NCBI GenBank assembly: GCA_020536535.1
Contig: JAHLWZ010000290.1
Span: 3,171-56,899, forward strand
Length of the DNA stretch: 53,729 bases
DNA from: Pelomyxa schiedti
Lineage: Eukaryota > Protista > Evosea
Direction: 5' to 3'
Program-made: the position numbers and the translations under genes
Shown: positions 1 through 53,729 of the stretch, piece after piece
How positions within the stretch are numbered: the stretch's first letter is position 1
Layout of the letters: the number at the start of each line of letters is the position of its first letter
Notes under the pieces: model-generated
The model's database searches: none
The model's input: the letters and a program-made list of their open reading frames with translations, nothing else
What the model was told of the DNA's origin: nothing

Positions 1-537
1 TTCATGCCTGTAGAGCAATCTCAGATATACTCGCTGAGCTGCAGAGACTAAATGAATACTTCATGACTACTTACAAACTCACTTTGGAAATTCGTATTGG
101 AGTATGAGAACACTCATTCATGCTGTGAAACAGTAACAAATTCAAAGGTGCATTCAGGAGAGGTGCAAGCAGGAAATGTTGGTTCTTCACATCGGCTGAA
201 CTACACAGTCCTCGGTTTGTAGTCAACTTTTCAAATATTCCAGTGAAGAAAGCTGCAGGTAATACTGTCAACTTGGCTAGCCGCCTTGAGGCTGTGAATA
301 AAGAAGTTGGGACCCAGGTGCTAGCCTCAAATAGTTTCCGGAGTTGCGCCGGTGGCGATTTTGCTTTCAGAGCACTGGGTTCGATATCTGTAAGTAACAT
401 TTTCCTTTCTCTTGAGACTTACTTGTGACAAGGTCAGAGGATTCCAAGACCTCGTTCTCGTTCATCAGTTCCTCGGTGCTATGGATAGGTCCGACTTTTT
501 TTTCCCCTTCAGCTCTCCTAACCAAGAACAGGCTTGA
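1..537 (+). CDS. C-terminal part of a class III adenylyl/guanylyl cyclase catalytic-domain gene; the 5' end lies upstream of the window. Exons are approximately 1-101, 148-214, 259-389 and 433-537.
   Basis: The spliced translation ...LEIRIG|VHSGEVQAGNVGSSHRLNYTVLG|NTVNLASRLEAVNKEVGTQVLASNSFRSCAGGDFAFRALGSIS|VRGFQDLVLVHQFLG...stop reproduces the cyclase homology motifs RIGxHSGxVxAGxxG, LxGxTVNxASRxE and GxIxVxG. Donors are GTATGA, GTTTGT and GTAAGT, acceptors are AG, and phases are consistent. Confidence 0.7.
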
Positions 538-792
538 CCCAACAACGAAACAACTCCTCAAAGACTATCTGGAAATAGATAAAGCCTTATGTGAAGGACA
601 ATCCAATATCGACCCTATGATTGCATCATTTTTGGAAGTACACCCTGAGGATAAAACAGTGTCACTTGCACAGAGCTACCAACAAACACACAAAGATCGA
701 TAAAGAACGGCAACAAAATAAATATCAACGTCACTCATGGTTTGCCCGGAACATCGAATAAACCTTCAACCGGTTGTTCACGAGTCTGCGGA

Positions 793-2058
793 ATGACGAG
801 TGACAACGGAATACCGATAAGAGCTACATGGAAAATCGACGCTCGATCGCAGTTCTTGGCTTTGGCGTGTGGTGCCACGGCCTCTGGTCGTGGGCCAGTG
901 AGCCTGCTGTCAAACGCTTTCGAAGTGTTGGCCTACGAAATTGGCCGCAAGTGGGTAGTAAGTTGCTCGCGCCGTTGGGGATTCGGCGTGGGGGAGGGAC
1001 ACAGCAAGGACGAGATTCCGTGTGGTGATTGCTGCCTTGTGGTTTTCTTTGGAGTGTCGCACACGCTGGGGCTTGTGTGGCACAAGTTGCACCTGTTTGG
1101 CGGCTGTAACTTTGGGGCCTCCAAGCCCTGTGCAAACGGAATGCAGATTGGGTGCTACTTGGGTAGCTCCAAGTGGATGTCCTATCTTCCTTGGGCTGTC
1201 GACAGGGATGGCGCCTTTGTGATGAATGAAGATGACGGCAGGATCGTCGGGCGAATTCGTGGCTCAGTATCCACCTTAAACTGGGTCGAAAGCTTCCATA
1301 GCAACGGCAAGTGGCTCGTTCAGATTTGCAGAAAAAGTAAAATGAGAGTGTGGCGACTTCGTGAGGGTGTTCCTGAGGGCCATTGTGTGCTTATTCGGAA
1401 CCGTCCTGACCACAGAATTTTTGGCACACGTTTCCTGCCTTGGGGCGATGAGAATGAAGTTGTTGTGGTTTCTCAGTCGAAAGAGAAACACGCTTCAGAC
1501 CTACTATTTGTGGATCTTCAAACCAGCGTCTTCAATGAGGCGCTGGTCGTGACCAGCAGTATTTCAGTTCCCTACGAGGCAGACGATATACTGTGCCTGC
1601 CACGTCAGGAATTCCTAGTACTATCGCGGGATTTTTCGATTGAAATGGGGTTCCGCAGGTTTACATACAACACTTTGACCCGGCGACTGTTCTACTTTCC
1701 GGGAGACGTTCAGTTTGTACCGCCGTCACACGTGCTCAACAGACCCCGCCTCGATCATAATTGTAGGATTTATGCTGCCTCCGACCTGGGTCAACCTTTG
1801 CGCCAGTTTCAACAACATGGGTGCCAGCATCCATTTTTCAGAATGACCACAACAGACCGCTGGATCGCAAATGGCGATCCTTCTGTCTCCCTGAATGTCT
1901 ACGACTTGGTCACAGGCACCACCGTGCTCACACTTACTCGCACATTGAAGAGCCCAGGCGTAGCAGGCCAACATTCAGGGGAGACGATACCACAACACCA
2001 CAGCCCACGCCCCCGGTCCCCTCCTTGGCCCCCTGGAACTCCTTGGCTCCACTTCTGA
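793..2058 (+). CDS. Intronless 421-codon ORF, hypothetical protein; moderately GC-rich (~53%) compared with its surroundings.
   Basis: A long uninterrupted frame (track ORF 742..2058) with its first ATG at 793 and sense-like codon usage. I recognise no domain. Confidence 0.35.
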   Translation: MTSDNGIPIRATWKIDARSQFLALACGATASGRGPVSLLSNAFEVLAYEIGRKWVVSCSRRWGFGVGEGHSKDEIPCGDCCLVVFFGVSHTLGLVWHKLHLFGGCNFGASKPCANGMQIGCYLGSSKWMSYLPWAVDRDGAFVMNEDDGRIVGRIRGSVSTLNWVESFHSNGKWLVQICRKSKMRVWRLREGVPEGHCVLIRNRPDHRIFGTRFLPWGDENEVVVVSQSKEKHASDLLFVDLQTSVFNEALVVTSSISVPYEADDILCLPRQEFLVLSRDFSIEMGFRRFTYNTLTRRLFYFPGDVQFVPPSHVLNRPRLDHNCRIYAASDLGQPLRQFQQHGCQHPFFRMTTTDRWIANGDPSVSLNVYDLVTGTTVLTLTRTLKSPGVAGQHSGETIPQHHSPRPRSPPWPPGTPWLHF

Positions 2059-2231
2059 GCATCGTTTACAGGACGAACACAGGGAATTTCCTCAGGAAAA
2101 GTTGGTTTTTACATGTGCAGGCGCTGTTGTTTTCTGAGCCCAAAAAAAAAAAGCCCTTTCCAAAAACCAGTACTTTGTTGTCTTCAAGATTAAATTGCAT
2201 GTCCCCCAACTATTGAGGCCACGGTAAGGGG

Positions 2232-2890
2232 GCCAGCCTTGCACTCCAGTAGCATTCCGTTGAACGTGAGTTGGTGATTGGAATTTGCATGAATGTTCTA
2301 TTGTCATTTTCAAGAAAGGAGCAACGGTTAAGAAAGAATGAAAGTGAGTGATAGGTTTACCTCGTAAAGTTTCTCCACAAAGTCTATTGTAATTTGGGGT
2401 TCTGGATCGGCCATAACACAATTCTTGAGTACCACTCTATCACCAACAGTGCAACCAGCAGGGGGGTCAATAAGCTGAACGACCCTGGCGTGATCATGCA
2501 GCTCCATTCCGGTAAGCTTTCCGCTTGATTTTTGCCCTTGAAGTGTTATTTCCTTGATGTTGCATGTAACAACAACAAATCGATTCTGAAAGGGATTGTG
2601 AAAAGAGAATAGGCGGAGGGATGGGAATACCCTTAGGTGATCGATATTTGGTATATGTTCCACAAGTGCACTTACAATTTGTCGTCTTGAGGTTCCTAAA
2701 TCCACATCTTCCATGTATAATCTTCTTGATGTGAGCTTGGTAATAGAGACAGCGATGATACTTACTTGGCAGAATTTGGTACACGTTTGATGGACAGTAT
2801 TTTTCCGATACGAAGCTCAAGTTTACTGAAATCAAGGGCAGATACTTCACTGCAATCAATACAACATGAAAGTACTGTTTTGTCACATAC
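2232..2890 (-). CDS. tRNA-binding (EMAP-II/Myf/Arc1p-type OB-fold) domain protein, multi-exon. The main exon is about 2362-2728.
   Basis: The minus-strand translation ...EVSALDFSKLELRIGKILSIKRVPNSAK | LYMEDVDLGTSRRQIVSALVEHIPNIDHL...RFVVVTCNIKEITLQG...ARVVQLIDPPAGCTVGDRVVL matches the AIMP1/p43 and aaRS C-terminal tRNA-binding domain pattern (LDxRVGxI...DVGE..RxIVSGL..H.....NRxVVxxCNLK...G..S.GMxLCA...P..G..VGDRVxF). A GTAAGT donor follows SAK and a GTAAAC donor follows LYE. Confidence 0.55.
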
Positions 2891-3179
2891 GGTATTGGTC
2901 CATCTTATTTAACTTCAGCCAGTATAAGTTTCCAACTGAATCACCAGCCACGAGAGGGATATTGGAGCCTCCATATTGGTCAAAAGGTTTGCTGCACAAC
3001 ACTTCCATCGAGAGAATGGAGGTAGGAAGATAGAAACAGTGCACTTCGTGACCACTGAAAACATCCTAGTTGGTGAATTAGAGACTCAGCATCACCTATC
3101 TAGTTTGGAACAAACCCAAATCCTGATCGTCTTGTCACTTGAAGATGAAATGAGGAATGTTGAATTCTGACCTAAGATA

Positions 3180-6100
3180 AGTTATCATTTTGATTTAGAG
3201 ACAGGAAGTCGTTACTGAAAAAAGCTAAGGCAGTAACTTCGTGAGTGTGTCTACGTATAATTCGCAACAGAGCTTTTTTGATTACATCCCATATACATAT
3301 GGCCTGATCTTCACCACCACTTGCAAGAATCCTTCCTGAGTCCAAAGTTAAAGGTGGACTGGAGTTTTGATAATGGACAGACCATCTGGTGAGAATTTAC
3401 AAGCAAGTAGCCCATCTTTGTGTGCTGTTAAATTAGCCTGGTTCTCACCAGAACGAGTGTTCCAAATCTTAAAGAAATTTAGAATTATCATGGACTGAAA
3501 ATAGTACCTTCACTGATGCGTCTTTGGATCCAGTAGCCACCAATTTACTTTTGGGAGAAAAGTCGATGGTGCTTATCCAGCCAGTATGCCCGGATAGTGA
3601 TCCGACTTCTTCTCCTGCACGAACCAGATTAGTATGTTCAGGCATTGTTATTGGGGTACACCAAACCATTTTCCAATGACCAAACTTTTGCTGTACGATC
3701 AACACTTCCTGTGACAGCATATCTATGATGGGTGTGCGTAAGGGAATTAATCCAAAAGAAAAGAAACCTTCCGTCGTGGCTTATCGCACAGGCAAATATA
3801 GGTAGTGTGTGTCCCTCAAGTGACATGGCTTCCTCTTTTGACTGTTTAAACCAATCAATGGAAAGGTATGGTCTGAAGGGTTATTACCTTAACTTCCCAG
3901 ACTTTTGAAGTGTTATCACTTGAAGAAGTTAACAACATTGAGCCATTGGGTGACAGAGCAACGGCGTTTATCTTTAAAAGTTATAACCAAACTACATGTA
4001 AATTGTTAGATACCCTCTTAGGATGTGAGAAAGTAGCCAGTTCACGGCCTTGCTCATCAAAAATTTTTGCTTGCCTATCCCAGGAACCTGATGCCACCAG
4101 ATGTGCCGATGGAGAGTATGATATTCCTTTCACCATTGCTGTGTGCTCTGATGTAGAGCCCTCTGACCCACCAGATAATGTATCAGCTAGAGAATAGAGT
4201 CTATTAGACTTGTCAGTACAGAGGAAATAGCAAGTGGCCAGGTGGTACCTTATAGACATATCTGCAGAACCGGTGACAAATAAGTCACCTTTCGGTGAAA
4301 ATGCTACCGTGTTGATAAAATGGGAGTGCCCTTCCAGAGTTGCCACTTCTTCACCTGTGTTGGTGTTCCAGATCTTCGCTATCTTATCAAATGAGCCGGT
4401 GAGCAAGTAGTTTTGATCACTGGAAATATCACAGCAACTCACACTTTTTATTGGTCAGCAAAATAGAGGGAGCAGTACAGGAAAACCTTTGTGTGTGTCC
4501 TGTCATAGTTTGTGCTGGAGCAGACCTGGCAATATCCCATTTTATTATTGATCTGTCAGTGGATACAGAGAACAGATATTTACTTCCAAAGAAAGCCAAG
4601 TCCTGTTAAAAATTTTAGTGCATGGTATACGTGGTTGTTAGTTTACTTTGGCGTATTTATTGTGTCCCTTTAAATCGACAGCAGGCTTAGAAGAATTTGA
4701 TGTCCAAGTGCCATTGTTAACTGTACAGTGGAGCAGTCGGACATTTTTATCATTAGATGTGGTTGCTAACATGCTGTACAATAGATTAGAAGGATCTTTC
4801 TATAATGGAACAAGTACCTTCCAGATTCGTGGAATTTTATGGAAGTTACTGACGAGGTATGGGGTTTCATAGTGATCAAAGGAGAAAGGGACTTGGCAGG
4901 AGGAAGGGGAGAACTAAATACAGCGATACTTCCATCTTCATAACCAACACCCATAACCCAAGTTCCTGATGCACAAAATGCAGTACAACACGTGGCTTCT
5001 TGGATCTCCGGACTGTGCGGCAGTTAAATTCACGGACAGGACAAGTATGATTAGTACCAGGTGAGTGTTCCAATAACTGAGGATGTTGATATTTGCCAGA
5101 TCAGAGCGGAGCCATATTTATAAGCAACAAGTAGATACTTTGATGACATAAAGCAGCATTGGTTTGCACTTCCAGCTTGTATACCAAATGCCCCAGGATC
5201 AAGATTACCAAGTTCGGTGCATGTACTAGTTTTCCATATCTTTTTATAATTGTAACTTTTTTGGTGAAAAAAGAAGAAAGACCTTGGTAATGCCATTTGT
5301 CTTATAGGTGGAAGCTATAAGTAGTCCATCTGGGTCAAACTGGCAATTTAAAACCTATTTGAAGAAGTTGCAAGTCTACTCCACACAAAGAAGTTTACCT
5401 CACTGGGACCAGCCATAACTCCTCGGTGCTTACTATGTCCTATCAAACGTTTGTTTTCCCAAACAAAGTAGGGAGAATGTTGTAAGGTCAGTAATGAATT
5501 GCCGGCTGCAGAAACAATGGAGTTATCAGCACATGCTGCTGCTTGTTGTATCACAGTGGCTGGGTGATCTGTAAGAGCCGTGATATTGAGCATAACAAAT
5601 TTCCTGTAGCCTGTAAAAATACACAGGTACTCAAATGAGATGGTACTTGAAAGCTTGAAGTTTTTCGGTCAAGAATTCATTTGGAATCATTGTAAAATCT
5701 TCCACCAAACTCGCGGCCATCCCAAGAGAACATTTAGCGGAAACAAATTGAAGGTCACCCAGAACCATTTCAAGTTCAGACCATGACTCTGAACAAATGT
5801 TTAGGCTATCTAGGATGAAATGGGGAAAAAAAAAATACTTACGTGCTTGAATCAGATGATATGGTAACTCTGAAAAAGCATGCGGGTTGATAGCATTCCA
5901 TTTACCATCGGACTGAGCTTGGGTCTTGAAAAATTGAGCAAGCTGCCCATGTGTCCTGATGGCGGAATTACCTCCGAGGTATCTTGTTTGAACTGTCCCA
6001 TATTAGCTACTGGAGTAGTGTTATAAAAGAATTACCCGCTTTAGCAAGCTGCTGGTGAAAGAAATCAACTCGACCCTCATTGTTATTGCCCACTGGCCGA

Positions 6101-8384
6101 AGAAGCGATTTTAAGCCCAAAAATACTCCTGTCCATTGTGCAGCAGTTGCATTCATGCAATGGATGATATCTGATACAAAGAGGCCATGTCTTGCACACC
6201 GCAAGAGTGCTAAAGTAGTTCCAACAATTTTCTCCCCAAGATCAATCTCCAGCCTCTTCAAAACGACCTGAAGTAATTCTACAGCAAGTTACTGTTACAT
6301 TCCTTTCAGGGCACACGATACCTGGGATGGTTGGGGGAAGACCCGAAATGAAGTCGTGCAGTTTCTCAAAGGCACCATATATCCGAAGCTCCTCACATGA
6401 CAGAACTAAATACAAGGGGTTCCCACTTCCAGGTTTTTGGAGGAGGGTATTCATCTGGCTCGAGTCCAACTTTTTACCGAATTCAGAAAGAATCTGTGTA
6501 ACAATCTCCTGCCTAAATTGTTCATTACTCAAACGACAATTTTCACAGGTGAGAACCTGTCTTCTGTGGTGAGGGGTGGTACTGGAATTTCAGGGGCCTT
6601 CCTGGAATGTAATTGATCAAGACAATCTCCAGGCAGGCATGATAGCACGATTTTCACCTTGGAGAGTCATTTACATACATAGAGTTAAGAATTCTCACCG
6701 ATTTTGGCAGAATAGAAGGAATCCAACCAAGGCGGTGACTATTATTTGTATCATCAAGCTGATTAAGTGCATCAATTATTAAAAGAAGGTGCTCCCGCTC
6801 TCCCGAAACCTAGATTGGTGTAAAACACTCAAAGTGATACAGTGTATCAACCAACCCGGTGTAGAAGTTGTAACCACGTAGACTCCAGGTCGGAAAATTC
6901 CAGGGGGATCTCAACGTCTAAGGAATAATGCGATGAAAGCTCCGCACATAGACGGGATAACACTTTTGTGATGTCAGTGCTATTAGGACTTCCTCCCACA
7001 AAGTGAGGAAGTACAAAGAACTCTCTATCAGCCATTGTCAGAGGTTAGATGATTACGTAGAAAATTAACCGGTTGTTAAGTTTCTGTTGGTGTGCAAAAT
7101 GAGCCAGTAAGGAACTTTTACCAGATCCAGGTGAGCCAACAACAACAATTGGCTGACTTTGATTATAGTCTTCAATGTAGGTGTTTAATTGCTGTAATAG
7201 TTGCGATCTGCCAACAAAGTTTCTACCCCTTATCTCAATGAATTCATCGTGATACGCTCTATGAGGTAGTGAGGAACGTCACAGAGAAAAAAAAGGGGAT
7301 GTGACCTCTCAATGGACATAGGTGTTTGCTTGACAGAACTTTTTGGAGCACATTTCTCGATTCCCTGCCAAACAGCAGATTCAAATTGCTCAAGCATTTT
7401 TTCCAAGCCGGACAGTTCAACATTATCATCAGTTACTCCTGTGTAGCAGAAAATGAGTGGGACGCTGAGTTTTCAGTGGGGAAAAAACACCTTCGTAGCA
7501 AGGAGTGTAGTGATAAACAGTCGAGGGAAATTTGTCATTGATAGCTGCTTTGAGTTGAGCCATGCGCTGCACTTTATTTGGGACTTCATCTTTCCACTGA
7601 GCTTTGATCTATATTTTGTTGGAAGGAATTGTACTTTTATTTAAATGACTACTTACAGACTCAGGTAGTCGGTCAAGAAATTCAGGGTCCCTAAAGAAAA
7701 AGATATTGCTATGTGCAGTGTCCTTAGCTTTCGCAATGGCGCCACATTGAACCTTTTCGTATTAATATATTAAACAAAAAAACGAGTCTACCTCCATAGC
7801 AGTTACACTGAGACCATTTTGCCAAGTAAATTTGACTTTGGCTTCATCTGGTACATCGTGGGGGTCTGGGATCCAGCCATACCTTTCTCCAAGTAGTCCC
7901 ACGAAGATGTCACAAGTGGAAGCGCTCTCAAGGCACATATTAATAACCTGCTTTGACTTGGCATCCTCTTCAGTAATTCCCCATCTAGGCAAAGAAAAAA
8001 GGACAATTTAATCTAGCAACTCGGCCAGTTGTTTCTACCGCAGATCAATGTCAATAAGATGAATTTTCTTTGCAAGACAGCGCTCTCTCAGACGTGGAAT
8101 GATCTGAACAACAGGTTAAAGAGCAATTTAGTAGTTGCAAACCTGCTTAATTAGTAGGTCACGCTCAGTATTCATATCCACAAATGTAGAGGACAGGAAC
8201 AATCTCAGAGTACGCCATACAGAGGGAGCTTCTGAAATACAGTTACAGTTACACTTGCAAGTGCAGAGGTGATTAATATAGTACCTTCATCATCTGAGAC
8301 TCGAGATATCTGTTCCTTGGCGCCAGTGAAGAAGAACCCTTGGAATGGATTGGTCTCTTCGACTTCATCATCAGGGAAACTCAT
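3180..8384 (-). CDS. NWD1-like NLR gene with DUF4062, NACHT NTPase and C-terminal WD40 repeats; many short introns.
   Basis: Minus-strand exons read ...MSFPDDEV...SDDE|EAPSVWRTLRLFLSSTFVDMNTERDLLIKQ|IIPRLRERCLAKKIHLIDIDLR|WGITEEDAKSKQVINMCLESASTCDIFVGLLGERYGWIP... (DUF4062). They are followed by ...|AYHDEFIEIRGRNFVGRSQLLQQLNTYIEDYNQSQPIVVVGSPGSGKSSLLAHFAH... (Walker A/P-loop, exon 7258..7057). Helical-domain ORFs follow at 6007-6532. WD40 repeats run from 5600 to 3290 (...IAKIWNTNTGEEVATLEGHS..VAFSPKGDLFVTGSADMS...; GRILASGGEDQAICIWDV). Introns are 48-52 nt GT..AG with consistent phases. Confidence 0.8.
7057..7258 (-). other. NACHT P-loop (Walker A) exon of the NWD1-like gene.
   Basis: It encodes QPIVVVGSPGSGKSSLLAHFAH. 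The exon runs from acceptor ctcatag| to donor |gtaatc and has no start codon, so it is absent from the ORF track. Confidence 0.8.
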
Positions 8385-8409
8385 TAATTCTAGACTACAG
8401 CCAGTTGAG

Positions 8410-8425
8410 AAAAAAAAAAAAAAAA
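8410..8425. repeat. (A)16/(T)16 homopolymer in the 150-bp spacer between the ankyrin gene's stop and the NWD1-like gene's start.
   Basis: Direct reading of the sequence. Confidence 0.9.
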
Positions 8426-8530
8426 GGTGCTTGAATTTCACCTGGAGCCAGAAGGGGTGGAAGCTTTGCTTTCAGCTCCCTGTGAAATGAGAAATTGCAC
8501 CAATGCTGGGGCTTGGGCTGCCTAATAACA

Positions 8531-11500
8531 TTACTCGTGGGTTAGCAACAACTCTCTAGATACTTGGGCCATTTGAAGTGGGGTACAAGCTCCACTCTTC
8601 TTTACCACAGAGTTGACATCGGCACCATATCTAACTAAAATCTTTGCCACATCCACATAACTAGAAGTTGTTAGAATTTCCCAAAAAGAGACAAGTGTAC
8701 CCCTTTGATGAAGCCAAATGTAGGGGTGCCATCTTCTTTTTGTTAAGCATATCCACAGTGGCTCCCTGCTGAATCAGTACTTCAGCAACATCAGCCATTC
8801 CAGACTGAGCTGAAATTGATGAGGAAATTAAGGAAAAGTGCAAACCCACCTGCTATGTGCAGTGCAGTATTCCCAAAATCATTCTTGGAATCAATTATTT
8901 TCTTCGCCCCAGCAACTTTGGCTAGGACTTTAACAACTTCTTGGTTATCTGAAGGAGTGTGAAACAAGGTATTTCTCCCAATGTGTGACCTTTTTCATGG
9001 ACTGCAACATGAAGAGGGTTCTGCCCACCAGAATTTGAGATCGTAACATCGGCGCCATGATCCAAAAGTAACCGAACCTAAAAACTTGAGATAGAGGAGA
9101 ACATGGAAAAGCTACCATCTCACAGTCACAGTTAGCAGAGGCAACGTGAAGAGGTGTAGAACGTGTGACACTCTTTTCCGCGTTGGTAAAATACAAGAAG
9201 GCATTATTGTACCGGTAAATTTGGGTTGGCACCAGCTTTTAGAAGGAGCTTAACCTGATTCATATTTTTATTTTCTGCTGCAACATGGAGTGCACTATGA
9301 CATATTAAAAAGAAAAGAAAAGAATATTATGACTGAACGTGGACTCAGAGCCAAAATCCAGTATTTGCTTTGAAAAACTTGCGTTTAGAAGAGATTCCAT
9401 CAGTTCATCATTACGGGTTTGGGCCGCTGAAGAGGCATAAAACCAAATCCTTTCATTTTCACATCTTAAAAGCTAACCTATGTGTAAAACCGTATTGGAA
9501 CCACGGCTGAACATATTAGCCAATACTGCAACATCTGCAAGTAGTTAGTATTTCCCTTGCTTGGGATTAGACGGACCAAGTGATAAAAAGGACTGCACAG
9601 ATTCTAGTTTGCCCGAGGTGCATGCTTGGGAAAATGCTCGTGCCAGATTTGGGTCGGGTGTTTTTGATATGCTTGCCTATTGGATGTTAGTTGGGACGTC
9701 TTATTCTTTTTTAACATACTGTAAATAGATTAATAGTATCTCTGTTGCCACTTCGGGCAGCTACTTCAACAGCCTTAATGAAGGTGAATGTCACAAGGAC
9801 TTTGGATAACAACATACAGTAGCGCCATTCTCGTTTGCGAAAGGATTAGCCCCTGAATCTAGTAATAGCTTGGCAACACTTGCATGACCGCCTGCACAAG
9901 CTAGTCCAAGGGCACTAGATCTATTTTAGATGTTTGAAATAATGCACCAGGCAAGTCGTAGACCTCTGTGGGCCAGAGGCATTTGAATTTGTTGCCACCA
10001 TTGTGGCTCCATAAGATAATAACAGTTTCGTAAGTGGAGCATTTCTTAAGGGTGTTACTAACTGGATCACAAAGTAATAAGTTCTACCCCTTGATTGCTG
10101 CAACATGCAAAGGTGTTTGGCCATTTCTGCGTGTATTTATGGCATTTGGATTGCCTCCTAAACCTAGTATTAGTACGGCAACTTGTTCACTTCCACGTAA
10201 TGCTGCAATATGCAGAGGGGTCTATGGAGATATTAGTTATTACTCATGAACTCTGAGGGAAGAACCTGTTGATGAAAGTTGTAGACAGAGCAATCTAATT
10301 TGCCTTCTTTTATCAGCCAGGAAGCAATTTCTGGACGATCAAACCAGGCAGCTACATGCAGTGGCGTCCACTTTCCCGACCAAGGGAAAGTTTTGCTTGG
10401 AGCTGCAGTCAGGGTGGCAAACTGTGCTACTGAGGTGGCTCCAACTATGCGCTGGAGGTCACTAAGCTTTCCTATGATGACGTCAACAGGGCATCCACAG
10501 TTACAAGACACTACCTTTCTCAATGGAGGAAAAGAATCTCGATACAACAGCTGGTGCCAAGCTTGAAGATGACTTGAATTCAGTTAAATCGGTTGGTGGT
10601 GGTGTCACCGGGCGTGATGATGTGGGTGTTGTTACAACTGGAGTCGAATCTGGCTGCACTGTTGGCGTGGATGGAGGTGTTACTGGTCTCACAGGTAAGT
10701 CCACTTGCTGCTGTTGAGGTGGTAGTGGTGGCGTTGTTACAGGTGGGGGTGTGCTTGGCTTTGATGGAGGGGTGATTTGAGTAGTAGTAGTACATGAAAC
10801 CGTTGGTGCTGGAAGCACCTTAACGGATGGGGAAGGTGCAGAAGCGGTAGTAGTTTGTTGTTGCTGCAAAACTGGCTGCGAAGCTGGAATGGGGGGTAAT
10901 GGCACAGGTGTTTTATTTGATTTGGAGGCCAACATAGACCAAGAACAAGATGGCTTTGGAACCACAGGCTCAACAGGAGGCAATGAACTTGGCAGGGGTG
11001 TTGGTTCCACAACCACAATGGCAACAGAAACAGAAGCAGAAGTAGAAGAAGTGGTAATTGTGGAGGATACAACATCAGAACCGATCGTCCCAGATTCTGC
11101 AGCACTGATCAGTGTTTTGCGTTTCCCATAACGCGATGCCGACCCCAAGCTGGGTGTCCCTGTTTTTTTTGCCGAGGACACTGTAGTTGTCAGTGTAATT
11201 CCCTCGTCACGAGACGGTAATGATAGCGGGAGAGCATTTTCCTTGGGCGTTTGCGTGGGACACGGGTGTCCCACGTCTTTGGGCTCAGAAGCGCACACAT
11301 TGGGCTGCGAAATTTGTTGCCGAGGATGTTGGCGTCGAGGAAATTGATGTGGGGGCTGAGGGATTGTGGGGTCGAACAAAACTTTGCTTGGCGACACCGC
11401 TCTGGGTCGTCGTGGTACTTTTCGGGCTGCATTCGTCCCGACACTTTTTGAGGGTGCAGGAGCTGATGAGGGGGCAGGCCGATTGCCTAAGGAGGCGGAC

Positions 11501-11541
11501 AGGAAGGGGTTACTTTGTGTGAGGGTGCTGAAGAACTGCAT
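8531..11541 (-). CDS. Ankyrin-repeat protein with a long Ser/Thr/Pro-rich low-complexity N-terminal region; multi-exon.
   Basis: The S/T/P-rich ORF at 10501..11601 has its first ATG (MQFFSTL..) at 11541 and ends at the donor GAGAAAG|GTAGTG. Downstream, several ANK repeats are encoded at 10547-8531 (TPLHVAAWFDRPEIASWLIKEGKLD; TPLHVASANCDCEMV; MAPLHLASSKG|YVDVAKILVRYGADVNSVVKKSGACTPLQMA...stop). Confidence 0.65.
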
Positions 11542-11881
11542 CGTCCCTTGGGTAGAAGTGATGATAAGGGTTTTTTCAACTTTTGTTTCGGGGAGCTCCA
11601 CTCAAACGGTGAGAAAGTATAAAAATGAACGGGTTTGAGTTTGAAACACGGCTGGTGACATTCCGGTACACGAACGGAAATGCACACAGATACACGTGTC
11701 TGATGGATCTGCTATGTGGAGAAACCAACTTCTGGCAGTTTGTTCCTTACATCAATTTCTGCCGCCAGAATCAAAAGACGAGGAACCGAGGAACCCTCAG
11801 GTTTCAGCTGTTACAGGAACGTTAGAAGCAATCACTTCTCCGGAAGACCACTCCACAGTTCATACAACATAGTCAACTGAC

Positions 11882-12521
11882 ATGGGGACCGTATTGGTCA
11901 AGTTATGGCGGTTTGAGTTCACAAGGAAGAACATGAAAATAGTGGTGCTGGGTCTGAATGGCGCTGGAAAGACAACAATATTGAGGCAATTGCAGATGGG
12001 CGAAATAGCGACCACTACTCATGGAGGTGGTTTCGAGGTGGAGACCGTTGCATTCAGGAGCCTCACCTTCAACGCGTGGGATGTTAGTAACGAAAATGTG
12101 ACAATGCTCTGGAGACAGGTACTACCTTTCCCTCAACAGAGACTACAATGTAATGCCGCAATACATGAACACACAGAATAAGATATCAATCAAATGCTAA
12201 TTTGCTAACCACACCTGGCAGTATTTCCAGAACACACAAGGAATCATATTCGTAGTTGACACGACGGATCGTCCGCGGATCACAGAGGCCTGCGACGCAC
12301 TCCGCAGAATTCTCGCCGAAGACGGTCTCCGCAACGCCGGGCTTCTGATTTTCGCCAACAAGCAAGATATGGCCAATGTAATGAGTGTGGCTGAGATCAC
12401 CCAAAAGCTCGACCTTAACTCCCTGAGGAACCGAAGGTGGTTCGTTCAGGACTCATGTGCTATTTCTGGCGACGGGCTCTACGCGGGCCTCGACTGGCTC
12501 TCCCATAATCTCGGGGACTAG
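11882..12521 (+). CDS. ARF-like small GTPase (ARL family); 2 exons, join(11882..12118,12222..12521), 178 aa.
   Basis: Exon 1 is [36 protein letters not shown]...[16 protein letters not shown] with a GT donor at 12119. Exon 2 follows the AG at 12220-21 and reads [20 protein letters not shown]...[19 protein letters not shown]...[22 protein letters not shown] stop. The G1 (GxxxxGKT), G4 (NKQD) and G5 (SCA) motifs are present. Confidence 0.9.
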
Positions 12522-12640
12522 TTGTACCCTTCACTACTACTACTACTCCGTGCCCCAGCATGCCACATCACCTAATTTATGTCCGTTCGTTGTACAAAAA
12601 AAAATAAAAACCAAAGCACAAACGAGAAGAAGAGAGGGCA

Positions 12641-14152
12641 ATGTTTGTAGTAGGGACGTGGTCGTGTGTGGTTTGGTGCCTCACATTGGGATCTGCTTTT
12701 GTGTTAAGTGTACGTGCCTCTTGTTGGTGGGGTTTTTTTTCTCCCTTTTCCTGAGGTTGTTTCATTAACAGCCCCCTTTTTTTTTTTTGACATAACACAG
12801 TTGTACATGTGGCCTGGAGCTTTGCATGCGGACAGGGATGCTCCACAGGAAATTAAAAAACGGCTCATCAGTGTATCAATAGTATCTGTGGCTTCCTTGT
12901 GTGGCTTCTACTTGTTTTGGATTTACCCAGCTTCTGGAAAAATGGTGCCTCTATTGTCTTTTGTTTTCCTTTTTTTTTGTTGGTTTTACTCCTTTTTATG
13001 AACCGTTCTCGTTTCTAAGCTCCCATTGCGTTCTTTTAGTATGTCTTTCAATAAACCATTTGTCACAGTCTACAGGCTTTTGGCAGTTTATAGGCCTGTG
13101 GCCAAATTCACCTTGGCTTGGTATTATTGTCCCAACAGCCCTTACCGTGTTCCTATTCTTTGGCCCCCTGGTGCTCTCACTTATGTCTCCCGACATTTGT
13201 GGAGTACCGTATAGGTGTAAGCTGGGACAAAGGTTTCAAGATAAGTTGCGGGGATGGCTATATGCACTCCGTTTGCAACTGGAGTATGAAGCCACCAATA
13301 TTATATCTTGGCGTACTTTTGTTATGGTTTATACCATTTTCATTCCCATTACATGTAACGCACTTCTTCCAAGGGACCCCTCACGGAAGAAATTGTTTTC
13401 CGTGGCTGTATGATTCCCATTTTGTGTGCTTCAGGCCTTTCTATTCAGGCTGCGTGCTTCATGTCACCACTGGTTTTTGGACTTGGTGCGTTCAGCCTTA
13501 CACCAGCATTAGTCTATAAAACTCTTCACAAATCCTAAAACCCTTTTTATAGCTCATGTGCACCATGGAATACAAAGGGTTGTAACAAAAAAGGCACCAA
13601 TTCTGGAGGTTATTCTGGGTACAAGTATGCAAAAAGAACTTTTCCTCAGATCGGTAACTGTACTTTTTAGTTGTTCAGTTGACTTACACCACTATTTTTG
13701 GTGCATACACGTCATTTATTCTTATTCGCACAGGTACCCTCTACTACCCTCAACCACTCATGTAACAGGATACAGGGAATCTCTATGCCTGTATATTGGC
13801 GCACTCATTTTGTAACGTTATGGGTCTTCCACCATTTCAAGAAGCAATTGAACATAAATACCGATTTTGTGTGTTATCTTGTTCCCTACTAAACTCTGGA
13901 GTAACACTTTCCAGTGATTTGTACATCTTTTGTTATTGGGCTTGTTGGATTCTTCTTGCTGCTATTCCCACTGACCAACCCACTGTGGTACAGCTCCGTC
14001 TTTGTAGAATTGTTGGAAGGAAGACCAATATAAACAAACAAAAAAAAAAGAGAAGTTCACTCAAGTTGTTTGTTGTTTGTATTATTATTGCCACACACAC
14101 AAAACAAATACTCCCATCCCAAACTGCCTTCCCCTCCCTCTCCCTCCCATAA
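12641..14152 (+). CDS. RCE1: CAAX prenyl protease 2 (RCE1, CPBP family), multi-exon; the 3' end is approximate.
   Basis: Exon 1 is 12641..12709 (MFVVGTWSCVVWCLTLGSAFVLS) with a GTACGT donor. Exon 2 starts at 12801 (LYMWPGALHADRDAPQEIKKRLISVSIVS...). Later exons encode ...LGIIVPTALTVFLFFGPLVLSLMS..., ...EEIVFRGCMIPILCASGL.., AHVHHGIQRVVTKKAPILE, LTYTTIFGAYTSFILIRT and GNLYACILAHSFCNVMGLPPFQEAIEH.... The EExxFR, FxxxH and HSxxN catalytic motifs are conserved, and the order and spacing match human RCE1. Confidence 0.85.
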
Positions 14153-14172
14153 GTTCCCCCCAGGCCTCTCAC

Positions 14173-17100
14173 TCAGTCGCTAGCATATCCCCCATCATCG
14201 CTGCTCTCGCCCCCATCACCTCCCCCAGTAAACGGCCCAGTCTCCTCCGTGCCGGGCTCAGCCTCCGGCTCTGGCTCGGGCTCCTCCACCTTGGGTGTCT
14301 TTGGCTTGGTGGTGGGTATGACGAGCCTAGGGGGAGGCGGCGGCGGGGCCGGCTCGTGCTCCCTGGGGGCCAGCGGGGGTGGCGCCCGCAGGGTCCCGGG
14401 GGTGCTCCGCAGCGTGCCCCCGGAGGCCGCGGTGGACACAGCGGCGACGGTGGCGGTCACCGCCGCGGTGTCGTTGATGCTAAGGGCGGTGTTCTGCCCC
14501 TGCAGGTGCACCGGCATGGGCGGGAACGGCAGAATTTCCATGGGCGTAGGGCAGCTGCGCCAGTGGCGGGGCTTCCCGGTGTGCCAGAATCCTGTTCCGT
14601 GCGTGATAGGTTAGAGCTCTTGGGGGTTGAATTTGGGTTTTTAGGGTTTTGGCCACTTACCAACTTCTTGAGGCGAGTTTCGCTGAAGGGCTCGGTGGAT
14701 GGATTCTAGTACCATGGCTAGTCTTTCTTTAGACTTTCCTTGGAGTGCCGCCAGCTCTCTCTGGGCATCTTCACTGTAGTTCATTACGCCTACTGTTTTG
14801 TTGTGGATAAAGGCGCTGCTCAATGCCTGTCATTTTGGTTGGTTGAATTGGATGAACGCAAGAGAAATACAGTGAATCCATTGGTCTTGGTTAAGTTTTT
14901 GTCCATATCAAGGAACTGCAACCGACGATTGTGTGTAAGCATGTTAGCAACAGCAGCAGCACCGGAGTCACCCATCTGAAAAGATTGAGGGGATTGTACG
15001 GAAATATTACCAAGTACATTATTGTTGGATATATCAATGGATGTAAGGGAGACAGTATCATTCCAAGAATCAAAGAAGGGTATCAATACACGTTTGCCTG
15101 GATAATGGTGAGTTTAGGAAAATTCCAATGGAGGGTAAAAACCAAAGCAGGAGCCAAGTTTCAAGGTTGTAATAGTAGGGCATGACTGAAGGAGGCCTGA
15201 AAGGGCCTGGATAATGGGTCCTTGTGGTCCACTCCGGCTGAGTGTGTCACTCAGGTTCAGAGTATGAAGCATGTTAAGTTTACCTACTGTCTAGAAGATT
15301 ATGAGAAAACATAAACTGAAACGTGGTACAACCTGGACCATCTCTATCCAGGTAGCATCTTTTGTTTTAATACCGGTTAAATCTAAAGAAGCTATCTTAG
15401 ATGCGGCTTGCACAAGGTCTTTGTGAATCTGCATCTGTGCAAATGTAAAAATCTAGTTTGGTACCGTTGTGTGCGCACCTTCAGCTCAGTATTCTCGGAG
15501 AAATTGACTGTGCAATTAGACGCTTTGGGATTACGGGAGAGAGCAGTGAATAGCGATTTGGCTCCAGCGTCATACGAGATACCACAGCCAGAAAGGTTCA
15601 AGTTTGTGATAGAAGGAGAAACCTAATGGAGGTCAGTGATTCCACAGTGTAACAGAGGCAGGACAGTGTTACCTCCAAGAAAGCAGAGAGTACAAAAGTT
15701 GAGTTACCATCTACCAATCTATTATTTGAGATATCCTGGAACAATAATAAGTGAAAAATAGGACTCACTAACAACACACAAGTTCTGCAATTTCGGTCAT
15801 GTGCTTTAGTGATTGAAGGACATTGAGCGACAAAGTGCATCCAGAAAGTAACAAATGTCTAACACTGGTGAGTAATTCTGAATTCTTACGAGCCATATCA
15901 AACCTTATTTTGGCATAGACCTTCAGAGCAAAGAACCACCTCTCCAATTCCAGTGACCCAGGAAGTTCAAACTTGTTGTTTGATAAATTAAGAACCTGCA
16001 GAGACAACGACACGGATGGATTTTCAATAAAGGCCGAGAAAATTAACTGTATTGCTCGGGGCTGAAGGGAGTCAGAAAATACGGATGAAGGAGGGAACAA
16101 TGCAACTTGCATGGAACAATTGGATAGGTCCAATTCAATCAATGGATGTCGATAGCTGTGAAATACTTTGGCCAATTCCAGGGCCGCTTTGGGGGAAATG
16201 TTGTTTCCAGACAAATCCAAAATTTGTACTGCATGGAGTGAGTTCTGTCAATTGTTAAATGGTTACAATCAGAAGGGGCTAACTTTTTTAAGTGCCTCTG
16301 CAACTTCAATAATTTGTTGTTCTGAAGCTCCTATGTCAGAAAGTACAACTTTGGTCAACGTGACATTCGTTTGTAGTACATAGGCAACCATAGACATTAC
16401 TGCTGGTTGTGGAGTATCAGTGCAGATCACACTGTAGGTAGTCTGTGAATTACAGAAATAATACTGGAACGGGATAAAAACCTTCTGAAGTGAGAATCAT
16501 ATCGCAGAGAGGCCACAAGGGCTCTCAGTTCCAGAAGAGGTGCTTTGTCAGCATCATCTTCAATTACAGGGATTTGAGTTATATCCAACTCGGTAACATT
16601 GTTATCTATCAGGTCACGCAAATAGAAAACAACTTCACTGTTGTATTGTTTCAGATAAGAAAGAACAACGTATCATAAAGAATACCGATTTGCGAGCACT
16701 CCATAAAAAGAACATTGTCCATAGTAATTATTGATAAACTTGGTTGCAGGATCAGCTTCATAAGGATCCACTGCAACAGCCCTAAGGAAGGATCAGAGAT
16801 TCACAGTAGATAAGTTACCATACCCACTATCTTCCAGTTGGAAGTATGTGGCAGGGAATCCACTTGCAATTATTGCAAAGGACTCCCTGATGCCCTTAAT
16901 CATGGCACCAGCAGTGGAACATGAGACACTGAATTTATTCGACTTGGAGGGCGATTTATAGGAAATTGTCACCTTGTATCAATTAGGTCATAAAAAAAAA
17001 AGGTTACAAATTTGAAACAAACTTGGTCGTTGCTTCGATTAAGGGACTCCAAATCATACAAGTGGAATTCCCTGACCTGAATGTGCCAAGTTTATTTTAA

Positions 17101-17230
17101 TTGAATGGGAAAGTATCTCAAACCATCTTCAATTTCATCTTCTTTTCTTTGAGGAAAACCCAGATTCGGTACTTGCCAACAACCAAGAGAAGCTGGAAAT
17201 CCTTCTTTTTCTTTTCTTGCCTCTCCACAC
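14173..17230 (-). CDS. Ribonuclease-inhibitor-type leucine-rich-repeat protein (NLR-style LRRs) with an unidentified N-terminal domain and a GC-rich Pro-rich C-terminal exon; multi-exon, limits approximate.
   Basis: Minus-strand ORFs at 14641-16220 encode repeated LDLSxNxIxxxGAxxLxxxL units (LDLSNCSMQ..., LSGCGISYDAGAKSLFTALSRNP, IGDSGAAAVANMLTHNRRLQFLDMDKN). Upstream exons at 16400-16990 read ...VSCSTAGAMIKGIRESFAIIASGFPATYFQLEDSGYG|AVAVDPYEADPATKFINNYYGQCSFYGVLAN|R EVVFYLRDLIDNNVTELDI.... A GTAAGT donor after ..RLKKL leads into the 14173-14541 exon (..APPPLAPREHEPAPPPPPPRL...ESSDDGGYASD stop). Confidence 0.55.
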
Positions 17231-18845
17231 AATTATGCACGCTTTGGACTTCTTCGCCGTACGGAGACCATTTGCTGATGTGAGGGTCCGCTTGTGCTAT
17301 GTCTGTTTGGGTTTTGTTTGTTTTGTTTCCCTTGCGTTAGTACTTGTGGGTGCGTAAACTTGGCGGGGTTACTTTTGTACTGTTCTGTTTCGTCCGACAT
17401 CTCCGCCGGTTGTGTGGTTGTTCGTTGTCTTTTATTTTAAGGGATGTGTCGATCCGCGTCCGCCGATCAGATTTAATTTTTCTTGATTGTCGGTTGAGAT
17501 CCGGCACACGTTACGTGACAACAAACGTCATGTGCGTGGGGTGAAACGGCGACCTCCGGTTTGGTAGACATTCGTGTCGGTGTGAATAGACGCCGTGCAA
17601 ACAATGTTATGGGCCTGGCTCCCTGTTATTGTTCGTTTAGTTCCTAGTTTGCAAATAGATGACTCGCGAACCCACTTAAGTTCGCACAGCTTGGGTGTGT
17701 TGGGACAGTTTTTGTGCGCTCAGCAGGAAGCAGGATACCTGTCTTTTTATGCTATTTGCTGGAGTGAGGTCAAACACTGAGGCTTCTCTACCAGTGAACG
17801 GGTCCCTGTGGTGCCTTGTCAACCACCTTAATTGGACTGTTAGGCATGCTAACAAAAACGAAGACTTAACATACTCTGTTATAGGTACGCGACTGAACAC
17901 ATTGCCATGAAGGAATACAGGGTCATGTAAGATGTCCTGAGAAACGGGGCTATAAAGAGTTAGTTAGCAGCATTCCGGCAGGCTCGCTCTAACCAAAGAA
18001 TATCTGACGGAACATCTGGTATAAATACAATGGGCTTCTTCGTTTCTTCTCTCTTAGCCTTTTCATAGGCGAGAAAGGGATTTGGAATCCGCCTTGCAAA
18101 CTTTCTTAGTAGGTTTGTTTATTGTACAAACTGTTATTAAGAAACCATAGGCCTCATAGAACTTGCTATTTGACTATTATATTGTCAAAGAAGAGGAGGA
18201 TACACTTCGAGCTAGTATATGCAACTTATAGAACACCCGAGACCAGAAATCCAACACTCTTGTGCTCCATGGGGATCTCCAGAACAATATACTTCCGCAT
18301 GTTGCTAGTGTTGGTAACGCCACGCCCAAGCCATCTTCTAGGCCCACATTCCCACTCAAATACGAACGCATCAAGTTCACCGTCGCAATAGCAGATGCCA
18401 GTACAATCGAGAGGCCTATAGAGTCCACCCTGCGCCTCGAAGTCTCCGATTGACCACATTTGGATCTTCTCCTCCTTCCACATGCCCTAAATACTTCGGC
18501 GATAGTCACAGCGCCACACAAGACCAATGCACTCTTCCACTCTGTTGTAGCCCGTTGTGCAGATCCAGTGGGGATCAGATTCCGCTGCAGCTTTGTTGCC
18601 GTATTACTGAGTACCGGGCATGATACCAACCCAAATCTCTGCTGTCCTGTGATACTGCCCATCTCCTATTTCTTTCGTTTTAATGAGATTTCCGTTATTT
18701 CCTGTTTGACACCTTGGCACTTTGAAAGGTTGGCATCTTGGCACCTGTAATCCCCGGATGTCTGAAAAAAAACACCACAAAGCAACACTAAAAAGAGAAA
18801 AGATGTTTGTGTTCTTTTCCAGATCTCCATTTTATTCCAAATGCG

Positions 18846-19085
18846 ATGGGACAACGTTTAACTAGACGGGATGCACTGTTACAGGAGTATGACGGGTACA
18901 CGCCAACACAGCTGAATGCCGTTCGCGAGGAAGCAGTGGCTGCAATAACCAAAGAGATATGCCGCCAAAGAGCAGAGTATCAACAACAGGCACCTCATCC
19001 AAATCTTCTTTCTGTTTTGTTAGTTTATTGTAGGCTTCAACTGAGCTCGCGACTGCACTTCACAGTGCGGTGGTTGAAGATATGA
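18846..19085 (+). CDS. Small ORF MGQRLTRRDALLQEYDGYTPTQLNAVREEAVAAITKEICRQRAEYQQQ... (possible N-myristoylation consensus MGxxxT/S); structure uncertain.
   Basis: ATG at 18846 in track ORF 18807..19085. An adjacent open frame at 19037-19190 (ASTELATALHSAVVEDMKYDLSHLPGAHPGKKLIEPFIERVRIRLAAVKSGRESFQEQ) may be a second exon, but I could not find a canonical donor. Confidence 0.25.
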   Translation: MGQRLTRRDALLQEYDGYTPTQLNAVREEAVAAITKEICRQRAEYQQQAPHPNLLSVLLVYCRLQLSSRLHFTVRWLKI

Positions 19086-19555
19086 AATACGACCTAAGCC
19101 ACTTGCCTGGAGCGCACCCCGGGAAGAAACTTATTGAGCCATTCATAGAACGGGTGAGGATTAGGTTAGCAGCAGTAAAGAGCGGCCGAGAATCTTTCCA
19201 AGAGCAAGTATGCTTTCCTCTGTGAAGTTAATCTTTTCACGAAGTATGTATTAGATTAACCTGGAAGAGCCTTTGCTGGATAAATACAAGAAATTTTTTT
19301 CGGCTTGTGCTGCAGTTACACCTCCAATGCGATTTTTTCTCTTCTTTACACTTTGTTAGGTAGCTTTGATTTCAGCTCTCACTTCAACTCTGAAATTTGT
19401 AGTAAGCTTCTGCTATAATCATAGCTGGTCAGATGGTTTGTAACTCATCTGCAACTATTCCGCCCAACTACATTATGTAAGAGGATTTTTGGGAGGACCT
19501 CACAGTCGGAATCTTACTCCACCTGGGAGTAGGTGCTGTAAACGGATCTATTGGG

Positions 19556-20255
19556 GTGGCCCTCACTTGTATGCAGATTTTTTTGGGGTTTCCGCTGTTT
19601 TCACGAATTTCTGCAGACATTGTCGAGCAAATTCCCAAGATAATTCCTATCCTCAATAAAGGCGTTGGTGCAACATTCACACCATCGGTCTGTACTGCTC
19701 TTGTATCATTCCTTTCCAGTACTCTGTTTTACTTGATTGTCCACGTGTGGTGGTTCCACAACCAAATGGAGAAGAAGACTCTAATTCGAAACGGTATCCT
19801 GGCACTTGTTGACAGTTTTGGCACAGCAGCACTGGCCCCATTGGGCCCCCTTGGTAAAAAATTAACTGTAATTTCGTGAAAGATTCCAACCTGGAGCAAA
19901 AGCAATTCCGGCATTTATCGTCATATCGCTGCTTGCTACAATGGTATTGGATCATTACTTCATCGAGTCTCCAGAGGCGATCCAGAACAGAGTTATCATA
20001 AAACTGCTTGGTGAGTTCAACTTACAGTTCCTCTGTTAATGCATAAACAGGTCCTCAGGCAAATGAAAGGGAAGAGCAGCACGAAGAGTGGATGAAACAA
20101 TTCTTATGGTATTTTGCTGATACTAGTCCTCAATTAATTACAACCAGTTGTATTGCAATGGACATTCCACGTAATCCAGTATTCTTACATGGACACCTAT
20201 ACGACTCTTCTCTTCTAACAATTTGGCTCAATAAAAATCACAGTGGTATCAATTA
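19556..20255 (+). CDS. Small multi-pass membrane protein, 3 exons (about 19556-19846, 19898-20014, 20056-20255); function unknown.
   Basis: MALTCMQIFLGFPLF...FLSSTLFYLIVHVWWFHN...LAPLGPL|AKAIPAFIVISLLATMVLDHYFIESPEAIQNRVIIKLL|GPQANEREEQHEEWMKQFLWYF... stop. Donors are CTTG|GTAAAA and CTTG|GTGAGT, and phases are consistent. Confidence 0.4.
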
Positions 20256-20987
20256 AATGGAGAGAATCTTGCAAGACTAATAAAAACGCAAAAGATCCAA
20301 TGACACGACTGCCAGCTTCAGTAGCAGACCTAATACAAAGTGAGGAAGCAAGCCTAGCATGTGACAAGTGGTACGCATATTGTCAGATTCGTGAACGTCG
20401 CTTTGCTGCCCTACGTGCATTTGCTTTCCATACATGTACATTCTAAGTGTAAACCTACCAAAGAAGTGAGTGCTTTAAAATAGTATTCATGTCTCCTACA
20501 TCCGGAAGAATTTGGTGACCCCGCCAACATTTTGGGTCTGCAGTTGGTTTTTTTGGTTTTCTGAGCTGACGTTTTGATTCCCAACCTGTAAATCACGATT
20601 AATTGGAAAAAGCGGGAAAAACCAAACAAAGAGTGAAGGTGAAGTGGATAGACGACGCGTGCGTACTAAAGTCGAAGTTTAGGCATGTTTAACGGCATTA
20701 GAGCGACATTTGGCATTGGGATGGGTATGTTGTTTCTATGTCACTTTTTTCCCCTTTTTCCTGTCCCGTTTGGTTTGTGCACATCCATCACTCTCATTCA
20801 TTGTCACTTGGTAACTTGAACAGAAAAACCAAACCCCCAAGTGGCCACAACACGGAGAGAAGGTGCGGAAGAGAGTGGTGATAAAACACAGCATCAGGAA
20901 ACGCAAAGCACAAGTCTATCCTGTGAGAAGCAGCCTGATGGTGTCAATGCTCACCCACCTCCCAGAGTAGATGAGTCGGAGCCGGCT

Positions 20988-21698
20988 ATGCTTGGAGACA
21001 GGAGGGAAGATGAATCAGATAGAGATTGGGAGCTTTGTCCAATGGAAGAGGGTCATGTTGGAATTGAAACGCCTTGTGAAATCGTGGTTGCTGATCAAGG
21101 GAAGCAAATGGAGGAACTTGGAATGGGTGCTGAAATGGGCATGAGTGACAGTGTGCTATTCCTGAGGAGTACAGACGGGAGAGTAGAGGATGATGTGACA
21201 AATGGGGCTCATCCAGTGACTGAGGCTAGGGAGACTGCTGTACCAACTGAGGAGATTGTCAGGGAAGAAGTCAAGGAGATTGAATGCCCGACAAGTAATG
21301 AAGCTGAACAAGGAAATATCAAGAATTGTGCCGGTGGGGAGATCACAGAACCAAGTTGTACAATTTCTGTTGAGACTGTGGCCAACGACAGTTCCCTGCC
21401 CAAAGCCGATCAAGTACCACAGGAACCCCAACAAGTCACAGAGGTGCTCAGAGAGAAGAGAAGTAGACGTAAAAGCTGCATCAACATCGTTTACAAACAA
21501 GTGCGCCGTACTATGCTTTCAAAGGCAAAGAAGGAACCCCTTGTCTTTTTCCTTGTGTGGAGCCTAGTGTTGGTATGTCTGATATTGCTTCCTCCCCCAC
21601 TTACACAGCAAAAAAAATCAACGAATGGGAAAATATATAGGGAGTTGCAATCAGGACGTCGTTCTACGCCGGAGAGTTGTACGCAACCCAAGGCCTGA
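20988..21698 (+). CDS. Acidic low-complexity protein with a C-terminal basic stretch plus a single hydrophobic helix (tail-anchor-like); apparently intronless.
   Basis: Track ORF 20841..21698, first in-frame ATG at 20988. It is rich in E/D/T, and the C-terminus reads KRSRRKSCINIVYKQVRRTMLSKAKKEPLVFFLVWSLVLVCLILLPPPL. An upstream acceptor (aacag|) is possible, so this could be an internal exon. Confidence 0.35.
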   Translation: MLGDRREDESDRDWELCPMEEGHVGIETPCEIVVADQGKQMEELGMGAEMGMSDSVLFLRSTDGRVEDDVTNGAHPVTEARETAVPTEEIVREEVKEIECPTSNEAEQGNIKNCAGGEITEPSCTISVETVANDSSLPKADQVPQEPQQVTEVLREKRSRRKSCINIVYKQVRRTMLSKAKKEPLVFFLVWSLVLVCLILLPPPLTQQKKSTNGKIYRELQSGRRSTPESCTQPKA

Positions 21699-21706
21699 GC
21701 CACCCA

Positions 21707-22339
21707 ATGGCTGCCAAATCAACGATGACCAATGGCAATCCCAGCTACAAACAGCCACAGCCACAGCCACAGTCACAGTCACAGTCACAGTCACAGTCAC
21801 AGTCACAGGCCGAGCCTCCACTCTGCGGAGCCCAATTCCAAGAAAGGCTGGCCCTGCTGCTCGACGCCCTCGGGGGCACGGGCGACCCGCCGCCCGCTGC
21901 TGGCGTGACGGTCGAGCTGATGAGCCGCCCAGAGGCAGGCCACCCCCCCGCGGAGCCCGGGTCATCGCCCAGCACCTACCCCACAGTCGCGGCGGCCTTG
22001 GTCAGCGGGCCCCCTCGCCCCTGTCGCTTCATGGCTCGCGTCATCGCTCAGTACCTGGGGCCCCGCCGCCGGCTTGCTGAGGATCAGGGGCCGCGCCCCG
22101 CAATGCTGCACCTCATCGAGTGCCGCGAGAGTCGCCTGGGCCCGCGTGCTACCGTGGAGGAGAACCAGGAGGCACTGAGGGAGTACATTGTGGGAGGCGG
22201 TGGGGCCGTTTACGTGGAGGGGAGGGAGGAGGCCTGCTGGGAGGAGGTCGTGGAGATGGTTAGGGGGCTTGTACAGGACTGCGACGGCGCCGGCGTTCTT
22301 GTGCTACTCCACCCAACAAGTGACATCATCTTGGCCTGA
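21707..22339 (+). CDS. GC-rich (~68%) intronless ORF of 210 aa containing an in-frame (CAGCCA)3(CAGTCA)6 microsatellite that encodes QP/QS repeats; no recognisable domain.
   Basis: MAAKSTMTNGNPSYKQPQPQPQSQSQSQSQSQSQAEPPLCGAQFQERLALLLDALGG...VLVLLHPTSDIILA stop. Third codon positions are strongly biased to G/C, which indicates the sense frame. The antisense ORFs at 21651..21965 and 21745..21975 are judged to be GC artefacts. Confidence 0.4.
   Translation: MAAKSTMTNGNPSYKQPQPQPQSQSQSQSQSQSQAEPPLCGAQFQERLALLLDALGGTGDPPPAAGVTVELMSRPEAGHPPAEPGSSPSTYPTVAAALVSGPPRPCRFMARVIAQYLGPRRRLAEDQGPRPAMLHLIECRESRLGPRATVEENQEALREYIVGGGGAVYVEGREEACWEEVVEMVRGLVQDCDGAGVLVLLHPTSDIILA
21752..21808. repeat. Hexanucleotide microsatellite (CACAGY)n.
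   Basis: cagccacagccacagccacagtcacagtcacagtcacagtcacagtcacagtcacag, read directly from the sequence. Confidence 0.95.
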
Positions 22340-23077
22340 AAAAGGAATCCAAAAGATAGGTTGCTTTTTTGTTTCCCCTTGCCCTGCAAATAAGTTGGGT
22401 CTATGAGAAAAAGTTGGGTTGTTCTCTGTTGTTTCGAGAAGATCTGGTCAACAATTAAAAAAAATGTTGAATAGTGCAGAAACTACGACACACAGAGCGG
22501 CAGTGGTCAACAGCTATCTACGAGTGATTTACAGTTCGCCAAAGCCCTTTGGTGACCCACAATTTACTGTTGTCCAAGCTGGATTGCGTCACATTCACCG
22601 CCGTAATGCACGTGCATTGCTTTTTGAGGTTTTTCTCTCCGGGTTCTGTGGAATTTCTCAGTCACACCCCTTTTTTCCCTCTTCCGTTTAGAATCCCGTG
22701 CTGAGAGAGAGGTTTGGAGGTGTGGTGTTGGAATGTGGGAAGATAAGTCACGAACCTCTTTTACCTACCGAAAAATTCCGGGATGATGTCACGAAGGACC
22801 ATCCTGTAGGTGGTCTCAAGTTTTGAAATTGAAATGTTAAACCCAAAATATGCAGGTAGTGAAGCTTGCTTTACATTCTGACAAAGAATGTATACATCCC
22901 CTTCTCTTTGTCTTTCTATCTTCCCATTAAACAGACTGGTGGTTATTGTGCACCATTGATGGCTGTTGCCCAATTCATTCTGTTCAACAACTTCCATTTT
23001 GGCACGTGACTACTTTTGGCCAACCTCCTCATAAAAAAAAGAAAACCAGAATGCACAGGGTGGTCAAACAGACTCTT

Positions 23078-25560
23078 ATGGGAAATAATCAGTCTCTGAA
23101 ATTGATGTTTCTCACCAAACCATATCTTGAAAAAGGGAGTGTTCTTGCCCCTCAACTTCTGGAAAGCAATGTCCAGATGAAGCAAACTATTTTCACACTA
23201 CGGCCTAGAACAGATGATGTTGATATGGTAACTGCACGACGTAGTAAGATATTGACACCTAGATTTCAATCTTATCCATTTATTTTTGGTCTGCATCACC
23301 TATGTAAATTACCAGCCCACACATTATATCTAGGAAAAGTACTACATGTTGTGGGCCATGTTGAATGTGGGTGCGCGGAAGGTACTGATCCTCGATTTAA
23401 GGAACCTTACCAACTCTGTCCTGACACCCATGGCACATTATACTTTTCGGACTACTCTAACAAACGACTTTGTGTGCTGTTCCCAGACAGTATTTTTTTG
23501 GCAACCCTGATGCTGCCTAACAGCAATTAGGAAATTTAAACATAATAAAAACAAATCTTGGACGTATATATGGCATGGCCCTTTCGAAAAATGCTTTAGC
23601 ATATAGTGAGCGTCATCAAATAAAAATCCTGGAGCTAGGTTGTAGACCAGAAATTGTAGCTCATTAACTTGCCTTAGATAAACCTGATCTGGACCCACTT
23701 ACCATAGGTGATAAAATAGGGTCCACAGATGGGCCTTTGATTGATGCACTGTTCACACGGCCCTCTGCATTAACATTCGACTACAACGGGAATTTATGGG
23801 TTGCTCAAAGTCACACAAAGTCTGTGCGAGTTATTGTGTTTTCAGCAGGTATGCATGTCCCAGTAAACATTGCGTCACTACAGCAATTACCCAGAGAGTG
23901 TTTTTACTGTTCTCGTTTTTTCTGAGCCACCTACTGCTCTATGCTGTGACAAACACAATAACCTGTACATTGCAGTTGGAAATCGGATTTTGAAAGCCCC
24001 TCTCAATTCTGAGCACACTACATGTTTCATCCTCTAAAATAACATTGCCTCTTCTAAATCAACAAAAGCACCTCCACTTCTGCTGTGTGTTCTTCCACCA
24101 CCTATCAGTTACATATATTCAATGGCCGTTACCGATGAAGATAGGCTTCTTTTTACATGGGGTGACAATATTCTCATGCTTCCTACACTTGGCGGACAGT
24201 GCGGGTCTGAAGGACAAACAGCCCATACAGAGAGTTCAAGAAGAGCCAGTTACTGTGACGTTGTTGATGGCATTTCTACAGATGATATTTGCTCACCTGT
24301 AATTGTTGTTGGTGGAGGAGCCGATTTTCAGGGTGACCCCTATGGTGCACACCCCCTTAATATCAAGCTTCGACGGCCTCGTGGTGTTGCAGTTGGATGC
24401 AGCAGTGGTGAGATATATATTTCTGACAACCACAGGATAATGTGCTTAGTGGAGATGAAGGTATCAGGCTGTTTGTATCTGGTCACCTTCTGAGAGTTCC
24501 TCAGGTATCTGCAAAATCAAAACATTCAGACCTACCTGACGTAATGATCTCCCCTCACTGTGTGTACTCTCATATGTTGAATTTAATAACAAAATGGCTA
24601 GTGAGAAAAGCATTTGAGCAATTGCCTCTGGTGAGGTTGTTTGGCATTACGTCTCCGTGTCGGTTTGCTGAACACATGATGGGCATTCTCGGTTCCTGTG
24701 TTTTCAAGGAGGTGGAAAACTTGTATTTCTTTTGCCAATGCGTGAGAGAGCCACCATTGGATGCACTTGCATTGGTCTTGCAACGATTCATTTTTGACAT
24801 TTTCCCCTGGTTGTTCAAGGTATATCCAAATACTACGTATCCCAGAGATACACTCGTCACCAAGGCGCGCGACTGTTCCAACGATTCACATCGACTCATC
24901 GTACAAGTTTGCCACAACATAATAAGCCAGACAAAATCCGCAACAGATCCGCCGGCCTCGTCAGTGGCAATAGCACACCTTGTTTATGGTTTCATACATC
25001 AAGAAGGACTTGGTGCACAACAAGACTACACCACAGCAGCAAGACACTTCTTGATTTCTGCACAGTTGGGAAATAGCCTGGGTAATTATTATATTGCCAC
25101 ATGCTATTTTCATGGACATGGTGTGTCACAACAGCTAAGGGAGGGAGTGCGGTACCTACAGCTTGCTGTTCAACAAAATAACCCCATTGCTCAAAGTGAC
25201 CTAGCATATTGTTACCGCACAGGATATGCTGGTGTTGAGCTGAATCTATGTGAAGCTGTGAGATTGTGGACCATATCTGCCGGCCAAAGCTGCCCCATTG
25301 CCCAAAACCAACTTGCATTGTGTTATGAGGAAGGCAAGGGTGTTGATAAGAACATAATGCAAGCAATTACCCTCTATGAAGAGGCAGCTTATTCGTTTCA
25401 ACTCCCCGATGCACAGTTCAACCTCGCTGATTGCTTTCTCAAAGGAGAAAAGCTAGGGATACTTCAGGACATGCCCAGGGCAGTGGCATTGCTTGAACAG
25501 GCCAGAGCACAAGGGCACAAGAAGGCCACAATAAAGCTGAAGAGGCTTGGAGTTGGATGA
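23078..25560 (+). CDS. NHL-repeat plus Sel1-like-repeat protein with an N-terminal MGNNQS (myristoylation consensus); multi-exon.
   Basis: Starts MGNNQSLKLMFLTKPYLEK.... NHL-like units are present (..GTLYFSDYSNKRLCVLFPDS; FDYNGNLWVAQSHTKSVRVIVFSAG; PRGVAVGCSSGEIYISDNHRIMCL). The 3' exon 24442..25560 carries at least 5 Sel1-like repeats (GNSLGNYYIATCYFHGHGVSQQLREGVRYLQLAVQQNNPIAQSDLAYCYRTGYAGVELNLCEAVRLWTISAGQSCPIAQNQLALCYEEGKGVDKNIMQAITLYEEAA...). Confidence 0.6.
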
Positions 25561-25814
25561 CTACCAAAAAAAAACAGAAAATTTATCAGTGCCATGTATA
25601 TTTTTGCCTCCTTTTTTGGCAGTTGATTCCTGGGAAGAACTTTCACCACAAAATAAATGAACACTTTGTTTCCTCTTTATCTCGCTACGAAGCAGCATGT
25701 GGCAATGTCGTTCGTCTTGGAATCACTCGTATCGTTGACCTGAGTTGTTTGATGACGTTAAGGAGTTTTTCACCCTGGGTGGTGATAGAATACCCACCTC
25801 TTCAAAGGGAGCGA

Positions 25815-27918
25815 TCAAGAATATTTCACCCGTAGGATGCACATAGGCCTTTCCTCACGAGGGACCAACATCCAAGCCCTGTCATAAGCCTTGTAGTACT
25901 TGTCTAGGACTGAGTGCTCAATGGCGGGAGTGTGTTTGACAAGCGGGCGATTTAATGTGCATTTTGTTCCGTCACAGCACCTGTAAACATTGCCACACAC
26001 AGTGCAAAAGTTACGTGACATCCAAACAAAAGATACATGTTTCCACTTTTATGTATAAACAAGGTAAAGGCAAGAAAAAAGGATCATAAGGAAGGTACCT
26101 TGGTTTGGTCACAATCTCCTCCAATCTCATTCAAAAAGTGGCTCAAAACTGATCTTGCATTCTTAGACCACGTTACACTGCTGTTCAACAATGCTTGCTA
26201 GTTTTGTGACTCAGTGGGTCGGTGGAACAGATGAGAAAAGCGCACCTTCCAACAGGAACTGGAACGCCCTGCATGGTACCTTTTTTTCGAAAAAGAAGGT
26301 TATTCACCCGATATTGTGGGTGATATGATGGCAAACCAAAATCGGGAAGTCCGTTGAATCCTCCCAAGGGCTTGCACATCAAGAAGCGCCAGCACTCCGG
26401 CAGTTTCGGCTTGATACAGTGCTGCCATTGCTGTGATGGAATCATCGATCCTGATGATCTCGTTACAAAATTGTTCTGAAAATACGGAGTTTTACTCAAT
26501 AGATGCAGAAACCATCTGTCGTGTATCTATGGCCCCACTTGGAGGCACCTTCTCGAATTCCATGACAGGCATGGATGCACGTAGCGCGTCCGTTGAGCCG
26601 ATAATTTCTGAATATTTTGACACTGAGATGGACCCCACAGCTTGATTTGGGAACAACTTCCAGTATCCTGACGTGGTGTGTTAAAAAAGAAAAAAAAACA
26701 AAAATGCAAGAAATTGCAGATACCGTGGATGTGATCGTACTCTGAACTCTGATAGTGCTTCCAGAGGTCACACTCTTTGTTTGGCAGAACTCCACCCAGT
26801 CTCACCATTTCAGCCACCAACTCACTTTGGTCCAAAATAACAGCAAGAATCATTGGAGTGAAAATTCCTTCATAACTACGAAGCTGGAAGCTGCAAGAAG
26901 CATTGGGATTCGCCCCGAGGGTTAAAAACTTCATTGCCAGCTCTCGCTGGTTTCTCAATATTGCCATGAAAAGTGGTGTTTTTTCATTTGCCGTCTCCGA
27001 ATTGAGGAATGCAGAGAAATTTGGATGATTGACGAGAATATCAAGAAGCTCCTTGTTTGTTGCACTCCAGCGCGGGTACTGTGTTGCGTTCACAAAAGCA
27101 CGGCCAAGGCCCTTGTGGAACACCTGACAGAGATACTGCAAAACATCTGGACGAGCTTCCTCACAACCACAGTACACTGCAATTGGCAGTTTGGCGTCAA
27201 GAGCCTCGATGAATTTATTCCCGCCCCACTTTTCATTCACCAGCAGTTGTATGACTTCCAAATTGTTGTTGTGCATGACCATTTCCAGGGGAGAGTCGGG
27301 CTGAGGGGGCGTTTTATTGAATAGCAAGGTAGCCTTAGTTGGAACATCAAAACGAGAAAGTATCATTCCAATGACATCCGGCTGTAGCTTACCAATACAC
27401 AAGTGCATAGCCGTGACCTTTCTGCCATCCACCGAGCACCACAACCCCGGATTTGCACCGAAGGGTTCCAGCAAGAATCTGGCCACTTCCACATGCCCCT
27501 CATACACAGCACAAGCAAATGCAGTCCCTTCATCCCACTGGTTCCAAGTGCACATGGAATCCGCCATCCGGGAGAAAAAATCTCGCCGGCAAGGCCTTTC
27601 GTGCCACGCATCGTGCACTATCTTCAGCTCCTCGAGGTGCCCGAGAACCGCGCATACGAACATGACATTGATTCGCACCAATTTTTTCGCGCCGTGGCCT
27701 GTTGACGTGTCTGGGACTTTGGTCTTGCACTCGAATGCCCCTGGTTCGTGGCCCACGGGTGTCCGAGCAGCCAACTTGGCCAATTTCCCAGGCCGCGCCT
27801 TGGCCGCGGCTGTGAGGAGCTTGTTGCCCTTCACAACCGAAATGAGGCTGGCTCGTTTGGCGGCATAATTTGCAGAGTGTTGTTGATTGTGGGTGTCGGT
27901 TCCCACTGTCTGTCCCAT
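25815..27918 (-). CDS. Ankyrin-repeat protein with an N-terminal MGQTVGT (Gly2 myristoylation consensus) and a C-terminal Cys-rich module; paralog 1 of a tandem pair. Six exons: join(27918..26724,26667..26496,26450..26337,26279..26246,26197..26099,26045..25815), 614 aa.
   Basis: Exon 1 is track ORF 26527..27918 (ANK repeats, for example TPLFMAILRNQRELAMKFLTLGANPNA). The other exons are ...DHIHG|(G)YWKLFPNQAVGSISVSKYSEIIGSTDALRASMPVMEFEKVPPSGAIDTRQMVSASI|(E)IDDSITAMAALYQAETAGVLALLDVQALGRIQRTSRF(W)|YHAGRSSSCWK|QALLNSSVTWSKNARSVLSHFLNEIGGDCDQTK|WKHVSFVWMSRNFCTVCGNVYRCCDGTKCTLNRPLVKHTPAIEHSV...KYS stop. All junctions are GT..AG and all phases close, and paralog 2 has the same exon pattern. Confidence 0.75.
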
Positions 27919-27998
27919 GTTTCTTTTAAAAAAAAAAACGGTCGATCAAACCCGGTGGTTTTCCGAACGGAATACTTTTTTTTTTGGCTATTTTATGC

Positions 27999-30169
27999 TC
28001 ATGACTGATCAGACATAGCATATCTGTCAAAAAACCCAGAAGGTGTCTCAACAACGCCTCCAAACAGTGAAAGAAACTCGGAGATCACTGCGGTCTTTTT
28101 TTCCTGAGGAACTACCAAACTCCAAGCCAGGTCATATGTCTGGTAGTATGTGTGAAGGGCTGGGTACTCAATGGCGGGAGTGTGACTGACACGCGGGCGA
28201 TTTACTGCGCATTTTGTTCCATCACAGCACCGGTAAGCATAGCCACACCCCGTGCAATAGTTCCGCGCCATCCAAACAAAAGATACATGCTTCCACTTGG
28301 GTGTTTTTCGAATGTTAAACACCAGGGAACAGTACTAGAAGGTACCTTGATTTGGTCACAATCTTCAATCTCATTCAAAAAGTGGCTGAAAATAATCCTT
28401 GCATTCTGAGACCACGTCGCACTGCTGTTCAACAATGCTTTCTAAGGTTTTTTTTTTTTGTTTTTGGTTTTTTTTGTGCTTCGCCAAACCGTTGGAAAAC
28501 ATACCTTCCAACATGAATTGGAACGCCCCACATGGTACCTTTTTGAAAAATGATTATGTTTTTGATGTTACAATGAAGGAGCATAAACCAAAATCGGGAA
28601 GTCTGTTGAATCCTCCCAAGGGATTGAACATCAAGAAGCGCAAGTACTCCGGCAATTTCAGCTTGATACAGTGCCGCCATTGCTGTGATGGAATCATCGA
28701 TCCTGGCAGAACAGTTATTAGTGGTTCTCAAAATCTCGGAGTTTTACCCAACAGATGCAGAAACCATCTCTCGTGTGTGTGAAGGCAGTTTCTCGAATTC
28801 CATGACAGGCATGGATGCACGGAGCGCGTCTGTCGAGCCGATAATTTCTGAATATTTTGACACTGAGATGGACCCCACAGCTTGATGTGGGAGCAACTTC
28901 AAGTATTCTGATGGGTTTGTTAAAAAAACATAAAAACGAAAGGAAATTACAGACACCGTGGATGTGATCGTACTCTGAACTCTGATAGTGCCGCCAGAGG
29001 TCAGAATTTTTACTTGGCAGAACTCCACCCAGTCTCGCCATTTCAGCCACCAACTCACTTTGGTCCAAAATAACAGCAAGAATCATTGGAGTGAAAATTC
29101 CCTCATAACTACGAAGCTGGAAGCTGCACGGAGCATTGGGATTTGCCCCGAGGGTTAAAAACTTCATTGCCAGCTCTCGGTGGTTTCTCAATATTGCCAT
29201 GAAAAGCGGGGTTCTTCTGTTTTCAGTCTCCGAATTGAGGGACTCGGTGAAATTTGGGTGATTGACGAGGATATCGAGAAGCTCCTTGTTTGTTGCACTC
29301 CAGCGCGGGTACTGTGTTGCGTTCACAAAAGCGCGGCCAAGGCCCTTGTGGAACACCTGACAGAGATACTGCAAAACGTCTGGACGAGCTTCCTCACAAC
29401 CACAGTACACTGCAATTGGCAGTTTGGCGTCAAGAGCCTCGATGAATTTATTCCCGCCCCACTTTTCATTCACCAGCAGTTGTATGACTTCCAAATTGTT
29501 GATGCACATGGCCATTTTCAGGGGAGAGTTAGCCCCAGCGGACGTTTCACATAGCAATTTAACTCTGGCTGGAATATCGCAAGCAGATAGAATCATGTCA
29601 ATGACATCCGGTTGCAGCCTCCTAATACAGAAATGCAGAGCCGTTAATTTGTTACCTAGCTTGTCACCGAGCACATCGCACTCCAACCGCGGATTTGCGC
29701 GGCACTTTTCCAGCAAGAATCTCGCCACTTCCGCATGCCCCTCATTCACAGCACAAGCAAATGCGGTCCCTTCATACCACTGTCTCCAAGTGCACATGGA
29801 ATCCACCAACAACACAGAAAAAGTAGTTTTGTCCTCCCAACAGACCCTTTCGTGCCAGGCATTGTGCACTATTTTTAGCTCCTCGAGGTGTCCCAGAGCA
29901 GCGCAAACAAACATAAGATTGAGTCGCACCAATTTTTTCGCGCCGTTGCCTTTCGACGTGTCCGGGATATTGTTCTCGATCCGACATGCCTCTATTTCAT
30001 GGCCCACGGGTGTCCGAGCAGCCAACTTGGCCAATTTCTCAGGTTGCGCCTTGGCCGCGGCTGTGAGGAGCTTGTTGCCCTTCACAGCCGAAATGAGGCT
30101 GGCTCGTTTGGCGGCATAATTTGCAGAGTGTTGTTGATTGTGGGTGTCGGTTCCCACTGTCTGTCCCAT
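27999..30169 (-). CDS. Paralog 2 of the N-myristoylation-motif ankyrin / Cys-rich family, a tandem duplicate of 25815-27918; multi-exon. Exon 1 is 30169..28957; the terminal exon ends at 27999.
   Basis: Track ORF 28718..30169 (MGQTVGTDTHNQQHSANYAAKRASLISAVKGNKLLTAAAKAQPEKL...). It is about 85-90% nucleotide identity to paralog 1 across exons, with divergent introns. The terminal exon reads ...WKHVSFVWMARNYCTGCGYAYRCCDGTKCAVNRPRVSHTPAIEYP.... Confidence 0.7.
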
Positions 30170-30337
30170 GTTTCAACTTGTTGGTAACGACCCTTCAGCA
30201 ACCACCGCAGTTTTCTCTTTGCCCTTCTTTCCAAGAAATGGATCAAGATCTGGCAGAATGGAGGTGATGAGAGTTTACTGTTTTTCTACAAATTCCACAA
30301 TTACTTTCTTTTTGGGGTCTGCCTGCCGCGCCCTTTG

Positions 30338-31134
30338 TTAGGTGACTTTGAGAAGTTCCCACAGCTTGAGCAACTTGTGGTGCCCAAGAACATCCTCCAG
30401 CCTTATACCGCCCTCAGGCGTTTTCGCCAGCTCATCCACAATCTCGCCAAGGAGCAAATCAATGGCCTGCTTGGCCCTGTCGTCCTCCACAGTTGATGCA
30501 CCACTGGGACCACTGGGCCCGCCTCCGCCACCAGAGTCCAATTGTCTGTGTGCGCGGTAGGAATCATACATTACATCGCTGAACGTGTGGAGTTCGTCTG
30601 GTTCCAATACACCATCGGAGTTAATATCAAACAATCTTGGAGTAGTAGTAAGAGTCACGTGAAGGATGATTAGAGAGGCAAGGGGAAGAACCTGCAATAA
30701 AAATACAACTTTTCCTCGTTTGTTCCCTTCTTCAAAATTGACAGAGTTTGTACACAGGCACAACATGCTTTAAGTTGCCTGTCTTTGTCTGCATCACTAC
30801 TCTCTGTTGGAACAGCTGCAGCCACTTCAGTGGCATAGCCCAGGGAGTCGATGATCAAGTCAATTAGTTTGGAACCTATGCCCTGTTGGGCAAAGAACAT
30901 CCGCATGTGTTTCTCAGAAAAAGGTTCATCTGATACAATGTCTGAGGTTTGTGCGGTGAGATAACTTCACATAGAAGAAATATAGAGACCGGAGAATTCC
31001 TGGAATAGCTGATCAACTTCATACATTGAGTAGTGAGTCTAAATAGTAAAGTGGTTATGTTTAATTTTGTTGTTGGGAAAAGAGCGAACCTGGAATGAAA
31101 GTTTTTTATACATGGCACTATTTTTTGTACCCAT
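30338..31134 (-). CDS. EF-hand calcium-binding protein; at least 3 exons. The 5' exon MGTKNSAMYKKLSFQ (31134..31090) has an N-myristoylation consensus, but its join to the next exon is unresolved.
   Basis: Exon at 30941-30775 reads ..IVSDEPFSEKHMRMFFAQQGIGSKLIDLIIDSLGYATEVAAAVPTESSDADKDRQLKACCAC with a GTACAA donor. The last exon VLPLASLIILHVTLTTTPRLFDINSDGVLEPDELHTFSDVMYDSY...LLKLWELLKVT stop contains a canonical DxNxDGxLxxxEL loop. The CAG|GTTCGC donor of the first exon is phase 0, whereas the next acceptor needs phase 1. Confidence 0.5.
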
Positions 31135-32106
31135 TCGAGAGCGAAAGGTTTTAGAGCCAGAAGCACCTGAACTTTGGGGTGCCTCAGTAGATCTTCTACG
31201 AGGTTGCGGAGCCTTTGCAGCAGTTATGGAGCGGAGTGCTTGCATTACTTCGAACGAAAAATTTTCATCTTGTGGTGACCACACATTAGGCCCAAAGTGC
31301 ATTAAGAAAGGGCATATCAATACCCGTTATAGTTACAAGTGTTTGTGCAAAGAGCATTGCCTCTCTATCCCGTAGAGCCTATTACTGATCAGCGTTCAAA
31401 GCAACTTTTCCACAAGGGAAAAAAATATCAAACTGAGCAACGCTGAAAAAGCGTAACACAACACAGCGAAACAAAGACCAACATCAGTTAGATCTCTATG
31501 CTCCAGTCCTCGCAGTGGCTTTTGAGCCACCATCGCCTGGCCTGTCGTTACTCGCCCTTGCGGCGACGCGGATAGATTACACCCCATCTGGCACCAACAG
31601 AGTAGTAACAATAAATTACTCGTTGTGTGGTTTTTTTTCTTTTTCGGCCGAACTTACGGTAATTTTTACAGCATTGCCCTGCGTGGCCACCAAAGAAAAA
31701 AAAATCACACAAAACAGATCTCAAAAAAAAACAGGGCGATCGACATTGCCTGTGCTTCGTTAAGTACATACAACCAACTGGCTGTGATCAGGGTGGGCGG
31801 CTGAGTGTGCTTGTTGCTTGTGTGATACAGTCCTTGTTCACTGCATCTCCCAATAGAAGGTGTATGGGTGACTTTTCTGTGTGGAGTATGGCCAGGTGAC
31901 CGGTGGACCAACTGCGTTGCATCGTTACGGCACTGATGTAATGCGTGCCCACTTGCTCCAGGAAAGAAAGGTACGAATCCATTTCTTTTTTGGGTGAGTT
32001 GTGAACTTGTTTAGTATTTGATAAATACCTTGTTTAGTAGCGCAGCTTTTTGGAAGGTCAACGGAGAGTGCGGAAAGTAAAGGAGAGGATGCAGGATTCC
32101 GCTGCT

Positions 32107-33767
32107 TTACAGTGTAGTATCCCTAATACCGTCACTGACAAAGAATTTTCCGTCAGAACCTACCTCTCGGCTTTGCTGAAGGGAAATCCTTTGGTTCTCC
32201 TCTGAGGAGACCCGGAACGGATAGTACAGAGTGAATCCCAGAGAATTGTTATCCACAGGATCAGTGGGAGCAGGAGACAGGGAAGTTTTGTATTGCATTG
32301 CCCGATACGGCGTATTTGTGGATGTTATCCATTGCGACACAATGAAATGCAAGTCACTCAACGTGGATAATGAGTGAAGGAAACCGCCATAAAGCTGCGG
32401 GACTTCAGTTCCCGTGAGCATCACTTTCTCGGCGCTCCAAATGCCATCTATTTGAGAAGCTGTTCTCATGACAATTGCATAGCGCGATGGCGAAAAGTAT
32501 GACAACACCCAAGTCTTGTTGAAGAGTCGGAGAGAAAGTTCACCAAGTGGTCCTGTGAAGATTATTAAAAACCTCCAAAACGCATTTCAGTTTCTACCTG
32601 GAAGAATGGGAGTTGCAGGTTGTCCCCATTGCCATCCATTTTCCTCAGTCCAACCCCATGGTATATATGCCGATTGTACGAGAAGTTGCTTTTCTGGCAC
32701 TTTCTGGAGTATCATTCCTTCAGTCCGCACTCGGCCAAACGCACATGATATGATGTAGATATAGCCATCATTTCCATTACACATTGTCCACATTTGATGC
32801 ATGTCACCATTCCCATCATTCCACCACACTGGCGATTGCACTGTCCAGTCCTCCCCGTAGTTGGTACTTGTAGCAAGCCCTGCATAGTTCGTTGCCCAGT
32901 TTGGGTCGGACCAGGAGTGCACACTCATAAATGACAGATAGTTTACATCAGAAACTGTGATTCCATCCCCAGGGATTACAGTAACTTCGTATTGCCCATA
33001 CTTATTGTAGCCATTTTGAGCATTGGGAAGTATTTGCTTTGCCCTACCACTGGATTCTGATCCCGTACCAGCACAATTATCCCAAGTTATGCCCCCATCA
33101 AGTGGATATGTATGCGACCTGCACATCACAGGCGACCTCCACCCTGTACCTCCTGCCTGGTACTCGTCAAATGTATCGCCAAAGAAAAAACCTACCAATA
33201 AAAACATGTAAAGTAAGGCTCAAAAAAATCGCCTCCTACTTACCGAAAGCCCCATTCTGGAACATAAACGGCTCTCCCAGGTCAGTGCCTTCAAATTCGA
33301 ACTGAGTTGTGACTCCTGGGCCAGTGATATCTTTAACCTTAAGGTAGACGTCACCAAATATTGGAAGGGTATTACCGGCAACCTACTGTAAACCTACCTT
33401 CAAAGTTAATTGAGGAGCCACAGGGTCATATTGTAGTTGAGTCTCCAAACTCGCGGTAGGTGTACCAACTGATATCTCATCCGCAACAAGATAAGCCGCG
33501 CTAGCAGGGAAGTGTGGGTGATACCAAGTCCTATTCTATACAGCCATCAAAAAGGGTAACCAGGCACCCTTACTATCCATTATACTTATTGGAGGCAGGG
33601 CGCCTTACGCTGTTGTAATTCAAGCGGACCACTGCCCCACGTCGCACCGGCTCGCCTCGCACGTTCGTCGTAGTGAACAAAAGTTCCGCCCCAGGTACGC
33701 GGGCCAGCTCCGCGTGCGACAACCACGCCACACTGAGGCAGCACACAACCGCCACCAAGCTTCTCAT
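32107..33767 (-). CDS. Secreted protein (signal peptide MRSLVAVVCCLSVAWLSHAE) with a large Trp/Gly/Asn-rich, probably beta-propeller-like domain; at least 5 exons. Weak resemblance to the DUF4185 / glycosyl-hydrolase-like fold; this is my guess.
   Basis: Exons read ...RLNYNS|NRTWYHPHFPASAAYLVADEISVGTPTASLETQLQYDPVAPQLTLK|VAGNTLPIFGDVYLKVKDITGPGVTTQFEFEGTDLGEPFMFQNGAFG|...GDTFDEYQAGGTGWRSPVMCRSHTYPLDGGITWDNCAGTGS...WTMCNGNDGYIYIISCAFGRVRTEGMILQKVPEKQLLVQSAYIPWGW...|GPLGELSLRLFNKTWVLSYFSPSRYAIVMRTASQIDGIWSAEKVMLTGTEVPQLYGGFLHSLS.... Donors GTAAGG, GTAGGT and GTAAGT. The first exon is GC-rich. Confidence 0.5.
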
Positions 33768-34288
33768 TGGAATTTTGAATTTTTCTCAAACGCAAACCCC
33801 AAAACGGGTCGAGTTGAAGAGCGATCCATCTTTTCTTGATGCAACCCTCGCCTCACACCTCCAAATGGAAGAGGGTGGTTGTTTTTCTGCTTCGTAAGAG
33901 GACGTTGCAGCACGGGATGTGAGAGCTTGAGCAAAGATGTCTCCTGATTGTTCAGTTGATTGTCGAAAGTGCTGGAAATTAAAAGTCCGAGATGCAGTGT
34001 AGCATGTGCCACGGCGTGATTGATGGGCGAGTGGTGGACGCAATTCAACAGAAATGGCACCCTCAAGTTGTAGAGTTGTAGTTGAGCCCGTTTGTTTTGT
34101 GGCTGTCACGTCACCTGGCCTCCCACTAACCTCCCATAAGTGCTTCATTTGTGATTTTTGTAGGGCGCCTATAGTCTCCCAGTACAGCACGAAGTACGGT
34201 GCGTTGTGCTCGTTTTCTACTCATCCTCTCCTTCCCTGCCTTGTCATTAAGTAACAGTTAGATTAATTAGACACGCGGGGGTTATTAA

Positions 34289-34669
34289 CATCGAAAATTT
34301 CTTGCTAATACGACACGATATTCAGGGAGGCCCTATTGTGTGCCGTGTGAAAGAAGGTTGTATGGAAATTATTGCGAGGCATGCCACCAGGTATCCTCTC
34401 CTTTTTAATTGGCATTGAAATCTAAATGTGTACAAGCCTATAGCAGGACAGCAGATATCCGCAATTGGAAGGTTCTATCACCCCAATCACCTGGTTTGTT
34501 TCGTTTGTAAAGTACCTGTTCAGGTAAACACCCCTCTCCACCTTTCCTAACTGAAAAGAAACCACTCCCACAAATCCTGTTATTGTTTATTATGCAGAAT
34601 GGATTTGTGGAGCACAATGGCAAACCGTTTTGTTCGACCTGTGCCCACAATGCTGGAAAATCCTCTTAA
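34289..34669 (+). CDS. LIM-type zinc-finger protein, 3' exons (34289..34390, 34452..34523, 34598..34669); the 5' part was not found.
   Basis: ..GRPYCVPCERRLYGNYCEACHQ|QISAIGRFYHPNHLVCFVCKVPVQ|NGFVEHNGKPFCSTCAHNAGKSS stop. Pattern is C-x2-C-x23-H-x2-H-x2-C-x2-C-x16-C-x2-C. Donors CAG|GTATCC and CAG|GTAAAC, acceptors gacag| and tatgcag|. Confidence 0.45.
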
Positions 34670-34710
34670 CACTTAATTAATCAGGAAAAAAAAACATTTT
34701 TCTTGTTTTC

Positions 34711-37700
34711 TTATGCATTTGCTCTTCTATACCACAGTGTTGCAATAAATGCCAAAACGATTGCCACTCCAATTCCCATGTATGTTCTCAGGTTGGTGTT
34801 TTTGGGTTCAGAGTCTGGTGTGCCTGTGAAGAATGAGTTTTGCTTCGAGAAAAGAACTTTTCTACTTGGAGGACTAGGGGTATCTCCTGAAGTGGGGTCT
34901 TCAAGAGGTGTTCCATCATAAGAAACCTTGATGGACTCCTAACCGGCTGAGCGACGGGAAGGGATAAAGGGCAAAAAACCTGTTTATCACACAGGGGATC
35001 TGTGAAAGTCACCTGAACTCCAGAAAACGGTGCACTCCTGCCTTCAGCTGTAAGTTCCAGCTGATAAGAACTTGCTACTTTGGAAATGGAGAGTAAATTG
35101 GGGTGTGTAGATGTGACTTCGAGAACAGGGGGTGCATTAGCGATTGAAAGTTTGTAGGTGGACAATTTGAAGGCTTTCCCAAATTGGATCTGTTTAGTTT
35201 TAAGTAATGAATGACATCGGGATAATGTATGCTTACTTGGAAAGGCTTGTTGATGACTGTAAATATGGGGTGGTATGGAACCTTTACCTCAGTTACAAAT
35301 GCGCTATTTGTCTGAGGATTTTTTATTTTAATGGTAATCTTGATGTCATAAATCTGTTTAACATGAAACAGATGAAGAGAGTAAGTCAAAGGGCATTGAC
35401 GATGAAATAACCTGTAGGATCGTATTGGTAGCAGATAAGACACATGACAGAGTTTTATCAGTGGTGCTGTAGGCCACGGCAACTGGAGATTGACTGCTGC
35501 ACTCAACAACCAGATTGCGTCTCACACTTGACATCTGAGAAGTTAAAACACCCACTTTCGTAAGCAGTTGCAGGGGCAATCTGGGAAAAGATTGACGGTC
35601 AATAAAACATGACAGTTGAACATGTAACCAACCGAAGAGTTTTCGAACACTTTGCATGAGTACCAGAGTCGTCAGCACAGAGAAGAGCCGCATCAGTGGA
35701 GTTACCTATGTTAACTCCGGAAATTTCTTGTACTGTGACGGTGGTTTGTGATGCTCCATACTCAACCTCGACTGATCCAACAGAGGAGGCAATCCCAACA
35801 CCAGTTGTTGGTTCAATTCTTCATCCCAGGTTGGTTTTTTTTTTTTTTTGGGGGGGGGTTTACCTGAATACGGACGAATTTGAACTCCTCCATGTCCATT
35901 CTTTATCTAGCAAGAATGGGAAAAGGGAAATAGGAAAAGAAAAATGCCTTGCTCCCCACTGTAATGAAAACGGACCTCGTCGCCAGTTGTTAAAACTGGT
36001 TCGTTGATATTAAAGGCTTGGACTGTTTTGACCTTCATTCCATGAGGAGGAAGTATGTGAATTTTGTGGAGCAGATGTACGATACCTGAAAAACTGTATA
36101 CAAAGCAGGAAACCAATTACTTGTCAGAGTCACCCCAACAACAGTGAGTCCCGTGTGCTTCCCTGTTAAGACAAGCCCTCCTTCAACCTGAATGAAGTTT
36201 TGGTCTGGAAGAAAATTGGGGAAGTTGATTTTACTGGTAGGACATCCAAAAGATTTTTTGGGGAGATGGTTGTTTCTACGGAATAATCACCGAGTTCAGC
36301 AAATACGATACCACGAGATGTGACTGCTGTAAAATTAACGCTAAAGACAGTCAGGAAAGCCAACGAAAACAAGAGCACACAGAACGGGGGTGTGACAGGG
36401 AACCTGTCAGAGTGGTGAGTATTTTGGAATTGTGGGTATTCTTACATTACTGGATGTCATTTTTACCATAAGAGCTGTTGGAGTGGCCACATTCACACTC
36501 AAGGGCTATACTCAGTTAAAGGAAATTCCACATAGAGAGGAAAGCAAACCAGCTTTTGTTCTGTTGGTTCATCTGTGAATAGCACCACAGCAGCACCGAG
36601 ATTAGATAGTGAATGAACCAGTATATCACTCTTCGCGTCTCTATGAACTTGAATCAATCTTTCTCCACTTGACACTTGGAATGAGACCTGTGGTATTGGC
36701 GTTGGTCATTTCCAAGTCCGTTATGACAGAGATACCTGTGGAGAGGAGAGCTTGACGTGAAAGATGCTATGGGGTGCCACAGTAATACTGGAAGGGTGTA
36801 GGAATTCAACTTTATCTAAAACAGAGATCTGCAGAGAAGCTTAGAGACGGAAAGAGCACAAGGGCTAACTTCGATAGTGTCATCTATTTTAAATGACGAA
36901 ACGAATTTGTCTTGTTGCAATTTAACAGCAAGAAGACATTTCCCAGGACTTAATGCTAGCAGAGAGACACTCAATAAGTGACTATCTACGGATTCAAGAA
37001 ACACTAAGTAATGGACAAGGAGAAGTAAGAAAAACCTTGAGGGTCAAGCTGCAAAACTGTAGGGTTGCTAACTGTCCAATTTGGCGTGATGCTACCAATT
37101 GTTAAAAGTGAATACTACACACATGGTATACCCCAGAGAAAGGAGGGTGTCAGGGGAGGATGCATCTTCCACTTTGGCGATTTAGATATTTCATGGAATA
37201 TAACCGTAAAACCTTTGAGATAAGCAGATATTTGGGACCCAACAACAGCTTGCAAAGTAGATTGGATTTTGATTTCTACTCTATGTCACATTGTTTCACA
37301 TCAATAACTGCATACTTGGCATCTCTTTCACAGCAATTGTTATGGAATTAGCAGATCTCAACACGTTTCCTGGTTTCAACTCAACTTCTGCAAAAGCATG
37401 TGTTGTTCCTATTTTGCGAGTGGTCACGACTCCATCAACAACAGTTGCAATTGTGGGATTGTCTACTATCCACTTGACCTGATCCCATTGTCAATGCTTT
37501 GTTCCTATGTCAATGTACTTGAACCTGAGAAGTGGAAGATGGAGGGCCCCCCTGAAGTTGTAGATGTCCAAAGAATCCCAAAGACAAACTCAATTCTGGA
37601 GGAGAAATAGTGATATCCTTATAGACTTGAATCTTAAGAACAATCAATTATTGACCAATGTGCAAAGCAAGAAAGTACAAGTTTTGGAGGACTTGAAATG

Positions 37701-40700
37701 ACTTTCCCTTCTCGTGTAGTAAAATAGGCTATCAATGCAGTTGTGCCCTAGTTATTCTATGAGGGGAGGAAATATAATTCCTGGCATACAGCATTGAGTG
37801 CCTTTATAGAAAAAGAGGTAGGGGTGTCTGAGGAAATACTTATTACCCCGTCACCAGTGTCAGTGTCATCTTTGAGTCTTAATTTTATTGACAGGGCTTG
37901 AAGTCTAGAAAGCATTTTAGTGGAGTACGAGCGAGAAATCTTACAAGTCTTCCGGGATAAGGTGTTCATATACGTCAAATGCACGGACCCTTACTTCACC
38001 TCTATTACCAACAAGAAGAAGGTCCTTATCGATATCAATAGATAGAGCTTGAACATCAATTACAAGAATGCTAACAACACGCTCCTCATTTCCACAACTA
38101 TCACGGACCAATATCTTGGTAAATTAGGAAAGTGGCATAAACAATTGAGAAGCAAACTGCAGTGGTCCCAGACTTAAGTGCCTCCACCTACAGTGATGTA
38201 AGGAGTTCATTTCATTAACTTTGTTGTTCTTTACCTGAACAGAAGCCGAATCTATGTCAGTAACTCTAATGATATCAGAGTTTCCATTCCCAAAAGAGTA
38301 CATCCCAGAACCAGATATTACTGAATATTGTCAAACACATCTTTTACTGTGCTCTTGCCTTTAATTATTGCTCTGCTTGTCATGTGATTCAAAAGAGTGA
38401 CCTAGTAGAATTAGATAATACAATGGCATCATAGTGGCTACCTGCTGAGGAGATACAGATAAGCTATCGTAGACTCTTAGTTGGAGGGAGTGCGACAGAG
38501 TTGTCAGTGATGGTATTGTTCTGCATGAGTATTAGAGTATTGCATCATCTTCTTTCTTAAAAAAGTATCCTGTGAGTGAGATTACAAACCGGGTTTTAGA
38601 ATCTGCCAATGTTTGTGGAGTGAATGACGAAATGGAAGCACTTATCGTTATCAACCCCTTTTGGTTTCCGTGCAAAGAGGCTGTTTGTTTATCGGTCTGC
38701 CAGGAGGCAATGGACTGCAATAATTAGGAGAAAAACCCCAACGAAAAGGACTGAAGTATACCGGATCTGAAGATAGGTAACTAATATGGAGTGTAGATAT
38801 ATTGGGAAACTGGCGACTCTGTTCATCAAATACTTTGAGTGTAAACATAAGGGAACCACCTGTCTTTAAAGCAATAGGAGATTCTGCAATACAGGAGCCT
38901 GAAACTAGGGTACTTCTATTGGTGAAATGATTTGGGACTTGAACTGTCACCTGGCTCAAGTAAGAGTTTCGACGGAGGCAAGCATTCCAACTCAAAAGTG
39001 GTCACACTTGCACCGCCATACAATATGCTGATAACCTGAGGTGTTGTGCATAACTGGTTCTTATCCAATAAACAAATTTACATGTTTGCCAAACTGAAAA
39101 CATGATATACTAAACTCACGCTTGTTGGCAGGGTTATTGGCAATCTCCTTTTGTCCAGGTTTTCGTTTTAGTCCTGTCCCACTAAGTTTAAATTACATAC
39201 CAGTGAGTCAGTATTCGAAGTCAGTTCATAAAAAGTTGAGGAGGAGGGCTCTGGGCCGCCAGTAATAGTAAACTTCCCTGCAGCTCCAAATGTCAATAAA
39301 TCGGGGCCTGACAAAGACACTTCAGCGTGAACAGTGATTGTGAATTGTGTCGATATAGTCAGCCCAGCCCGATCTTTGAAGGAAGCGGTAATTTGGGCAA
39401 CTCCTTCATGTGGAAATGTTGCTTGAACACCAGCACAGATGCGCTTTTTTGGTTTCTTACTTTAATAGGGTTAAAAGATGACATACAGCTGATTCTGGTT
39501 TGGTTTGAGAGGAAAAAGTCACATGAGGCAGAGACGACTTCCATTCAAACGGTACTGCCGTGCAATCGTCAAAAAATTGTCCACTGGAATCTTTAGCCTA
39601 CTTGTATGTGATGTTGGGAAGAGGCTAGTGGTAAGATACAATTATCCCCAGTAGAATGCTTCCGCCAACAAAGAGGGAGAGAGTGGGTGAATTGGCAGAA
39701 ATGAGAGAAATCTTGTCAATCACAACCTTTCAGGTGTTATATTTCCGTAAGACAAACTGAGGGTTGTAACTGAAATTTCATCAAAATTGGAGGGGGTAGC
39801 CGCATCCAGTAATTGCACCTGAACAGTTCCCACATTTCCAGATACAAATGTTAGAATACCAGAGACTCCGACTATTGCCACGGAAGAATCAGAGGTGCGC
39901 CATTGATAGACACCACTTCCGCCAGTTGCCTTTGGAATATCAGTGCCATACAAAGATGTATTAAGAGTGCCTGCAGTTGGAAGTGGGAGTTAAAGGCTGG
40001 TGGTAGCAATAGCTTTTCAGGTGAAATTTTCACGGGTAGGACAACTGATATATCCTTGTTTAGCACAAGGTTCTTCATGTCAACCTGCATGAGTGTGATT
40101 GTCAAGAGACAAAGTGCCTGCAAATTGTTACCACAGTTGCTGATACGGATATTTGAGTGAGTCCCGTGTTCTTTGGAATTACAGAGAAAGAATCACGAGT
40201 GGATGAAGGAATATCGAATTTTGTAGTATCAAGGTGAATGGAGAACCGGAAGCTCTTAAAGAAAAGTTTAGGATGGATTTGATGGGGCAGCAATTACATC
40301 AGAGAGCTGCAAAATGTGCTCTTCACTGTCTAGTACTTTCATCTCAACCTGTGTTCAATAAGAATGCAAATTTTTTTGAAGAATCGCAACAAAGTATTTC
40401 TGGCCGGTTATGAGAGGAGAAGACTCAGGTAACACTATCACAGCTTAAGATTTTACCGACATTAAGAGAAAGAATCACATTCGTTGTCTCTGTACACATC
40501 CAAGTGCACACTGTGGGGTTGGGACACAAAAATCGTACCACAAGTGCGGCTTTCTTGCATATCTGATAACCCATGAGCTTGGAGAGGAAGTGATTTAAAG
40601 ACTCACATGAACTTGTTACGCACACTTGAACAGTAGTGGATACTTTGACTTGAGGAGAAATTGTTACCACACCATGAGCTTCTACTGTAGCTATAGAAAT

Positions 40701-41970
40701 ATCAGATGTTGACCAAATGAAGTCATGGCTAGGAAGAGATACAACTTTGTGTGGTCAATACATATTCAATACCAAAATGGAAAACCTTCTAAATTTCCTG
40801 AAGGGGCACGGACAGAAAGACTATACTTAATGACAGAGCCTGGTACAACATACAGAGATTTTGCTGGTGATAGTACTAGCTGCAGGAGTACTGTCATGAC
40901 CGCCGATACCTAGGTGACTGTTTAAATCCAGGATGTGCATGTAGAAAAAAGTGTATCTAACTGGAGGAACTCGAGAATTTCCAGTGATACAAGAGGATAG
41001 TTTTGCTTTCCCTACAGTCATACTTTCCAATGCAACAGCGTTGCTTCGTAAACCCTTGACTGGTCAAATGAAAGGGGAGGCTGTAACCTTGTACCTTGGC
41101 TTCCAGCTCAAGTAACATTTGGGAAGCCTCCACAGACACATCTCTAAAGTTTCTAATACGGAAAGGAGTAGATAAACTCAGTGTTTCAATCGTCCAATCA
41201 AAAAGAATTCCTTCTAATGTGGAAAAATGGTTGTCTGTTTTTTTTTTTTTTTGGTTTACTGTTACAACTTGTAAAACCAAAAGAGAAACCATACTTGATG
41301 AATCAAATCCAGTCAGGCTTACAACCTGAACAAGCCCTTTGTAGAGAATTCTAGTTGTAGTCTGTTAAAGTGTTACCAAAAGAGGGCAGAAAGGGGAATA
41401 GGGCTGGACCTACAGCAATATCAAGTCGATGGATATCATCAACCGATACTTCACATCTCAATATTGAATCACTCACTTTTAGTGGAGTTACCACCTATAC
41501 AGGAAAATTCTCAAACGTACATTGGTCTTCTGCAGTAACCCATGTAGAGTGGCGGTGGTGAATGTTTTGAATGTCTCCAACTGGCAACTTTTTGGATATC
41601 ACAGAAACACTGTCCACGCATGTAAGTTGCTTTTCTCTGTGAGTCTTCAAAGGTTGCACTGTTGCCACCATGGGATTGTCTGTTGACCTTCACAATCACA
41701 TGTTCAGCATTTTTACATTGTTGTGTGCTATTTGGAAAAACCCAAAGACCTCGACGCACAGCAAAAGCACAACAAAAACAACAAACGCAAACTTACCACG
41801 TGAAACAGCCACCACTGACTTGCAAAGGAAACGCGATATTGGGACCACCTTCAGTACCGAACGGCAGTAGGATATTAACAGCTGATATGGATGGCACTTC
41901 ACCACACGAGATCGAGATCGCGTGCCACAGCACCACAGCCGCAGCAATTATGTCAAACCTTGGCATCATT
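34711..41970 (-). CDS. NUP210: Nuclear pore membrane glycoprotein gp210 (NUP210); many short exons.
   Basis: Exon 1 (41970..41797) is MMPRFDIIAAAVVLWHAISISCGEVPSISAVNILLPFGTEGGPNIAFPLQVSGGCFT(W) with a GTAAGT donor, matching the human NUP210 N-terminus ..[30 protein letters not shown]. Numerous Ig-like/BIG2-type exons follow (..YQWRTSDSSVAIVGVSGILTFVSGNVGTVQV.., ..PPVLEVTSTHPNLLSISKVASSYQLELTAEG..). The C-terminal exon reads ..PSRKVLFSKQNSFFTGTPDSEPKNTNLRTYMGIGVAIVLAFIATLWYRRANA stop, a single TM helix plus a short tail. Confidence 0.8.
35834..35857. repeat. Abutting homopolymers (T)15(G)9 inside an intron of NUP210.
   Basis: Direct reading: ggttttttttttttttgggggggggttt. Confidence 0.9.
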
Positions 41971-42182
41971 TCCCGGTTGTGAGGTGATGTGGGCGAATCT
42001 CTTAACGGATTAATCTCAGAAAGGCGCTGGCCACAACCAAATAGAAACAAGCCCTGGGCTCCGTTTCTTTTCTATTCGGACTTTTTTCGTTGATTTACTC
42101 TTCTTTTGAGTTTCGCTGCGGGGAAGCCATTCTTCAGGGTTTTTTCTTTTTTTTTACAGGCATAAATAAATACAACCAAAGC

Positions 42183-45100
42183 ATGGCCACGAGACCGGTG
42201 ACGTTCTTAGTGAACGGGAAATTGCATTCCGTAGCGAATGCCAACCCTTTGGAATCTTTGCTTACTTATTTGCATGAAGGTATGTTTCTTCTGTATTCGT
42301 TGGGCCTTTTTTTTTTTTCCTAACACCAGTGTTGTATCGTTAACACGTTGCAGCTGGAATAAAGGGAACCAAATTGGGTTGTGGCGAAGGCGGCTGTGGT
42401 GCTTGCACAGTTGTCGTGTCTTTCTTCAACAAATCACTTGGCTCTGTTTGGTAATTGCTCTACCCTTGGCCTTGGTTATATTTATGTGGCTTAGCCATAG
42501 AGCTGTAAACGCTTGTTTAATGCCCCTTTGTGCTGCTGATGGCACTGCTATAACAACTATCGAGGGTCTCAAGTCAACCACTGCATTGCACCCCATTCAG
42601 GTTTTCTTTCTCTGTAATGTACAATGCTTTGACAACCATATAATTTATAGGAACGAATGGTCAAGTCCAACGCTATCCAATGTGGGTTTTGTACTCCAGG
42701 CATTATAATGGCCCTATATGCGTACCTTCTGGAGCACCCAAATGCTACAGAGTCTTCTTTGCAATCTTGTCTAGATGGAAATTTGTGCAGGTGCACCGGG
42801 TACAGACCAATTATCGATGTCGCAAAAAGTGTATGTATACCCTTTTACTCATAACTCTAAAGCACACCAATAGTTCGCTCGGAAAACCTGCCTTGGTACT
42901 TGCACCACAACAGACATTGAGGTCGTTCCCTTTTCTCAGGAATGTACTTTAATGTAATTCAAGACTCTTCCTGTTGCTCCACCATCCATACCAGTGGAGT
43001 TTCTTACAGAAGCGAGGACTCCGCTCTTTGCTTCAACTCCCCAATGCTCGTGGTTTGTTCCACAGACACTCTCAGAGCTTCTTGAACTCAAGGCATTGAA
43101 CAAATTCCTTTTCCTTCCCTCTATCCTCATTTTCCCCAGAGGCTGCACCCTAAAGCCGAAATTGTTGTAGGAAACACGGAAGTAGGGATCTTCAATCATT
43201 TTAAGGGTTCATACCCAGGGCATATCATTTACCCTGCTAACATTCCGGAGCTTCTTTCTGTGAGTGATATACACTGTTTGCTTTGTAACATCTTTGCAGT
43301 TCTCCACCACAGAGGACGGTGCCTTCATTGGGGCCGCTCTCTCTTTGACGGATCTTGAAATCAAATTGGAGAGTCTTATTGCATCAATGGATGTATTTCT
43401 CCAGTTCACTAAAATGCATCTGATTTCTGTAAAGAAAGCAAAGGCCAAAATTTTTGTGGAAATGATACGACAACTTGAACGTTTTGCTGGCCACCAGGTG
43501 CGTAATGTTGCATGTTTGGGTGCAAACTTGGCAACTGCCAGTCCAACTTCTGACATGAATCCCATTCTTCTCGCCTCGGTACAGTTTTGCTTTTTTTGGG
43601 CACACATTTCTCATACCAATTAGGGAGCTGTGGTCCATGTTGCTTCTTCCACTGGAAAAAGAACAGTTAACATCTCGGACTGGTTTATTGGGTACAGAAA
43701 GGTAGCACTTGCTCCCGAAGAAGTCATTGTCAGTATATGTAGGACCCACTCTAATATTTTCTCGCACTCAGCCTCTTTTAGTTGTACCTTTTACAAAGCC
43801 AAATGAATTCGTCAGTGCTTTTAAGCAATCCCGACGGCTTCACGATGATATTGCTGTTGTAACAGCCTGCTTCCGAGTTACCCTGCAAGAAGTAATATCT
43901 ATGGAGAAAAGGATATATTAACGTATTTGAAGGTTCCAAATGAACCAGCCCCCAGTAGTGTAACTGCAACATCAGCACCAATTTTAAGGTGGGATAGTGC
44001 CTCCTTCAATGCTGCAGTGGCGTCTGGATCAGGATTTGTTGCGCAGCCCCCTTCTCAGTCACTGTTTCCCCCGACCAATAAGAAATGGGTAGTGCAATCT
44101 TGCTCCCTAGCCTTTGGCGCTATGGATGCCCGAACTCGCCTGTATTTTATTTTTCCAATTTTCTTTTTTAATTTCTCCTTCAGTGCCTCCAGTACTGGTC
44201 AGTTCCTAACAGGCAAATCTTGGGATTTCTCTATTCTTCCAGGGGTCATACGTGCATTTGCCACAGTAAGTCAATTTATTTCCTGTTGTTTTCTAATGTG
44301 TTAGGATTTTCCAATTGCCGCAAAAGTGCCTGGTGGTATGCCTGAATACCGTCGCACAATGACAGGCAGTTTGTTCTTCAAGGTACATAAAATGTTGCAC
44401 TCCAACCAGAACTCAGTCTCTTTCCAAGTTCTTCATGGACGTTTATGCCAATATCCACGGCTCCACTTCAGTTCCACCCCAGTATCTCTCAGCTGCGAAG
44501 AAATCTTTTGATCGAGCAGTGATGAAAAGTGTTGTTGACTTTGATTGTGCAACCCCCAAGTGGTAGATTCTACTAGCCCGACTCTCCCCTCCACTGATAA
44601 TACTAATAAAGCCCAACTGATGTTGTTGGAACTCCTGTGACCCACATCTGTGCTGATAAACTTGCAACTGGAGAAGGTTTTGACATCTTAATTTCACCAC
44701 AAGTAATTTCCTTGAAGCTGTTTTTGCATCCGATGTTGATGCACCATATCATGCAGTGATGATACAGAGCTCCAAGGCACATGCAAGGATTGTGTACGCA
44801 CTAAGATGATTTGTTGCATGACATGATTTATTTCTACCAGGAGTATTGATGCTACTAAGGCACTTGCAATGGAAGGTGTTCTTCGTGTTTTCACTGCCAA
44901 AGATGTTCCTGGTACAAATGTTTTCCCTGCCACCAAGGATGAAGAAGTCTTTGCCAGCTCCGAGGTTTTATGCGTGGGTAGGCGTTTGACGAACTTTATC
45001 TTCCCTTGGTAACTCTCCTTTTTTTTAGGCTACCCAGTTGGTGTTGTTGTTGCCAGGACCCACGAGATTGCCCGCAATGCAGCTCGGTTGGTTCAAGTGC

Positions 45101-47736
45101 AATATGAAGAGTTACCGGCAGTTTTAACCATCGATGTGCGTTAGAACTAGCAAATAACCCATCTCATTTTTCTAGGATGCAATTAGGACAAATTCCTGGT
45201 TAGCTCCACCAATTGTGTATGAAACAGGTGATATTAACGCGGGCTTCAAGGCATCTGATCACGTCATTGAAGGTCAACCACAAAGTATTTCCATAGAAGT
45301 AACTGTGAGCAGGTGAAATGTCTGTTAATGGACAAGAACACTTCTATATGGAAACCAACGTTGTGGTCGCTACACCTCGTGAAGATGAAATTGAACTCTT
45401 CTGTTCGACCCAAAATACCTCAAAAACCCAGTCCAGTGTTGCAACAGTACTGGGAATTCCTTCGAACGCTGTAACAGTGAAGGTAGTGATGACATTGACT
45501 GTATTTCCTTAATCTCCTTTAGTGCAAACGTGCTGGTGGAGGCTTTGGAGGCAAGGAAACCCGGAATATATTCGTTGCTGTTGCATGTGCCGTTCCTGCG
45601 TACATAATGAAGAAACCAATTAAATTGTGGATGGATCGTGACGTGGATATGTCAATCACTGGCACCCGACACCCTTTCCTGTGCAGGTACAAGGTCGGTT
45701 TTATGAACAGTGGAAAGCTTGTTGCCGCCGATTTTACTCTCTACAGCAATTGTGGTTACTCACTGGATCTTTCTATTCCCGTAATGTCACGGTAGATATC
45801 AAACCGGCAGATACTAAAGCTAATAGTTTTGTTAAGAGCCCTTTTCCATGTCGATAATGCATATTTCTTCGAAAATCTTCGTGCAACAGGACATATGGCC
45901 AAAACAAACAAGCCATCGAATACAGCGTAAATTCTTCTTCCTGTCATCTCTCATTGTAAGAATAATTACCAGTTTCCGTGGATTTGGCGCTCCTCAGGGA
46001 ATGTGTGTAACTGAGCAGATTATGATTAGGATAGCACAGATGCTTGCTAAGCCTGTGAATCCTCTAAGAGTTGGCACCCTCAAGAAGACTTCCTTCCCAC
46101 TAACTGTCACTACAGGAACTTAACTTCTACAAAGAAGGAGAAATGACCCACTATGGAATGCAGGTGAAAAACAATTTCATGGCTCGTGTTTGGGCAGAAC
46201 TTCTAGAAAAGAGCGAATTTAAGAAGAGAGAGTGAGCCTCCCTTTTTGTTTGATTCAAGTTCTAATACAACGAAAAGACATGAAGTGACCGTGTTCAATG
46301 CCCAGCAGCGATACAGGAAGCGTGGTATTGCTTGTATACCCGTTAAATTCGGTCTTGCCTTCACCCAAAGTGCACTGAACCAGGTACACCACACAGTTGA
46401 AACCTCTTTAATATCTTAACTCTAAAAAAGGCTGGCTCACTGGTTCACATCTACGTTGATGGCAGTGTTTTGATCTCTCACGGAGGCTGTGAAATTGGGC
46501 AAGGTCTTCATACAAAGATGGCGCAGGTGTGCTTTGCCTGAAAAATGTATTACTGTCCTTACATACACAGATTTGTTCTACGGCCCTAGGTATTCCACTC
46601 AGCATGGTGCGGGTAGGTGACACGAGCAGTGACAAAGTTCCAAACTCTTCACCCACTGCGGCTTCATCTCAGTCAGGTACTTTAGTTTAATTAACTGTGG
46701 TGTATGTAACACTATGTCACTTCAGATCTGAATGGCATGGCTGTACTGCTTGCCTGCACTGCTTTGAAGGAACGCCTGGAAAAATTCCGAGCGACTCTGC
46801 CCCCCACCCCCGAACCACTACCCTGGGACAAGGTACCAGCTGTAACCTTCTTGTCTTGACTAAATTTCCATTTTCCAGCTGGTGCAAGCAGCGTATGCAG
46901 CCAGGGTGGATCTATGCGCTCATGGATTCTATGAGACATCTGCGGTCAAATTCGATTTTAAGACAGGAAAGGGAAACCCGTTCTCCTACTTCGTTTTCGG
47001 TGCTGCCTGCTCTGAGGTAGAAATAGACACTCTCACAGGTTTGGTTTTGTTAGGTTGCAGCCCTTGAAATGACAGTGTGGTAGGAGATCACACGATCCTA
47101 AGAAGTGACGTAGTAATGGATATTGGGAAGAGTTTGAACCCAAGCATAGATATCGGCCAGGTGACAACACAACAGCCCCTTGTGTAATGGCATTTACTAT
47201 CTATTTAGATTGAGGGCGCATTCATTCAGGGCTCTGGGTGGTCCACTCTGGAAGAACTTGTCAATTTCCCCAATGGGTCATATTACACTCTGGGGCCATC
47301 AACCTACAAGATTCCAGGTACTTGGACACCCATGTATTGTGGACCTTACACTCTCCCAGGAGTTGTTGATGTGCCTTCCGACTTCAGGGTTTACATTTTA
47401 CGTGACGTTGAAAACCCTATGGCCGTTCACTCATCCAAAGGCATAGGGGAGCCCCCGTTGTTCCTAGGCCATTCCGTTTTCTTTGCAATCCAAAACGCAA
47501 TTACCAGTGCAAGGGCCGAAGAAGGAATACAAGGATTTTTCCAGATGTCTCTACCCGCCTCCTGTGAACAGATAAGACTCGCTTGCCGTGATGCCTTCAC
47601 CGATCCCACTCCAAATGGTATCAATCATCCTATTCCCCTTTCTCTCCTCACATACAAAACAGCCGGCATCAAGGGTGAATCCTGGACCACCGTAGAAAGC
47701 AGGCCTACTCCCGACGACCTCCACCAACTTCCCTGA
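42183..47736 (+). CDS. XDH: Xanthine dehydrogenase / aldehyde oxidase family molybdo-flavoenzyme; multi-exon.
   Basis: [55 protein letters not shown] (2Fe-2S ferredoxin) ... [25 protein letters not shown] ... [21 protein letters not shown]...[12 protein letters not shown] ... [30 protein letters not shown] (FAD domain) ... [16 protein letters not shown]...[11 protein letters not shown] ... [13 protein letters not shown] (Mo-pterin domain) ... [25 protein letters not shown]. Domain order matches vertebrate XDH. Confidence 0.9.
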
Positions 47737-47922
47737 AGCCTCTCCTTATCCAACAAACAAAAACCCCTCTTATAGATACCCTTTCCATAATAAAACTCTT
47801 TGTACCCTCAACACCATTTCCTTTTTCGCGCTCTCTTTTTCTTTCCCTGTTTCCGCCCGTTATCCAACCGTTATTTGGTAGCGAAAAACCGCGTCTCGTG
47901 CCTCTCAGCCCCATCAATTACA

Positions 47923-49758
47923 ATGACAGGCTGCCACAAGACCTTTGTTGTAGCAGTGTTGGTGGCCGTTCTGGTGGGTAGTTGTTGGTCACTTGACCCT
48001 GTGTGTGACACCACACGTGAATGGAGGGACGATTTGACCAGCAAGGTGCTGTCTACGTTGGTTGACAAGTACGGATACAGTGTGGCCGACCAGGGCATGT
48101 ATTACTACAACAAAGTCACTTCGTTTGGTGCAAGTGGTGAACAGGCCTATGGCGTATGTGTACATGTTGGCTTGGGCTGTTCACTGCATCTAACTTTCTT
48201 TTTTTTTTTTTTTTTTTTCTTCTTTACAGCTGTACAACCTTTCAAGGAGCATTATGCTTTGGGATGAATACCCAATTTGGAGGCAGTTGGGGAATGAGGC
48301 TATAATCTTTGTGGGTTGTACTCCTCCTCCTGCAAGGTTGCTTCTGATCCCTTATGGGTCACGCTAAAAATCACGCAGATATTTTGGGTGGCGGTCCTAC
48401 TTGCTATCCGACCCTCTTATTCGTTCACCTTTCACTAGAGGAGTCGATCCTGTGGTAAACTTATGTTATAACACCATTATGACCTTATATTGTCCAGCCT
48501 TGGACTGCTCTAGGTGATGTTTTGAATCAGTTTGTGATGGAAACTACACAAGGCACTAATTCATTCTCATCCACAATGGCCGTAGTAACTGTTGCGGACG
48601 GGTGTGTACCCTGTAGCACTTACATTATCTCATTTCTTGATTTTGTGCAGCACAACAGAAAGCGTAATCAAACAGGCTTTTCTTGACAACGGATTTCCTT
48701 ATGTCAATTCTGACAATATGCCCGGCCAATACATTGAATTTGGCCTCGAAAGTCCATCAGACACCTTCTTAATGGAGAATAGGTACGCATTCTTGTAAGT
48801 ATATTAGTATTTATTCCTTGTACAGAGTCTCCTGCTTCATAGATTCAGATCAGGGAGCATATTACCTCAACACAACGGCACCCATTTATTTGGTGAGACC
48901 GCCTTCCACTCAGGGGCTTAACCTGTACCCCCTGTTGGAGTACCGATCAACAGAAACTGGGATGGATGGTGTGCTAACTTCCAAAATGGAACCCCTTCTA
49001 AGAGGAATCACAGAGTCCTACCTAGAATCCAGTCTGGATCAGCTAGCGTCCCAAGTGGAACAATACTGGAACAACAAAAGATATAGACTCGTATCTACGA
49101 CCTTAATGGAATGGTGAGGCCCCAAAACAACCTAATATATCAAGAGTTAACAACAATTCCTCAACTCTAACCAGTACAACTAAACTAAGTGAACTAAATG
49201 TAGATAGAAGCAGTCACAAAAACACCACACACTGGACCCTAACTAACACTTACATTCCATAGGAAACCCGAAAACTGGACGGACTGCCTCATCAACCACG
49301 AATTCTGTGGCGGGATATCAACAGATGCCACATATGGTCATCTCCCGCGCCCCCTTATCGAGAACTACTTCGACAGCTCGTCGGACCGCTTCTACGTCTT
49401 CGTCGGAATCTCGCACTACAACGCCGGCCGCCGGGCGCAGTACACGTCGCTGGAGCTGTACAACGCCATGTACGTGCAGGTCGCGGGCGCCAGCGACGTG
49501 GCGTACAACCTCAGCGCGCGGGCGTACGAGCCCCCCGACGTGTCGTACGCGGACCAGATGTTCGCCGTCAGGTTCGCGAGGCGATGCGATGATGACGCCG
49601 CAACGTTCTGCGTGGAGGTACGGGAGGACGCACTGCCCGACGGCGACAAGTTCATGGCTTGGTCGAGGGCGTACCTCAGTCCTTACAGCTACACGCAACC
49701 CGATCCTGACGAGATCCTGTTCCCTCGAATGTTGCACTTCACCAAAATCCTTGGATAA
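47923..49758 (+). CDS. Secreted protein of unknown function (signal peptide MTGCHKTFVVAVLVAVLVGSCWS); about 7-8 exons. The last exon, 49263..49758, is strikingly GC-rich.
   Basis: Exon 1 is 47923..48153 with a GTATGT donor. Exon 2 starts at 48230 after a (T)22 tract (LYNLSRSIMLWDEYPIWRQLGNEAIIFV). Further exons are ..DILGGGPTCYPTLLFVHLSLEESIL(W), ..DVLNQFVMETTQGTNSF.., ..TTESVIKQAFLDNGFPYVNSDNMPGQYIEFGLESPSDTFLMENR and 48818..49113 (..YWNNKRYRLVSTTLMEW). The junction 49113|49263 (TG+G) recreates a Trp codon in frame, linking to KPENWTDCLINHEFCGGISTDATYGHLPRPLIENYFDSSSDRFYVFVGISHYNAGRRAQ... stop at 49758. Confidence 0.55.
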
Positions 49759-50207
49759 AAAAAATTACAGGGAAGGGCTCCTCAACTTGGTTTTTTTCAC
49801 ATAACAGCTGGAAATAATCAACGGACCGAACGCTGTCATTTTCGTTATCGTCGCTCAGGATCGGTGGTCTGGAATTTTTTTTATGCAGCCAATTGTAGTC
49901 CATGGTACGGATTTTTGCAATGAGTCTTATGTGCCTAGGGTTCAAATTCCTACCGTGAAGTAGTCCCAAAGCCCTCACCTGCAGCAACTCGTGGTGTGCA
50001 AAGGCAAAGTACGACGGCTTATCGTCCCACAATACCACCCCGTTCTACACCATCCAATTTTCTTGGGGTGGGGTCTTTAAAAGCTTCATACCCAAGTGAA
50101 ATGGCTATTGCCAATGGTAGTAGTATTAATGACAATACGATTTCTGCAGCCTGTTAGGAATACTTCAAGAATAATTGTTCACTGACAACCAACTTTCAGC
50201 GGCACTT

Positions 50208-51129
50208 ATGTCAATGTCAACCAGCCAAGATTTGCCTCAGCCAACTGGCAGCTCCAAGCCACTCTTGGAAACAGCTCCACTATCTGCTCAGTTGAGTGCA
50301 ACACAAAGGGCATTTCAAATTCAAACAGCTAATACCGAGCAAGTGTGTTCCTGGCTTGCACCACTCGGGATGGATGACGATTACCTGAAGATCATTAAAG
50401 CAATCAAAATCAGAGGAAGAACGCTTGCCAATTACTCTGCGCAGCAATTGTGTGGTCTCGTTGTTGGGGATGCAGAATTCATTGTTGATGAAGTAAAAGA
50501 CCATTTGGCAAGATATCAAGAGTCGATAGGCGCCAGCCAAAAGCCACGTGGTATGATAGAGCAACTCCCTAGACTCGTGGGAGTAGTACCTCTGTATAGT
50601 GCCTCGCGTTTGTTGTTGGAAATGAATCTTATGGAAAGAATATCCGCAAAAACGATCAATGATTCAGAATCTGTTAGTGAGGTTTCTTCATTTCCAAATA
50701 AGTGTCTTTTTTACATTGACGACAATGTAGTTCTTGAAGAAGAAATGTAATTTTGAAGCTACCTGCCACAACAACGTCCCGAATCTCAGCGAGTTTGAGA
50801 GCAATTTGCGAGAATTCCAAAAGAAGCTTAGCAAAGAAAAAAGGGAACGGCAAGGTTTGCCTGCTCCTTTTTCTTATGTCGAACTTGGGGCTGACACCCG
50901 GCATCAGATTGCCAGCCTATTTTATTTTGCTGGGTATGGAAGGCAAGTAGCAGGACACAACTTCCTGCTGATGACAGATGACGAGACTGGTGAGAATGAT
51001 TTCGAGGAGACCACCTATGATCTCATGGAGCTACAAGCACCGACGCTTGGCACTGTGATAGACGGAATGAAGAAACACTCCGACCTAACAATCGGCATTA
51101 TTGGCTTGAAGCCAATCCAACGACTATAA
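50208..51129 (+). CDS. SAM (sterile alpha motif) domain protein with an unidentified C-terminal domain of about 115 aa; join(50208..50746,50790..51129).
   Basis: SAM-like EQVCSWLAPLGMDDDYLKIIKAIKIRGRTLANYSAQQLCGLVVGDAEFIVDEV. A GTAATT donor at 50747 and a 43-nt intron to cccgaatctcag| join ..NVVLEEE-I-EFESNLREFQKKLSKEKRERQGLPAPFSYVELGADTRHQIASLFYFAGYGRQVAGHNFLLMTDDETGENDFEETTYDLMELQAPTLGTVIDGMKKHSDLTIGIIGLKPIQRL stop. Confidence 0.45.
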
Positions 51130-51874
51130 GGGTGCTTTCAAGGTGACACTCAGCCCTTTAAGATTCAACACACTGATTTTCTTAAATTAAAGACTCGAGG
51201 GTCGACGACTGAACTAGCATTGACAAAAGAAGATTTCCGGGCTGTGTGAAATGTGGTGTATCCAACAAGCCCAGCTTTTCTCCAGACTTCCACTGCCCAA
51301 CCAGCGGAACCGCGGATTCTTCACTGGTCACTCCCTTGAAGGTTGCTTTTGTTTCGCACATTCCAACTGGCTTACATCACAGTTATAGTTGTCGACAATG
51401 CAGAACCGGCACATCCTGGAATGATCTCGAGTACGCCATCACTCATAAAGTGCAGATTCAATAGGTATGCTTTGCTCTCTTATGAGGTCAAGGCATTGTG
51501 TTGCTTGTGCTAATACATGGATATTTTAAGATATCTTCAGCTTCATAGATTTCAGCCTTTTTTTTTTTTTTTTGAAAGGAGTTGCGCATAGAACGCAAAC
51601 CCCATCTAAACAAAAATTACACTGCTGGGCTCCCTTGCGGGATCCATACTGCAACCTCAGACTAGAGTGCTAAGTCCGAGGCTACAACAGCACACCAGTC
51701 CTTATTGATCAACGGTATGCACAGTCAGGTATGTATGAAGGAACACTTTGTCCTGTTGGGCGGTGAAATACCCCCGGTCCCTCCATCTGGGTTATGGGAA
51801 ACCCTGGAAATTACCCATAAGGGCAAAAAACCCGGGCGGGTGAAATTGCGATCACACTGAGGTGGAAAACCTTC

Positions 51875-52033
51875 ATACTTACCTGGTACTCACAGACGCT
51901 GATCAATGAGGGCGTTTTGTGTGTTGACGATCCCATTCCTGCACTCTGAGTGGGTTGTTGGCATGAGTCTCCGCAAGGGGATATCTAGTACACAATTTTT
52001 TCTAGTGGGGTGCGCGATTCTTCGCCGCCCTCC
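51875..52033 (+). ncRNA. U1 spliceosomal snRNA gene.
   Basis: The 5' end ATACTTACCTG is the invariant 5'-splice-site-pairing sequence. Stem-loop I loop CUGAUCAAUGAGG resembles the U1-70K site (GAUCACGAAGG). Stem-loop II loop AUUCCUGCACUCUG resembles the U1A site (AUUGCAC). An Sm site ACAAUUUUUUCUAGUGG and a terminal GC-rich hairpin GGGGUGCGCG..CGCCGCCCUCC are followed by a TTTTGT-rich region. A repeated GGGCGG(G)TGAAAT motif lies 40-110 nt upstream. Confidence 0.75.
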
Positions 52034-52215
52034 TTTTGTAAACTCAAAATAACAAGTGCCTTACTTCGGGTTGCGTTGGTTTCCGTGGTGTTGTTCTCTT
52101 TAGATTGTTAGCTCCTCAGAGTCTAAGAGAATTTTCTTGTCAACACAGTGATCAGGGTCTGAAATTTTCTTTTTTTTTTCGTGATCCAGTAAATAATCAG
52201 TGAGGTGACAGCGGG

Positions 52216-52821
52216 CATGGCGGCACGAAGCAGAGCAAATGTACGTCCAATTAACATTTACCACCAACCCTCGTAACGCGCAATGTCGAAGATCTTATTT
52301 GTATAAAACGAAACCCAACAAACCAACAACCAAAGCAAGCCAGGTTACCCCCCGAAGTCAACCGCATTTTGTTCGTGCGTAACTTGCCGTGGAAAATCAC
52401 GTCGGAGGAGATGTACGATATTTTTGGGAAATACGGCGCCATAAGACAAATCAGAGTGTATGCCTCACGCTTTACTCTACTAACATCTGCTTCATTTCGC
52501 GTTTGCTTTATGTTCGATACCAATATTACACACCATTAACCGCCAAAACCCACCTCTTACAGGGGAAATTCTTCTGACACTCGCGGTACAGCTTTTGTTG
52601 TATACGAGGATATCTATGATGCGAAAAACGCTGTTGATCACTTGTCTGGCTTCAATGTTTGTGGGAGATACCTCATCGTTCTGTACTTCAACCAAAACAA
52701 AATGACCAAGAAAACGGACTTGCAAAAGAAAAAGCAAGAGGTGGAGGCCCTCAAAGAGAAGTATGGCATGGATGAATCCGCAGCCAAGAAAGACACAGTG
52801 GCACCAAGTGCTGTGGATTAA
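52216..52821 (+). CDS. SF3B6: Splicing factor 3B subunit 6 (SF3b14a/p14), an RRM protein; most likely join(52216..52239,52336..52457,52563..52821).
   Basis: [48 protein letters not shown](V)|[74 protein letters not shown]... is nearly colinear with human SF3B6 ([93 protein letters not shown]...). GTACGT donor at 52240, GTATGC donor at 52458, acceptor ttacag at 52562. Confidence 0.85.
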
Positions 52822-53191
52822 GCTTCTTCCTCTTTCAAAGGCCATTCACTCACATCTCCTGTACGTTGTCCAAGGCAGAAAACAAAACTATAATCACACT
52901 ACCTTGCCTCTCACCTTTCACTATGCCATTCCCACATTACCAAAGCCGAATCAAAATAAATAGGCACAGTTAATCGACCATTTCACTTGTTCTTTTTTAT
53001 CTCTTGTTTGTTGTGGCGAGACATGCGGCACTCGCCACATTGGTCTTTTGCTTCTGTGGAGTATATTTAGCTGTATGAACAGTCAAACTGATCTTTTTCC
53101 TTGAATGCAAAAGTGAAGAACAACGCTTGTTGTTGGTTCAACATGTTTCCGAGGTGACGAGAAAATTCCTTTTCGAAAAACTCGACGAGAG

Positions 53192-53729
53192 ATGGGACAA
53201 GCAGTGGGCACCCGTACCGGAAAAAGTAATTACCAGAACAACCAGGACAGCATCATCCCATTCGTGAAGGACAACGAGCTCCTCGCAGCGGCGGCCAAGG
53301 CCCAAGCCATCAAATTGTCCTGGTTGGTCTCTCGGACACCCGTGGGCCATGAGGAGGATGCTTGTTGGGCGCGCTCGTCGGGATTTTCCCTCAACGTGTT
53401 GTTTGTTTGTGCGTCTCTGGGACACCTCGAGGAGCTGATGACTGTGTACAATGCCTGGCACGAAACTCGTTGGTGGGAGGATCGCTTGGCACCTTCCGAG
53501 TGCAAATGGAACCAGTGGGATCCAGGGACCCCTTTGGCTTGTGCAGTGAACGAGGGGCACGTGCAAGTGGCGAGGTTCTTGATGGAAAAGTGTGGCCAAC
53601 GTCCGGAGAGCTGGTGCACTCTGGATGGAAAAAAGGTCACGGCTCTTCATTTGTGTGTTCAAAAGCAGCTGTTGGAGCTCATTGACCCGATTCTACAATC
53701 CGTTGGTGATCTGAAAAGGAGGGTTGATC
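53192..53729 (+). CDS. Third paralog (5' part, truncated by the window end) of the N-myristoylation-motif ankyrin family, in inverted orientation relative to the tandem pair.
   Basis: MGQAVGTRTGKSNYQNNQDSIIPFVKDNELLAAAAKAQAIKLSWLVSRTPVGHEEDACWARSSGFSLNVLFVCASLGHLEELMTVYNAWHETRWWEDRLAPSECKWNQWDPGTPLACAVNEGHVQVARFLMEKCGQRPESWCTLDGKKVTALHLCV... aligns residue by residue with the N-termini of the genes at 27918 and 30169. Confidence 0.7.
   Translation, partial: MGQAVGTRTGKSNYQNNQDSIIPFVKDNELLAAAAKAQAIKLSWLVSRTPVGHEEDACWARSSGFSLNVLFVCASLGHLEELMTVYNAWHETRWWEDRLAPSECKWNQWDPGTPLACAVNEGHVQVARFLMEKCGQRPESWCTLDGKKVTALHLCVQKQLLELIDPILQSVGDLKRRVD

Follow-up and report, generated by a model that had tools for sequence, protein, structure and literature searches.

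A supposed ankyrin and NLR gene pair of Pelomyxa schiedti is very probably one 51-exon gene of TEP1/NWD1 type

In the genome of Pelomyxa schiedti, an anaerobic amoeba of the Archamoebae, a region had been read as an S/T/P-rich ankyrin gene followed on the same strand by an NLR gene. Our analysis indicates that the supposed pair is a single gene of 51 exons, and this explanation as a whole, including the mechanism proposed below, is considered very likely to be correct. The gene lies in a window of 53,729 nucleotides (GCA_020536535.1 JAHLWZ010000290.1:3171-56899), which is the whole stretch of DNA that was analysed. The same-strand reading was borne out, as coding is on the minus strand throughout the interval, and so were the tiny introns of about 50 nt, whose sizes range from 38 to 63 nt with a median of 44. 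In the curated model, the start codon is ATG 11541-11539 and the stop codon is TAA 2192-2190. The product is a 2,366-residue STAND/NLR-type ATPase of the TEP1/NWD1 clade in which an S/T/P-rich region is followed by ankyrin repeats (ANK), an acidic linker of about 50 residues, DUF4062, NACHT, an APAF1-like helical domain, WD40 repeats and a tRNA-binding domain. The gene structure, this domain order, its retention in relatives and the presence of the catalytic Glu were established in the analysis. The ANK-to-tRNA_bind architecture is undescribed, yet it falls within the known TEP1/NWD1-type group.

Table 1. Features of the gene and its upstream region (positions counted from the first letter of the window)
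Feature	Coordinates	Strand	Evidence or remark
Divergent upstream region, 340 bp, common to the gene and an ARF-like gene (+ strand)	11542..11881	.	Gene models
Complete CDS	2190..11541	-	Curated model; 51 exons, 50 GT-AG introns, 2,366 aa
Exon 1, S/T/P/Q-rich low-complexity N-terminal region, residues 1-~342	10515..11541	-	Long open frame
Ankyrin-repeat region, residues ~378-812, 15 small exons	8468..10367	-	Pfam Ank_2 286 bits, Ank 222 bits
42-nt intron, CTAAC branch-point-like motif	8522..8563	-	Contains TAA 8533-8531
47-nt junction intron GTGAAA...CTGTAG	8395..8441	-	Splice PWM, shuffles, GenBank junction peptide
T16 on coding strand, (A)16 on + strand	8410..8425	-	Read directly
ATG, internal Met825	8382..8384	-	Alignment to relatives
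DUF4062, TIR-like NADase domain, residues 862-1073	7353..8220	-	Pfam PF13271, PDB 11gz_A
NACHT NTPase, residues ~1125-1285	6494..7152	-	Pfam NACHT, AAA_16
APAF1-like helical domain, residues ~1461-1546	5528..5882	-	Pfam APAF1_C 35.2 bits, cut-off 22.8
WD40 propeller region, residues ~1590-2193	2910..5354	-	Pfam WD40 300 bits, 9 stretches
46-nt intron with apparent NLR stop TGA 2885-2883	2845..2890	-	Spliced out in RNA contig L001
EMAPII-type tRNA-binding OB-fold domain and true stop, residues ~2200-2366, 4 exons	2190..2844	-	Pfam tRNA_bind

The two signals that had separated the genes both fall inside introns. The ankyrin stop placed at about 8531 is contained in the 42-nt intron, the removal of which restores the final ankyrin repeat in full (TPLQMAQ/AAQAPALVQFLISQGAE), and the spliced sequence is found in the GenBank protein KAH3764373.1. 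The unspliced frame ends instead at TGA 8440-8438, so that the gap to the proposed NLR start at about 8384 is 53 nt rather than about 150 bp. This gap is itself the interior of the junction intron, and the mature message has no spacer. Excision of the intron, of which the TGA forms bases 2-4, joins ...STPSGS/SLELMSFPDDE... in frame. Its splice PWM score was 12.7-12.9 bits, compared with a median of 10.3 bits for the 44-45 other introns, and few controls offered an in-frame, stop-removing intron as good as this one (exon decoys, 1.3%; 5,000 dinucleotide shuffles, 1.2%). The (A)16 tract attributed to the spacer is real, but it lies within the junction intron, where its coding-strand T16 serves as polypyrimidine tract; stretches of T, up to 10 long, are present in further introns of the gene. 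Because splicing joins both sides in frame, the ATG, although present at 8384-8382, is not a gene start but codes for an internal methionine. This residue aligns to M in the P. schiedti paralogue, V in Mastigella and C in the relative's genomic contig L002, so it is not a conserved start, although it could in principle serve as the start of a shorter isoform.

The reading with two genes, in which the ankyrin gene would end at TGA 8440-8438 or TAA 8531 and the NLR would begin at ATG 8384 by way of a polycistron, read-through or a buried promoter, draws on features that are visible in the unspliced DNA. An in-frame stop stands 53 nt before an ATG whose -3 position is A, and the T-rich tract with AG behind it looks like an acceptor for trans-splicing. 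However, the stop belongs to a high-scoring in-frame intron, Met825 is not conserved, and the frame is continuous in the public model and in three relatives, one of them a transcript and one a single genomic exon. Trans-splicing is nowhere named (0 occurrences) in the P. schiedti genome paper. A polycistron is recognised by cistrons with their own start codons and an intercistronic region that is kept after cis-splicing, and this was not what was found. The mature message also has no second gene start, contrary to the proposal of two genes that are co-transcribed or share an insulated promoter. The 53 nt would leave no room for both the end of one transcription unit (3′ UTR and terminator) and the promoter of the next, and the 340-bp divergent region would be the sole evident place for a promoter of the whole gene. 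Separate genes are thus regarded as very unlikely. Under the single-gene explanation, transcription of the whole gene would begin from the divergent region at about 11.55-11.88 kb, and the fifty tiny introns would then be removed from the message.

The junction is also bridged in proteins from the same and related amoebae. The GenBank entry KAH3764373.1 (Pelomyxa schiedti, 2,287 aa) is already one protein, named TEP1, which contains the exact junction peptide ...ESKASTPSGSSLELMSFPDDEVEE... and the C-terminal tRNA-binding domain; residues 129-2366 of our model are 99.55% identical to its residues 60-2287. Protein P0511 (2,111 aa), derived from a Trinity transcript of Mastigella eilhardi, aligns colinearly to residues 212-2363 (45% identity), and its Pfam order is ANK, DUF4062 (619-715), NACHT (872-1030) and a C-terminal tRNA_bind. 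Colinearity also extends to a paralogue within P. schiedti, KAH3743239.1 (2,188 aa), which shares 49% identity with the model. In L002, one uninterrupted exon covers the final repeats of the ankyrin array, the linker and DUF4062, and the spliced product gives a single HSP (E=2e-106, residues 617-1133) that spans the junction. A single longer ANK-DUF4062-NACHT-WD40 protein produced by an unrecognised splice, which the initial annotation had listed among its possibilities, is therefore the one upheld by the junction intron, KAH3764373.1 and the relatives. No P. schiedti RNA contig crossing 8441-8395 was found, and a protein search centred on the junction yielded no fragment from the same species, so the splice in P. 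schiedti rests on the predicted GenBank model and comparative evidence.

Because the P. schiedti assembly was derived from amplified single cells, as described in the genome paper, a fusion created by mis-assembly or by over-merged gene prediction was also considered. The GenBank model does have a dubious 5′ end and skips a 10-aa ANK segment. Nevertheless, the same order occurs in the independent Mastigella transcriptome, at the second P. schiedti locus and in L002, RNA contig L001 matches the window exactly, and the sequence is continuous, with no sign of an assembly break in the region read. An artefact of this kind is extremely improbable.

The S/T/P-rich ankyrin part was recovered as described, with a rich first exon (11541-10515) and ankyrin repeats after it. 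The 5′ end of the gene is uncertain, because the GenBank model begins in a different frame, at ATG 11432. A Pfam scan of the N-terminal 821 residues found no family except ANK, and the ANK region is colinear with those of P0512, P0511 and L002.

At the other end, the coding sequence runs beyond the lower bound of 3180 given for the interval, down to 2190, and this adds the C-terminal tRNA-binding domain (PF01588, 62.6 bits, cut-off 27; 75.4 bits in the Mastigella orthologue). Splicing of the intron at 2890-2845 joins the WD40 region to this domain (...NKMDQY/L/SALDFSK...). The Logan RNA contig L001 (SRR23919873) is 100% identical to the exons of the window, with 0 mismatches, and it further confirms the introns 3666-3615, 3507-3468, 3382-3336, 3215-3172 and 3115-3066 in the WD40 region and 2765-2722 and 2630-2586 in the tRNA-binding domain. 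The tRNA-binding exon lacks an ATG and is cis-spliced in the RNA, so the absence of a spacer here is not the mark of an operon. P0511, P0512 and P0513 have the same C-terminus as the amoeba protein.

The introns 8441-8395 and 2890-2845 thus each hold a TGA that mimics a gene end in unspliced DNA. This raises the question of whether they are retained in regulated isoforms of the one gene, which would add to the single-gene explanation. Since the TGA comes early in each intron, among its first 4-8 bases (GTGA 8441-8438 and GTATGTGA 2890-2883), retention of the former would give an 821-aa S/T/P-ANK protein ending in ...GSR*, retention of the latter would give a protein ending in ...DQYRM* that lacks the tRNA-binding domain, and either product would stop cleanly at a domain boundary. 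On the other hand, the sole RNA contig seen is spliced, and the tiny introns are full of stops, so chance alone would be expected to place one shortly behind a retained donor. Such isoforms are considered unlikely.

In the HMM search that the initial annotation had called for, DUF4062, NACHT and WD40 all passed the Pfam thresholds on the spliced protein of the single gene. NACHT scored 34.7 bits (cut-off 26.7) and AAA_16 scored 46.9 bits. A STAND/NLR-type NACHT is defined by a Walker A of the form GxxxxGK[ST], a Walker B of the form hhhhD[AG]hD[ED] and a C-terminal repeat sensor, and the protein has all three: Walker A GSPGSGKS (residues 1130-1137, 7137-7114), Walker B LLLIIDALNQLDD (residues 1216-1228, 6788-6750) and the C-terminal WD40 repeats. 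The TEP1/NWD1/NWD2/NPHP3 clade is defined by DUF4062 just N-terminal to NACHT, which here begins at NLR residue 301, and by an APAF-1-like helical domain after it; both are present. Several beta-propeller families were above the Pfam cut-off in the WD40 region, among them Beta-prop_TEP1_2nd (136 bits, cut-off 89).

The DUF4062 of human TEP1 is a TIR-like NADase with a conserved catalytic Glu (E1008 in TEP1, E97 in KpSwz), and its activity is lost in Ala mutants of R908 and R976, with R908A lowering it (bioRxiv 10.64898/2026.05.01.722283). The amoeba domain scored 48.0 bits for PF13271 (cut-off 24.7; residues 43-129 counted from the NLR start), and the human TEP1 TIR-like domain (PDB 11gz_A) aligned to NLR residues 38-249 with E=5e-38. 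The catalytic Glu equivalent is E973 (7794-7792, minus strand), where SVTEMEV of TEP1 aligns to SVTAMEV; the second Glu of the TEP1 motif was assigned to E1008 because of its spacing to R908, R954 and R976. The equivalent of R976 is kept (GERYG), but of three Arg residues lining the TEP1 active site two are changed: Val stands in place of R908 (STFVDM), also in the paralogue and L002, and Lys in place of R954. Human NWD1, NWD2 and NPHP3 have no NADase activity in vitro (bioRxiv 10.64898/2026.05.01.722283). With these changed residues and inactive human proteins, catalysis in the amoeba protein is not assured.

From APAF-1, TEP1 and bacterial DUF4062 proteins, we infer how the protein may work; by this analogy it may have NADase activity, a STAND-like activation logic and possibly an RNA ligand. 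The C-terminal WD40 region, perhaps with the ANK and tRNA-binding modules, would keep the NACHT module off. Triggered by a ligand, NACHT would then oligomerise, bring the DUF4062 domains together and so switch on NAD+ hydrolysis.

The amoeba protein shares with human TEP1 the core of DUF4062, NACHT, APAF1-like helical domain and WD40, and TEP1 likewise carries further domains before DUF4062 and an RNA-binding module (bioRxiv 10.64898/2026.05.01.722283). It differs in that its N-terminus consists of ankyrin repeats and a disordered region rather than TROVE/vWA, neither of which was found in the Pfam scan of the N-terminal 821 residues, and its RNA-binding-type module is the C-terminal EMAPII/tRNA_bind OB fold rather than an N-terminal TROVE. 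TROVE-bearing homologues are among the matches (P0109 lists PF05731). Human NWD1 and NWD2 have the same DUF4062-NACHT-helical-WD40 order, but as drawn in bioRxiv 10.64898/2026.05.01.722283 their DUF4062 is at the CARD-equivalent N-terminus and they have no ANK or tRNA-binding domain. The NWD1-like winged helix of Pfam (HTH_NWD1, PF25469) scored 15.4 bits in the amoeba protein, below its cut-off of 27. APAF-1 has the same STAND logic of effector, NOD, helical domain and WD40 propellers, but it has NB-ARC where the amoeba protein has NACHT, and a CARD effector in the place of DUF4062, and it lacks both ANK and tRNA_bind.

In a large protein search, prokaryotic DUF4062-NACHT-WD40/TPR STAND proteins (such as P0001 from Methanoperedens and P0003 from Blastocatellia) scored highest among homologues of the DUF4062-NACHT core, being about 40% identical across >80% of 770 aa. 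In about 85 of the 112 scorable top matches, DUF4062 starts at residue 8-10, which leaves no N-terminal domain there. An N-terminal ANK was found in none of the prokaryotic homologues examined, P0097 having a C-terminal one, and the amoeba gene, unlike these, has 50 introns. In bacteria, DUF4062 is an NAD+-depleting executioner, for example in the defence system Swarozyc (bioRxiv 10.64898/2026.05.01.722283); PADLOC returned a weak Avs1b P-loop match and nothing more.

The C-terminal ~165 residues match PF01588, as do EMAPII/AIMP1 and the C-terminal domains of TyrRS and MetRS, and they are 30-40% identical to many proteins with a C-terminal copy. In the amoeba protein, however, the domain is fused to the WD40 propeller of an NLR, and its sole close relatives (46-97% identity) are archamoebal NLR-type proteins. 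The Archamoebae may have a TEP1-like NACHT-driven TIR-like NADase in which the N-terminal TROVE was swapped for a C-terminal tRNA_bind, giving a tRNA- or small-RNA-gated, NAD+-depleting switch with ANK as a second sensor or docking surface, although we regard this as doubtful. If true, it would constitute an independent natural experiment, because RNA binding would then be essential yet replaceable in the control of the TEP1/vault NADase.

The window is eukaryotic, and between 2.2 and 11.6 kb its coding sequence lies entirely on the minus strand, split into many small ORFs. The initial annotation read this region as an S/T/P-rich ankyrin gene followed by an NWD1-like NLR gene, with a spacer of about 150 bp between them, and offered as its second alternative a single longer ANK-DUF4062-NACHT-WD40 protein produced by splicing. 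The sequence features on which that reading was built were recovered, but its two-gene framing is refuted in favor of the second alternative: from the sequence, the ankyrin and NLR parts are predicted to be one gene. The S/T/P-rich ankyrin unit is present, with ankyrin repeats spread over 15 small exons after exon 1 (Pfam Ank_2, 286 bits). The proposed DUF4062-NACHT-WD40 order was likewise recovered when the spliced product from ATG 8384 was searched with Pfam HMMs; thresholds were passed, with scores of 48.0 bits for DUF4062 (cut-off 24.7), 34.7 bits for NACHT (cut-off 26.7), 35.2 bits for the APAF1_C helical domain (cut-off 22.8), 300 bits for WD40 and 136 bits for Beta-prop_TEP1_2nd.

Features of the minus-strand gene and domains of its predicted protein
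Feature	Position	Strand	Details
Complete CDS	ATG 11541 to TAA 2192-2190	-	51 exons; 50 introns of 38-63 nt, median 44; 2,366 aa
Exon 1, S/T/P-rich	from ATG 11541	-	1,027 nt; curated model
Intron holding TAA 8533-8531	8563-8522	-	42 nt, GT-AG, CTAAC branch-point-like motif
Junction intron	8441-8395	-	47 nt, GT-AG; GTGAAATTCAAGCACC-T16-CTCAACTGGCTGTAG
T16 run, (A)16 on + strand	8425-8410	-	read from sequence
ATG, NLR start of the initial annotation	8384-8382	-	read from sequence
S/T/P-rich region	residues 1-~345		
ANK	residues ~378-812		
Acidic linker	residues 813-861		
DUF4062	residues 862-1073		
NACHT	residues ~1125-1285		Walker A 1130-1137, Walker B 1216-1228
APAF1-like helical domain	residues ~1461-1546		
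WD40	residues ~1590-2193		
EMAPII / tRNA_bind	residues ~2200-2366		

Splice sites were curated by hand from a reading of the minus strand. A naive spliced-ORF dynamic programme over-predicted: since any stop can be bypassed by an intron, each ORF was linked onward as far as the window edge, and the programme was kept for candidate introns only. A 29-nt intron at 6556-6528 was ruled out by the homologue alignment, the true intron being 44 nt (6556-6513), while the RNA contig L001 ruled out an intron at 3095-3055 in the last WD40 repeat and an acceptor at 2725, giving introns at 3115-3066 and 2765-2722. The resulting intron density is in line with the published genome of the archamoeba P. schiedti (52.4 Mb, 7.43 introns per gene, 98.4% GT-AG; PMC8887013).

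The ankyrin stop had been placed at about 8531. A TAA is indeed found there, but it lies inside an intron, and once that intron is removed the final ankyrin repeat becomes whole (TPLQMAQ/AAQAPALVQFLISQGAE). After this removal, the unspliced ankyrin frame stops at TGA 8440-8438, only 53 nt, and not about 150 bp, from ATG 8384. This TGA constitutes bases 2-4 of the junction intron. The supposed spacer is an in-frame GT-AG intron, and its splicing gives the product ...STPSGS/SLELMSFPDDE.... In terms of splice signals, a PWM trained on 44-45 other introns of the locus (38-54 nt) gave the junction intron 12.7-12.9 bits, compared with a leave-one-out median of 10.3; an equal or better score was found in only 1.3% of GT..AG decoys within exons, and an in-frame, stop-removing intron of equal quality in 1.2% of 5,000 dinucleotide-preserving shuffles of the junction, although a PWM score by itself carries limited weight, as the true intron 2890-2845 ranked only eighth among the in-frame candidates between the NLR and the tRNA-binding domain. 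No P. schiedti RNA contig spanning 8441-8395 was found in a junction-centred search, and the splice at this point therefore rests on its signals, the predicted GenBank model and three colinear relatives.

Other ways of accounting for the stop were considered. Read-through of the TGA, or an alternative genetic code, was rejected because a TAG follows in frame after the T16 run beyond 8440, and several TGAs follow beyond 2885. The (A)16 tract is present on the plus strand as first described; an error in its length as the means of restoring the frame was ruled out because the stop comes before the tract. Operon organization or trans-splicing of the two supposed genes was also rejected. The ATG at 8384 exists, but its position (Met825) is occupied by M, V and C in the relatives and is therefore not a conserved start.

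The single gene also continues past the apparent NLR stop, TGA 2885-2883, directly after which lie exons for an EMAPII-type tRNA-binding domain (PF01588, 62.6 bits) that contain no possible ATG. An exhaustive search with this domain gave three informative matches, P0241 (97% identity), P0242 (53%, 609 aa) and P0243 (46%, 1,341 aa), in each of which the domain is preceded by WD40 repeats. P0241 is encoded on L001, a Logan RNA contig (SRR23919873, 949 nt) that shows 0 mismatches to the window and lacks the introns, eight of which are thereby confirmed. Among them is 2890-2845, whose excision takes out the apparent stop and joins ...NKMDQY/L/SALDFSK.... At the homopolymer 3274-3279 the coding strand reads A6 in the window and A7 in L001; this additional A disrupts the ORF of the contig, whereas the frame is intact in the window version. 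The locus illustrates a trap in intron-dense genomes with introns of about 44 nt, where one gene can mimic two or three tightly packed genes because a stop codon falls within the first few intron bases.

The search with the NLR core returned only homologues at about 40% identity or less, those with a named source being prokaryotic, and an identical protein was absent from its matches. The P0241 cluster contains KAH3764373.1, 'Telomerase protein component 1 [Pelomyxa schiedti]' (2,287 aa, from a 59-kb contig), residues 60-2287 of which correspond to model residues 129-2366 at 99.55% and include the exact peptide ...ESKASTPSGSSLELMSFPDDEVEE.... Its 5' end starts at ATG 11432, in a frame other than that of the 366-codon open frame, before switching to the long ORF (11157-11432). 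With a 68-nt intron at 9145-9078, the GenBank model also loses ASANCDCEMV (10 residues, region 9116-9145), which completes an ankyrin repeat and has a counterpart in a protein of Mastigella eilhardi. KAH3764373.1 thus looks wrong at the 5' end and in one ankyrin repeat, both of which the present model appears to correct.

The single longer protein is supported by KAH3764373.1 and by three colinear relatives. Two of these relatives came from the clusters of the other tRNA-binding-domain matches. The P. schiedti paralogue KAH3743239.1 (2,188 aa) is 49% identical and colinear with residues 205-2363. The Mastigella protein, from a Trinity transcript (2,111 aa), is 45% identical and colinear with residues 212-2363, and by Pfam it has ANK, DUF4062 (619-715) and NACHT (872-1030) in this order with tRNA_bind at the C-terminus. 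P0391, from the junction-centred search, is encoded on the genomic contig L002 (SRR28211867), in which a single uninterrupted exon encodes everything from the last ankyrin repeats through the linker to DUF4062; its spliced product aligns with residues 617-1133 in a single HSP (E=2e-106). L002 (1,712 nt) comes from an AT-richer organism with introns of about 52-56 nt and carries an orthologous ANK-DUF4062-NACHT gene. No NLR paralogues were found elsewhere in the window by tblastn. By these alignments, the predicted ANK-DUF4062-NACHT-WD40-tRNA_bind architecture is conserved in Pelomyxa (two paralogues), Mastigella and the L002 relative.

Several neighboring features were observed. A 438-codon ORF at 742-2058 (+), with no Pfam match, converges on the 3' end of the NLR gene, about 130 nt separating 2058 from the stop at 2190. 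Divergent from the same gene is an ARF-like GTPase gene at 11882-12522 (+), whose 103-nt intron (12119-12221) exceeds all those of the NLR gene in length; the G3 motif of the GTPase is WDVSNE in place of WDVGGQ, with loss of the catalytic Gln, and its best matches, many P. schiedti ARF paralogues among them, are only 47-59% identical. Two uninterrupted tandem paralogous ORFs with ankyrin repeats, at 26527-27918 (-; 463 aa) and 28718-30169 (-; 483 aa), share the identical N-terminus MGQTVGTDTHNQQHSANYAAKRASLIS, and their exact sequences were not found in the contig index. A Sel1-repeat protein ORF lies at 24442-25560 (+; 106 bits) and a DUF4185-domain ORF at 32587-33207 (-; 149.8 bits). Rfam and tRNA scans of the window gave nothing besides two U1 snRNA genes, at 51575-51736 (-) and 51875-52033 (+), which are divergent and about 140 bp apart (RF00003, 72.7 and 75.8 bits); the 5' end of one is the canonical AUACUUACCUG, and the other reads AUACAUACCUG.

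DUF4062 has recently been shown to be a TIR-like NADase, active in human TEP1 and serving as the executioner of a bacterial defence system, and in NWD1, NWD2, NPHP3 and TEP1 it adjoins NACHT and an APAF1-like helical domain (bioRxiv 10.64898/2026.05.01.722283). Judged by its sequence, the core of the amoeba protein is of this TEP1/NWD1 type. Its DUF4062 matches 11gz_A, the crystal chain of the TIR-like domain of TEP1 (E=5e-38). Judged by how the published residues are spaced, the catalytic E1008 is kept as E973, and R976 is kept, while R908 is replaced by Val and R954 by Lys. The DUF4062 of L002 shares the unusual STFVDM motif and also has Val at the R908 position. The TROVE/vWA module that defines TEP1 is absent, and the GenBank name therefore overstates membership. 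In the prokaryotic homologues DUF4062 usually starts at residue 8-10, and neither N-terminal ANK nor C-terminal tRNA_bind was seen; these two are additions to the core. PADLOC gave nothing significant for the amoeba protein, the one match being a weak Avs1b P-loop match. Outside the window, the eukaryotic homologue P0078 (EukProt tig00000880_g5213.t1) has a G-alpha domain (16-334) ahead of DUF4062-NACHT and so is a further case in which this core has gained a domain at its N-terminal side.

GenBank already lists the gene, with an automatically assigned 'TEP1' name, but its domain combination is undescribed: no description of N-terminal ANK or C-terminal tRNA_bind with this core was found in the literature searched. 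ANK, DUF4062, NACHT, WD40 and tRNA_bind together provide a new architecture for the newly characterised DUF4062 STAND family. Analogy to APAF-1 and to a model put forward for TEP1 suggests a mechanism in which the WD40 propellers would hold NACHT in check until a ligand released it, after which oligomerisation would cluster the DUF4062 domains and switch on NAD+ hydrolysis. The tRNA-binding OB fold, which parallels the TROVE module of TEP1, raises the possibility that this ligand is an RNA. Human TEP1 is an RNA-binding NADase, and a lineage in which a tRNA-binding OB fold may have taken the place of TROVE could help to test an RNA ligand.

Follow-up and report, generated by a model that had tools for sequence, protein, structure and literature searches.

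The anaerobic archamoeba Pelomyxa schiedti carries a real, intact two-exon ARF-like gene whose 178-aa product combines well-preserved G1, G4 and G5 motifs with degenerate G2 and G3 motifs. We read this protein as a fast-evolved Pelomyxa duplicate of ARF1 that would serve as a nucleotide-binding but non-cycling module, a pseudo-GTPase unable to switch, because Thr48, Gly70 and Gln71 (ARF1 numbering) are all replaced and the residues of the nucleotide pocket are kept. The probability of this reading is about 0.57. The gene and its motifs lie as follows in the window, that is, the whole 53.7-kb stretch of DNA that was analysed:

11882..12118, + strand: exon 1, codons 1-79 (from the open reading frame and splice reconstruction)
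11951..11974, + strand: G1 (P-loop), G24-L-N-G-A-G-K-T31, intact, fitting GxxxxGK[ST]
12011..12037, + strand: degenerate switch I (G2), T44-T-T-H-G-G-G-F-E52, where ARF1 has T-T-I-P-T-I-G-F-N
12077..12097, + strand: degenerate switch II (G3), W66-D-V-S-N-E-N72, where ARF1 has W-D-V-G-G-Q-D
12119..12221, + strand: phase-0 GT-AG intron of 103 nt, the only donor/acceptor pair that gives a full-length ARF alignment
12222..12521, + strand: exon 2, codons 80-178 plus the TAG stop (12519-12521), beta4 through alpha5
12357..12368, + strand: G4, N125-K-Q-D128, intact, in invariant columns
12453..12461, + strand: G5, S157-C-A159, intact, with C158 and A159 in invariant columns
12440..13214, + strand: "intron" of a deposited fusion model, mapped from KAH3764374.1 (donor TG/GTTCGT, acceptor TATAG/G, the slash marking the splice point)

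An in-frame TAG stands four codons 5' of the ATG at 11882. Exon 1 runs from Met-Gly2 through the N-terminal segment, P-loop, degenerate switch I and interswitch to the degenerate switch II, and is 44% identical to human ARF1 and 100% identical to residues 1-79 of KAH3764374.1. The intron (GTACTA...TGCTAAC...CAG) opens with its GTACTA donor at 12119 and contains a branch-like TGCTAAC 14 nt upstream of the CAG acceptor. Exon 2, which holds NKQD and SCA, is 65% identical to human ARF1. The splice sites are intact, the spliced exons give the 178-aa product, and the stop codon occupies the position homologous to the ARF1 stop. Short introns of the GT-AG type and two genes for U1 snRNA lie in the window, which is eukaryotic nuclear DNA. 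The earlier note on this DNA had recognised an ARF-family G domain, and this holds: the product matches the Pfam Arf profile (PF00025) over its full length (187.4 bits, the cut-off being 22.3; E 1.9e-55; residues 14-175 align with profile positions 11-173 of 174), and its top solved relative in a PDB search is rat/human ARF1 (E 2e-63).

By its sequence, the 178-aa protein classes as a fast-evolving, Pelomyxa-lineage duplicate of ARF1 and not as an ancient ARL, because it scores best against ARF1 and shares its termini only with the P. schiedti ARF1 copies. In the PDB search ARF1 reaches 216 bits, followed by ARF6 (179), ARL1 (155), ARL5 (154) and ARL8 (148), and every ARF1, 4, 5 and 6 entry ranks above every ARL. 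Of 268 retrieved ARF-family sequences, this protein and six P. schiedti ARF1 copies alone carry the N-terminal signature MG[ST]V[FL]xKL and the C-terminal WLSHNL, and the same six copies are the top scorers for its last 39 residues (140-178). The family alignment proposed in the earlier note therefore places ARF1 closest, and the ARL identity that had been assumed there is unsupported. Orthology to the Gln-less ARL13, ARL15, ARL16 and ARL10 was also considered and rejected, as no ARL ranks above the ARF entries and the top representatives are of ARF1 type. These were returned by HMMER in an exhaustive search across 1.84 billion cluster representatives, in which the best 150 are ARF-like, at most 59% identical to the query, and carry ARF1-type motifs.

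P. schiedti possesses at least six near-identical ARF1 copies. Its ARF1 is 58% identical to the 178-aa protein, as against 78-88% to the ARF1 of animals, fungi and other protists. The 178-aa protein differs in 43 of the 127 columns that are at least 95% conserved in ARF1, and these differences are concentrated in the exon-1 part, from beta1 to switch II (32/64), as compared with the exon-2 part (11/63). Its overall identity falls short of ARF1-level conservation, and the MxxE Golgi-targeting motif reads ILAE. By its closeness to ARF1 and its descent, the protein goes with the Arf1 orthogroup in the sense of Vargova et al. 2021 (PMC8358228). Duplications of ARF within single lineages are common (PMC8358228), and ARF-family genes with disrupted motifs are under-reported, since surveys of the family deliberately discard such sequences (PMC8358228).

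The nucleotide pocket is preserved throughout. The GLNGAGKT P-loop, NKQD, SCA and an N-terminal Met followed directly by Gly2, all listed in the earlier note, are indeed present, and G24, G29, K30 and T31 of the P-loop fall in invariant alignment columns, as do NKQD and the last two residues of SCA. All residues that bind the guanine base and the alpha- and beta-phosphates are kept (K30, T31, D67, N125, K126, D128, A159), as is the hydrophobic effector triad F51, W66 and Y80.

The two switches are altered at the positions that sense the gamma-phosphate. In Ras-superfamily switches, the switch-I Thr and the Gly of DxxG hold the gamma-phosphate through their main-chain NH groups, and the Thr hydroxyl ligates Mg2+. 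Vetter and Wittinghofer are said to have described in 2001 how this Thr and this Gly provide the gamma-phosphate contacts of a universal switch. The Gln after DxxG positions the attacking water, and ARF1 Q71L is GTPase-deficient. In switch I, the alignment of ARF1 GEIVTTIPTIGFNVE with the 178-aa protein gives I46T, P47H, T48G, I49G and N52E, so that TIPTIGFN becomes TTHGGGFE and the invariant Thr48, the ligand of Mg2+ and the gamma-phosphate, is now Gly. TIPT(I/S)GFN is found in 118/120 ARF matches. The loss of Thr48 is an addition to the earlier note, which had overlooked the replacement of both T48 and G70.

In switch II, the stretch WDVGGQDKIRPLWRHY of ARF1 is matched with the changes G69S, G70N, Q71E and D72N. 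The DxxGQ box thus reads D67-V-S-N-E71, with the Asp kept and Gly70 and Gln71 lost. Just downstream of WDVSNEN, the K73 of ARF1 is deleted, leaving switch II one residue shorter. By comparison, WDxGGQ is present in 120/120 ARF matches of the first protein search. Among 148 cluster representatives of the exhaustive search, WDVSNEN occurs only in the deposited copy of the same gene; a few of the 148 carry GGK, GGR or GGP, and none carries anything resembling SNEN. Among the 268 retrieved ARF-family sequences the motif is likewise unique to this gene. The loss lies 21 nt inside exon 1, away from the splice junction, as had been stated. An alternative exon or splice form restoring DVGGQ, named earlier as the finding that could overturn the claim, was sought and did not emerge: no in-frame GT..AG combination at the locus restores DVGGQ, and tblastn searches of the window with ARF1 and with the switch-II peptide find no stretch that would do so. 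A compensated frameshift was rejected, the other two frames over the motif giving stops or unrelated residues and nothing GGQ-like.

These observations suggest how the protein might work. Selection would have kept the G-domain fold, the pocket (P-loop Lys and Thr, Asp67, NKQD, SCA), F51/W66/Y80 and Gly2, while the elements coupled to the gamma-phosphate would have been replaced (Thr48 by Gly, Gly70 by Asn, Gln71 by Glu) and switch II shortened. The predicted protein would still bind nucleotide, most likely GDP, or GTP weakly. It would not perform the canonical "loaded-spring" GDP/GTP switch, in which the interswitch and the N-terminus toggle, and neither Sec7 GEFs nor ArfGAPs would drive it. 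The switch surfaces carry I46T, P47H, I49G, N52E, R75T and P76M (ARF1 numbering), and so altered they would no longer fit these GEFs and GAPs or GTP-state effectors. The outcome would be a constitutive, non-cycling ARF-like module, possibly an adaptor associated with membranes or a decoy for the partners of ARF. A more specific version, in which a spare ARF1 copy has become a nucleotide-loaded, switch-dead module that sits constitutively on membranes or titrates GEFs, GAPs and effectors, is put forward only tentatively. If true, it would make this gene a scaffold ARF, or a "dominant-negative-like" one, that occurs in nature and in which G2 and G3 are erased and G1, G4 and G5 preserved.

The absence of the G2 Thr and of the G3 Gly and Gln from an otherwise ARF fold marks the protein as a putative pseudoGTPase. 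The part of PMC12722892 that summarises the scheme of Stiegler and Boggon 2020 distinguishes class i (no nucleotide bound), class ii (GTP-bound, no hydrolysis) and class iii (abnormal cycling). Class i is argued against, at the level of motifs, by the intact G1, G4 and G5. T48G, by analogy with the precedent of Arf6 T44N, would argue against class ii: the mutated residue is equivalent to ARF1 T48, and the mutant has low affinity for GTP with near-normal GDP binding (PMC6539230).

The main reading presupposes a gene that is maintained. In a simulation of neutral drift, a pseudo-ancestral coding sequence of P. schiedti ARF1 was evolved until its protein had diverged by the observed 42%. The reading frame stays open in 3.1% of the runs (P 0.031), and G1, G4 and G5 all survive in 0.9% (P 0.009); the observed frame is open and the three motifs are all intact, a joint outcome reached in 0.075% of the runs (P 0.00075). 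The observed replacements are also far more conservative than neutral ones, with a mean BLOSUM62 score of +0.23 compared with -0.58 +/- 0.19 in the simulation (maximum 0.10 in 4000 runs). Together with the region-specific divergence, this result shows that, for most of the history of the lineage, purifying selection has maintained the fold and the nucleotide pocket, and it argues against a long-dead pseudogene; a recent inactivation is compatible with it.

It is in this recent form that decay has to be considered, the gene then being a young pseudogene or a relaxed duplicate that lost its switch motifs first and whose frame is open by chance. High redundancy, with the several near-identical ARF1 copies, the disappearance of essential catalytic residues and the failure of automated annotation to give a clean stand-alone model would all suit such a history, as would the orphan status of the gene. 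The exhaustive search of cluster representatives turned up neither an orthologue nor a paralogue that carries these changes, scanning metagenomes for six 8-mer peptides from the divergent segment yielded no confirmed relative, and the degenerate DNA pattern WDVSNEN-xxx-LWR gave 0 matches in a metagenome scan. A word-indexed protein search returned canonical ARF1s only and no match for the divergent 47-aa segment, but this search also missed the identical KAH3764374.1. However, the joint neutral probability, the conservative replacements, the strongly regional divergence, the intact splice sites and the homologous position of the stop all speak against decay. As this counter-evidence excludes long-term neutrality and not a very recent inactivation, we regard a decaying duplicate as unlikely, and retain the non-switching pseudo-GTPase as the preferred reading.

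The earlier note had predicted either a GTPase-deficient, permanently GTP-bound protein or a pseudo-GTPase. The second fits the sequence; the first is less likely, T48 and G70 having been lost as well as Q71. In its full form it describes a GTPase-dead ARF of class II, like Rnd or RhoH, that is constitutively GTP-bound, active, membrane-bound and able to bind effectors. It draws on the replacement of Q71, on the plausibility of nucleotide binding with G1, G4 and G5 intact, and on the retention of the effector triad and Gly2. However, the gamma-phosphate sensors are gone (T48G, G70N, shortened switch II), and the switch-I surface recognised by GTP-state effectors is radically altered (I46T, P47H, I49G, N52E). 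In Ras, Q61E is not known to abolish intrinsic hydrolysis, and a Gln-to-Glu change at this position counts against a locked GTP form. The analogous Arf6 T44N, moreover, keeps GDP and has low affinity for GTP (PMC6539230). We consider a constitutively GTP-bound ARF improbable.

The predicted structure agrees with the preservation of the fold. AlphaFold2, run with a 77-sequence alignment, returns an ARF fold (pTM 0.78) with a pLDDT of 87-94 for residues 81-160 and of 58-72 for residues 21-80. The latter values are 15-20 points below those of a P. schiedti ARF1 control modelled with the same alignment (78-90 over the same residues). The top Foldseek matches are all ARF structures (TM 0.82-0.89, rmsd 1.7-2.4 A). 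The model lies closer to GDP-bound ARFs (rmsd 1.7-2.0 A) than to GTP forms (about 4.2 A), but this GDP-like conformation was discarded as evidence on the nucleotide state: an extra strand of the GDP type is equally present in the ARF1 control, and the conformation is therefore the predictor's default for ARFs. The N-terminus resembles that of P. schiedti ARF1, yet AlphaFold2 predicts no helix in the first 15 residues (pLDDT about 40), and the hydrophobic moment of the N-terminal segment (muH 0.31) is no better than that of shuffled sequences. For these two reasons, insertion of an amphipathic helix into membranes is uncertain for the modelled protein, despite the retained Gly2, a putative myristoylation site.

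GenBank contains this gene in another form. KAH3764374.1, the one such protein returned by the exhaustive search and named "ADP-ribosylation factor 2 [Pelomyxa schiedti]", is 100% identical to the 178-aa protein over residues 1-152 by tblastn mapping (HMMER gives 99% over query residues 1-153) and carries the same WDVSNEN and the same first intron; through it the window is identified as P. schiedti DNA. It is a 341-aa fusion of Arf with an Rce1-like sequence (PF02517) from the downstream gene. Taken at face value, it would describe a truncated ARF-like domain on a CAAX-protease membrane domain, a possibility favoured by the canonical GT-AG sites at 12440/13214 and by the annotation pipeline (Augustus, PASA, EVM), which drew on transcript evidence via PASA/EVM (PMC8887013). 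However, the fusion "intron" drops the ARF C-terminus (beta6, G5 and alpha5) and skips N-terminal Rce1-like exons. The Arf profile then ends at position 151/174 with 156 bits, compared with 173/174 and 187 bits in the 178-aa model. The 26 codons after the fusion donor match the C-terminus of P. schiedti ARF1 at 20/26 positions and end at the homologous stop. Two open reading frames inside the "intron", aligned with the N-terminal part of a provisional human RCE1 query sequence, score higher than every one of 500 shuffles (72 against a shuffle maximum of 47, and 58 against 57); Pfam assigns no family to the reading frames between the ARF-like and Rce1-like genes. Because the profile is cut, ARF1-like codons continue past the donor and RCE1-like frames lie inside the "intron", the fusion is probably an annotation artefact that merges the ARF-like gene with an Rce1-like CAAX protease gene, and a genuine fusion is very improbable. 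In practical terms, KAH3764374.1 appears chimeric and should be split into two genes.

That the switch regions are a sequencing, assembly or whole-genome-amplification error in an ordinary ARF1 gene is scarcely credible: the genome does derive from single cells whose DNA was amplified by MDA and put together with SPAdes --sc and Nanopore reads (PMC8887013), but the protein differs from P. schiedti ARF1 at 75 amino acids across its whole length, the G3 change needs at least 8 separate nucleotide substitutions and an in-frame 3-nt deletion, no frame shift recreates GGQ, and the frame, splice sites and other motifs are perfect.

The closest comparison is with the P. schiedti ARF1 paralogues. They share with the 178-aa protein the fold, length, stop position, Gly2, P-loop, NKQD, (T/S)CA and YFQNTQGxIFVVD, as well as the hydrophobic triad (F51/W66/Y81) and the termini MG[ST]V[FL]xKL and WLSHNLG. 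At 58% identity, the 178-aa protein is set apart from them by T48G/G69S/G70N/Q71E, the switch-II deletion, a rewritten switch I and ILAE. The engineered mutants offer a second comparison. Arf6 T44N, ARF1 Q71L and Ras G60A are GDP-preferring, hydrolysis-dead and conformationally locked, respectively. Each of them hits one position that is naturally replaced here (for Arf6 T44N, PMC6539230); they are single laboratory substitutions, whereas the Pelomyxa gene combines all three with changes around them. If expressed, the gene would amount to an experiment of nature: all three residues that couple to the gamma-phosphate are gone while the nucleotide pocket is under selection, and one could ask of it what remains possible for an ARF fold that does not switch.

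Other members of the family lack parts of the catalytic machinery. Human ARL10, ARL13A/B, ARL15 and ARL16 are without the switch-II Gln, and several ARLs have been discussed as atypical or as pseudoGTPases (PMC12722892). They share with the Pelomyxa protein an ARF-family G domain from which the catalytic Gln is missing. However, they represent ancient or metazoan ARL lineages and the Pelomyxa protein a duplicate of ARF1 within a species lineage, and the latter has lost, in addition to the Gln, the Thr of switch I and the Gly of DxxG. ArlEM, a conserved putative pseudoGTPase of eumicrosporean Microsporidia with a predicted N-terminal lipid anchor (PMC13393502), is likewise an ARF-family protein that is specific to its lineage and whose GTPase motifs are mutated. 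It is, however, extremely divergent, with most motifs mutated, a proposed assignment to class i and conservation across its clade (PMC13393502); the Pelomyxa protein, for which no orthologues are known, keeps perfect G1, G4 and G5 and loses only G2 and G3. Judged by its motifs, the Pelomyxa gene is probably another example of the known pseudoGTPase phenomenon in the ARF family and not a new kind of system, and would add an ARF1-derived case to ARL13B, ARL15, ARL16 and ArlEM. What distinguishes it is the combination, in a recent ARF1 derivative, of perfect G1, G4 and G5 with erased G2 and G3. The case is of modest, largely local value, as lineage-specific divergent small GTPases are ordinary. 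Within the Archamoebae, Entamoeba histolytica possesses lineage-specific Arfs without assignable human or yeast orthologues, among them EhArfX1-X3 (PMC8719317). EhArfX2 has been studied as a working GTPase, and PMC8719317 reports no loss of G2 or G3; like the Pelomyxa protein, it is without MxxE, keeps Gly2 and belongs to an Archamoebae ARF-family expansion (PMC8719317).

In the GenBank model that covers the ARF-like gene, KAH3764374.1, ARF-like residues 1-152 are followed by the Rce1-like CAAX protease domain that belongs to the next gene downstream, the junction being a GT-AG 'intron' at 12440-13214. The model appears to be a chimera of neighbouring genes, and homology favours treating the ARF-like and Rce1-like sequences as two separate genes. 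Directly preceding the plus-strand ARF-like gene is a long minus-strand open frame, for which Pfam returned no match.

Features at the ARF-like locus (window positions)
10501-11601, minus strand: Thr/Pro/Ser/Gln-rich open frame of 366 codons, of mucin-like low complexity
11882-14030, plus strand: KAH3764374.1 model, ARF-like plus Rce1-like, 341 aa

The word-indexed protein search missed KAH3764374.1, even when an identical 47-aa segment served as the query, and an exact-sequence look-up found the record in the same protein collection. Because a record present in the collection went unreturned, negatives of this search do not equate to absence. The raw material for the divergent ARF-like copy is the ARF1 set of P. 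schiedti, which comprises at least six distinct proteins encoded on different contigs (P0004, P0006, P0009, P0010, P0015, and P0017) and sharing ~98-99% mutual identity. These six records represent either a multi-copy ARF1 family or allelic or assembly redundancy.

Other features of the window
26527-27918, minus strand: ankyrin-repeat protein with an MGQTVG... start (Gly2), tandem paralogue
28718-30169, minus strand: ankyrin-repeat protein with an MGQTVG... start (Gly2), tandem paralogue
32587-33207, minus strand: DUF4185 ORF, strong match (E 1.4e-43)
~42000-48300, plus strand: multi-exon xanthine dehydrogenase (XDH)/aldehyde oxidase-like gene
51575-51736, minus strand: U1 snRNA gene, above the Rfam gathering threshold
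51875-52033, plus strand: U1 snRNA gene, above the Rfam gathering threshold
53117-53728, plus strand: related partial ankyrin-repeat copy, the third, at the window end

The two tandem ankyrin-repeat paralogues are 79% identical, and the group looks like a local gene-family expansion. The DUF4185 domain is found mostly in bacteria and fungi, and the ORF may therefore have been acquired laterally in Pelomyxa. For the C-terminal fragment of the XDH-like gene (47209-47733), the best identity in the word-indexed protein search was at most 56%, with animal XDHs among the named matches. The U1 snRNA genes are divergent in orientation, are separated by ~140 bp, and agree at just 74% of the columns in their alignment. 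In the minus-strand copy, the opening bases are AUACAUACCUG, whereas the canonical sequence is AUACUUACCUG; given this altered 5' splice-site pairing segment, that copy is possibly a variant U1.

Follow-up and report, generated by a model that had tools for sequence, protein, structure and literature searches.

Peaks of GC content at recombination hotspots, attributed to GC-biased gene conversion (gBGC), belong to the general background of the field and have been outlined for yeast, mammals, birds and rice (PMC4316630, PMC5576983, PMC13473671). Gradients of GC content at third codon positions (GC3) within genes, or enrichment in first exons, have likewise been outlined for grasses and, as splicing-dependent codon usage, for human genes (PMC2895627, PMC7181179); in the human case, single-exon genes and first exons are presented as having the highest GC, which also interacts with splicing (PMC7181179; see PMC11865589). 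Vertebrate CpG islands constitute another class of short GC-rich tracts, found at promoters. None of the papers in the collection searched deals with codon usage, GC3 or gene conversion in Pelomyxa.

The window, that is, the whole stretch of DNA analysed (53,729 nt), comes from a nuclear scaffold of the anaerobic amoeba Pelomyxa schiedti (Archamoebae; GenBank GCA_020536535.1, contig JAHLWZ010000290.1, forward strand 3,171-56,899), and its exons at 47923-49758, which match NCBI Pelo_3763 at 100%, identify it as P. schiedti DNA. GC content is labile within the Archamoebae, where it spans 24% to 61% (PMC8136499), and amounts to 46.53% in this assembly and 44.9% in the window (mean 0.449, sd 0.058, in 200-bp intervals). 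Outside high-scoring coding segments, in introns, intergenic DNA and unscored exons, GC is ~0.43. The original prediction had set out four GC-rich islands in this sequence, and three of them (islands 1, 2 and 4; Table 1) are real and extreme local shifts, with peak 200-bp GC of 0.785, 0.765 and 0.685 (z = 5.8, 5.4 and 4.0). When the whole window was scanned for stretches in which one codon phase has a GC of at least 0.78 over 150 bp, only 14221-14640, 21751-22305 and 49306-49695 were retrieved, plus a borderline 53236-53385, which is a single 150-bp window barely at the 0.78 cut-off. Segments with an overall GC of at least 0.58 include 14081-14700 (0.644), 21681-22360 (0.654) and 49281-49740 (0.615). 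The remaining candidate, island 3, proved weak and stands outside this class, being only moderately GC-rich: its GC is 0.62 (0.60/0.51/0.75 at first, second and third codon positions, GC1/2/3) and its peak 200-bp GC 0.605 (z = 2.7), it was not picked by the phase scan, and it is comparable with six other moderately GC-rich coding segments.

Table 1. Coordinates of the islands and associated features (positions refer to the window)
Feature	Coordinates	Strand	Remarks
Island 1	14100..14600	-	GC-rich tract: last coding exon plus ~70 nt of 3' UTR
CARMIL-like last coding exon	14173..14591	-	Stop codon 14173-14175; encodes FWHTGKPRHW...PPPPPPP...GGYASD
GT-AG intron, 69 nt	14592..14660	-	Directly upstream of island 1; marks its sharp 5' edge
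Putative 68-nt intron	21573-21640	+	Donor TTG/GTATGT, acceptor TATATAG/; connects two frames
Putative orphan last exon	21641..22339	+	Stop codon 22337-22339; upstream exon ~20841-21572
(ACAGTC)9.7 microsatellite	21751..21808	+	Encodes (QP/QS)n; borders island 2 on its 5' side; 98% matches in Tandem Repeats Finder; family D1 in a separate repeat search
Island 2 core	21830..22300	+	60-bp GC 0.65-0.82; GC3 0.73-0.93
Island 3	33608..33767	-	First coding exon (signal-peptide-like) of secreted BNR/propeller-like gene; 159 nt
Pelo_3763 last coding exon	49263..49758	+	100% tblastn match to P0001 residues 299-462
Island 4 core	49339..49700	+	5' half (to ~49560) GC3 0.87-1.00; shoulder GC3 0.67-0.87 to 49700

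In common with gBGC peaks, the local rise in GC of the three islands is clearest at synonymous third positions, favours C and G equally, is accompanied by a small shift toward Gly, Ala, Arg and Pro, and is independent of gene identity. The islands differ from such peaks in that the Pelomyxa tracts are only 0.35-0.5 kb long, with edges tens of nucleotides wide, and lie wholly in coding exons, all three at gene 3' ends, neighbouring introns and flanks being at background. To our knowledge, the sexual cycle of P. schiedti is undescribed.

The likeness to vertebrate CpG islands consists in the occurrence of short GC-rich tracts in a CpG-depleted genome (the CpG observed/expected ratio, o/e, of the window is 0.61), with an o/e of 1.46 in the core of island 4; moreover, all three islands lie above simple length, GC and o/e thresholds. 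It could be proposed, on these grounds, that the islands are unmethylated domains in which escape from methylation preserves C and G. Such an origin is very improbable. The cores of islands 1 and 2 have o/e ratios near the background (0.77 and 0.80, respectively), the islands occupy 3' coding exons and not promoters, and escape from CpG decay cannot explain the TAC, TTC, GAC and AAC codons (C without a following G) that replace their T-ending synonyms throughout island 4. Unlike in CpG islands, codon periodicity marks a force acting on third positions and not CpG protection.

Synonymous third positions are, indeed, what mainly drives the islands. The extreme GC3 that had been claimed for the sense frame was recovered in each of them, with 0.95 over 65 codons in island 1 (14338-14532), 0.81 over 156 codons in island 2 and, in island 4, 74 of 75 codons ending in G or C at 49357-49581, including 58 consecutive ones at 49408-49581. 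GC3 amounts to 0.81-0.83 over the island exons and 0.93-1.00 in the cores; the remaining exons of the same genes lie lower, also as claimed, at 0.35-0.58, and other coding sequence in the window ranges from 0.35 to 0.6. The roughly equal usage of C and G (48:49, 64:63 and 63:44 at all third positions of the three islands; 34:30, 44:33 and 22:28 at four-fold sites) is a general GC push, not a preference for particular codons. The GC shift occurs within genes and even within single exons, which rules out codon adaptation to the expression level of the whole gene.

Part of the enrichment nevertheless comes from the encoded proteins, since Pro/Ala/Gly-rich sequence raises the GC of islands 1 and 2 without being the main driver. 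The island 1 protein is Pro/Ala/Thr-rich, with a local GC2 of up to 0.87, and GC1 attains 0.78 in island 2. That low-complexity Pro/Ala/Gly-rich segments could force GC-rich codons and so account alone for the islands is, however, hardly credible. In island 4, which encodes ordinary globular-looking sequence, GC1 (~0.57-0.6) and GC2 (~0.43) are near background, while GC3 reaches 0.99. In all three islands GC peaks at the third position (GC1/2/3 of 0.68/0.64/0.81 over the last exon of island 1 and, marginally, 0.78/0.53/0.81 in island 2), and an S/T/P-rich 1.1-kb exon (10501-11601) has a GC3 of just 0.40. Amino-acid composition as sole cause is thus refuted by the third-position data, its contribution to islands 1 and 2 being retained.

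The assignment of the islands to terminal exons holds for three last exons and one first exon, with the exon of island 2 depending on the putative intron listed in Table 1. Islands 1, 2 and 4 all lie within 3'-terminal coding exons (419, 699 and 496 nt, respectively), and their host genes are unrelated: a CARMIL/LRRC16A-like LRR gene, a lineage-specific orphan and Pelo_3763, a hypothetical protein with an N-terminus that looks, by eye, like a signal peptide. The ten longest same-phase G/C runs of the window fall, without exception, in last coding exons. Among the ten last exons that we identified within the window, seven are ordinary, with maximum 30-codon GC3 values of 0.53-0.77 versus 0.90-1.00 in the three islands; the islands are therefore local features, as had been suggested, and not a uniform trait of terminal exons.

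The composition of the islands changes over tens of nucleotides at their sharp edges. GC is 0.48 in the intron at 14592-14660, 0.37 in the putative intron at 21573-21640 and 0.37 in the intron at 49117-49262, and the 3' flanks of islands 2 and 4 have values of 0.39 and 0.43. The cores of the three islands contain no non-coding DNA. On the two sides of the 69-nt intron of the CARMIL-like gene, GC3 stands at 0.39 (penultimate exon, 3' half) and 0.87 (start of the last exon). Part of the 3' UTR of this gene is elevated too (GC 0.56 at 14100-14172 versus 0.28 at 14033-14099), an observation that speaks for a gBGC-type bias; the sharpness of the island edges speaks against gBGC.

As in the gradients of grasses and human genes, synonymous GC varies here with position in the gene and with exon-intron structure, but those gradients are 5'-biased, graded and present in many genes, whereas the Pelomyxa shift is 3'-terminal, punctate and present in 3 of ~10 last exons. 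The parallel with the splicing-dependent codon usage of human genes lends some support to mRNA-level selection on synonymous sites, by which long intron-free stretches would stay GC3-rich in a genome with ~7.5 introns per gene, GC making up for the export, stability or protection from spurious processing that splicing otherwise confers. Exon confinement and sharp edges, one of which coincides with an exon start, are in accordance with this mechanism, as are the length of the island exons, which are long for this genome, and the distribution of the longest G/C runs described above. Such selection is possible, although rather unlikely, as GC3 is not high in other exons of equal or greater length (0.54-0.56 in ankyrin-cyclase exons of ~1.2 kb, 0.43 in a Sel1-like 1.1-kb exon, and the low value already given for the S/T/P-rich exon). 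Moreover, islands 2 and 4 start and stop inside exons, with ordinary GC3 at the margins, and the Gly/Ala/Arg/Pro shift of island 4 is unexpected under purely synonymous selection. The thermodynamic structure signal is also absent from the islands, the folding of the three island sequences compared with shuffled ones giving z values of +0.39, -0.54 and +1.49. If selection were responsible, it would imply a position-specific need for GC-rich synonymous sites in the long terminal exons of an intron-dense genome.

A structured non-coding RNA gene was rejected as well, considering that the islands have no Rfam or tRNA match and no fold signal, and that they have the strong codon periodicity of coding sequence. 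In the window as a whole, Rfam detected two U1 genes, both away from the islands, and a tRNA search found none.

Exonised inserts or acquired segments had been put forward as possible origins of the islands. This part of the proposal failed for island 4 and for the first ~55 codons of the island 1 exon which, judging from their alignment with paralogues, are ancestral coding sequence and not inserts. The paralogue Pelo_14456 (P0002) spans island 4 with gaps of 1-2 residues, its identity to Pelo_3763 being 39% in the island versus 46% upstream, and the LRRC16A-like paralogue P0003 aligns by tblastn through those first ~55 codons, the aligned part being ~85% identical versus 87% gene-wide. The fraction of Gly, Ala, Arg and Pro in Pelo_3763 compared with its paralogue is 0.29 versus 0.24 in island 4, and 0.20 versus 0.24 upstream. 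That synonymous sites of ancestral codons are affected is an observation in favour of a gBGC-type bias.

The same alignments bear on the idea that the islands are patches copied in one or few events from a homologous source rich in GC: a paralogue or allele of that composition, foreign DNA, or sequence gained by introgression. In the case of island 2 and of the Pro-rich tail of island 1, new exonisation of GC-rich sequence may be involved instead. The sharp edges accord with such events. In addition, island 2 is an orphan, searches of 5.8 billion and 1.84 billion proteins having returned no homologue except for one low-complexity match; the single-sequence AF2 model of its peptide has a low confidence (pLDDT 37) and is uninformative, and a microsatellite adjoins its 5' edge. 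P0003 lacks an equivalent of the island 1 tail, its own tail diverging after 'TATVAAVS', and GC-rich sequence, by keeping extra frames open, would make exonisation or frameshifted tails easy. The tail of P0003 was compared with an alternative frame of island 1, with no significant match (score 45; shuffles with mean 33, sd 4.8 and maximum 52). Replacement and exonisation, taken together, are nonetheless improbable. The identity of island 4 and of the start of island 1 to divergent paralogues is like that of the rest of each gene, and nothing therefore points to a patch recently acquired from a foreign or paralogous source. No possible donor homologue outside Pelomyxa was found in protein searches and two metagenome scans, the latter, run with the CARMIL-like and Pelo_3763/14456 alignments, detecting no relatives. 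Target-site duplications, terminal repeats and other copies in the window are all absent, and island 2 shows the strong period-3 signal and the one clean open frame typical of long-standing coding sequence.

A repeat or transposon origin was ruled out by the absence of flanking repeats, direct or inverted, and of island copies elsewhere in the window. Within the window the islands have no similarity to one another, and a Pfam search of their peptides found no domain. The statement that all six frames stay open in the islands was not borne out: stops per frame number between 0 and 9, and each island has just one or two frames free of stops, the frame of the orphan exon being the sole one across island 2.

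A technical origin must also be weighed, because the assembly derives from seven picked cells, whose DNA underwent whole-genome amplification, was assembled in single-cell mode and was decontaminated afterwards (PMC8887013). Multiple-displacement amplification and SPAdes single-cell assembly, applied to a polyxenic polyeukaryotic culture, could have produced chimeric joins or left contaminant sequence, and island 2, as a microsatellite-flanked orphan, would suit such an artefact. This is extremely unlikely, given that the frames are uninterrupted into and out of every island, that the peptides of islands 4 and 1 are homologous to paralogues from P. schiedti, and that GC3 climbs and drops over 10-60 codons inside exons with no single junction. 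Furthermore, the window is free of Ns, and protein searches with the encoded peptides found no homologues, prokaryotic or otherwise.

The explanation that fits the data best is a fixation bias in favour of G and C that acts locally, probably through gBGC at narrow hotspots; it is put forward tentatively, with a likelihood somewhat short of even. According to this explanation, a local and long-acting force would fix G/C over A/T in pre-existing coding sequence; third positions would become saturated because these sites are free to respond, and first and second positions would shift slightly toward Gly, Ala, Arg and Pro codons. The likeliest agent would be gBGC at narrow recombination or conversion hotspots, which could be meiotic or, as the amoeba is multinucleate, mitotic. 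By a rough calculation, an equilibrium background GC of ~0.41-0.43 would imply an AT-biased mutation ratio of ~1.4, and a GC3 of at least 0.97 under that ratio would require a population-scaled bias B of ~4. Values of B ~4 are within the range reported for strong hotspots elsewhere.

Gene conversion is present in this genome, as tandem ankyrin-cyclase paralogues display mosaic tracts of 98-100% identity. These recently converted tracts have no GC enrichment, and polarised substitutions in the same paralogues, which lie outside the islands, reveal no AT-to-GC excess (18:15 and 11:15, both small counts). The confinement of the islands to coding exons also argues against gBGC, which in its classical form should ignore exon boundaries.

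A broader version of the gBGC explanation, which is itself unlikely, would have exon-confined 3'-end GC3 islands spread genome-wide in Pelomyxa, marking stable and very narrow conversion hotspots at the 3' ends of transcription units. Extrapolated from the sample of three islands in one 54-kb window, about one island per 18 kb would correspond to thousands per 52-Mb genome. The hotspots might result from breaks associated with R-loops or termination where exons are long and free of introns, or from mRNA of other genome copies of the multinucleate cell that is reverse-transcribed and acts in conversion. If the islands are gBGC footprints, this archamoeba, for which no sexual cycle has been described, would undergo recombination or conversion, focused in sub-kilobase hotspots that could be mapped from sequence alone; if the genome-wide version is true, they would make recombination in a putatively asexual archamoeba accessible at the sequence level for the first time.

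GC3 tracts of this kind distort codon-usage statistics, and compositional screens could misflag them as foreign DNA. They also relax stop-codon density in several frames, which makes gene models fragile, as exemplified by the orphan exon and by the frame-divergent tails of two CARMIL-like paralogues. The assembled protein of the island 1 host gene has LRR_1 and LRR_6 matches that pass the cut-offs and a PH-like match (PF24081) of 23.1 bits, under the cut-off of 27; the 87%-identical paralogue P0003 carries the NCBI name 'F-actin-uncapping protein LRRC16A'. The capping-protein-interaction motif of CARMIL proteins corresponds to LxHxTxxRPK(x6)P, followed by a Pro-rich tail. The last exon is predicted to encode FWHTGKPRHWRSCPTP, which resembles the canonical spacing of this motif without fitting it, and a PPPPPPP tract then follows.

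Measured in 200-bp windows, the base composition of the whole window averages 0.449 GC (sd 0.058) and includes ten segments with GC of at least 0.58, the largest and richest of which are islands 1, 2 and 4, lying in the CARMIL/LRRC16A-like LRR gene, the orphan gene and the gene Pelo_3763, respectively. Island 3, in the secreted BNR/propeller-like gene, is no match for these three outliers and falls among the moderately GC-rich coding segments, of which there are six more; of the four islands of the original prediction, three are thus confirmed and this one only weakly. A scan for 150-bp stretches with GC of at least 0.78 in any single codon phase (a measure with median 0.52 and 99th percentile 0.84 over the whole window) was positive only at 14221-14640, 21751-22305 and 49306-49695, plus the borderline 53236-53385, a single 150-bp window barely at the cut-off. 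The proposal that all six frames stay open in the islands did not hold: each frame carries 0-9 stops (background mean 6.2 per 450 bp), and just one or two in each island lack stops altogether.

GC islands and ankyrin-cyclase gene copies in the window
Feature	Position	Strand	GC	Peak 200-bp GC	Remark
Island 1 segment	14081-14700	-	0.644	0.785 (z = 5.8)	
Island 1 host exon	14173-14591	-			last exon of LRR gene
Island 2 segment	21681-22360	+	0.654	0.765 (z = 5.4)	
Island 3	33608-33767	-	0.62	0.605 (z = 2.7)	159-nt first exon, GC3 0.75
Island 4 segment	49281-49740	+	0.615	0.685 (z = 4.0)	
Ankyrin + adenylate/guanylate-cyclase copy	<1-2058	+			
Ankyrin + adenylate/guanylate-cyclase copy	~26500-27918	-			
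Ankyrin + adenylate/guanylate-cyclase copy	~28700-30169	-			
Ankyrin + adenylate/guanylate-cyclase copy	53192-end	+			

Read in the inferred sense frames, the islands owe their GC shift mainly to third codon positions, and the extreme GC3 noted originally was confirmed for the three outliers. In island 4, 74 of 75 codons at 49357-49581 end in G or C, with an unbroken run of 58 at 49408-49581, while GC1 is near 0.6 and GC2 near 0.43. GC3 reaches 0.95 across 65 codons of island 1 (14338-14532) and 0.81 across 156 codons of island 2 (GC1 0.78, GC2 0.53). A codon-usage log-odds scan of six frames over the whole window found no further coding segment with GC3 >0.69, most segments, including the other exons of the three island genes, having 0.35-0.6. 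C and G are about equally used at third positions and four-fold sites in the islands. Amino-acid composition as sole cause was rejected, as it adds to islands 1 and 2, fails for island 4 and leaves unexplained why GC peaks at the third position in every one of the three. Since the shift is seen inside individual exons, codon adaptation of whole genes was ruled out.

P. schiedti is an anaerobic archamoeba with an assembly GC of 46.53%; the window has 44.9% GC and 0 Ns. Composition is labile among Archamoebae, spanning 24% to 61% GC (PMC8136499). CpG is depleted throughout the window (observed/expected 0.61), a hint that cytosine methylation, or some other mutation process specific to CpG, operates in this species; the island cores have values of 0.77 (island 1), 0.80 (island 2) and 1.46 (island 4).

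Ten last coding exons, together about 13% of the window, could be identified. The maximum 30-codon GC3 is 0.90-1.00 in the three islands and only 0.53-0.77 in the other seven, which shows the islands to be discrete and not a feature of every last exon, in agreement with their description as local features and not with uniform GC richness of terminal exons. The ten longest same-phase G/C runs of the window, the three islands' runs included, all fall in last coding exons, for example the 15 consecutive positions at 30492-30534 (-) in an EF-hand-like gene and at 2003-2045 (+) in an ankyrin-cyclase copy. That all three strong islands should lie in last exons by chance is unlikely (a post hoc estimate of the order of 0.002-0.006).

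The island edges are sharp. Upstream of island 1, the penultimate exon has GC3 0.39 over its 3' half, followed by a 69-nt intron at GC 0.48 and a last exon opening at GC3 0.87; downstream, about 70 nt of 3' UTR at GC 0.56 precede a drop to 0.28. Islands 2 and 4 both start and finish within their own exons, with flanking introns and 3' flanks at GC 0.37-0.43. Very short introns occur at 48969-49013 (45 nt), 21573-21640 (68 nt, putative) and 14592-14660 (69 nt), the first being in frame, so that Pelo_3763 would gain 15 residues (GVLTSKMEPLLRGIT) if this intron were retained. The Rce1-like (+, stop near 14032) and CARMIL-like (-, stop 14173) genes are convergent, with stop codons only ~140 nt apart (14033-14172), so their 3' UTRs necessarily overlap or meet.

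By spliced translation against NCBI, the gene at 47923-49758 is "hypothetical protein Pelo_3763 [Pelomyxa schiedti]" (P0001), all exons of which were placed in the window by tblastn, essentially all at 100% identity, which identifies the window as P. schiedti nuclear DNA. The 37% identical paralogue Pelo_14456 (P0002) is alignable throughout the GC-rich stretch of the last exon of Pelo_3763, island 4, with gaps of only 1-2 residues (identity 39% within the island, 46% upstream). The Gly/Ala/Arg/Pro fraction of Pelo_3763 versus the paralogue is 0.29 versus 0.24 in the island and 0.20 versus 0.24 upstream. The assembled protein of the island 1 gene, with LRR_1 and LRR_6 matches and a PH-like N-terminus below threshold, is 87% identical to P0003, a paralogue from a different P. 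schiedti contig that carries the NCBI name "F-actin-uncapping protein LRRC16A". P0003 is alignable across the first ~55 codons of the island 1 exon and then diverges, being collinear until "...TATVAAVS" and continuing in an unrelated Gly/Ala/Arg-rich tail, with its end ~70 codons before that of the window copy. Comparison with the window-copy tail (14173-14440, -) suggests that the C-terminus is frameshifted or mis-modelled, in GC-rich DNA with several frames open; homology of the P0003 tail to alternative frames of island 1 DNA was not significant.

Island 2 lies within the sole fully open frame, 21677-22339 (+). Candidate splice sites, a strong donor (TTG|GTATGT, 21573) and an acceptor (TATATAG|, 21640), delimit a putative intron that would join this frame to the upstream ORF 20841-21572, making island 2 a last exon. 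Its peptide had no homologues in a word-indexed protein search, a single low-complexity match when 1.84 billion representatives were searched exhaustively with HMMER, and no Pfam domain; its AF2 model has a pLDDT of 37. Despite this orphan status, its strong period-3 composition favours genuine coding sequence. The 5' edge of island 2 (21751-21808) is marked by a near-perfect (ACAGTC)9.7 microsatellite, translated as (QP/QS)n. Neither the CARMIL-like gene (14173-17297, -) nor the orphan gene (20841-22339, +) has an exact protein-database counterpart; the database does contain other P. schiedti proteins from this 59,247-nt contig, and these two may be unannotated or dropped models.

The 52.4-Mb assembly (~7.5 introns per gene) was built with SPAdes in single-cell mode from the DNA of seven picked cells after multiple-displacement amplification, and was then decontaminated (PMC8887013). 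An assembly chimera is nevertheless very unlikely, because reading frames continue across both island edges, the sequence encoded by two of the islands is conserved in their families, and the GC3 change is spread over 10-60 codons with no single junction. The islands show no similarity to each other or to the rest of the window, no flanking duplications or terminal repeats, and no Rfam family, and the window has no tRNA genes. RNA structure was rejected, as the three islands fold no better than shuffled sequence (z = +0.39, -0.54 and +1.49). The only Rfam matches of the window are two complete U1 snRNA genes (RF00003), head-to-head and ~140 bp apart, at 51575-51736 (-; 72.7 bits) and 51875-52033 (+; 75.8 bits).

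The island pattern is what local GC-favouring fixation bias produces: the codons are ancestral, G and C alike saturate the free sites, and the protein drifts slightly towards amino acids with GC-rich codons. GC-biased gene conversion (gBGC) at narrow hotspots, the best-known agent of such a bias, is the leading candidate. This genome does undergo gene conversion, since the tandem ankyrin-cyclase paralogues are mosaics with tracts of 98-100% and 58-80% identity; the family has four copies within or touching the window, and Pelo_3766 (P0005) matches 53192-53704 at 100% and, with its C-terminal 395 residues, 853-2055 at 97%. However, the visibly converted tracts show neither GC enrichment nor an AT-to-GC excess among polarised changes (18:15 and 11:15). 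Together with exon confinement, sharp edges and background GC in neighbouring introns and flanks, this speaks against simple gBGC and keeps two rivals alive. Selection might favour G or C at the synonymous sites of terminal exons that are long and intron-free, much as codon usage depends on splicing in human genes (PMC7181179), but several longer exons in the window have ordinary GC3. As for block replacement or exonisation, only island 2 and the island 1 tail are plausible cases.

The known phenomena nearest to the islands are GC peaks driven by gBGC at recombination hotspots, GC3 that varies with position within genes (as in grasses and human first exons) and CpG islands. The Pelomyxa islands differ in being sub-kilobase, 3'-terminal and exon-confined, with codon periodicity. 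No literature linking Pelomyxa to such GC patterns was found, and the islands are rated as a fresh example of an already known sort of compositional feature.

Follow-up and report, generated by a model that had tools for sequence, protein, structure and literature searches.

The described systems closest to the locus analysed here are single-pass membrane proteins with a low-complexity stalk, tail-anchored proteins, taxonomically restricted genes with disordered low-complexity regions, coding microsatellites (polyQ and dipeptide repeats), and CpG islands or spikes in third-position GC content (GC3) attributed to GC-biased gene conversion. The locus is built around a GC-rich ORF on the forward strand, which extends from the ATG at 21707 to the TGA at 22337–22339 (21707–22339; 210 codons plus the stop) of the window, the term used here for the whole 53,729-nucleotide stretch of DNA that was analysed. 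In a spliced model of the gene, the predicted product would resemble the stalked single-pass proteins in having a basic cluster, one hydrophobic segment (Kyte-Doolittle mean 2.0–2.7) and then a QP/QS linker; in the unspliced reading the segment would lie 33 residues from the C-terminus, as in tail-anchored proteins, with the topology in both cases read from hydropathy alone and independently of any family assignment. The likeness to taxonomically restricted genes consists in the lack of a homologue, the abundance of A, P, G, S and Q, the absence of a confidently predicted fold, and a tie between the ORF and a lineage-specific gene that itself has no Pfam family, but the ORF differs from them in having a strong codon-position signal and is not a marginal ORF. 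As in coding microsatellites, there is a near-pure in-frame array with a unit that is a multiple of three, which, unlike homopolymer tracts, is a QP/QS dipeptide repeat. As with CpG islands and GC3 spikes, a stretch of about 600 bp with 66% GC and a CpG observed/expected ratio of 0.71 rises from a CpG-depleted background of about 45% GC, and several such spikes occur a few kb apart in the window; here, however, the excess sits at the third codon positions of exons, while the adjacent introns and 3′ flanks have 37–49% GC.

Two U1 snRNA genes, both full-length, lie in the window, which is eukaryotic nuclear DNA. A gene for xanthine dehydrogenase (XDH) occupies 42183–47736, and in all three frames its exons match the structures of mammalian XDH; further genes encode WD40, LRR, Sel1, ankyrin and SAM proteins as well as a DUF4185 protein of clearly bacterial type, the gene for which has a host-like GC3 of 0.42. 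Alignment of the XDH and DUF4185 genes to their homologues yielded 19 homology-supported GT-AG introns with a mean GC content of 0.38. Eighteen of these are 40–51 nt long and have weak donors (GTTTGG, GTGACA, GTACTT and similar), and the remaining one, the first intron of the XDH gene, is 74 nt long with a strong GTATGT donor. These 19 introns were used to build a position weight matrix for splice sites, with decoys drawn from intronless ORFs. The window is depleted in CpG, with an observed/expected ratio of 0.27–0.9 in most 1-kb bins and an excess of TpG/CpA.

The GC content of the ORF is 66.5%, compared with 44.9% for the window, so that the earlier note was right in calling the ORF GC-rich and slightly high in its figure of about 68%. 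The same note overstated the case in describing third positions as almost all G or C: GC1, GC2 and GC3 are 0.72, 0.53 and 0.75 for the whole ORF and 0.77, 0.53 and 0.79 when the repeat is left out, with GC3 values of up to 0.85–0.90 in 20-codon windows. Nor do the flanks stand out as AT-rich, because their 40–45% GC (42–45% in the 2-kb flanks) is ordinary for this window; in 200-nt windows the GC content climbs steeply to 0.63–0.75 over the ORF, and a scan for GC-rich stretches placed the island at 21726–22351.

Because GC-rich DNA is poor in stop codons, the length of the ORF is in itself weak, marginal evidence for coding. In 77 of 2000 dinucleotide shuffles of 21641–22400 the longest stretch free of stops equalled or exceeded the 232 codons observed, and across shuffles of the GC-rich stretch ORFs of equal length appeared in 4–9%. 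The three-base periodicity of GC content is a different matter: the chi-square value is 34.8 (p = 3e-8), GC2 outside the repeat lies 0.24 below both GC1 and GC3, and none of 5000 shuffles matched the observed statistic in any frame, indicating that the frame is coding. The frame runs without a stop up to its terminal codon, and each of the other five frames contains 3–9. Antisense ORFs are present at 21651–21965 (104 aa) and 21745–21975 (76 aa), which had raised the possibility that the minus strand is the expressed one. The mirror frame on that strand would carry the same periodicity, but it is broken by 9 stops, and the remaining two minus frames contain 5 and 7; the segment is thus coding on the forward strand in the reported frame, and the antisense ORFs are by-products of GC richness. 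The 210-codon ORF is accordingly upheld as a genuine coding segment.

The region upstream of the ORF provides the context in which its expression can be considered. An ORF at 20841–21698 on the same strand has GC1, GC2 and GC3 of 0.59, 0.44 and 0.42, as in other coding ORFs of the window. Its stop, TGA at 21696–21698, lies 8 nt ahead of the ATG at 21707. From sequence reading, site scores and phase-consistent translation, a first exon with the start codon (MFNGIRATFGIGM) is predicted at 20685–20724, followed by a putative 99-nt intron at 20725–20823 (TGG/GTATGT...GAACAG/A). The second exon, at 20824–21572, was delimited from the upstream ORF, its coding-type composition and its hydropathy; translated, it supplies an acidic stretch, a cluster of basic residues and the first part of a hydrophobic transmembrane segment. 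A candidate GT-AG intron of 68 nt, TTG/GTATGT...ATATAG/G, follows at 21573–21640. Among the GT-AG pairs that join the upstream frame to the ORF frame it is the only well-formed one, and its length leaves a remainder of 2 on division by three, as needed for that join. The ORF frame is open from 21641, directly past the TAG at 21638–21640, and the stop-codon map together with an uninterrupted spliced translation suggests a 3′-terminal coding exon at 21641–22339. The spliced model, 20685–22339, forms one uninterrupted frame of 495 codons.

The candidate intron has GT-AG termini and the appropriate phase, and in composition and length it falls inside the range of the local introns. Its GC content of 0.37 is close to the mean of the supported introns, it resembles the first XDH intron (74 nt), which also begins with GTATGT, and its length falls between that intron and the 40–51 nt mode. 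The donor at 21573 scores 3.7 bits, a value equalled or exceeded by 9% of decoy GTs; the acceptor at 21640 is weak, scoring 0.5 bits, a level at which 33% of decoy AGs do as well or better, so that the matrix lends the intron moderate support. Strong-donor motifs of the form G/GT[AG][AT]G[TG], to which this donor belongs, occur at 4e-4 per nt per strand and are found inside intronless ORFs as well. Since most supported introns here are 40–51 nt long, a length of 68 nt lies outside the mode, an observation that speaks against splicing. Two other ways of linking the frames were rejected: a 36-nt intron at 21573–21608 would keep the upstream frame, is below any supported intron length and is followed by C, and for programmed −1 frameshifting no slippery heptamer was seen, by eye, in the 21641–21698 overlap.

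Composition along the spliced model changes gradually. GC3 is 0.30–0.45 over the first ~220 codons, 0.55–0.65 over the junction and the last part of exon 2 before it, and 0.85–0.90 in the core, with no jump at the ATG at 21707; in the stretch between the candidate acceptor and this ATG (21641–21706), GC3 is 0.68 in the ORF frame compared with 0.50 in the upstream frame. The 3′ end of the transcript was approached through hexamers resembling poly(A) signals. None of the AATAAA-like type is present in 21500–22388, and the first one past either stop is AATAAG at 22389–22394; in other genes of the window AATAA[A/T/G] lies ~50–95 nt past the stop. With no such hexamer before 22389, the transcript of the upstream gene probably extends through the GC-rich ORF. 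We consider that the ORF, as 21641–22339, could well be the last exon of a three-exon gene starting at 20685, a reading for which we see an even chance, its splicing being deduced from the sequence. Taken with this exon, the upstream gene is probably a lineage-restricted eukaryotic gene for a single-pass membrane protein.

The main competitor is a separate cistron, in which the ORF would be an orphan gene read from the ATG at 21707, either as part of a dicistronic, operon-like unit or from its own promoter inside the 3′ coding region of the upstream gene. This is possible, though on balance doubtful. The ORF does have an ATG of its own (CCACCCAATGGCT) 8 nt past the upstream TGA, the GC-rich island nearly coincides with the span from this ATG to the stop, and the candidate intron has a weak acceptor. 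The unspliced upstream frame, moreover, has a textbook tail-anchored end, consisting of the basic cluster, a 19-residue segment with a mean hydropathy of 2.69 and a 33-residue tail. The spacing of 8 nt, like the lack of a poly(A)-like signal between the two frames, would suit a dicistronic unit and a spliced single coding sequence alike. Against a separate cistron, neighbouring genes on one strand elsewhere in the window are ~185–240 nt apart, compared with 8 nt here, the upstream gene would be left with no poly(A)-like signal of its own before 22389, and the AG at 21698–21699 lacks the preceding pyrimidine tract of a trans-splice acceptor. The ORF-frame GC3 is also already raised upstream of the ATG, and eukaryotes rarely translate a second cistron behind an ORF of 300 codons. 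An intronless, stand-alone gene, as proposed in the earlier note, is doubtful in view of the 8-nt distance from the stop of a coding ORF, the absence of a poly(A)-like signal in between and the 68-nt intron that would fuse the two frames. A label as a stand-alone intronless orphan, a horizontally transferred gene or a de novo gene is probably wrong for 21707–22339, and the best annotation would be the final exon of a lineage-specific membrane-protein gene together with an earlier-ending isoform that retains the intron.

Returning to the spliced reading, removal of 21573–21640 would fuse the upstream frame to the ORF frame and yield a 495-aa protein. Its predicted layout begins with an acidic N-terminal region of ~250 aa (pI 4.7), continues with a basic juxtamembrane cluster, KRSRRK...KAKK, and one hydrophobic transmembrane segment, and would then place the QP/QS linker ~40 residues past the membrane segment, ahead of a C-terminal region of ~175 aa with abundant A, P, G and E, five cysteines and no recognisable fold. 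The basic cluster ahead of the segment predicts a cytosolic N-terminus under the positive-inside rule. Retention of the 68 nt would instead bring in the stop at 21696 and give a 304-aa tail-anchored isoform, leaving the GC-rich part untranslated. In the unspliced reading the hydrophobic run LVFFLVWSLVL-VCLILLPPP passes through the donor, and the Kyte-Doolittle 19-residue mean is 2.69, compared with 2.03 after splicing; the segment covers residues 253–271 of 304, so that by hydropathy 33 residues follow. Judged by hydropathy only, the 304-aa product has a single segment near the C-terminus and no N-terminal signal peptide, as in tail-anchored proteins. The better transmembrane helix of the unspliced product favours retention of the intron at least some of the time, and both spliced and retained isoforms may exist. 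No family membership can be claimed for the product.

The hexanucleotide microsatellite, (CAGCCA)3(CAGTCA)6, lies at 21751–21808 and was identified by Tandem Repeats Finder with a period of 6, 9.7 copies and 98% matches. It is the top-ranking tandem repeat of the whole window, and the chance expectation for the count of its motif is 0.00. In the ORF frame it reads QPQPQPQSQSQSQSQSQS, that is, (QP)3(QS)6, in agreement with what had been noted before. The array shows what defines a coding microsatellite, namely a unit that is a multiple of three, a position in frame and high purity. Slippage would alter the length of the linker without causing a frameshift, since the unit length is divisible by three, and the earlier expectation that length changes would act directly on the protein holds for this frame. 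The repeat may serve as a flexible spacer of variable length between the membrane segment and the C-terminal region, and is a plausible source of variation in linker length in the protein.

The ORF product was compared with a broad set of collections. It had no match in Pfam, NCBIfam or PHROGs, none among PDB sequences at E ≤ 10, and none in a word-indexed search of 5.8 billion protein clusters. An exhaustive HMMER search of 1.84 billion representatives gave no credible relative; the sole match (E = 4e-4) was a 1579-aa, highly repetitive protein that aligns to ORF residues 74–113 and was judged spurious. That stretch lies within the low-complexity half of the product, which is rich in A, P, G and S; over the whole ORF, A, P, G, S and Q make up 46% of the residues and about half of the sequence is of low complexity. 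No relative of the ORF was detected in IMG/VR viral contigs, 185,579 prokaryotic species genomes or JGI metagenomes, nor by tblastn in phage DNA and plasmid records, and tblastn of the product against the window returned no paralogue. Exact look-up in a collection of 15 billion proteins found neither the ORF nor any of four neighbouring ORFs. AlphaFold2, run on the single sequence, gave a pLDDT of 39.7 over the full ORF and of 44.7 over its C-terminal 116 residues, values of 40–45 being too low to warrant a fold search. The orphan status assigned earlier, now probed by protein and nucleotide searches that included bacteria and viruses, is supported for a lineage that appears poorly represented in the databases searched. 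As the source genome and its close relatives are apparently absent from these collections, missing homologues are weak evidence, and even the conserved genes of the window match only distant homologues.

The high GC content of the ORF has counterparts elsewhere in the window. A second island, at 14103–14654, joins in frame to an upstream exon of normal GC content via a predicted intron at 14660–14592 on the minus strand (69 nt, TTG/GTAAGT...GAACAG/G), and a third, at 49304–49743, does so via 49114–49262 (149 nt, ATG/GTGAGG...CCATAG/G). Both joining introns are the shortest compatible ones and have good splice sites, and both were predicted independently of homology support. Each of these two islands terminates at a stop codon and reaches a GC3 of ~0.95 and ~1.0, respectively, over tens of codons, and the island of the ORF likewise stops at its stop codon, with 40% GC right downstream. 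The introns and 3′ flanks beside the GC islands have 37–49% GC. The three islands show no DNA or protein similarity to one another, for which reason a common repeat or mobile element as their source was rejected. GC-rich final exons with extreme GC3 thus appear to be recurrent in the window. By analogy, the two further islands favour the fused-exon reading of the ORF, to the extent that their predicted introns are used.

This recurrence bears on the suggestion that the GC-rich segment came by horizontal transfer from a GC-rich bacterium, a virus or another donor, which we regard as very unlikely. The composition invites it, with 66.5% GC against 44.9% and a GC3 of 0.75–0.79 against 0.40–0.54 in the host, and the bacterial-type DUF4185 gene implies that transfer into this genome has occurred. 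That resident gene, however, has a host-like GC3, and no relative of the ORF came from the prokaryotic, viral, metagenome, phage, plasmid, PHROGs, NCBIfam or protein-cluster searches. Two exons of spliced host genes, unrelated to this one, show the same GC3 excess, which makes the composition atypical, not unique, and GC3 climbs gradually from inside the upstream exon. Being common to at least two other final exons, the high GC content of the ORF points to a local property of the genome and not to a foreign mark.

A young de novo gene or exon, arising from GC-rich non-coding DNA with the help of scarce stops, had also been put forward and is highly improbable in our view. In favour of such an origin are the failure of every search to return a homologue, the low-complexity content of about half the product, the single-sequence pLDDT of 40–45 and the 4–9% of shuffles with ORFs of similar length, but it fits poorly with a codon-position periodicity that 0 of 5000 shuffles reached and that is unlike a chance ORF. 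The pattern GC3 > GC1 >> GC2 is typical of established coding sequence, and the lack of homologues is uninformative where conserved genes of the window also find only distant matches. Least probable of all is a non-coding origin, a CpG-island-like or recombination-linked GC spike with an ORF that owes its existence to stop scarcity: the marginally unusual ORF length, the several overlapping ORFs in other frames and a CpG observed/expected ratio of 0.71 inside, compared with 0.38–0.43 in neighbouring coding exons and 0.61 window-wide, would suit it, but the three-base periodicity absent from all 5000 shuffles, an island that ends at the stop codon before DNA of 40% GC, and the 3–9 stops that break the other frames argue against it.

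CpG islands are recognised by a length of at least 200–500 bp, a GC content above 55%, a CpG observed/expected ratio above 0.6 and a promoter position. The ORF, with 633 bp, a GC content of 0.665 and a ratio of 0.71, lies above the three numerical thresholds, and its location is a coding 3′ end. Promoter CpG islands, GC-biased gene conversion and horizontal transfer would each fail to predict GC3-extreme exons beside AT-richer introns; promoter islands and simple biased conversion are a poor fit because neighbouring introns and UTRs would not be spared. More speculatively, and with little expectation of being right, the three islands can be read as members of a class of final exons with a GC3 of 0.85–1.0 beside introns and UTRs of 37–49% GC, shaped by an exon-restricted, 3′-biased process. 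Such a process could be transcript-mediated conversion, or selection that acts on long terminal exons where the introns of a genome are tiny. A literature search on tiny introns combined with GC3-rich exons gave no lead. If the pattern were genome-wide, GC3-extreme exons beside AT-rich introns in this CpG-depleted genome of very short introns would offer a useful system in which to separate selection, methylation and gene conversion.

Two minor observations concern the conserved genes of the window. The best matches of the DUF4185 and XDH exons are distant, and one of them is a Rhodococcus protein. A related contig with a GC content of 54% (L001) has only the DUF4185 gene in common with the window, and possibly its downstream neighbour.

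Two further GC islands in the window, at 14103-14654 on the minus strand and 49304-49743 on the plus strand, are predicted to be the last coding exons of spliced genes, with introns placed from the sequence and terminal exons that would run from 14591 to 14173 and from 49263 to 49758, respectively. GC3 is about 0.95 in the former exon and about 1.0 in the latter, and the introns and 3' flanks adjoining the islands have only 37-49% GC; the GC3 excess at both loci is restricted to the exon. A T homopolymer of 24 nt (48195-48218, 91% matches) lies within the gene region that ends in the 49304-49743 island. Smaller stretches that lack stop codons and have a GC3 of 0.75 or higher are found at 1051-1185, 11379-11507, 27535-27840, 33609-33770 and 53201-53385, and some of these five are located at 5' gene ends. 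Local GC3 spikes thus recur every few kilobases, and 3' exons are not their only location.

The observed/expected ratio of CpG is 0.61 window-wide and 0.27-0.9 in most 1-kb bins, indicating depletion, and TpG/CpA is in excess across the window (1.15-1.4). Together, the CpG deficit and the TpG/CpA excess constitute a signature of the cytosine-methylation type. The GC-rich islands show less of this depletion or none at all, with CpG observed/expected values of up to 1.37 in the islands at 14103-14654 and 49304-49743.

Homology supports 19 GT-AG introns, found in the xanthine dehydrogenase gene (42183-47736, plus strand), which is interrupted by many tiny introns, and in a DUF4185 gene (approximately 32100-33220, minus strand). 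All but one of them are 40-51 nt long with weak donor sites; the remaining one, a first intron, has 74 nt and a GTATGT donor. The window also carries two full-length genes for the spliceosomal U1 RNA, at 51575-51736 (minus strand) and 51875-52033 (plus strand), which are divergently oriented and spaced by about 140 nt.

The DUF4185 family includes bacterial endo-D-arabinanases (PMC10115798), and the best named match of the DUF4185 gene in the window is a Rhodococcus protein with 39% identity. The gene is interrupted by a GT-AG intron of 45 nt, its GC3 of 0.42 is host-like, and we consider it a candidate for an old bacterial transfer into the host eukaryote. The nearest relative found for any gene in the window is its homologue on an ENA metagenome contig (ERZ25039473:contig_84338, approximately 1100-3300), which matches in pieces at 60-79% identity, with gaps between the pieces of 346 and 440 nt; that contig has 54% GC and may derive from a distantly related eukaryote.

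Two intron-poor ankyrin-repeat genes on the minus strand (26527-27918 and 28718-30169) are tandem paralogues with 79% amino-acid identity, and both proteins begin with the residues MGQTVG, which may be a motif for N-myristoylation.

Follow-up and report, generated by a model that had tools for sequence, protein, structure and literature searches.

Tandem ankyrin-repeat genes of Pelomyxa schiedti encode putative N-myristoylated F-box proteins with a half-CHORD tail

Two adjacent genes and a partial third copy in the anaerobic amoeba Pelomyxa schiedti raise the question of what is encoded by genes that combine a lipidation-type N-terminus, a run of ankyrin (ANK) repeats and a small Cys-rich tail. 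They lie in a stretch of 53,729 nucleotides from contig JAHLWZ010000290.1 (assembly GCA_020536535.1, positions 3,171 to 56,899), referred to here as the window, and the two complete genes are named in the database only as hypothetical proteins, Pelo_3756 and Pelo_3757. We favour, with moderate confidence, the view that the three copies (A, B and C) are paralogs of a Pelomyxa-specific family of putative N-myristoylated F-box proteins, serving SCF (Skp1-Cullin-F-box) ubiquitin ligases as substrate receptors, in which the ANK repeats would be the binding surface and the tail is half of a CHORD domain. A preliminary description of the locus had proposed a signalling or immune adaptor; with an F-box found, an SCF ubiquitin-ligase substrate receptor is the better formulation.

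Gene A (Pelo_3756, 27918-25815) and gene B (Pelo_3757, 30169-27999) lie head to tail on the minus strand and share the same six-exon structure, as first described. The exons of gene A, at 27918-26724, 26667-26496, 26450-26337, 26279-26246, 26197-26099 and 26045-25815 (including the stop codon), encode 614 residues in the spliced model; those of gene B, at 30169-28957, 28907-28748, 28702-28589, 28538-28505, 28441-28346 and 28295-27999 (again including the stop codon), encode 637. In both genes the fourth exon is only 34 nt long and encodes the YH[AV]GRS[SN]SCWK peptide already pointed out in the preliminary description. All 10 introns are bounded by GT..AG and measure 45-63 nt (45-57 nt in gene A), and both frames are uninterrupted after explicit splicing. 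The exon-2 donor was placed at the conserved GTAAAAC; a more obvious alternative, GAGAAG/GT, breaks the frame and in copy B is not even a GT. Copy C begins, as reported earlier, at 53192 on the opposite (plus) strand with MGQAVGT, and comprises the 5' part of exon 1 (53192-53729; 179 codons), with the N-terminal helix and the first ANK repeats, the window ending inside the gene. It shares 48% amino acid identity with B over 203 residues (E 3e-41), and a tblastn search of the window returned no further copies.

The contrast between conserved exons and divergent introns that had been claimed for A and B is confirmed, with identities of 85-93% in exons 1-5 against 52-76% in the introns and 40-58% in the flanks. 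Owing to the different tails of the two genes, exon 6 reaches only 65% when compared end to end. The dN/dS ratio between A and B is 0.49, with dN significantly below dS (Fisher p = 1.5e-6); it drops to 0.20 in the F-box exons, where constraint is strongest, and is near 1 at residues 41-80. Selection on the two copies is purifying, though relaxed, and the earlier view of them as intact, evolving paralogs stands. Synonymous divergence along exon 1 is patchy, pS ranging from 0 to 0.58, which suggests gene conversion. One could argue from this patchiness, from the ratio near 1 at residues 41-80 and from the diverged C-terminal tails that at least one copy is a decaying duplicate, a pseudogene whose similarity is maintained by gene conversion alone. 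We consider this very unlikely, in view of the depressed dN and of the open six-exon frames, every splice site and all proposed zinc ligands that A and B retain; transcript evidence, moreover, was used by the P. schiedti annotation pipeline (PMC8887013).

At the N-terminus all three copies begin MGQ[TA]VGT, as had been noted. The Gly2 motifs, read from the sequence, lie at 27898-27918 in gene A (MGQTVGT) and 30149-30169 in gene B, both on the minus strand, and at 53192-53212 on the plus strand in copy C (MGQAVGT). MGQTVGT and MGQAVGT both fit the N-myristoylation pattern G-{EDRKHPFYW}-x2-[STAGCN]-{P}, and in each copy the ATG is the first in-frame start downstream of a stop codon. An MG start is present in 10 of 12 full-length-looking Pelomyxa paralogs, with 9 of the 12 fitting the myristoylation pattern, and in 16 of 21 small amoebozoan relatives discussed below. 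This strong enrichment, together with the first-in-frame ATGs, suggests that the Pelomyxa proteins are N-myristoylated, and the Gly2 motif would then tether them to a membrane. FBXO1 of Toxoplasma and Plasmodium sets a precedent for this probable mode of working: it is an F-box protein that is myristoylated at Gly2 and needs this residue to reach the membrane, the G2A mutant of TgFBXO1 losing its targeting (PMC6685633). Homology between FBXO1 and the Pelomyxa family is, however, confined to the F-box; the C-terminal domain of FBXO1 is alveolate-specific and unrelated, and it has neither ANK repeats nor a zinc module.

The ankyrin-repeat region occupies 26724-27680 of gene A, within exon 1 (about residues 80-398), and the equivalent part of gene B (about 28957-29930), both on the minus strand, and contains roughly 7-8 degenerate repeats as judged by eye. 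Their initial recognition is upheld by Pfam, in which Ank_2 scores 48.6 bits in A and 57.1 bits in B (cut-off 27.3) and Ank, Ank_3 and Ank_4 likewise exceed their curated cut-offs. The repeats and the conserved N-terminal helix would together form the substrate-binding surface, which appears to be the most variable part of the protein, and exon 2 encodes a conserved linker.

The small exons that follow had been recorded as conserved, without mention of an F-box. Exons 3 and 4, the 34-nt exon included, encode an F-box, the helices of which extend over 26246-26450 in gene A (minus strand, with intron 3; IDDSITAMAALYQAETAGVLALLDVQALGRIQRTSRFW / YHAGRSSSCWK) and over 28505-28702 in gene B (minus strand). 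The Pfam F-box-like family (PF12937) is matched by five out of five paralogs (best E 8.9e-7), while the window proteins alone score 15.4 bits (A) and 19.6-20.8 bits (B) against a cut-off of 24.3. A 33-sequence family profile matches the F-boxes of beta-TrCP1 (1.3e-6), FBXO4, FBXW7, KDM2A, GID2, FBXL5 and Skp2. An AlphaFold model of the region (pLDDT 90) predicts the three helices of an F-box and, behind them, a helical linker. Its best structural matches are F-box proteins; the weakness of the Foldseek E-values (at least 1) reflects the short stretch in common, of only about 35-100 residues. The same arrangement, with conserved Trp residues in the linker, characterises beta-TrCP1, FBXW7, Skp2 and FBXO31 (PF12937 / PF00646). 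Known SCF receptors, however, carry the F-box ahead of the repeat domain, whereas in the Pelomyxa proteins it lies behind it, near the C-terminus. The latter also differ from known F-box proteins in their probable N-myristoylation, in the scores of the window proteins below the Pfam cut-off, and in that helix 1 does not open with a Leu-Pro motif; the upstream sequence, SITAMAALYQAE, contains no LP, and the Pfam alignments begin at profile position 12 of 47, showing that the canonical N-terminal Leu-Pro is absent.

The low scores and the loss of the first 11 profile positions, Leu-Pro among them, are what might be expected if these proteins were membrane-anchored ankyrin scaffolds with a degenerate F-box that no longer binds Skp1, acting as adaptors without ubiquitin-ligase function. 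We regard this as somewhat unlikely. The exons in question are the most constrained in the gene; their GRIQQTSRFWY sequence is nearly invariant among paralogs that are otherwise just 30-45% identical; the family profile matches bona fide Skp1-bound F-boxes (E 1e-6); and the predicted fold retains both the F-box and its linker. In the best match, beta-TrCP1, the spacing after the LP motif is itself atypical. We thus prefer to read exons 3-4 as a working F-box that would dock on to Skp1, with the customary helical linker ('WK...W') behind it.

Behind this linker comes the Cys-rich tail, WKHVSFVWM[SA]RN[FY]C..., the residues of which were correctly quoted at the outset. At the start of exon 6 the linker sequence WKHVSFVW leads into C-x2-C-x6-C-x4-C-x8-H, a short putative zinc knuckle (C-x2-C...C...H); linker and knuckle together span 25932-26045 in gene A (Cys codon 26006-26004, His codon 25934-25932) and 28182-28295 in gene B, all on the minus strand. 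Across 18 Pelomyxa sequences the residues W, K, F, W, C and C of the tail module are invariant and H is nearly so, and an AF2 model places the CxxC within a β-hairpin (pLDDT 80-93). The preliminary description took the exon to represent an unrecognised class of zinc finger, unrelated to known domains, and several direct comparisons would fit this: no Pfam family matches the segment, the CHORD family (PF04968) has no Pfam match in the window proteins, and a Pelomyxa-only profile of the Cys module finds no CHORD in the PDB, its best hit being unrelated (E 3). To our knowledge, no catalogued zinc finger has the spacing C-x2-C-x6-C-x4-C-x8-H.

Intermediate sequences nevertheless connect the tail to a known domain. 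An exhaustive HMM search with the family profile, which found 40 proteins, relates it to small F-box proteins that begin with MG and occur across Amoebozoa, including Cavenderia fasciculata XP_004350321 (annotated as 'cyclin-like F-box containing protein'), Acytostelium XP_012750902, P. schiedti Pelo_13236 and Mastigamoeba m51a1_g452. These are proteins of 160-335 residues that have no ANK repeats and carry a complete eight-ligand module, C-x2-C-x13-C-x2-H-x~19-CC-x9-C-x4-H, in which none or almost none of the ligands varies between proteins; two Mastigamoeba relatives have the canonical CHORD spacing C-x4-C. A profile of the module matches RAR1 CHORD-II (2xcm_E, E 1.7e-4, positions 6-71 of 73) and the CHP-1 CHORD (2yrt_A, E 1.8e-3), aligning end to end with six Cys and two His in register. 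With the F-box excluded, the Pelomyxa post-F-box profile in turn aligns with the small-protein module (hhalign 96.5%, E 9.9e-10) over columns 1-32, of which 13 are the WK linker, and both segments stand behind a shared F-box and linker. An entirely new class of finger is thus improbable. We conclude from this chain of profile comparisons that the tail is homologous, via the intermediates, to the N-terminal half of the amoebozoan module, and can be read as the surviving half of a CHORD. A match to a well-known domain, which the preliminary description had named as counting against its reading, is therefore present in spirit, through CHORD and by way of intermediates, although not for its examples MYND and B-box: neither is among the Pfam matches at E<=1, whether the complete proteins or their C-terminal 215 residues are searched.

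The pattern of retained ligands follows the two metal sites of the domain. In the RAR1 CHORD the N-lobe zinc is bound by C159, C164, C178 and H218 and the C-lobe zinc by H181, C196, C197 and C213 (PMC2935968). For the N-lobe zinc of RAR1 CHORD-II the window proteins keep three ligands, 1-3, and have a candidate for the other, ligand 8, but they have lost ligands 4-7 (H, CC, C) of the C-lobe, BTK-like site; the candidate is the nearly invariant Pelomyxa His, so assigned by its MAFFT alignment with the terminal CHORD ligand. The BTK motif (PF00779, H-x(n)-CC-x(n)-C) is correspondingly absent from the window proteins, and scores 15-25 bits in the small relatives (cut-off 24; P0024 25.2). The likeness to CHORD (PF04968; RAR1, CHP-1/CHORDC1, melusin) thus lies in the three N-lobe Cys and possibly the His, whereas the window genes have lost the whole C-lobe and, with it, the loop making contact with the Hsp90 nucleotide. 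If the remnant binds zinc, a zinc domain can be cut cleanly in two between its metal sites. The more divergent Pelomyxa paralogs lack the third Cys of C-x2-C-x6-C-x4-C, an extra Cys in 'YR.C' with no counterpart among the CHORD ligands; in a few of them the fourth, the equivalent of CHORD ligand 3, is missing as well, so that zinc binding may not be universal in the family.

The small MG-start proteins are direct evolutionary relatives of the window genes, with which they share the F-box, a 'KWK' linker, the zinc-module start C-x2-C...[YF]R and the MG start; the window genes differ from them in the addition of about 400 residues of ANK repeats and in the missing ligands 4-7. Known CHORDs are arranged as tandem pairs and cooperate with CS domains, SGT1 and Hsp90 (PMC2935968), whereas the amoebozoan proteins have a single CHORD behind an F-box, with no CS domain or tandem CHORD pair in any family member. 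This combination of an F-box with a single CHORD is an unreported architecture, conserved across Amoebozoa. The ANK-fused form, by contrast, is found only in Pelomyxa, where a search for further members gives at least 15 gene models, in keeping with the initial proposal of a lineage-specific family.

The order of an N-terminal ANK region and a C-terminal F-box recalls the PRANC proteins of poxviruses, Wolbachia, Rickettsia and Orientia, in which ANK repeats precede a C-terminal F-box, and Legionella AnkB, which combines F-box and ANK and is lipid-anchored. In both, target-binding ankyrin repeats accompany an F-box that recruits host Skp1. The resemblance, a weak match to AnkB in a profile search (E 0.059) and the prokaryotic endosymbionts that Pelomyxa harbours (PMC10579272) might suggest horizontal acquisition from an endosymbiont or giant virus. 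Such an origin is very unlikely. PRANC proteins and AnkB are viral or bacterial effectors, whereas the window genes are host genes of amoebozoan ancestry, each with five spliceosomal introns and a base composition unremarkable for the window, and the unit of F-box, WK linker and CHORD is common to host genes throughout Amoebozoa, P. schiedti included. PRANC is not among the Pfam matches at E<=1, and a viral fold search gave only generic F-box matches (E at least 0.1) and no poxvirus protein.

Amoebozoan descent thus remains the preferred account. The knuckle would be the remnant of a single CHORD behind the F-box of a small MG-start protein conserved across Amoebozoa, which P. schiedti retains as Pelo_13236, and in the ANK-fused family the middle of that CHORD, with ligands 4-7, would have been lost. 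SGT1 binds Skp1. Taken with the binding of CHORD proteins to SGT1 and Hsp90 (PMC2935968), this hints that the F-box-CHORD fusion provides a direct link between SCF and CHORD/SGT1/Hsp90. A more far-reaching proposal, which we think fairly unlikely as a whole, is that the tail forms an autonomous 'half-CHORD' with a single zinc at a CCCH N-lobe site, its C-lobe deleted internally, and would be an undescribed minimal zinc module; that the ancestral fusion couples SCF ligases to the SGT1/Hsp90 axis; and that the myristoylated ANK version expanded and diversified in Pelomyxa to police membranes such as the vacuoles of methanogen and bacterial endosymbionts. The Pelomyxa-only expansion, with its variable ANK repeats, tandem arrays and gene conversion, suggests rapidly evolving target recognition; any tie to the intracellular symbionts is speculation. 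What were hypothetical proteins become a defined family with a testable mechanism, that of a lipid-anchored SCF receptor.

Two problems of annotation can also be flagged. The spliced model of gene B is identical to Pelo_3757 (database protein P0002) and exon 1 of gene A is a 100% match to database protein P0001, but Pelo_3756 agrees with our model of gene A only as far as residue 553, the Cys cluster having been removed by splicing in the NCBI model. On another contig, Pelo_4769, an internal unit of which is ~90% identical to copy C, is a fusion of about four genes. The spacer between the gene B stop codon and the gene A ATG (27919-27998, minus strand) is very short, at 80 nt, and is consistent with the fusion of tandem copies by annotation pipelines elsewhere, as in Pelo_4769.

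Two head-to-tail genes lie on the minus strand at 25815-30169, as the preliminary description had proposed, and explicit splicing gives six exons in each with frames that stay open. Gene A has exons at 27918-26724, 26667-26496, 26450-26337, 26279-26246, 26197-26099 and 26045-25815 (minus strand) and encodes 614 residues; gene B has exons at 30169-28957, 28907-28748, 28702-28589, 28538-28505, 28441-28346 and 28295-27999 (minus strand) and encodes 637. The 34-nt exon noted earlier is real, being present in both genes (26279-26246 and 28538-28505), and all ten introns are GT..AG and 45–63 nt long. The genome of P. schiedti, an anaerobic archamoeba, was annotated with Augustus, PASA and EVM; introns number 7.4 per gene and are GT-AG in 98.4% of cases (PMC8887013). 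The frames of both genes are uninterrupted once the exon-2 donor is corrected. The obvious site, GAGAAG/GT, was rejected since with it the frame runs into a stop in exon 3 and since copy B lacks the GT there; a conserved donor 41–53 nt downstream, GTAAAAC, picked from the pattern of third-codon-position substitutions between the copies, restores the frame in both. The third copy reported on the opposite strand, copy C, is also found, starting with MGQAVGT at 53192 (plus strand) and continuing beyond the window end. A tblastn search gave no copies in the window beyond these three.

The gene B model is the same as Pelo_3757 at every residue, and the NCBI entry 'hypothetical protein Pelo_3756 [Pelomyxa schiedti]' matches exon 1 of gene A with 100% identity. 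The 590-residue NCBI model of Pelo_3756 treats a 152-nt GT..AG segment of gene A exon 6 (25849-26000, minus strand) as an intron, past which it follows another frame and runs beyond the stop codon of our 614-residue model. The conserved Cys cluster is removed with this segment and is absent from the NCBI model. Because the other introns are 45–63 nt long and the paralogs all keep the Cys cluster, the 152-nt intron was probably annotated in error or belongs to a minor isoform. Between the stop codon of gene B and the ATG of gene A is a spacer of 80 nt (27919-27998), rich in A/T runs, in which a 3' UTR and a promoter would hardly fit.

The description of alike exons and divergent introns holds for genes A and B, with identities of 85–93% in exons 1–5 and 52–76% in introns, falling to 40–58% in the flanks. 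The dN/dS ratio between them is 0.49, and dN is significantly lower than dS (Fisher p = 1.5e-6). Exons 3–4 are the most constrained (dN/dS 0.20), and residues 41–80 show no constraint (dN/dS about 1.1). Synonymous divergence in exon 1 ranges from 0 to 0.58 across 40-codon windows, as would be expected if the tandem copies had undergone gene conversion. Copy C, which differs from the tandem copies with dS 0.6–0.9 and dN/dS 0.41–0.63, is much older. That the copies are pseudogenes is very unlikely, given their intact frames and dN below dS.

The domain list first drawn up for these proteins lacked an F-box, which we now place in exons 3–4. Pfam finds ANK repeats above cut-off in the window proteins and, over exons 3–4, an F-box-like match that is sub-threshold in both A and B; the five close paralogs all give the F-box-like match (best E 8.9e-7). 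A profile of 33 family sequences matches solved F-boxes bound to Skp1, namely those of beta-TrCP1 (1.3e-6), FBXO4, FBXW7, KDM2A, GID2, FBXL5 and Skp2. An AlphaFold2 model of gene B residues 452–606 from the 33-sequence alignment has pLDDT 90.2 and pTM 0.81; a model from a 6-sequence alignment (pLDDT 43.5) was discarded in its favour. The window proteins lack the Leu-Pro with which a canonical F-box starts. A degenerate F-box that has lost Skp1 binding is nevertheless rather unlikely, as the strong constraint falls on precisely the F-box exons.

The relatives of the C-terminal region were sought with an exhaustive HMMER search of its profile against 1.84 billion representative proteins, which yielded 40 proteins in two groups. 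The first contains about twenty P. schiedti paralogs with ANK repeats, together with one transcript of another Pelomyxa species; the ANK-bearing family in Pelomyxa numbers at least 15 gene models. Among the paralogs is Pelo_4769, a 2068-residue model from elsewhere in the genome that fuses about four tandem copies. The second group comprises small proteins of 160–335 residues from P. schiedti (Pelo_13236), Mastigamoeba balamuthi, the dictyostelids Cavenderia and Acytostelium, Ceratiomyxa, Clastostelium, Phalansterium and metagenomes. An MG start is present in 16 of 21 small proteins, and all ten that were scanned pass the Pfam cut-off for F-box-like. One M. balamuthi protein (m51a1_g1979, 657 residues) begins as an MG-start F-box/CHORD-like protein and goes on as a whole PSMD13/Rpn9 subunit of the proteasome lid (Pfam PSD13_N with E 2e-42, and PCI); either separate genes were merged in one model, or an SCF receptor and a proteasome subunit are genuinely fused.

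After a common 'KWK' linker the small proteins carry the pattern C-x2-C-x13-C-x2-H-x~19-CC-x9-C-x4-H, in which the eight ligand positions vary little or not at all. The profile of this module matches CHORD-II of RAR1 (2xcm_E; E 1.7e-4, positions 6–71 of 73) and CHORD-containing protein 1 (2yrt_A; E 1.8e-3), and its second half matches BTK motifs. Single small-protein sequences give marginal Pfam matches to BTK (up to 25.2 bits, cut-off 24) and CHORD (19.2 bits), and two Mastigamoeba relatives of the small proteins have the canonical C-x4-C spacing of CHORD. The Pelomyxa profile after the F-box, with the F-box itself excluded, has no match in PDB on its own, but aligns with about the first 34 columns of the small-protein module (hhalign 96.5%, E 9.9e-10). 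The Cys-rich exon, originally taken for an unrecognised class of zinc finger, is thus joined to the CHORDs of RAR1 and CHORD-containing protein 1 by way of the small proteins, and this chain of homology makes a truly new zinc finger improbable. Matches of the small-protein profile to C2H2 zinc fingers cover positions 13–37 only, with scores summed from many weak repeats, and are judged to reflect a resemblance of pattern (C-x2-C...H) and not homology. A weak phmmer match between exon 6 and the small zinc protein 2ida_A, of bacterial origin (E 1.8), was not reproduced by the family profile and is superseded by CHORD.

CHORD-II of RAR1 binds one zinc in its N-lobe through Cys159, Cys164, Cys178 and His218 (ligands 1, 2, 3 and 8) and another in its C-lobe through His181, Cys196, Cys197 and Cys213 (ligands 4–7) (PMC2935968). 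The Pelomyxa ANK family keeps ligands 1–3 and wholly lacks ligands 4–7. Its near-invariant histidine is set on ligand 8 by MAFFT, and we infer from this alignment that it corresponds to that ligand. In gene B the four candidate ligands are C553, C556, C568 and H577. The simplest reading is that the C-lobe (BTK-like) site was lost by internal deletion, leaving a potentially complete CCCH N-lobe site; the family would then neatly illustrate the halving of a zinc domain. In the AlphaFold2 model the C-x2-C lies in a beta-hairpin (pLDDT 80–93). In some divergent Pelomyxa paralogs the third or the fourth cysteine of the cluster is no longer present.

The analysis shows the domain identities of the ANK-family proteins; in function they are most probably N-myristoylated substrate receptors of SCF ubiquitin ligases. 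A lipid on Gly2 would anchor the protein at a membrane, targets may be bound by the ANK repeats, which are its most variable part, the F-box would dock on Skp1, and the putative zinc knuckle may be a structural remnant that caps the linker. Toxoplasma FBXO1, which is myristoylated and needs Gly2 for its targeting (PMC6685633), provides a precedent for a lipid-anchored F-box protein, although its homology with the Pelomyxa family is limited to the F-box. Horizontal acquisition of a PRANC-like effector is extremely unlikely: the window genes contain introns, their C-terminal module is of amoebozoan ancestry, Pfam gives no PRANC match, and the giant-virus matches are to the generic F-box only.

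F-box proteins with ANK repeats are known, as is the CHORD domain. CHORDs have been reported as tandem pairs (PMC2935968). A single CHORD directly after an F-box, in a putative myristoylated protein conserved across Amoebozoa, appears to be undescribed, and our literature search found no paper joining 'F-box' and 'CHORD domain' in such an architecture. The Pelomyxa-specific derivative, which has acquired ANK repeats, no longer has the C-lobe zinc site and has grown to at least 15 gene models, also appears undescribed; the P. schiedti genome paper mentions neither ubiquitin nor ankyrin families (PMC8887013), and no paper combining Pelomyxa with F-box and ankyrin was found in the search. The family offers a testable connection between SCF ligases and the CHORD/SGT1/Hsp90 system.

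Convergent to gene A is an ORF of 372 residues at 24442-25560 (plus strand) with Sel1-like repeats by eye (e.g. ...CYEEGKGVDKNIMQAITLYEEAA...), the two stop codons being about 250 nt apart. Exon-sized ORFs elsewhere in the window resemble, by eye, xanthine dehydrogenase/aldehyde oxidase (42238-47736, plus strand), a WD40-repeat protein (3981-4442, minus strand) and a leucine-rich-repeat protein (15768-16220, minus strand); they look like common eukaryotic genes and have no apparent connection with the family. At about 21700-21850 (plus strand), overlapping ORFs in different frames give TVTVTVTVTV and QSQSQSQSQS, the sign of a short tandem (microsatellite-like) repeat within or beside a coding region.
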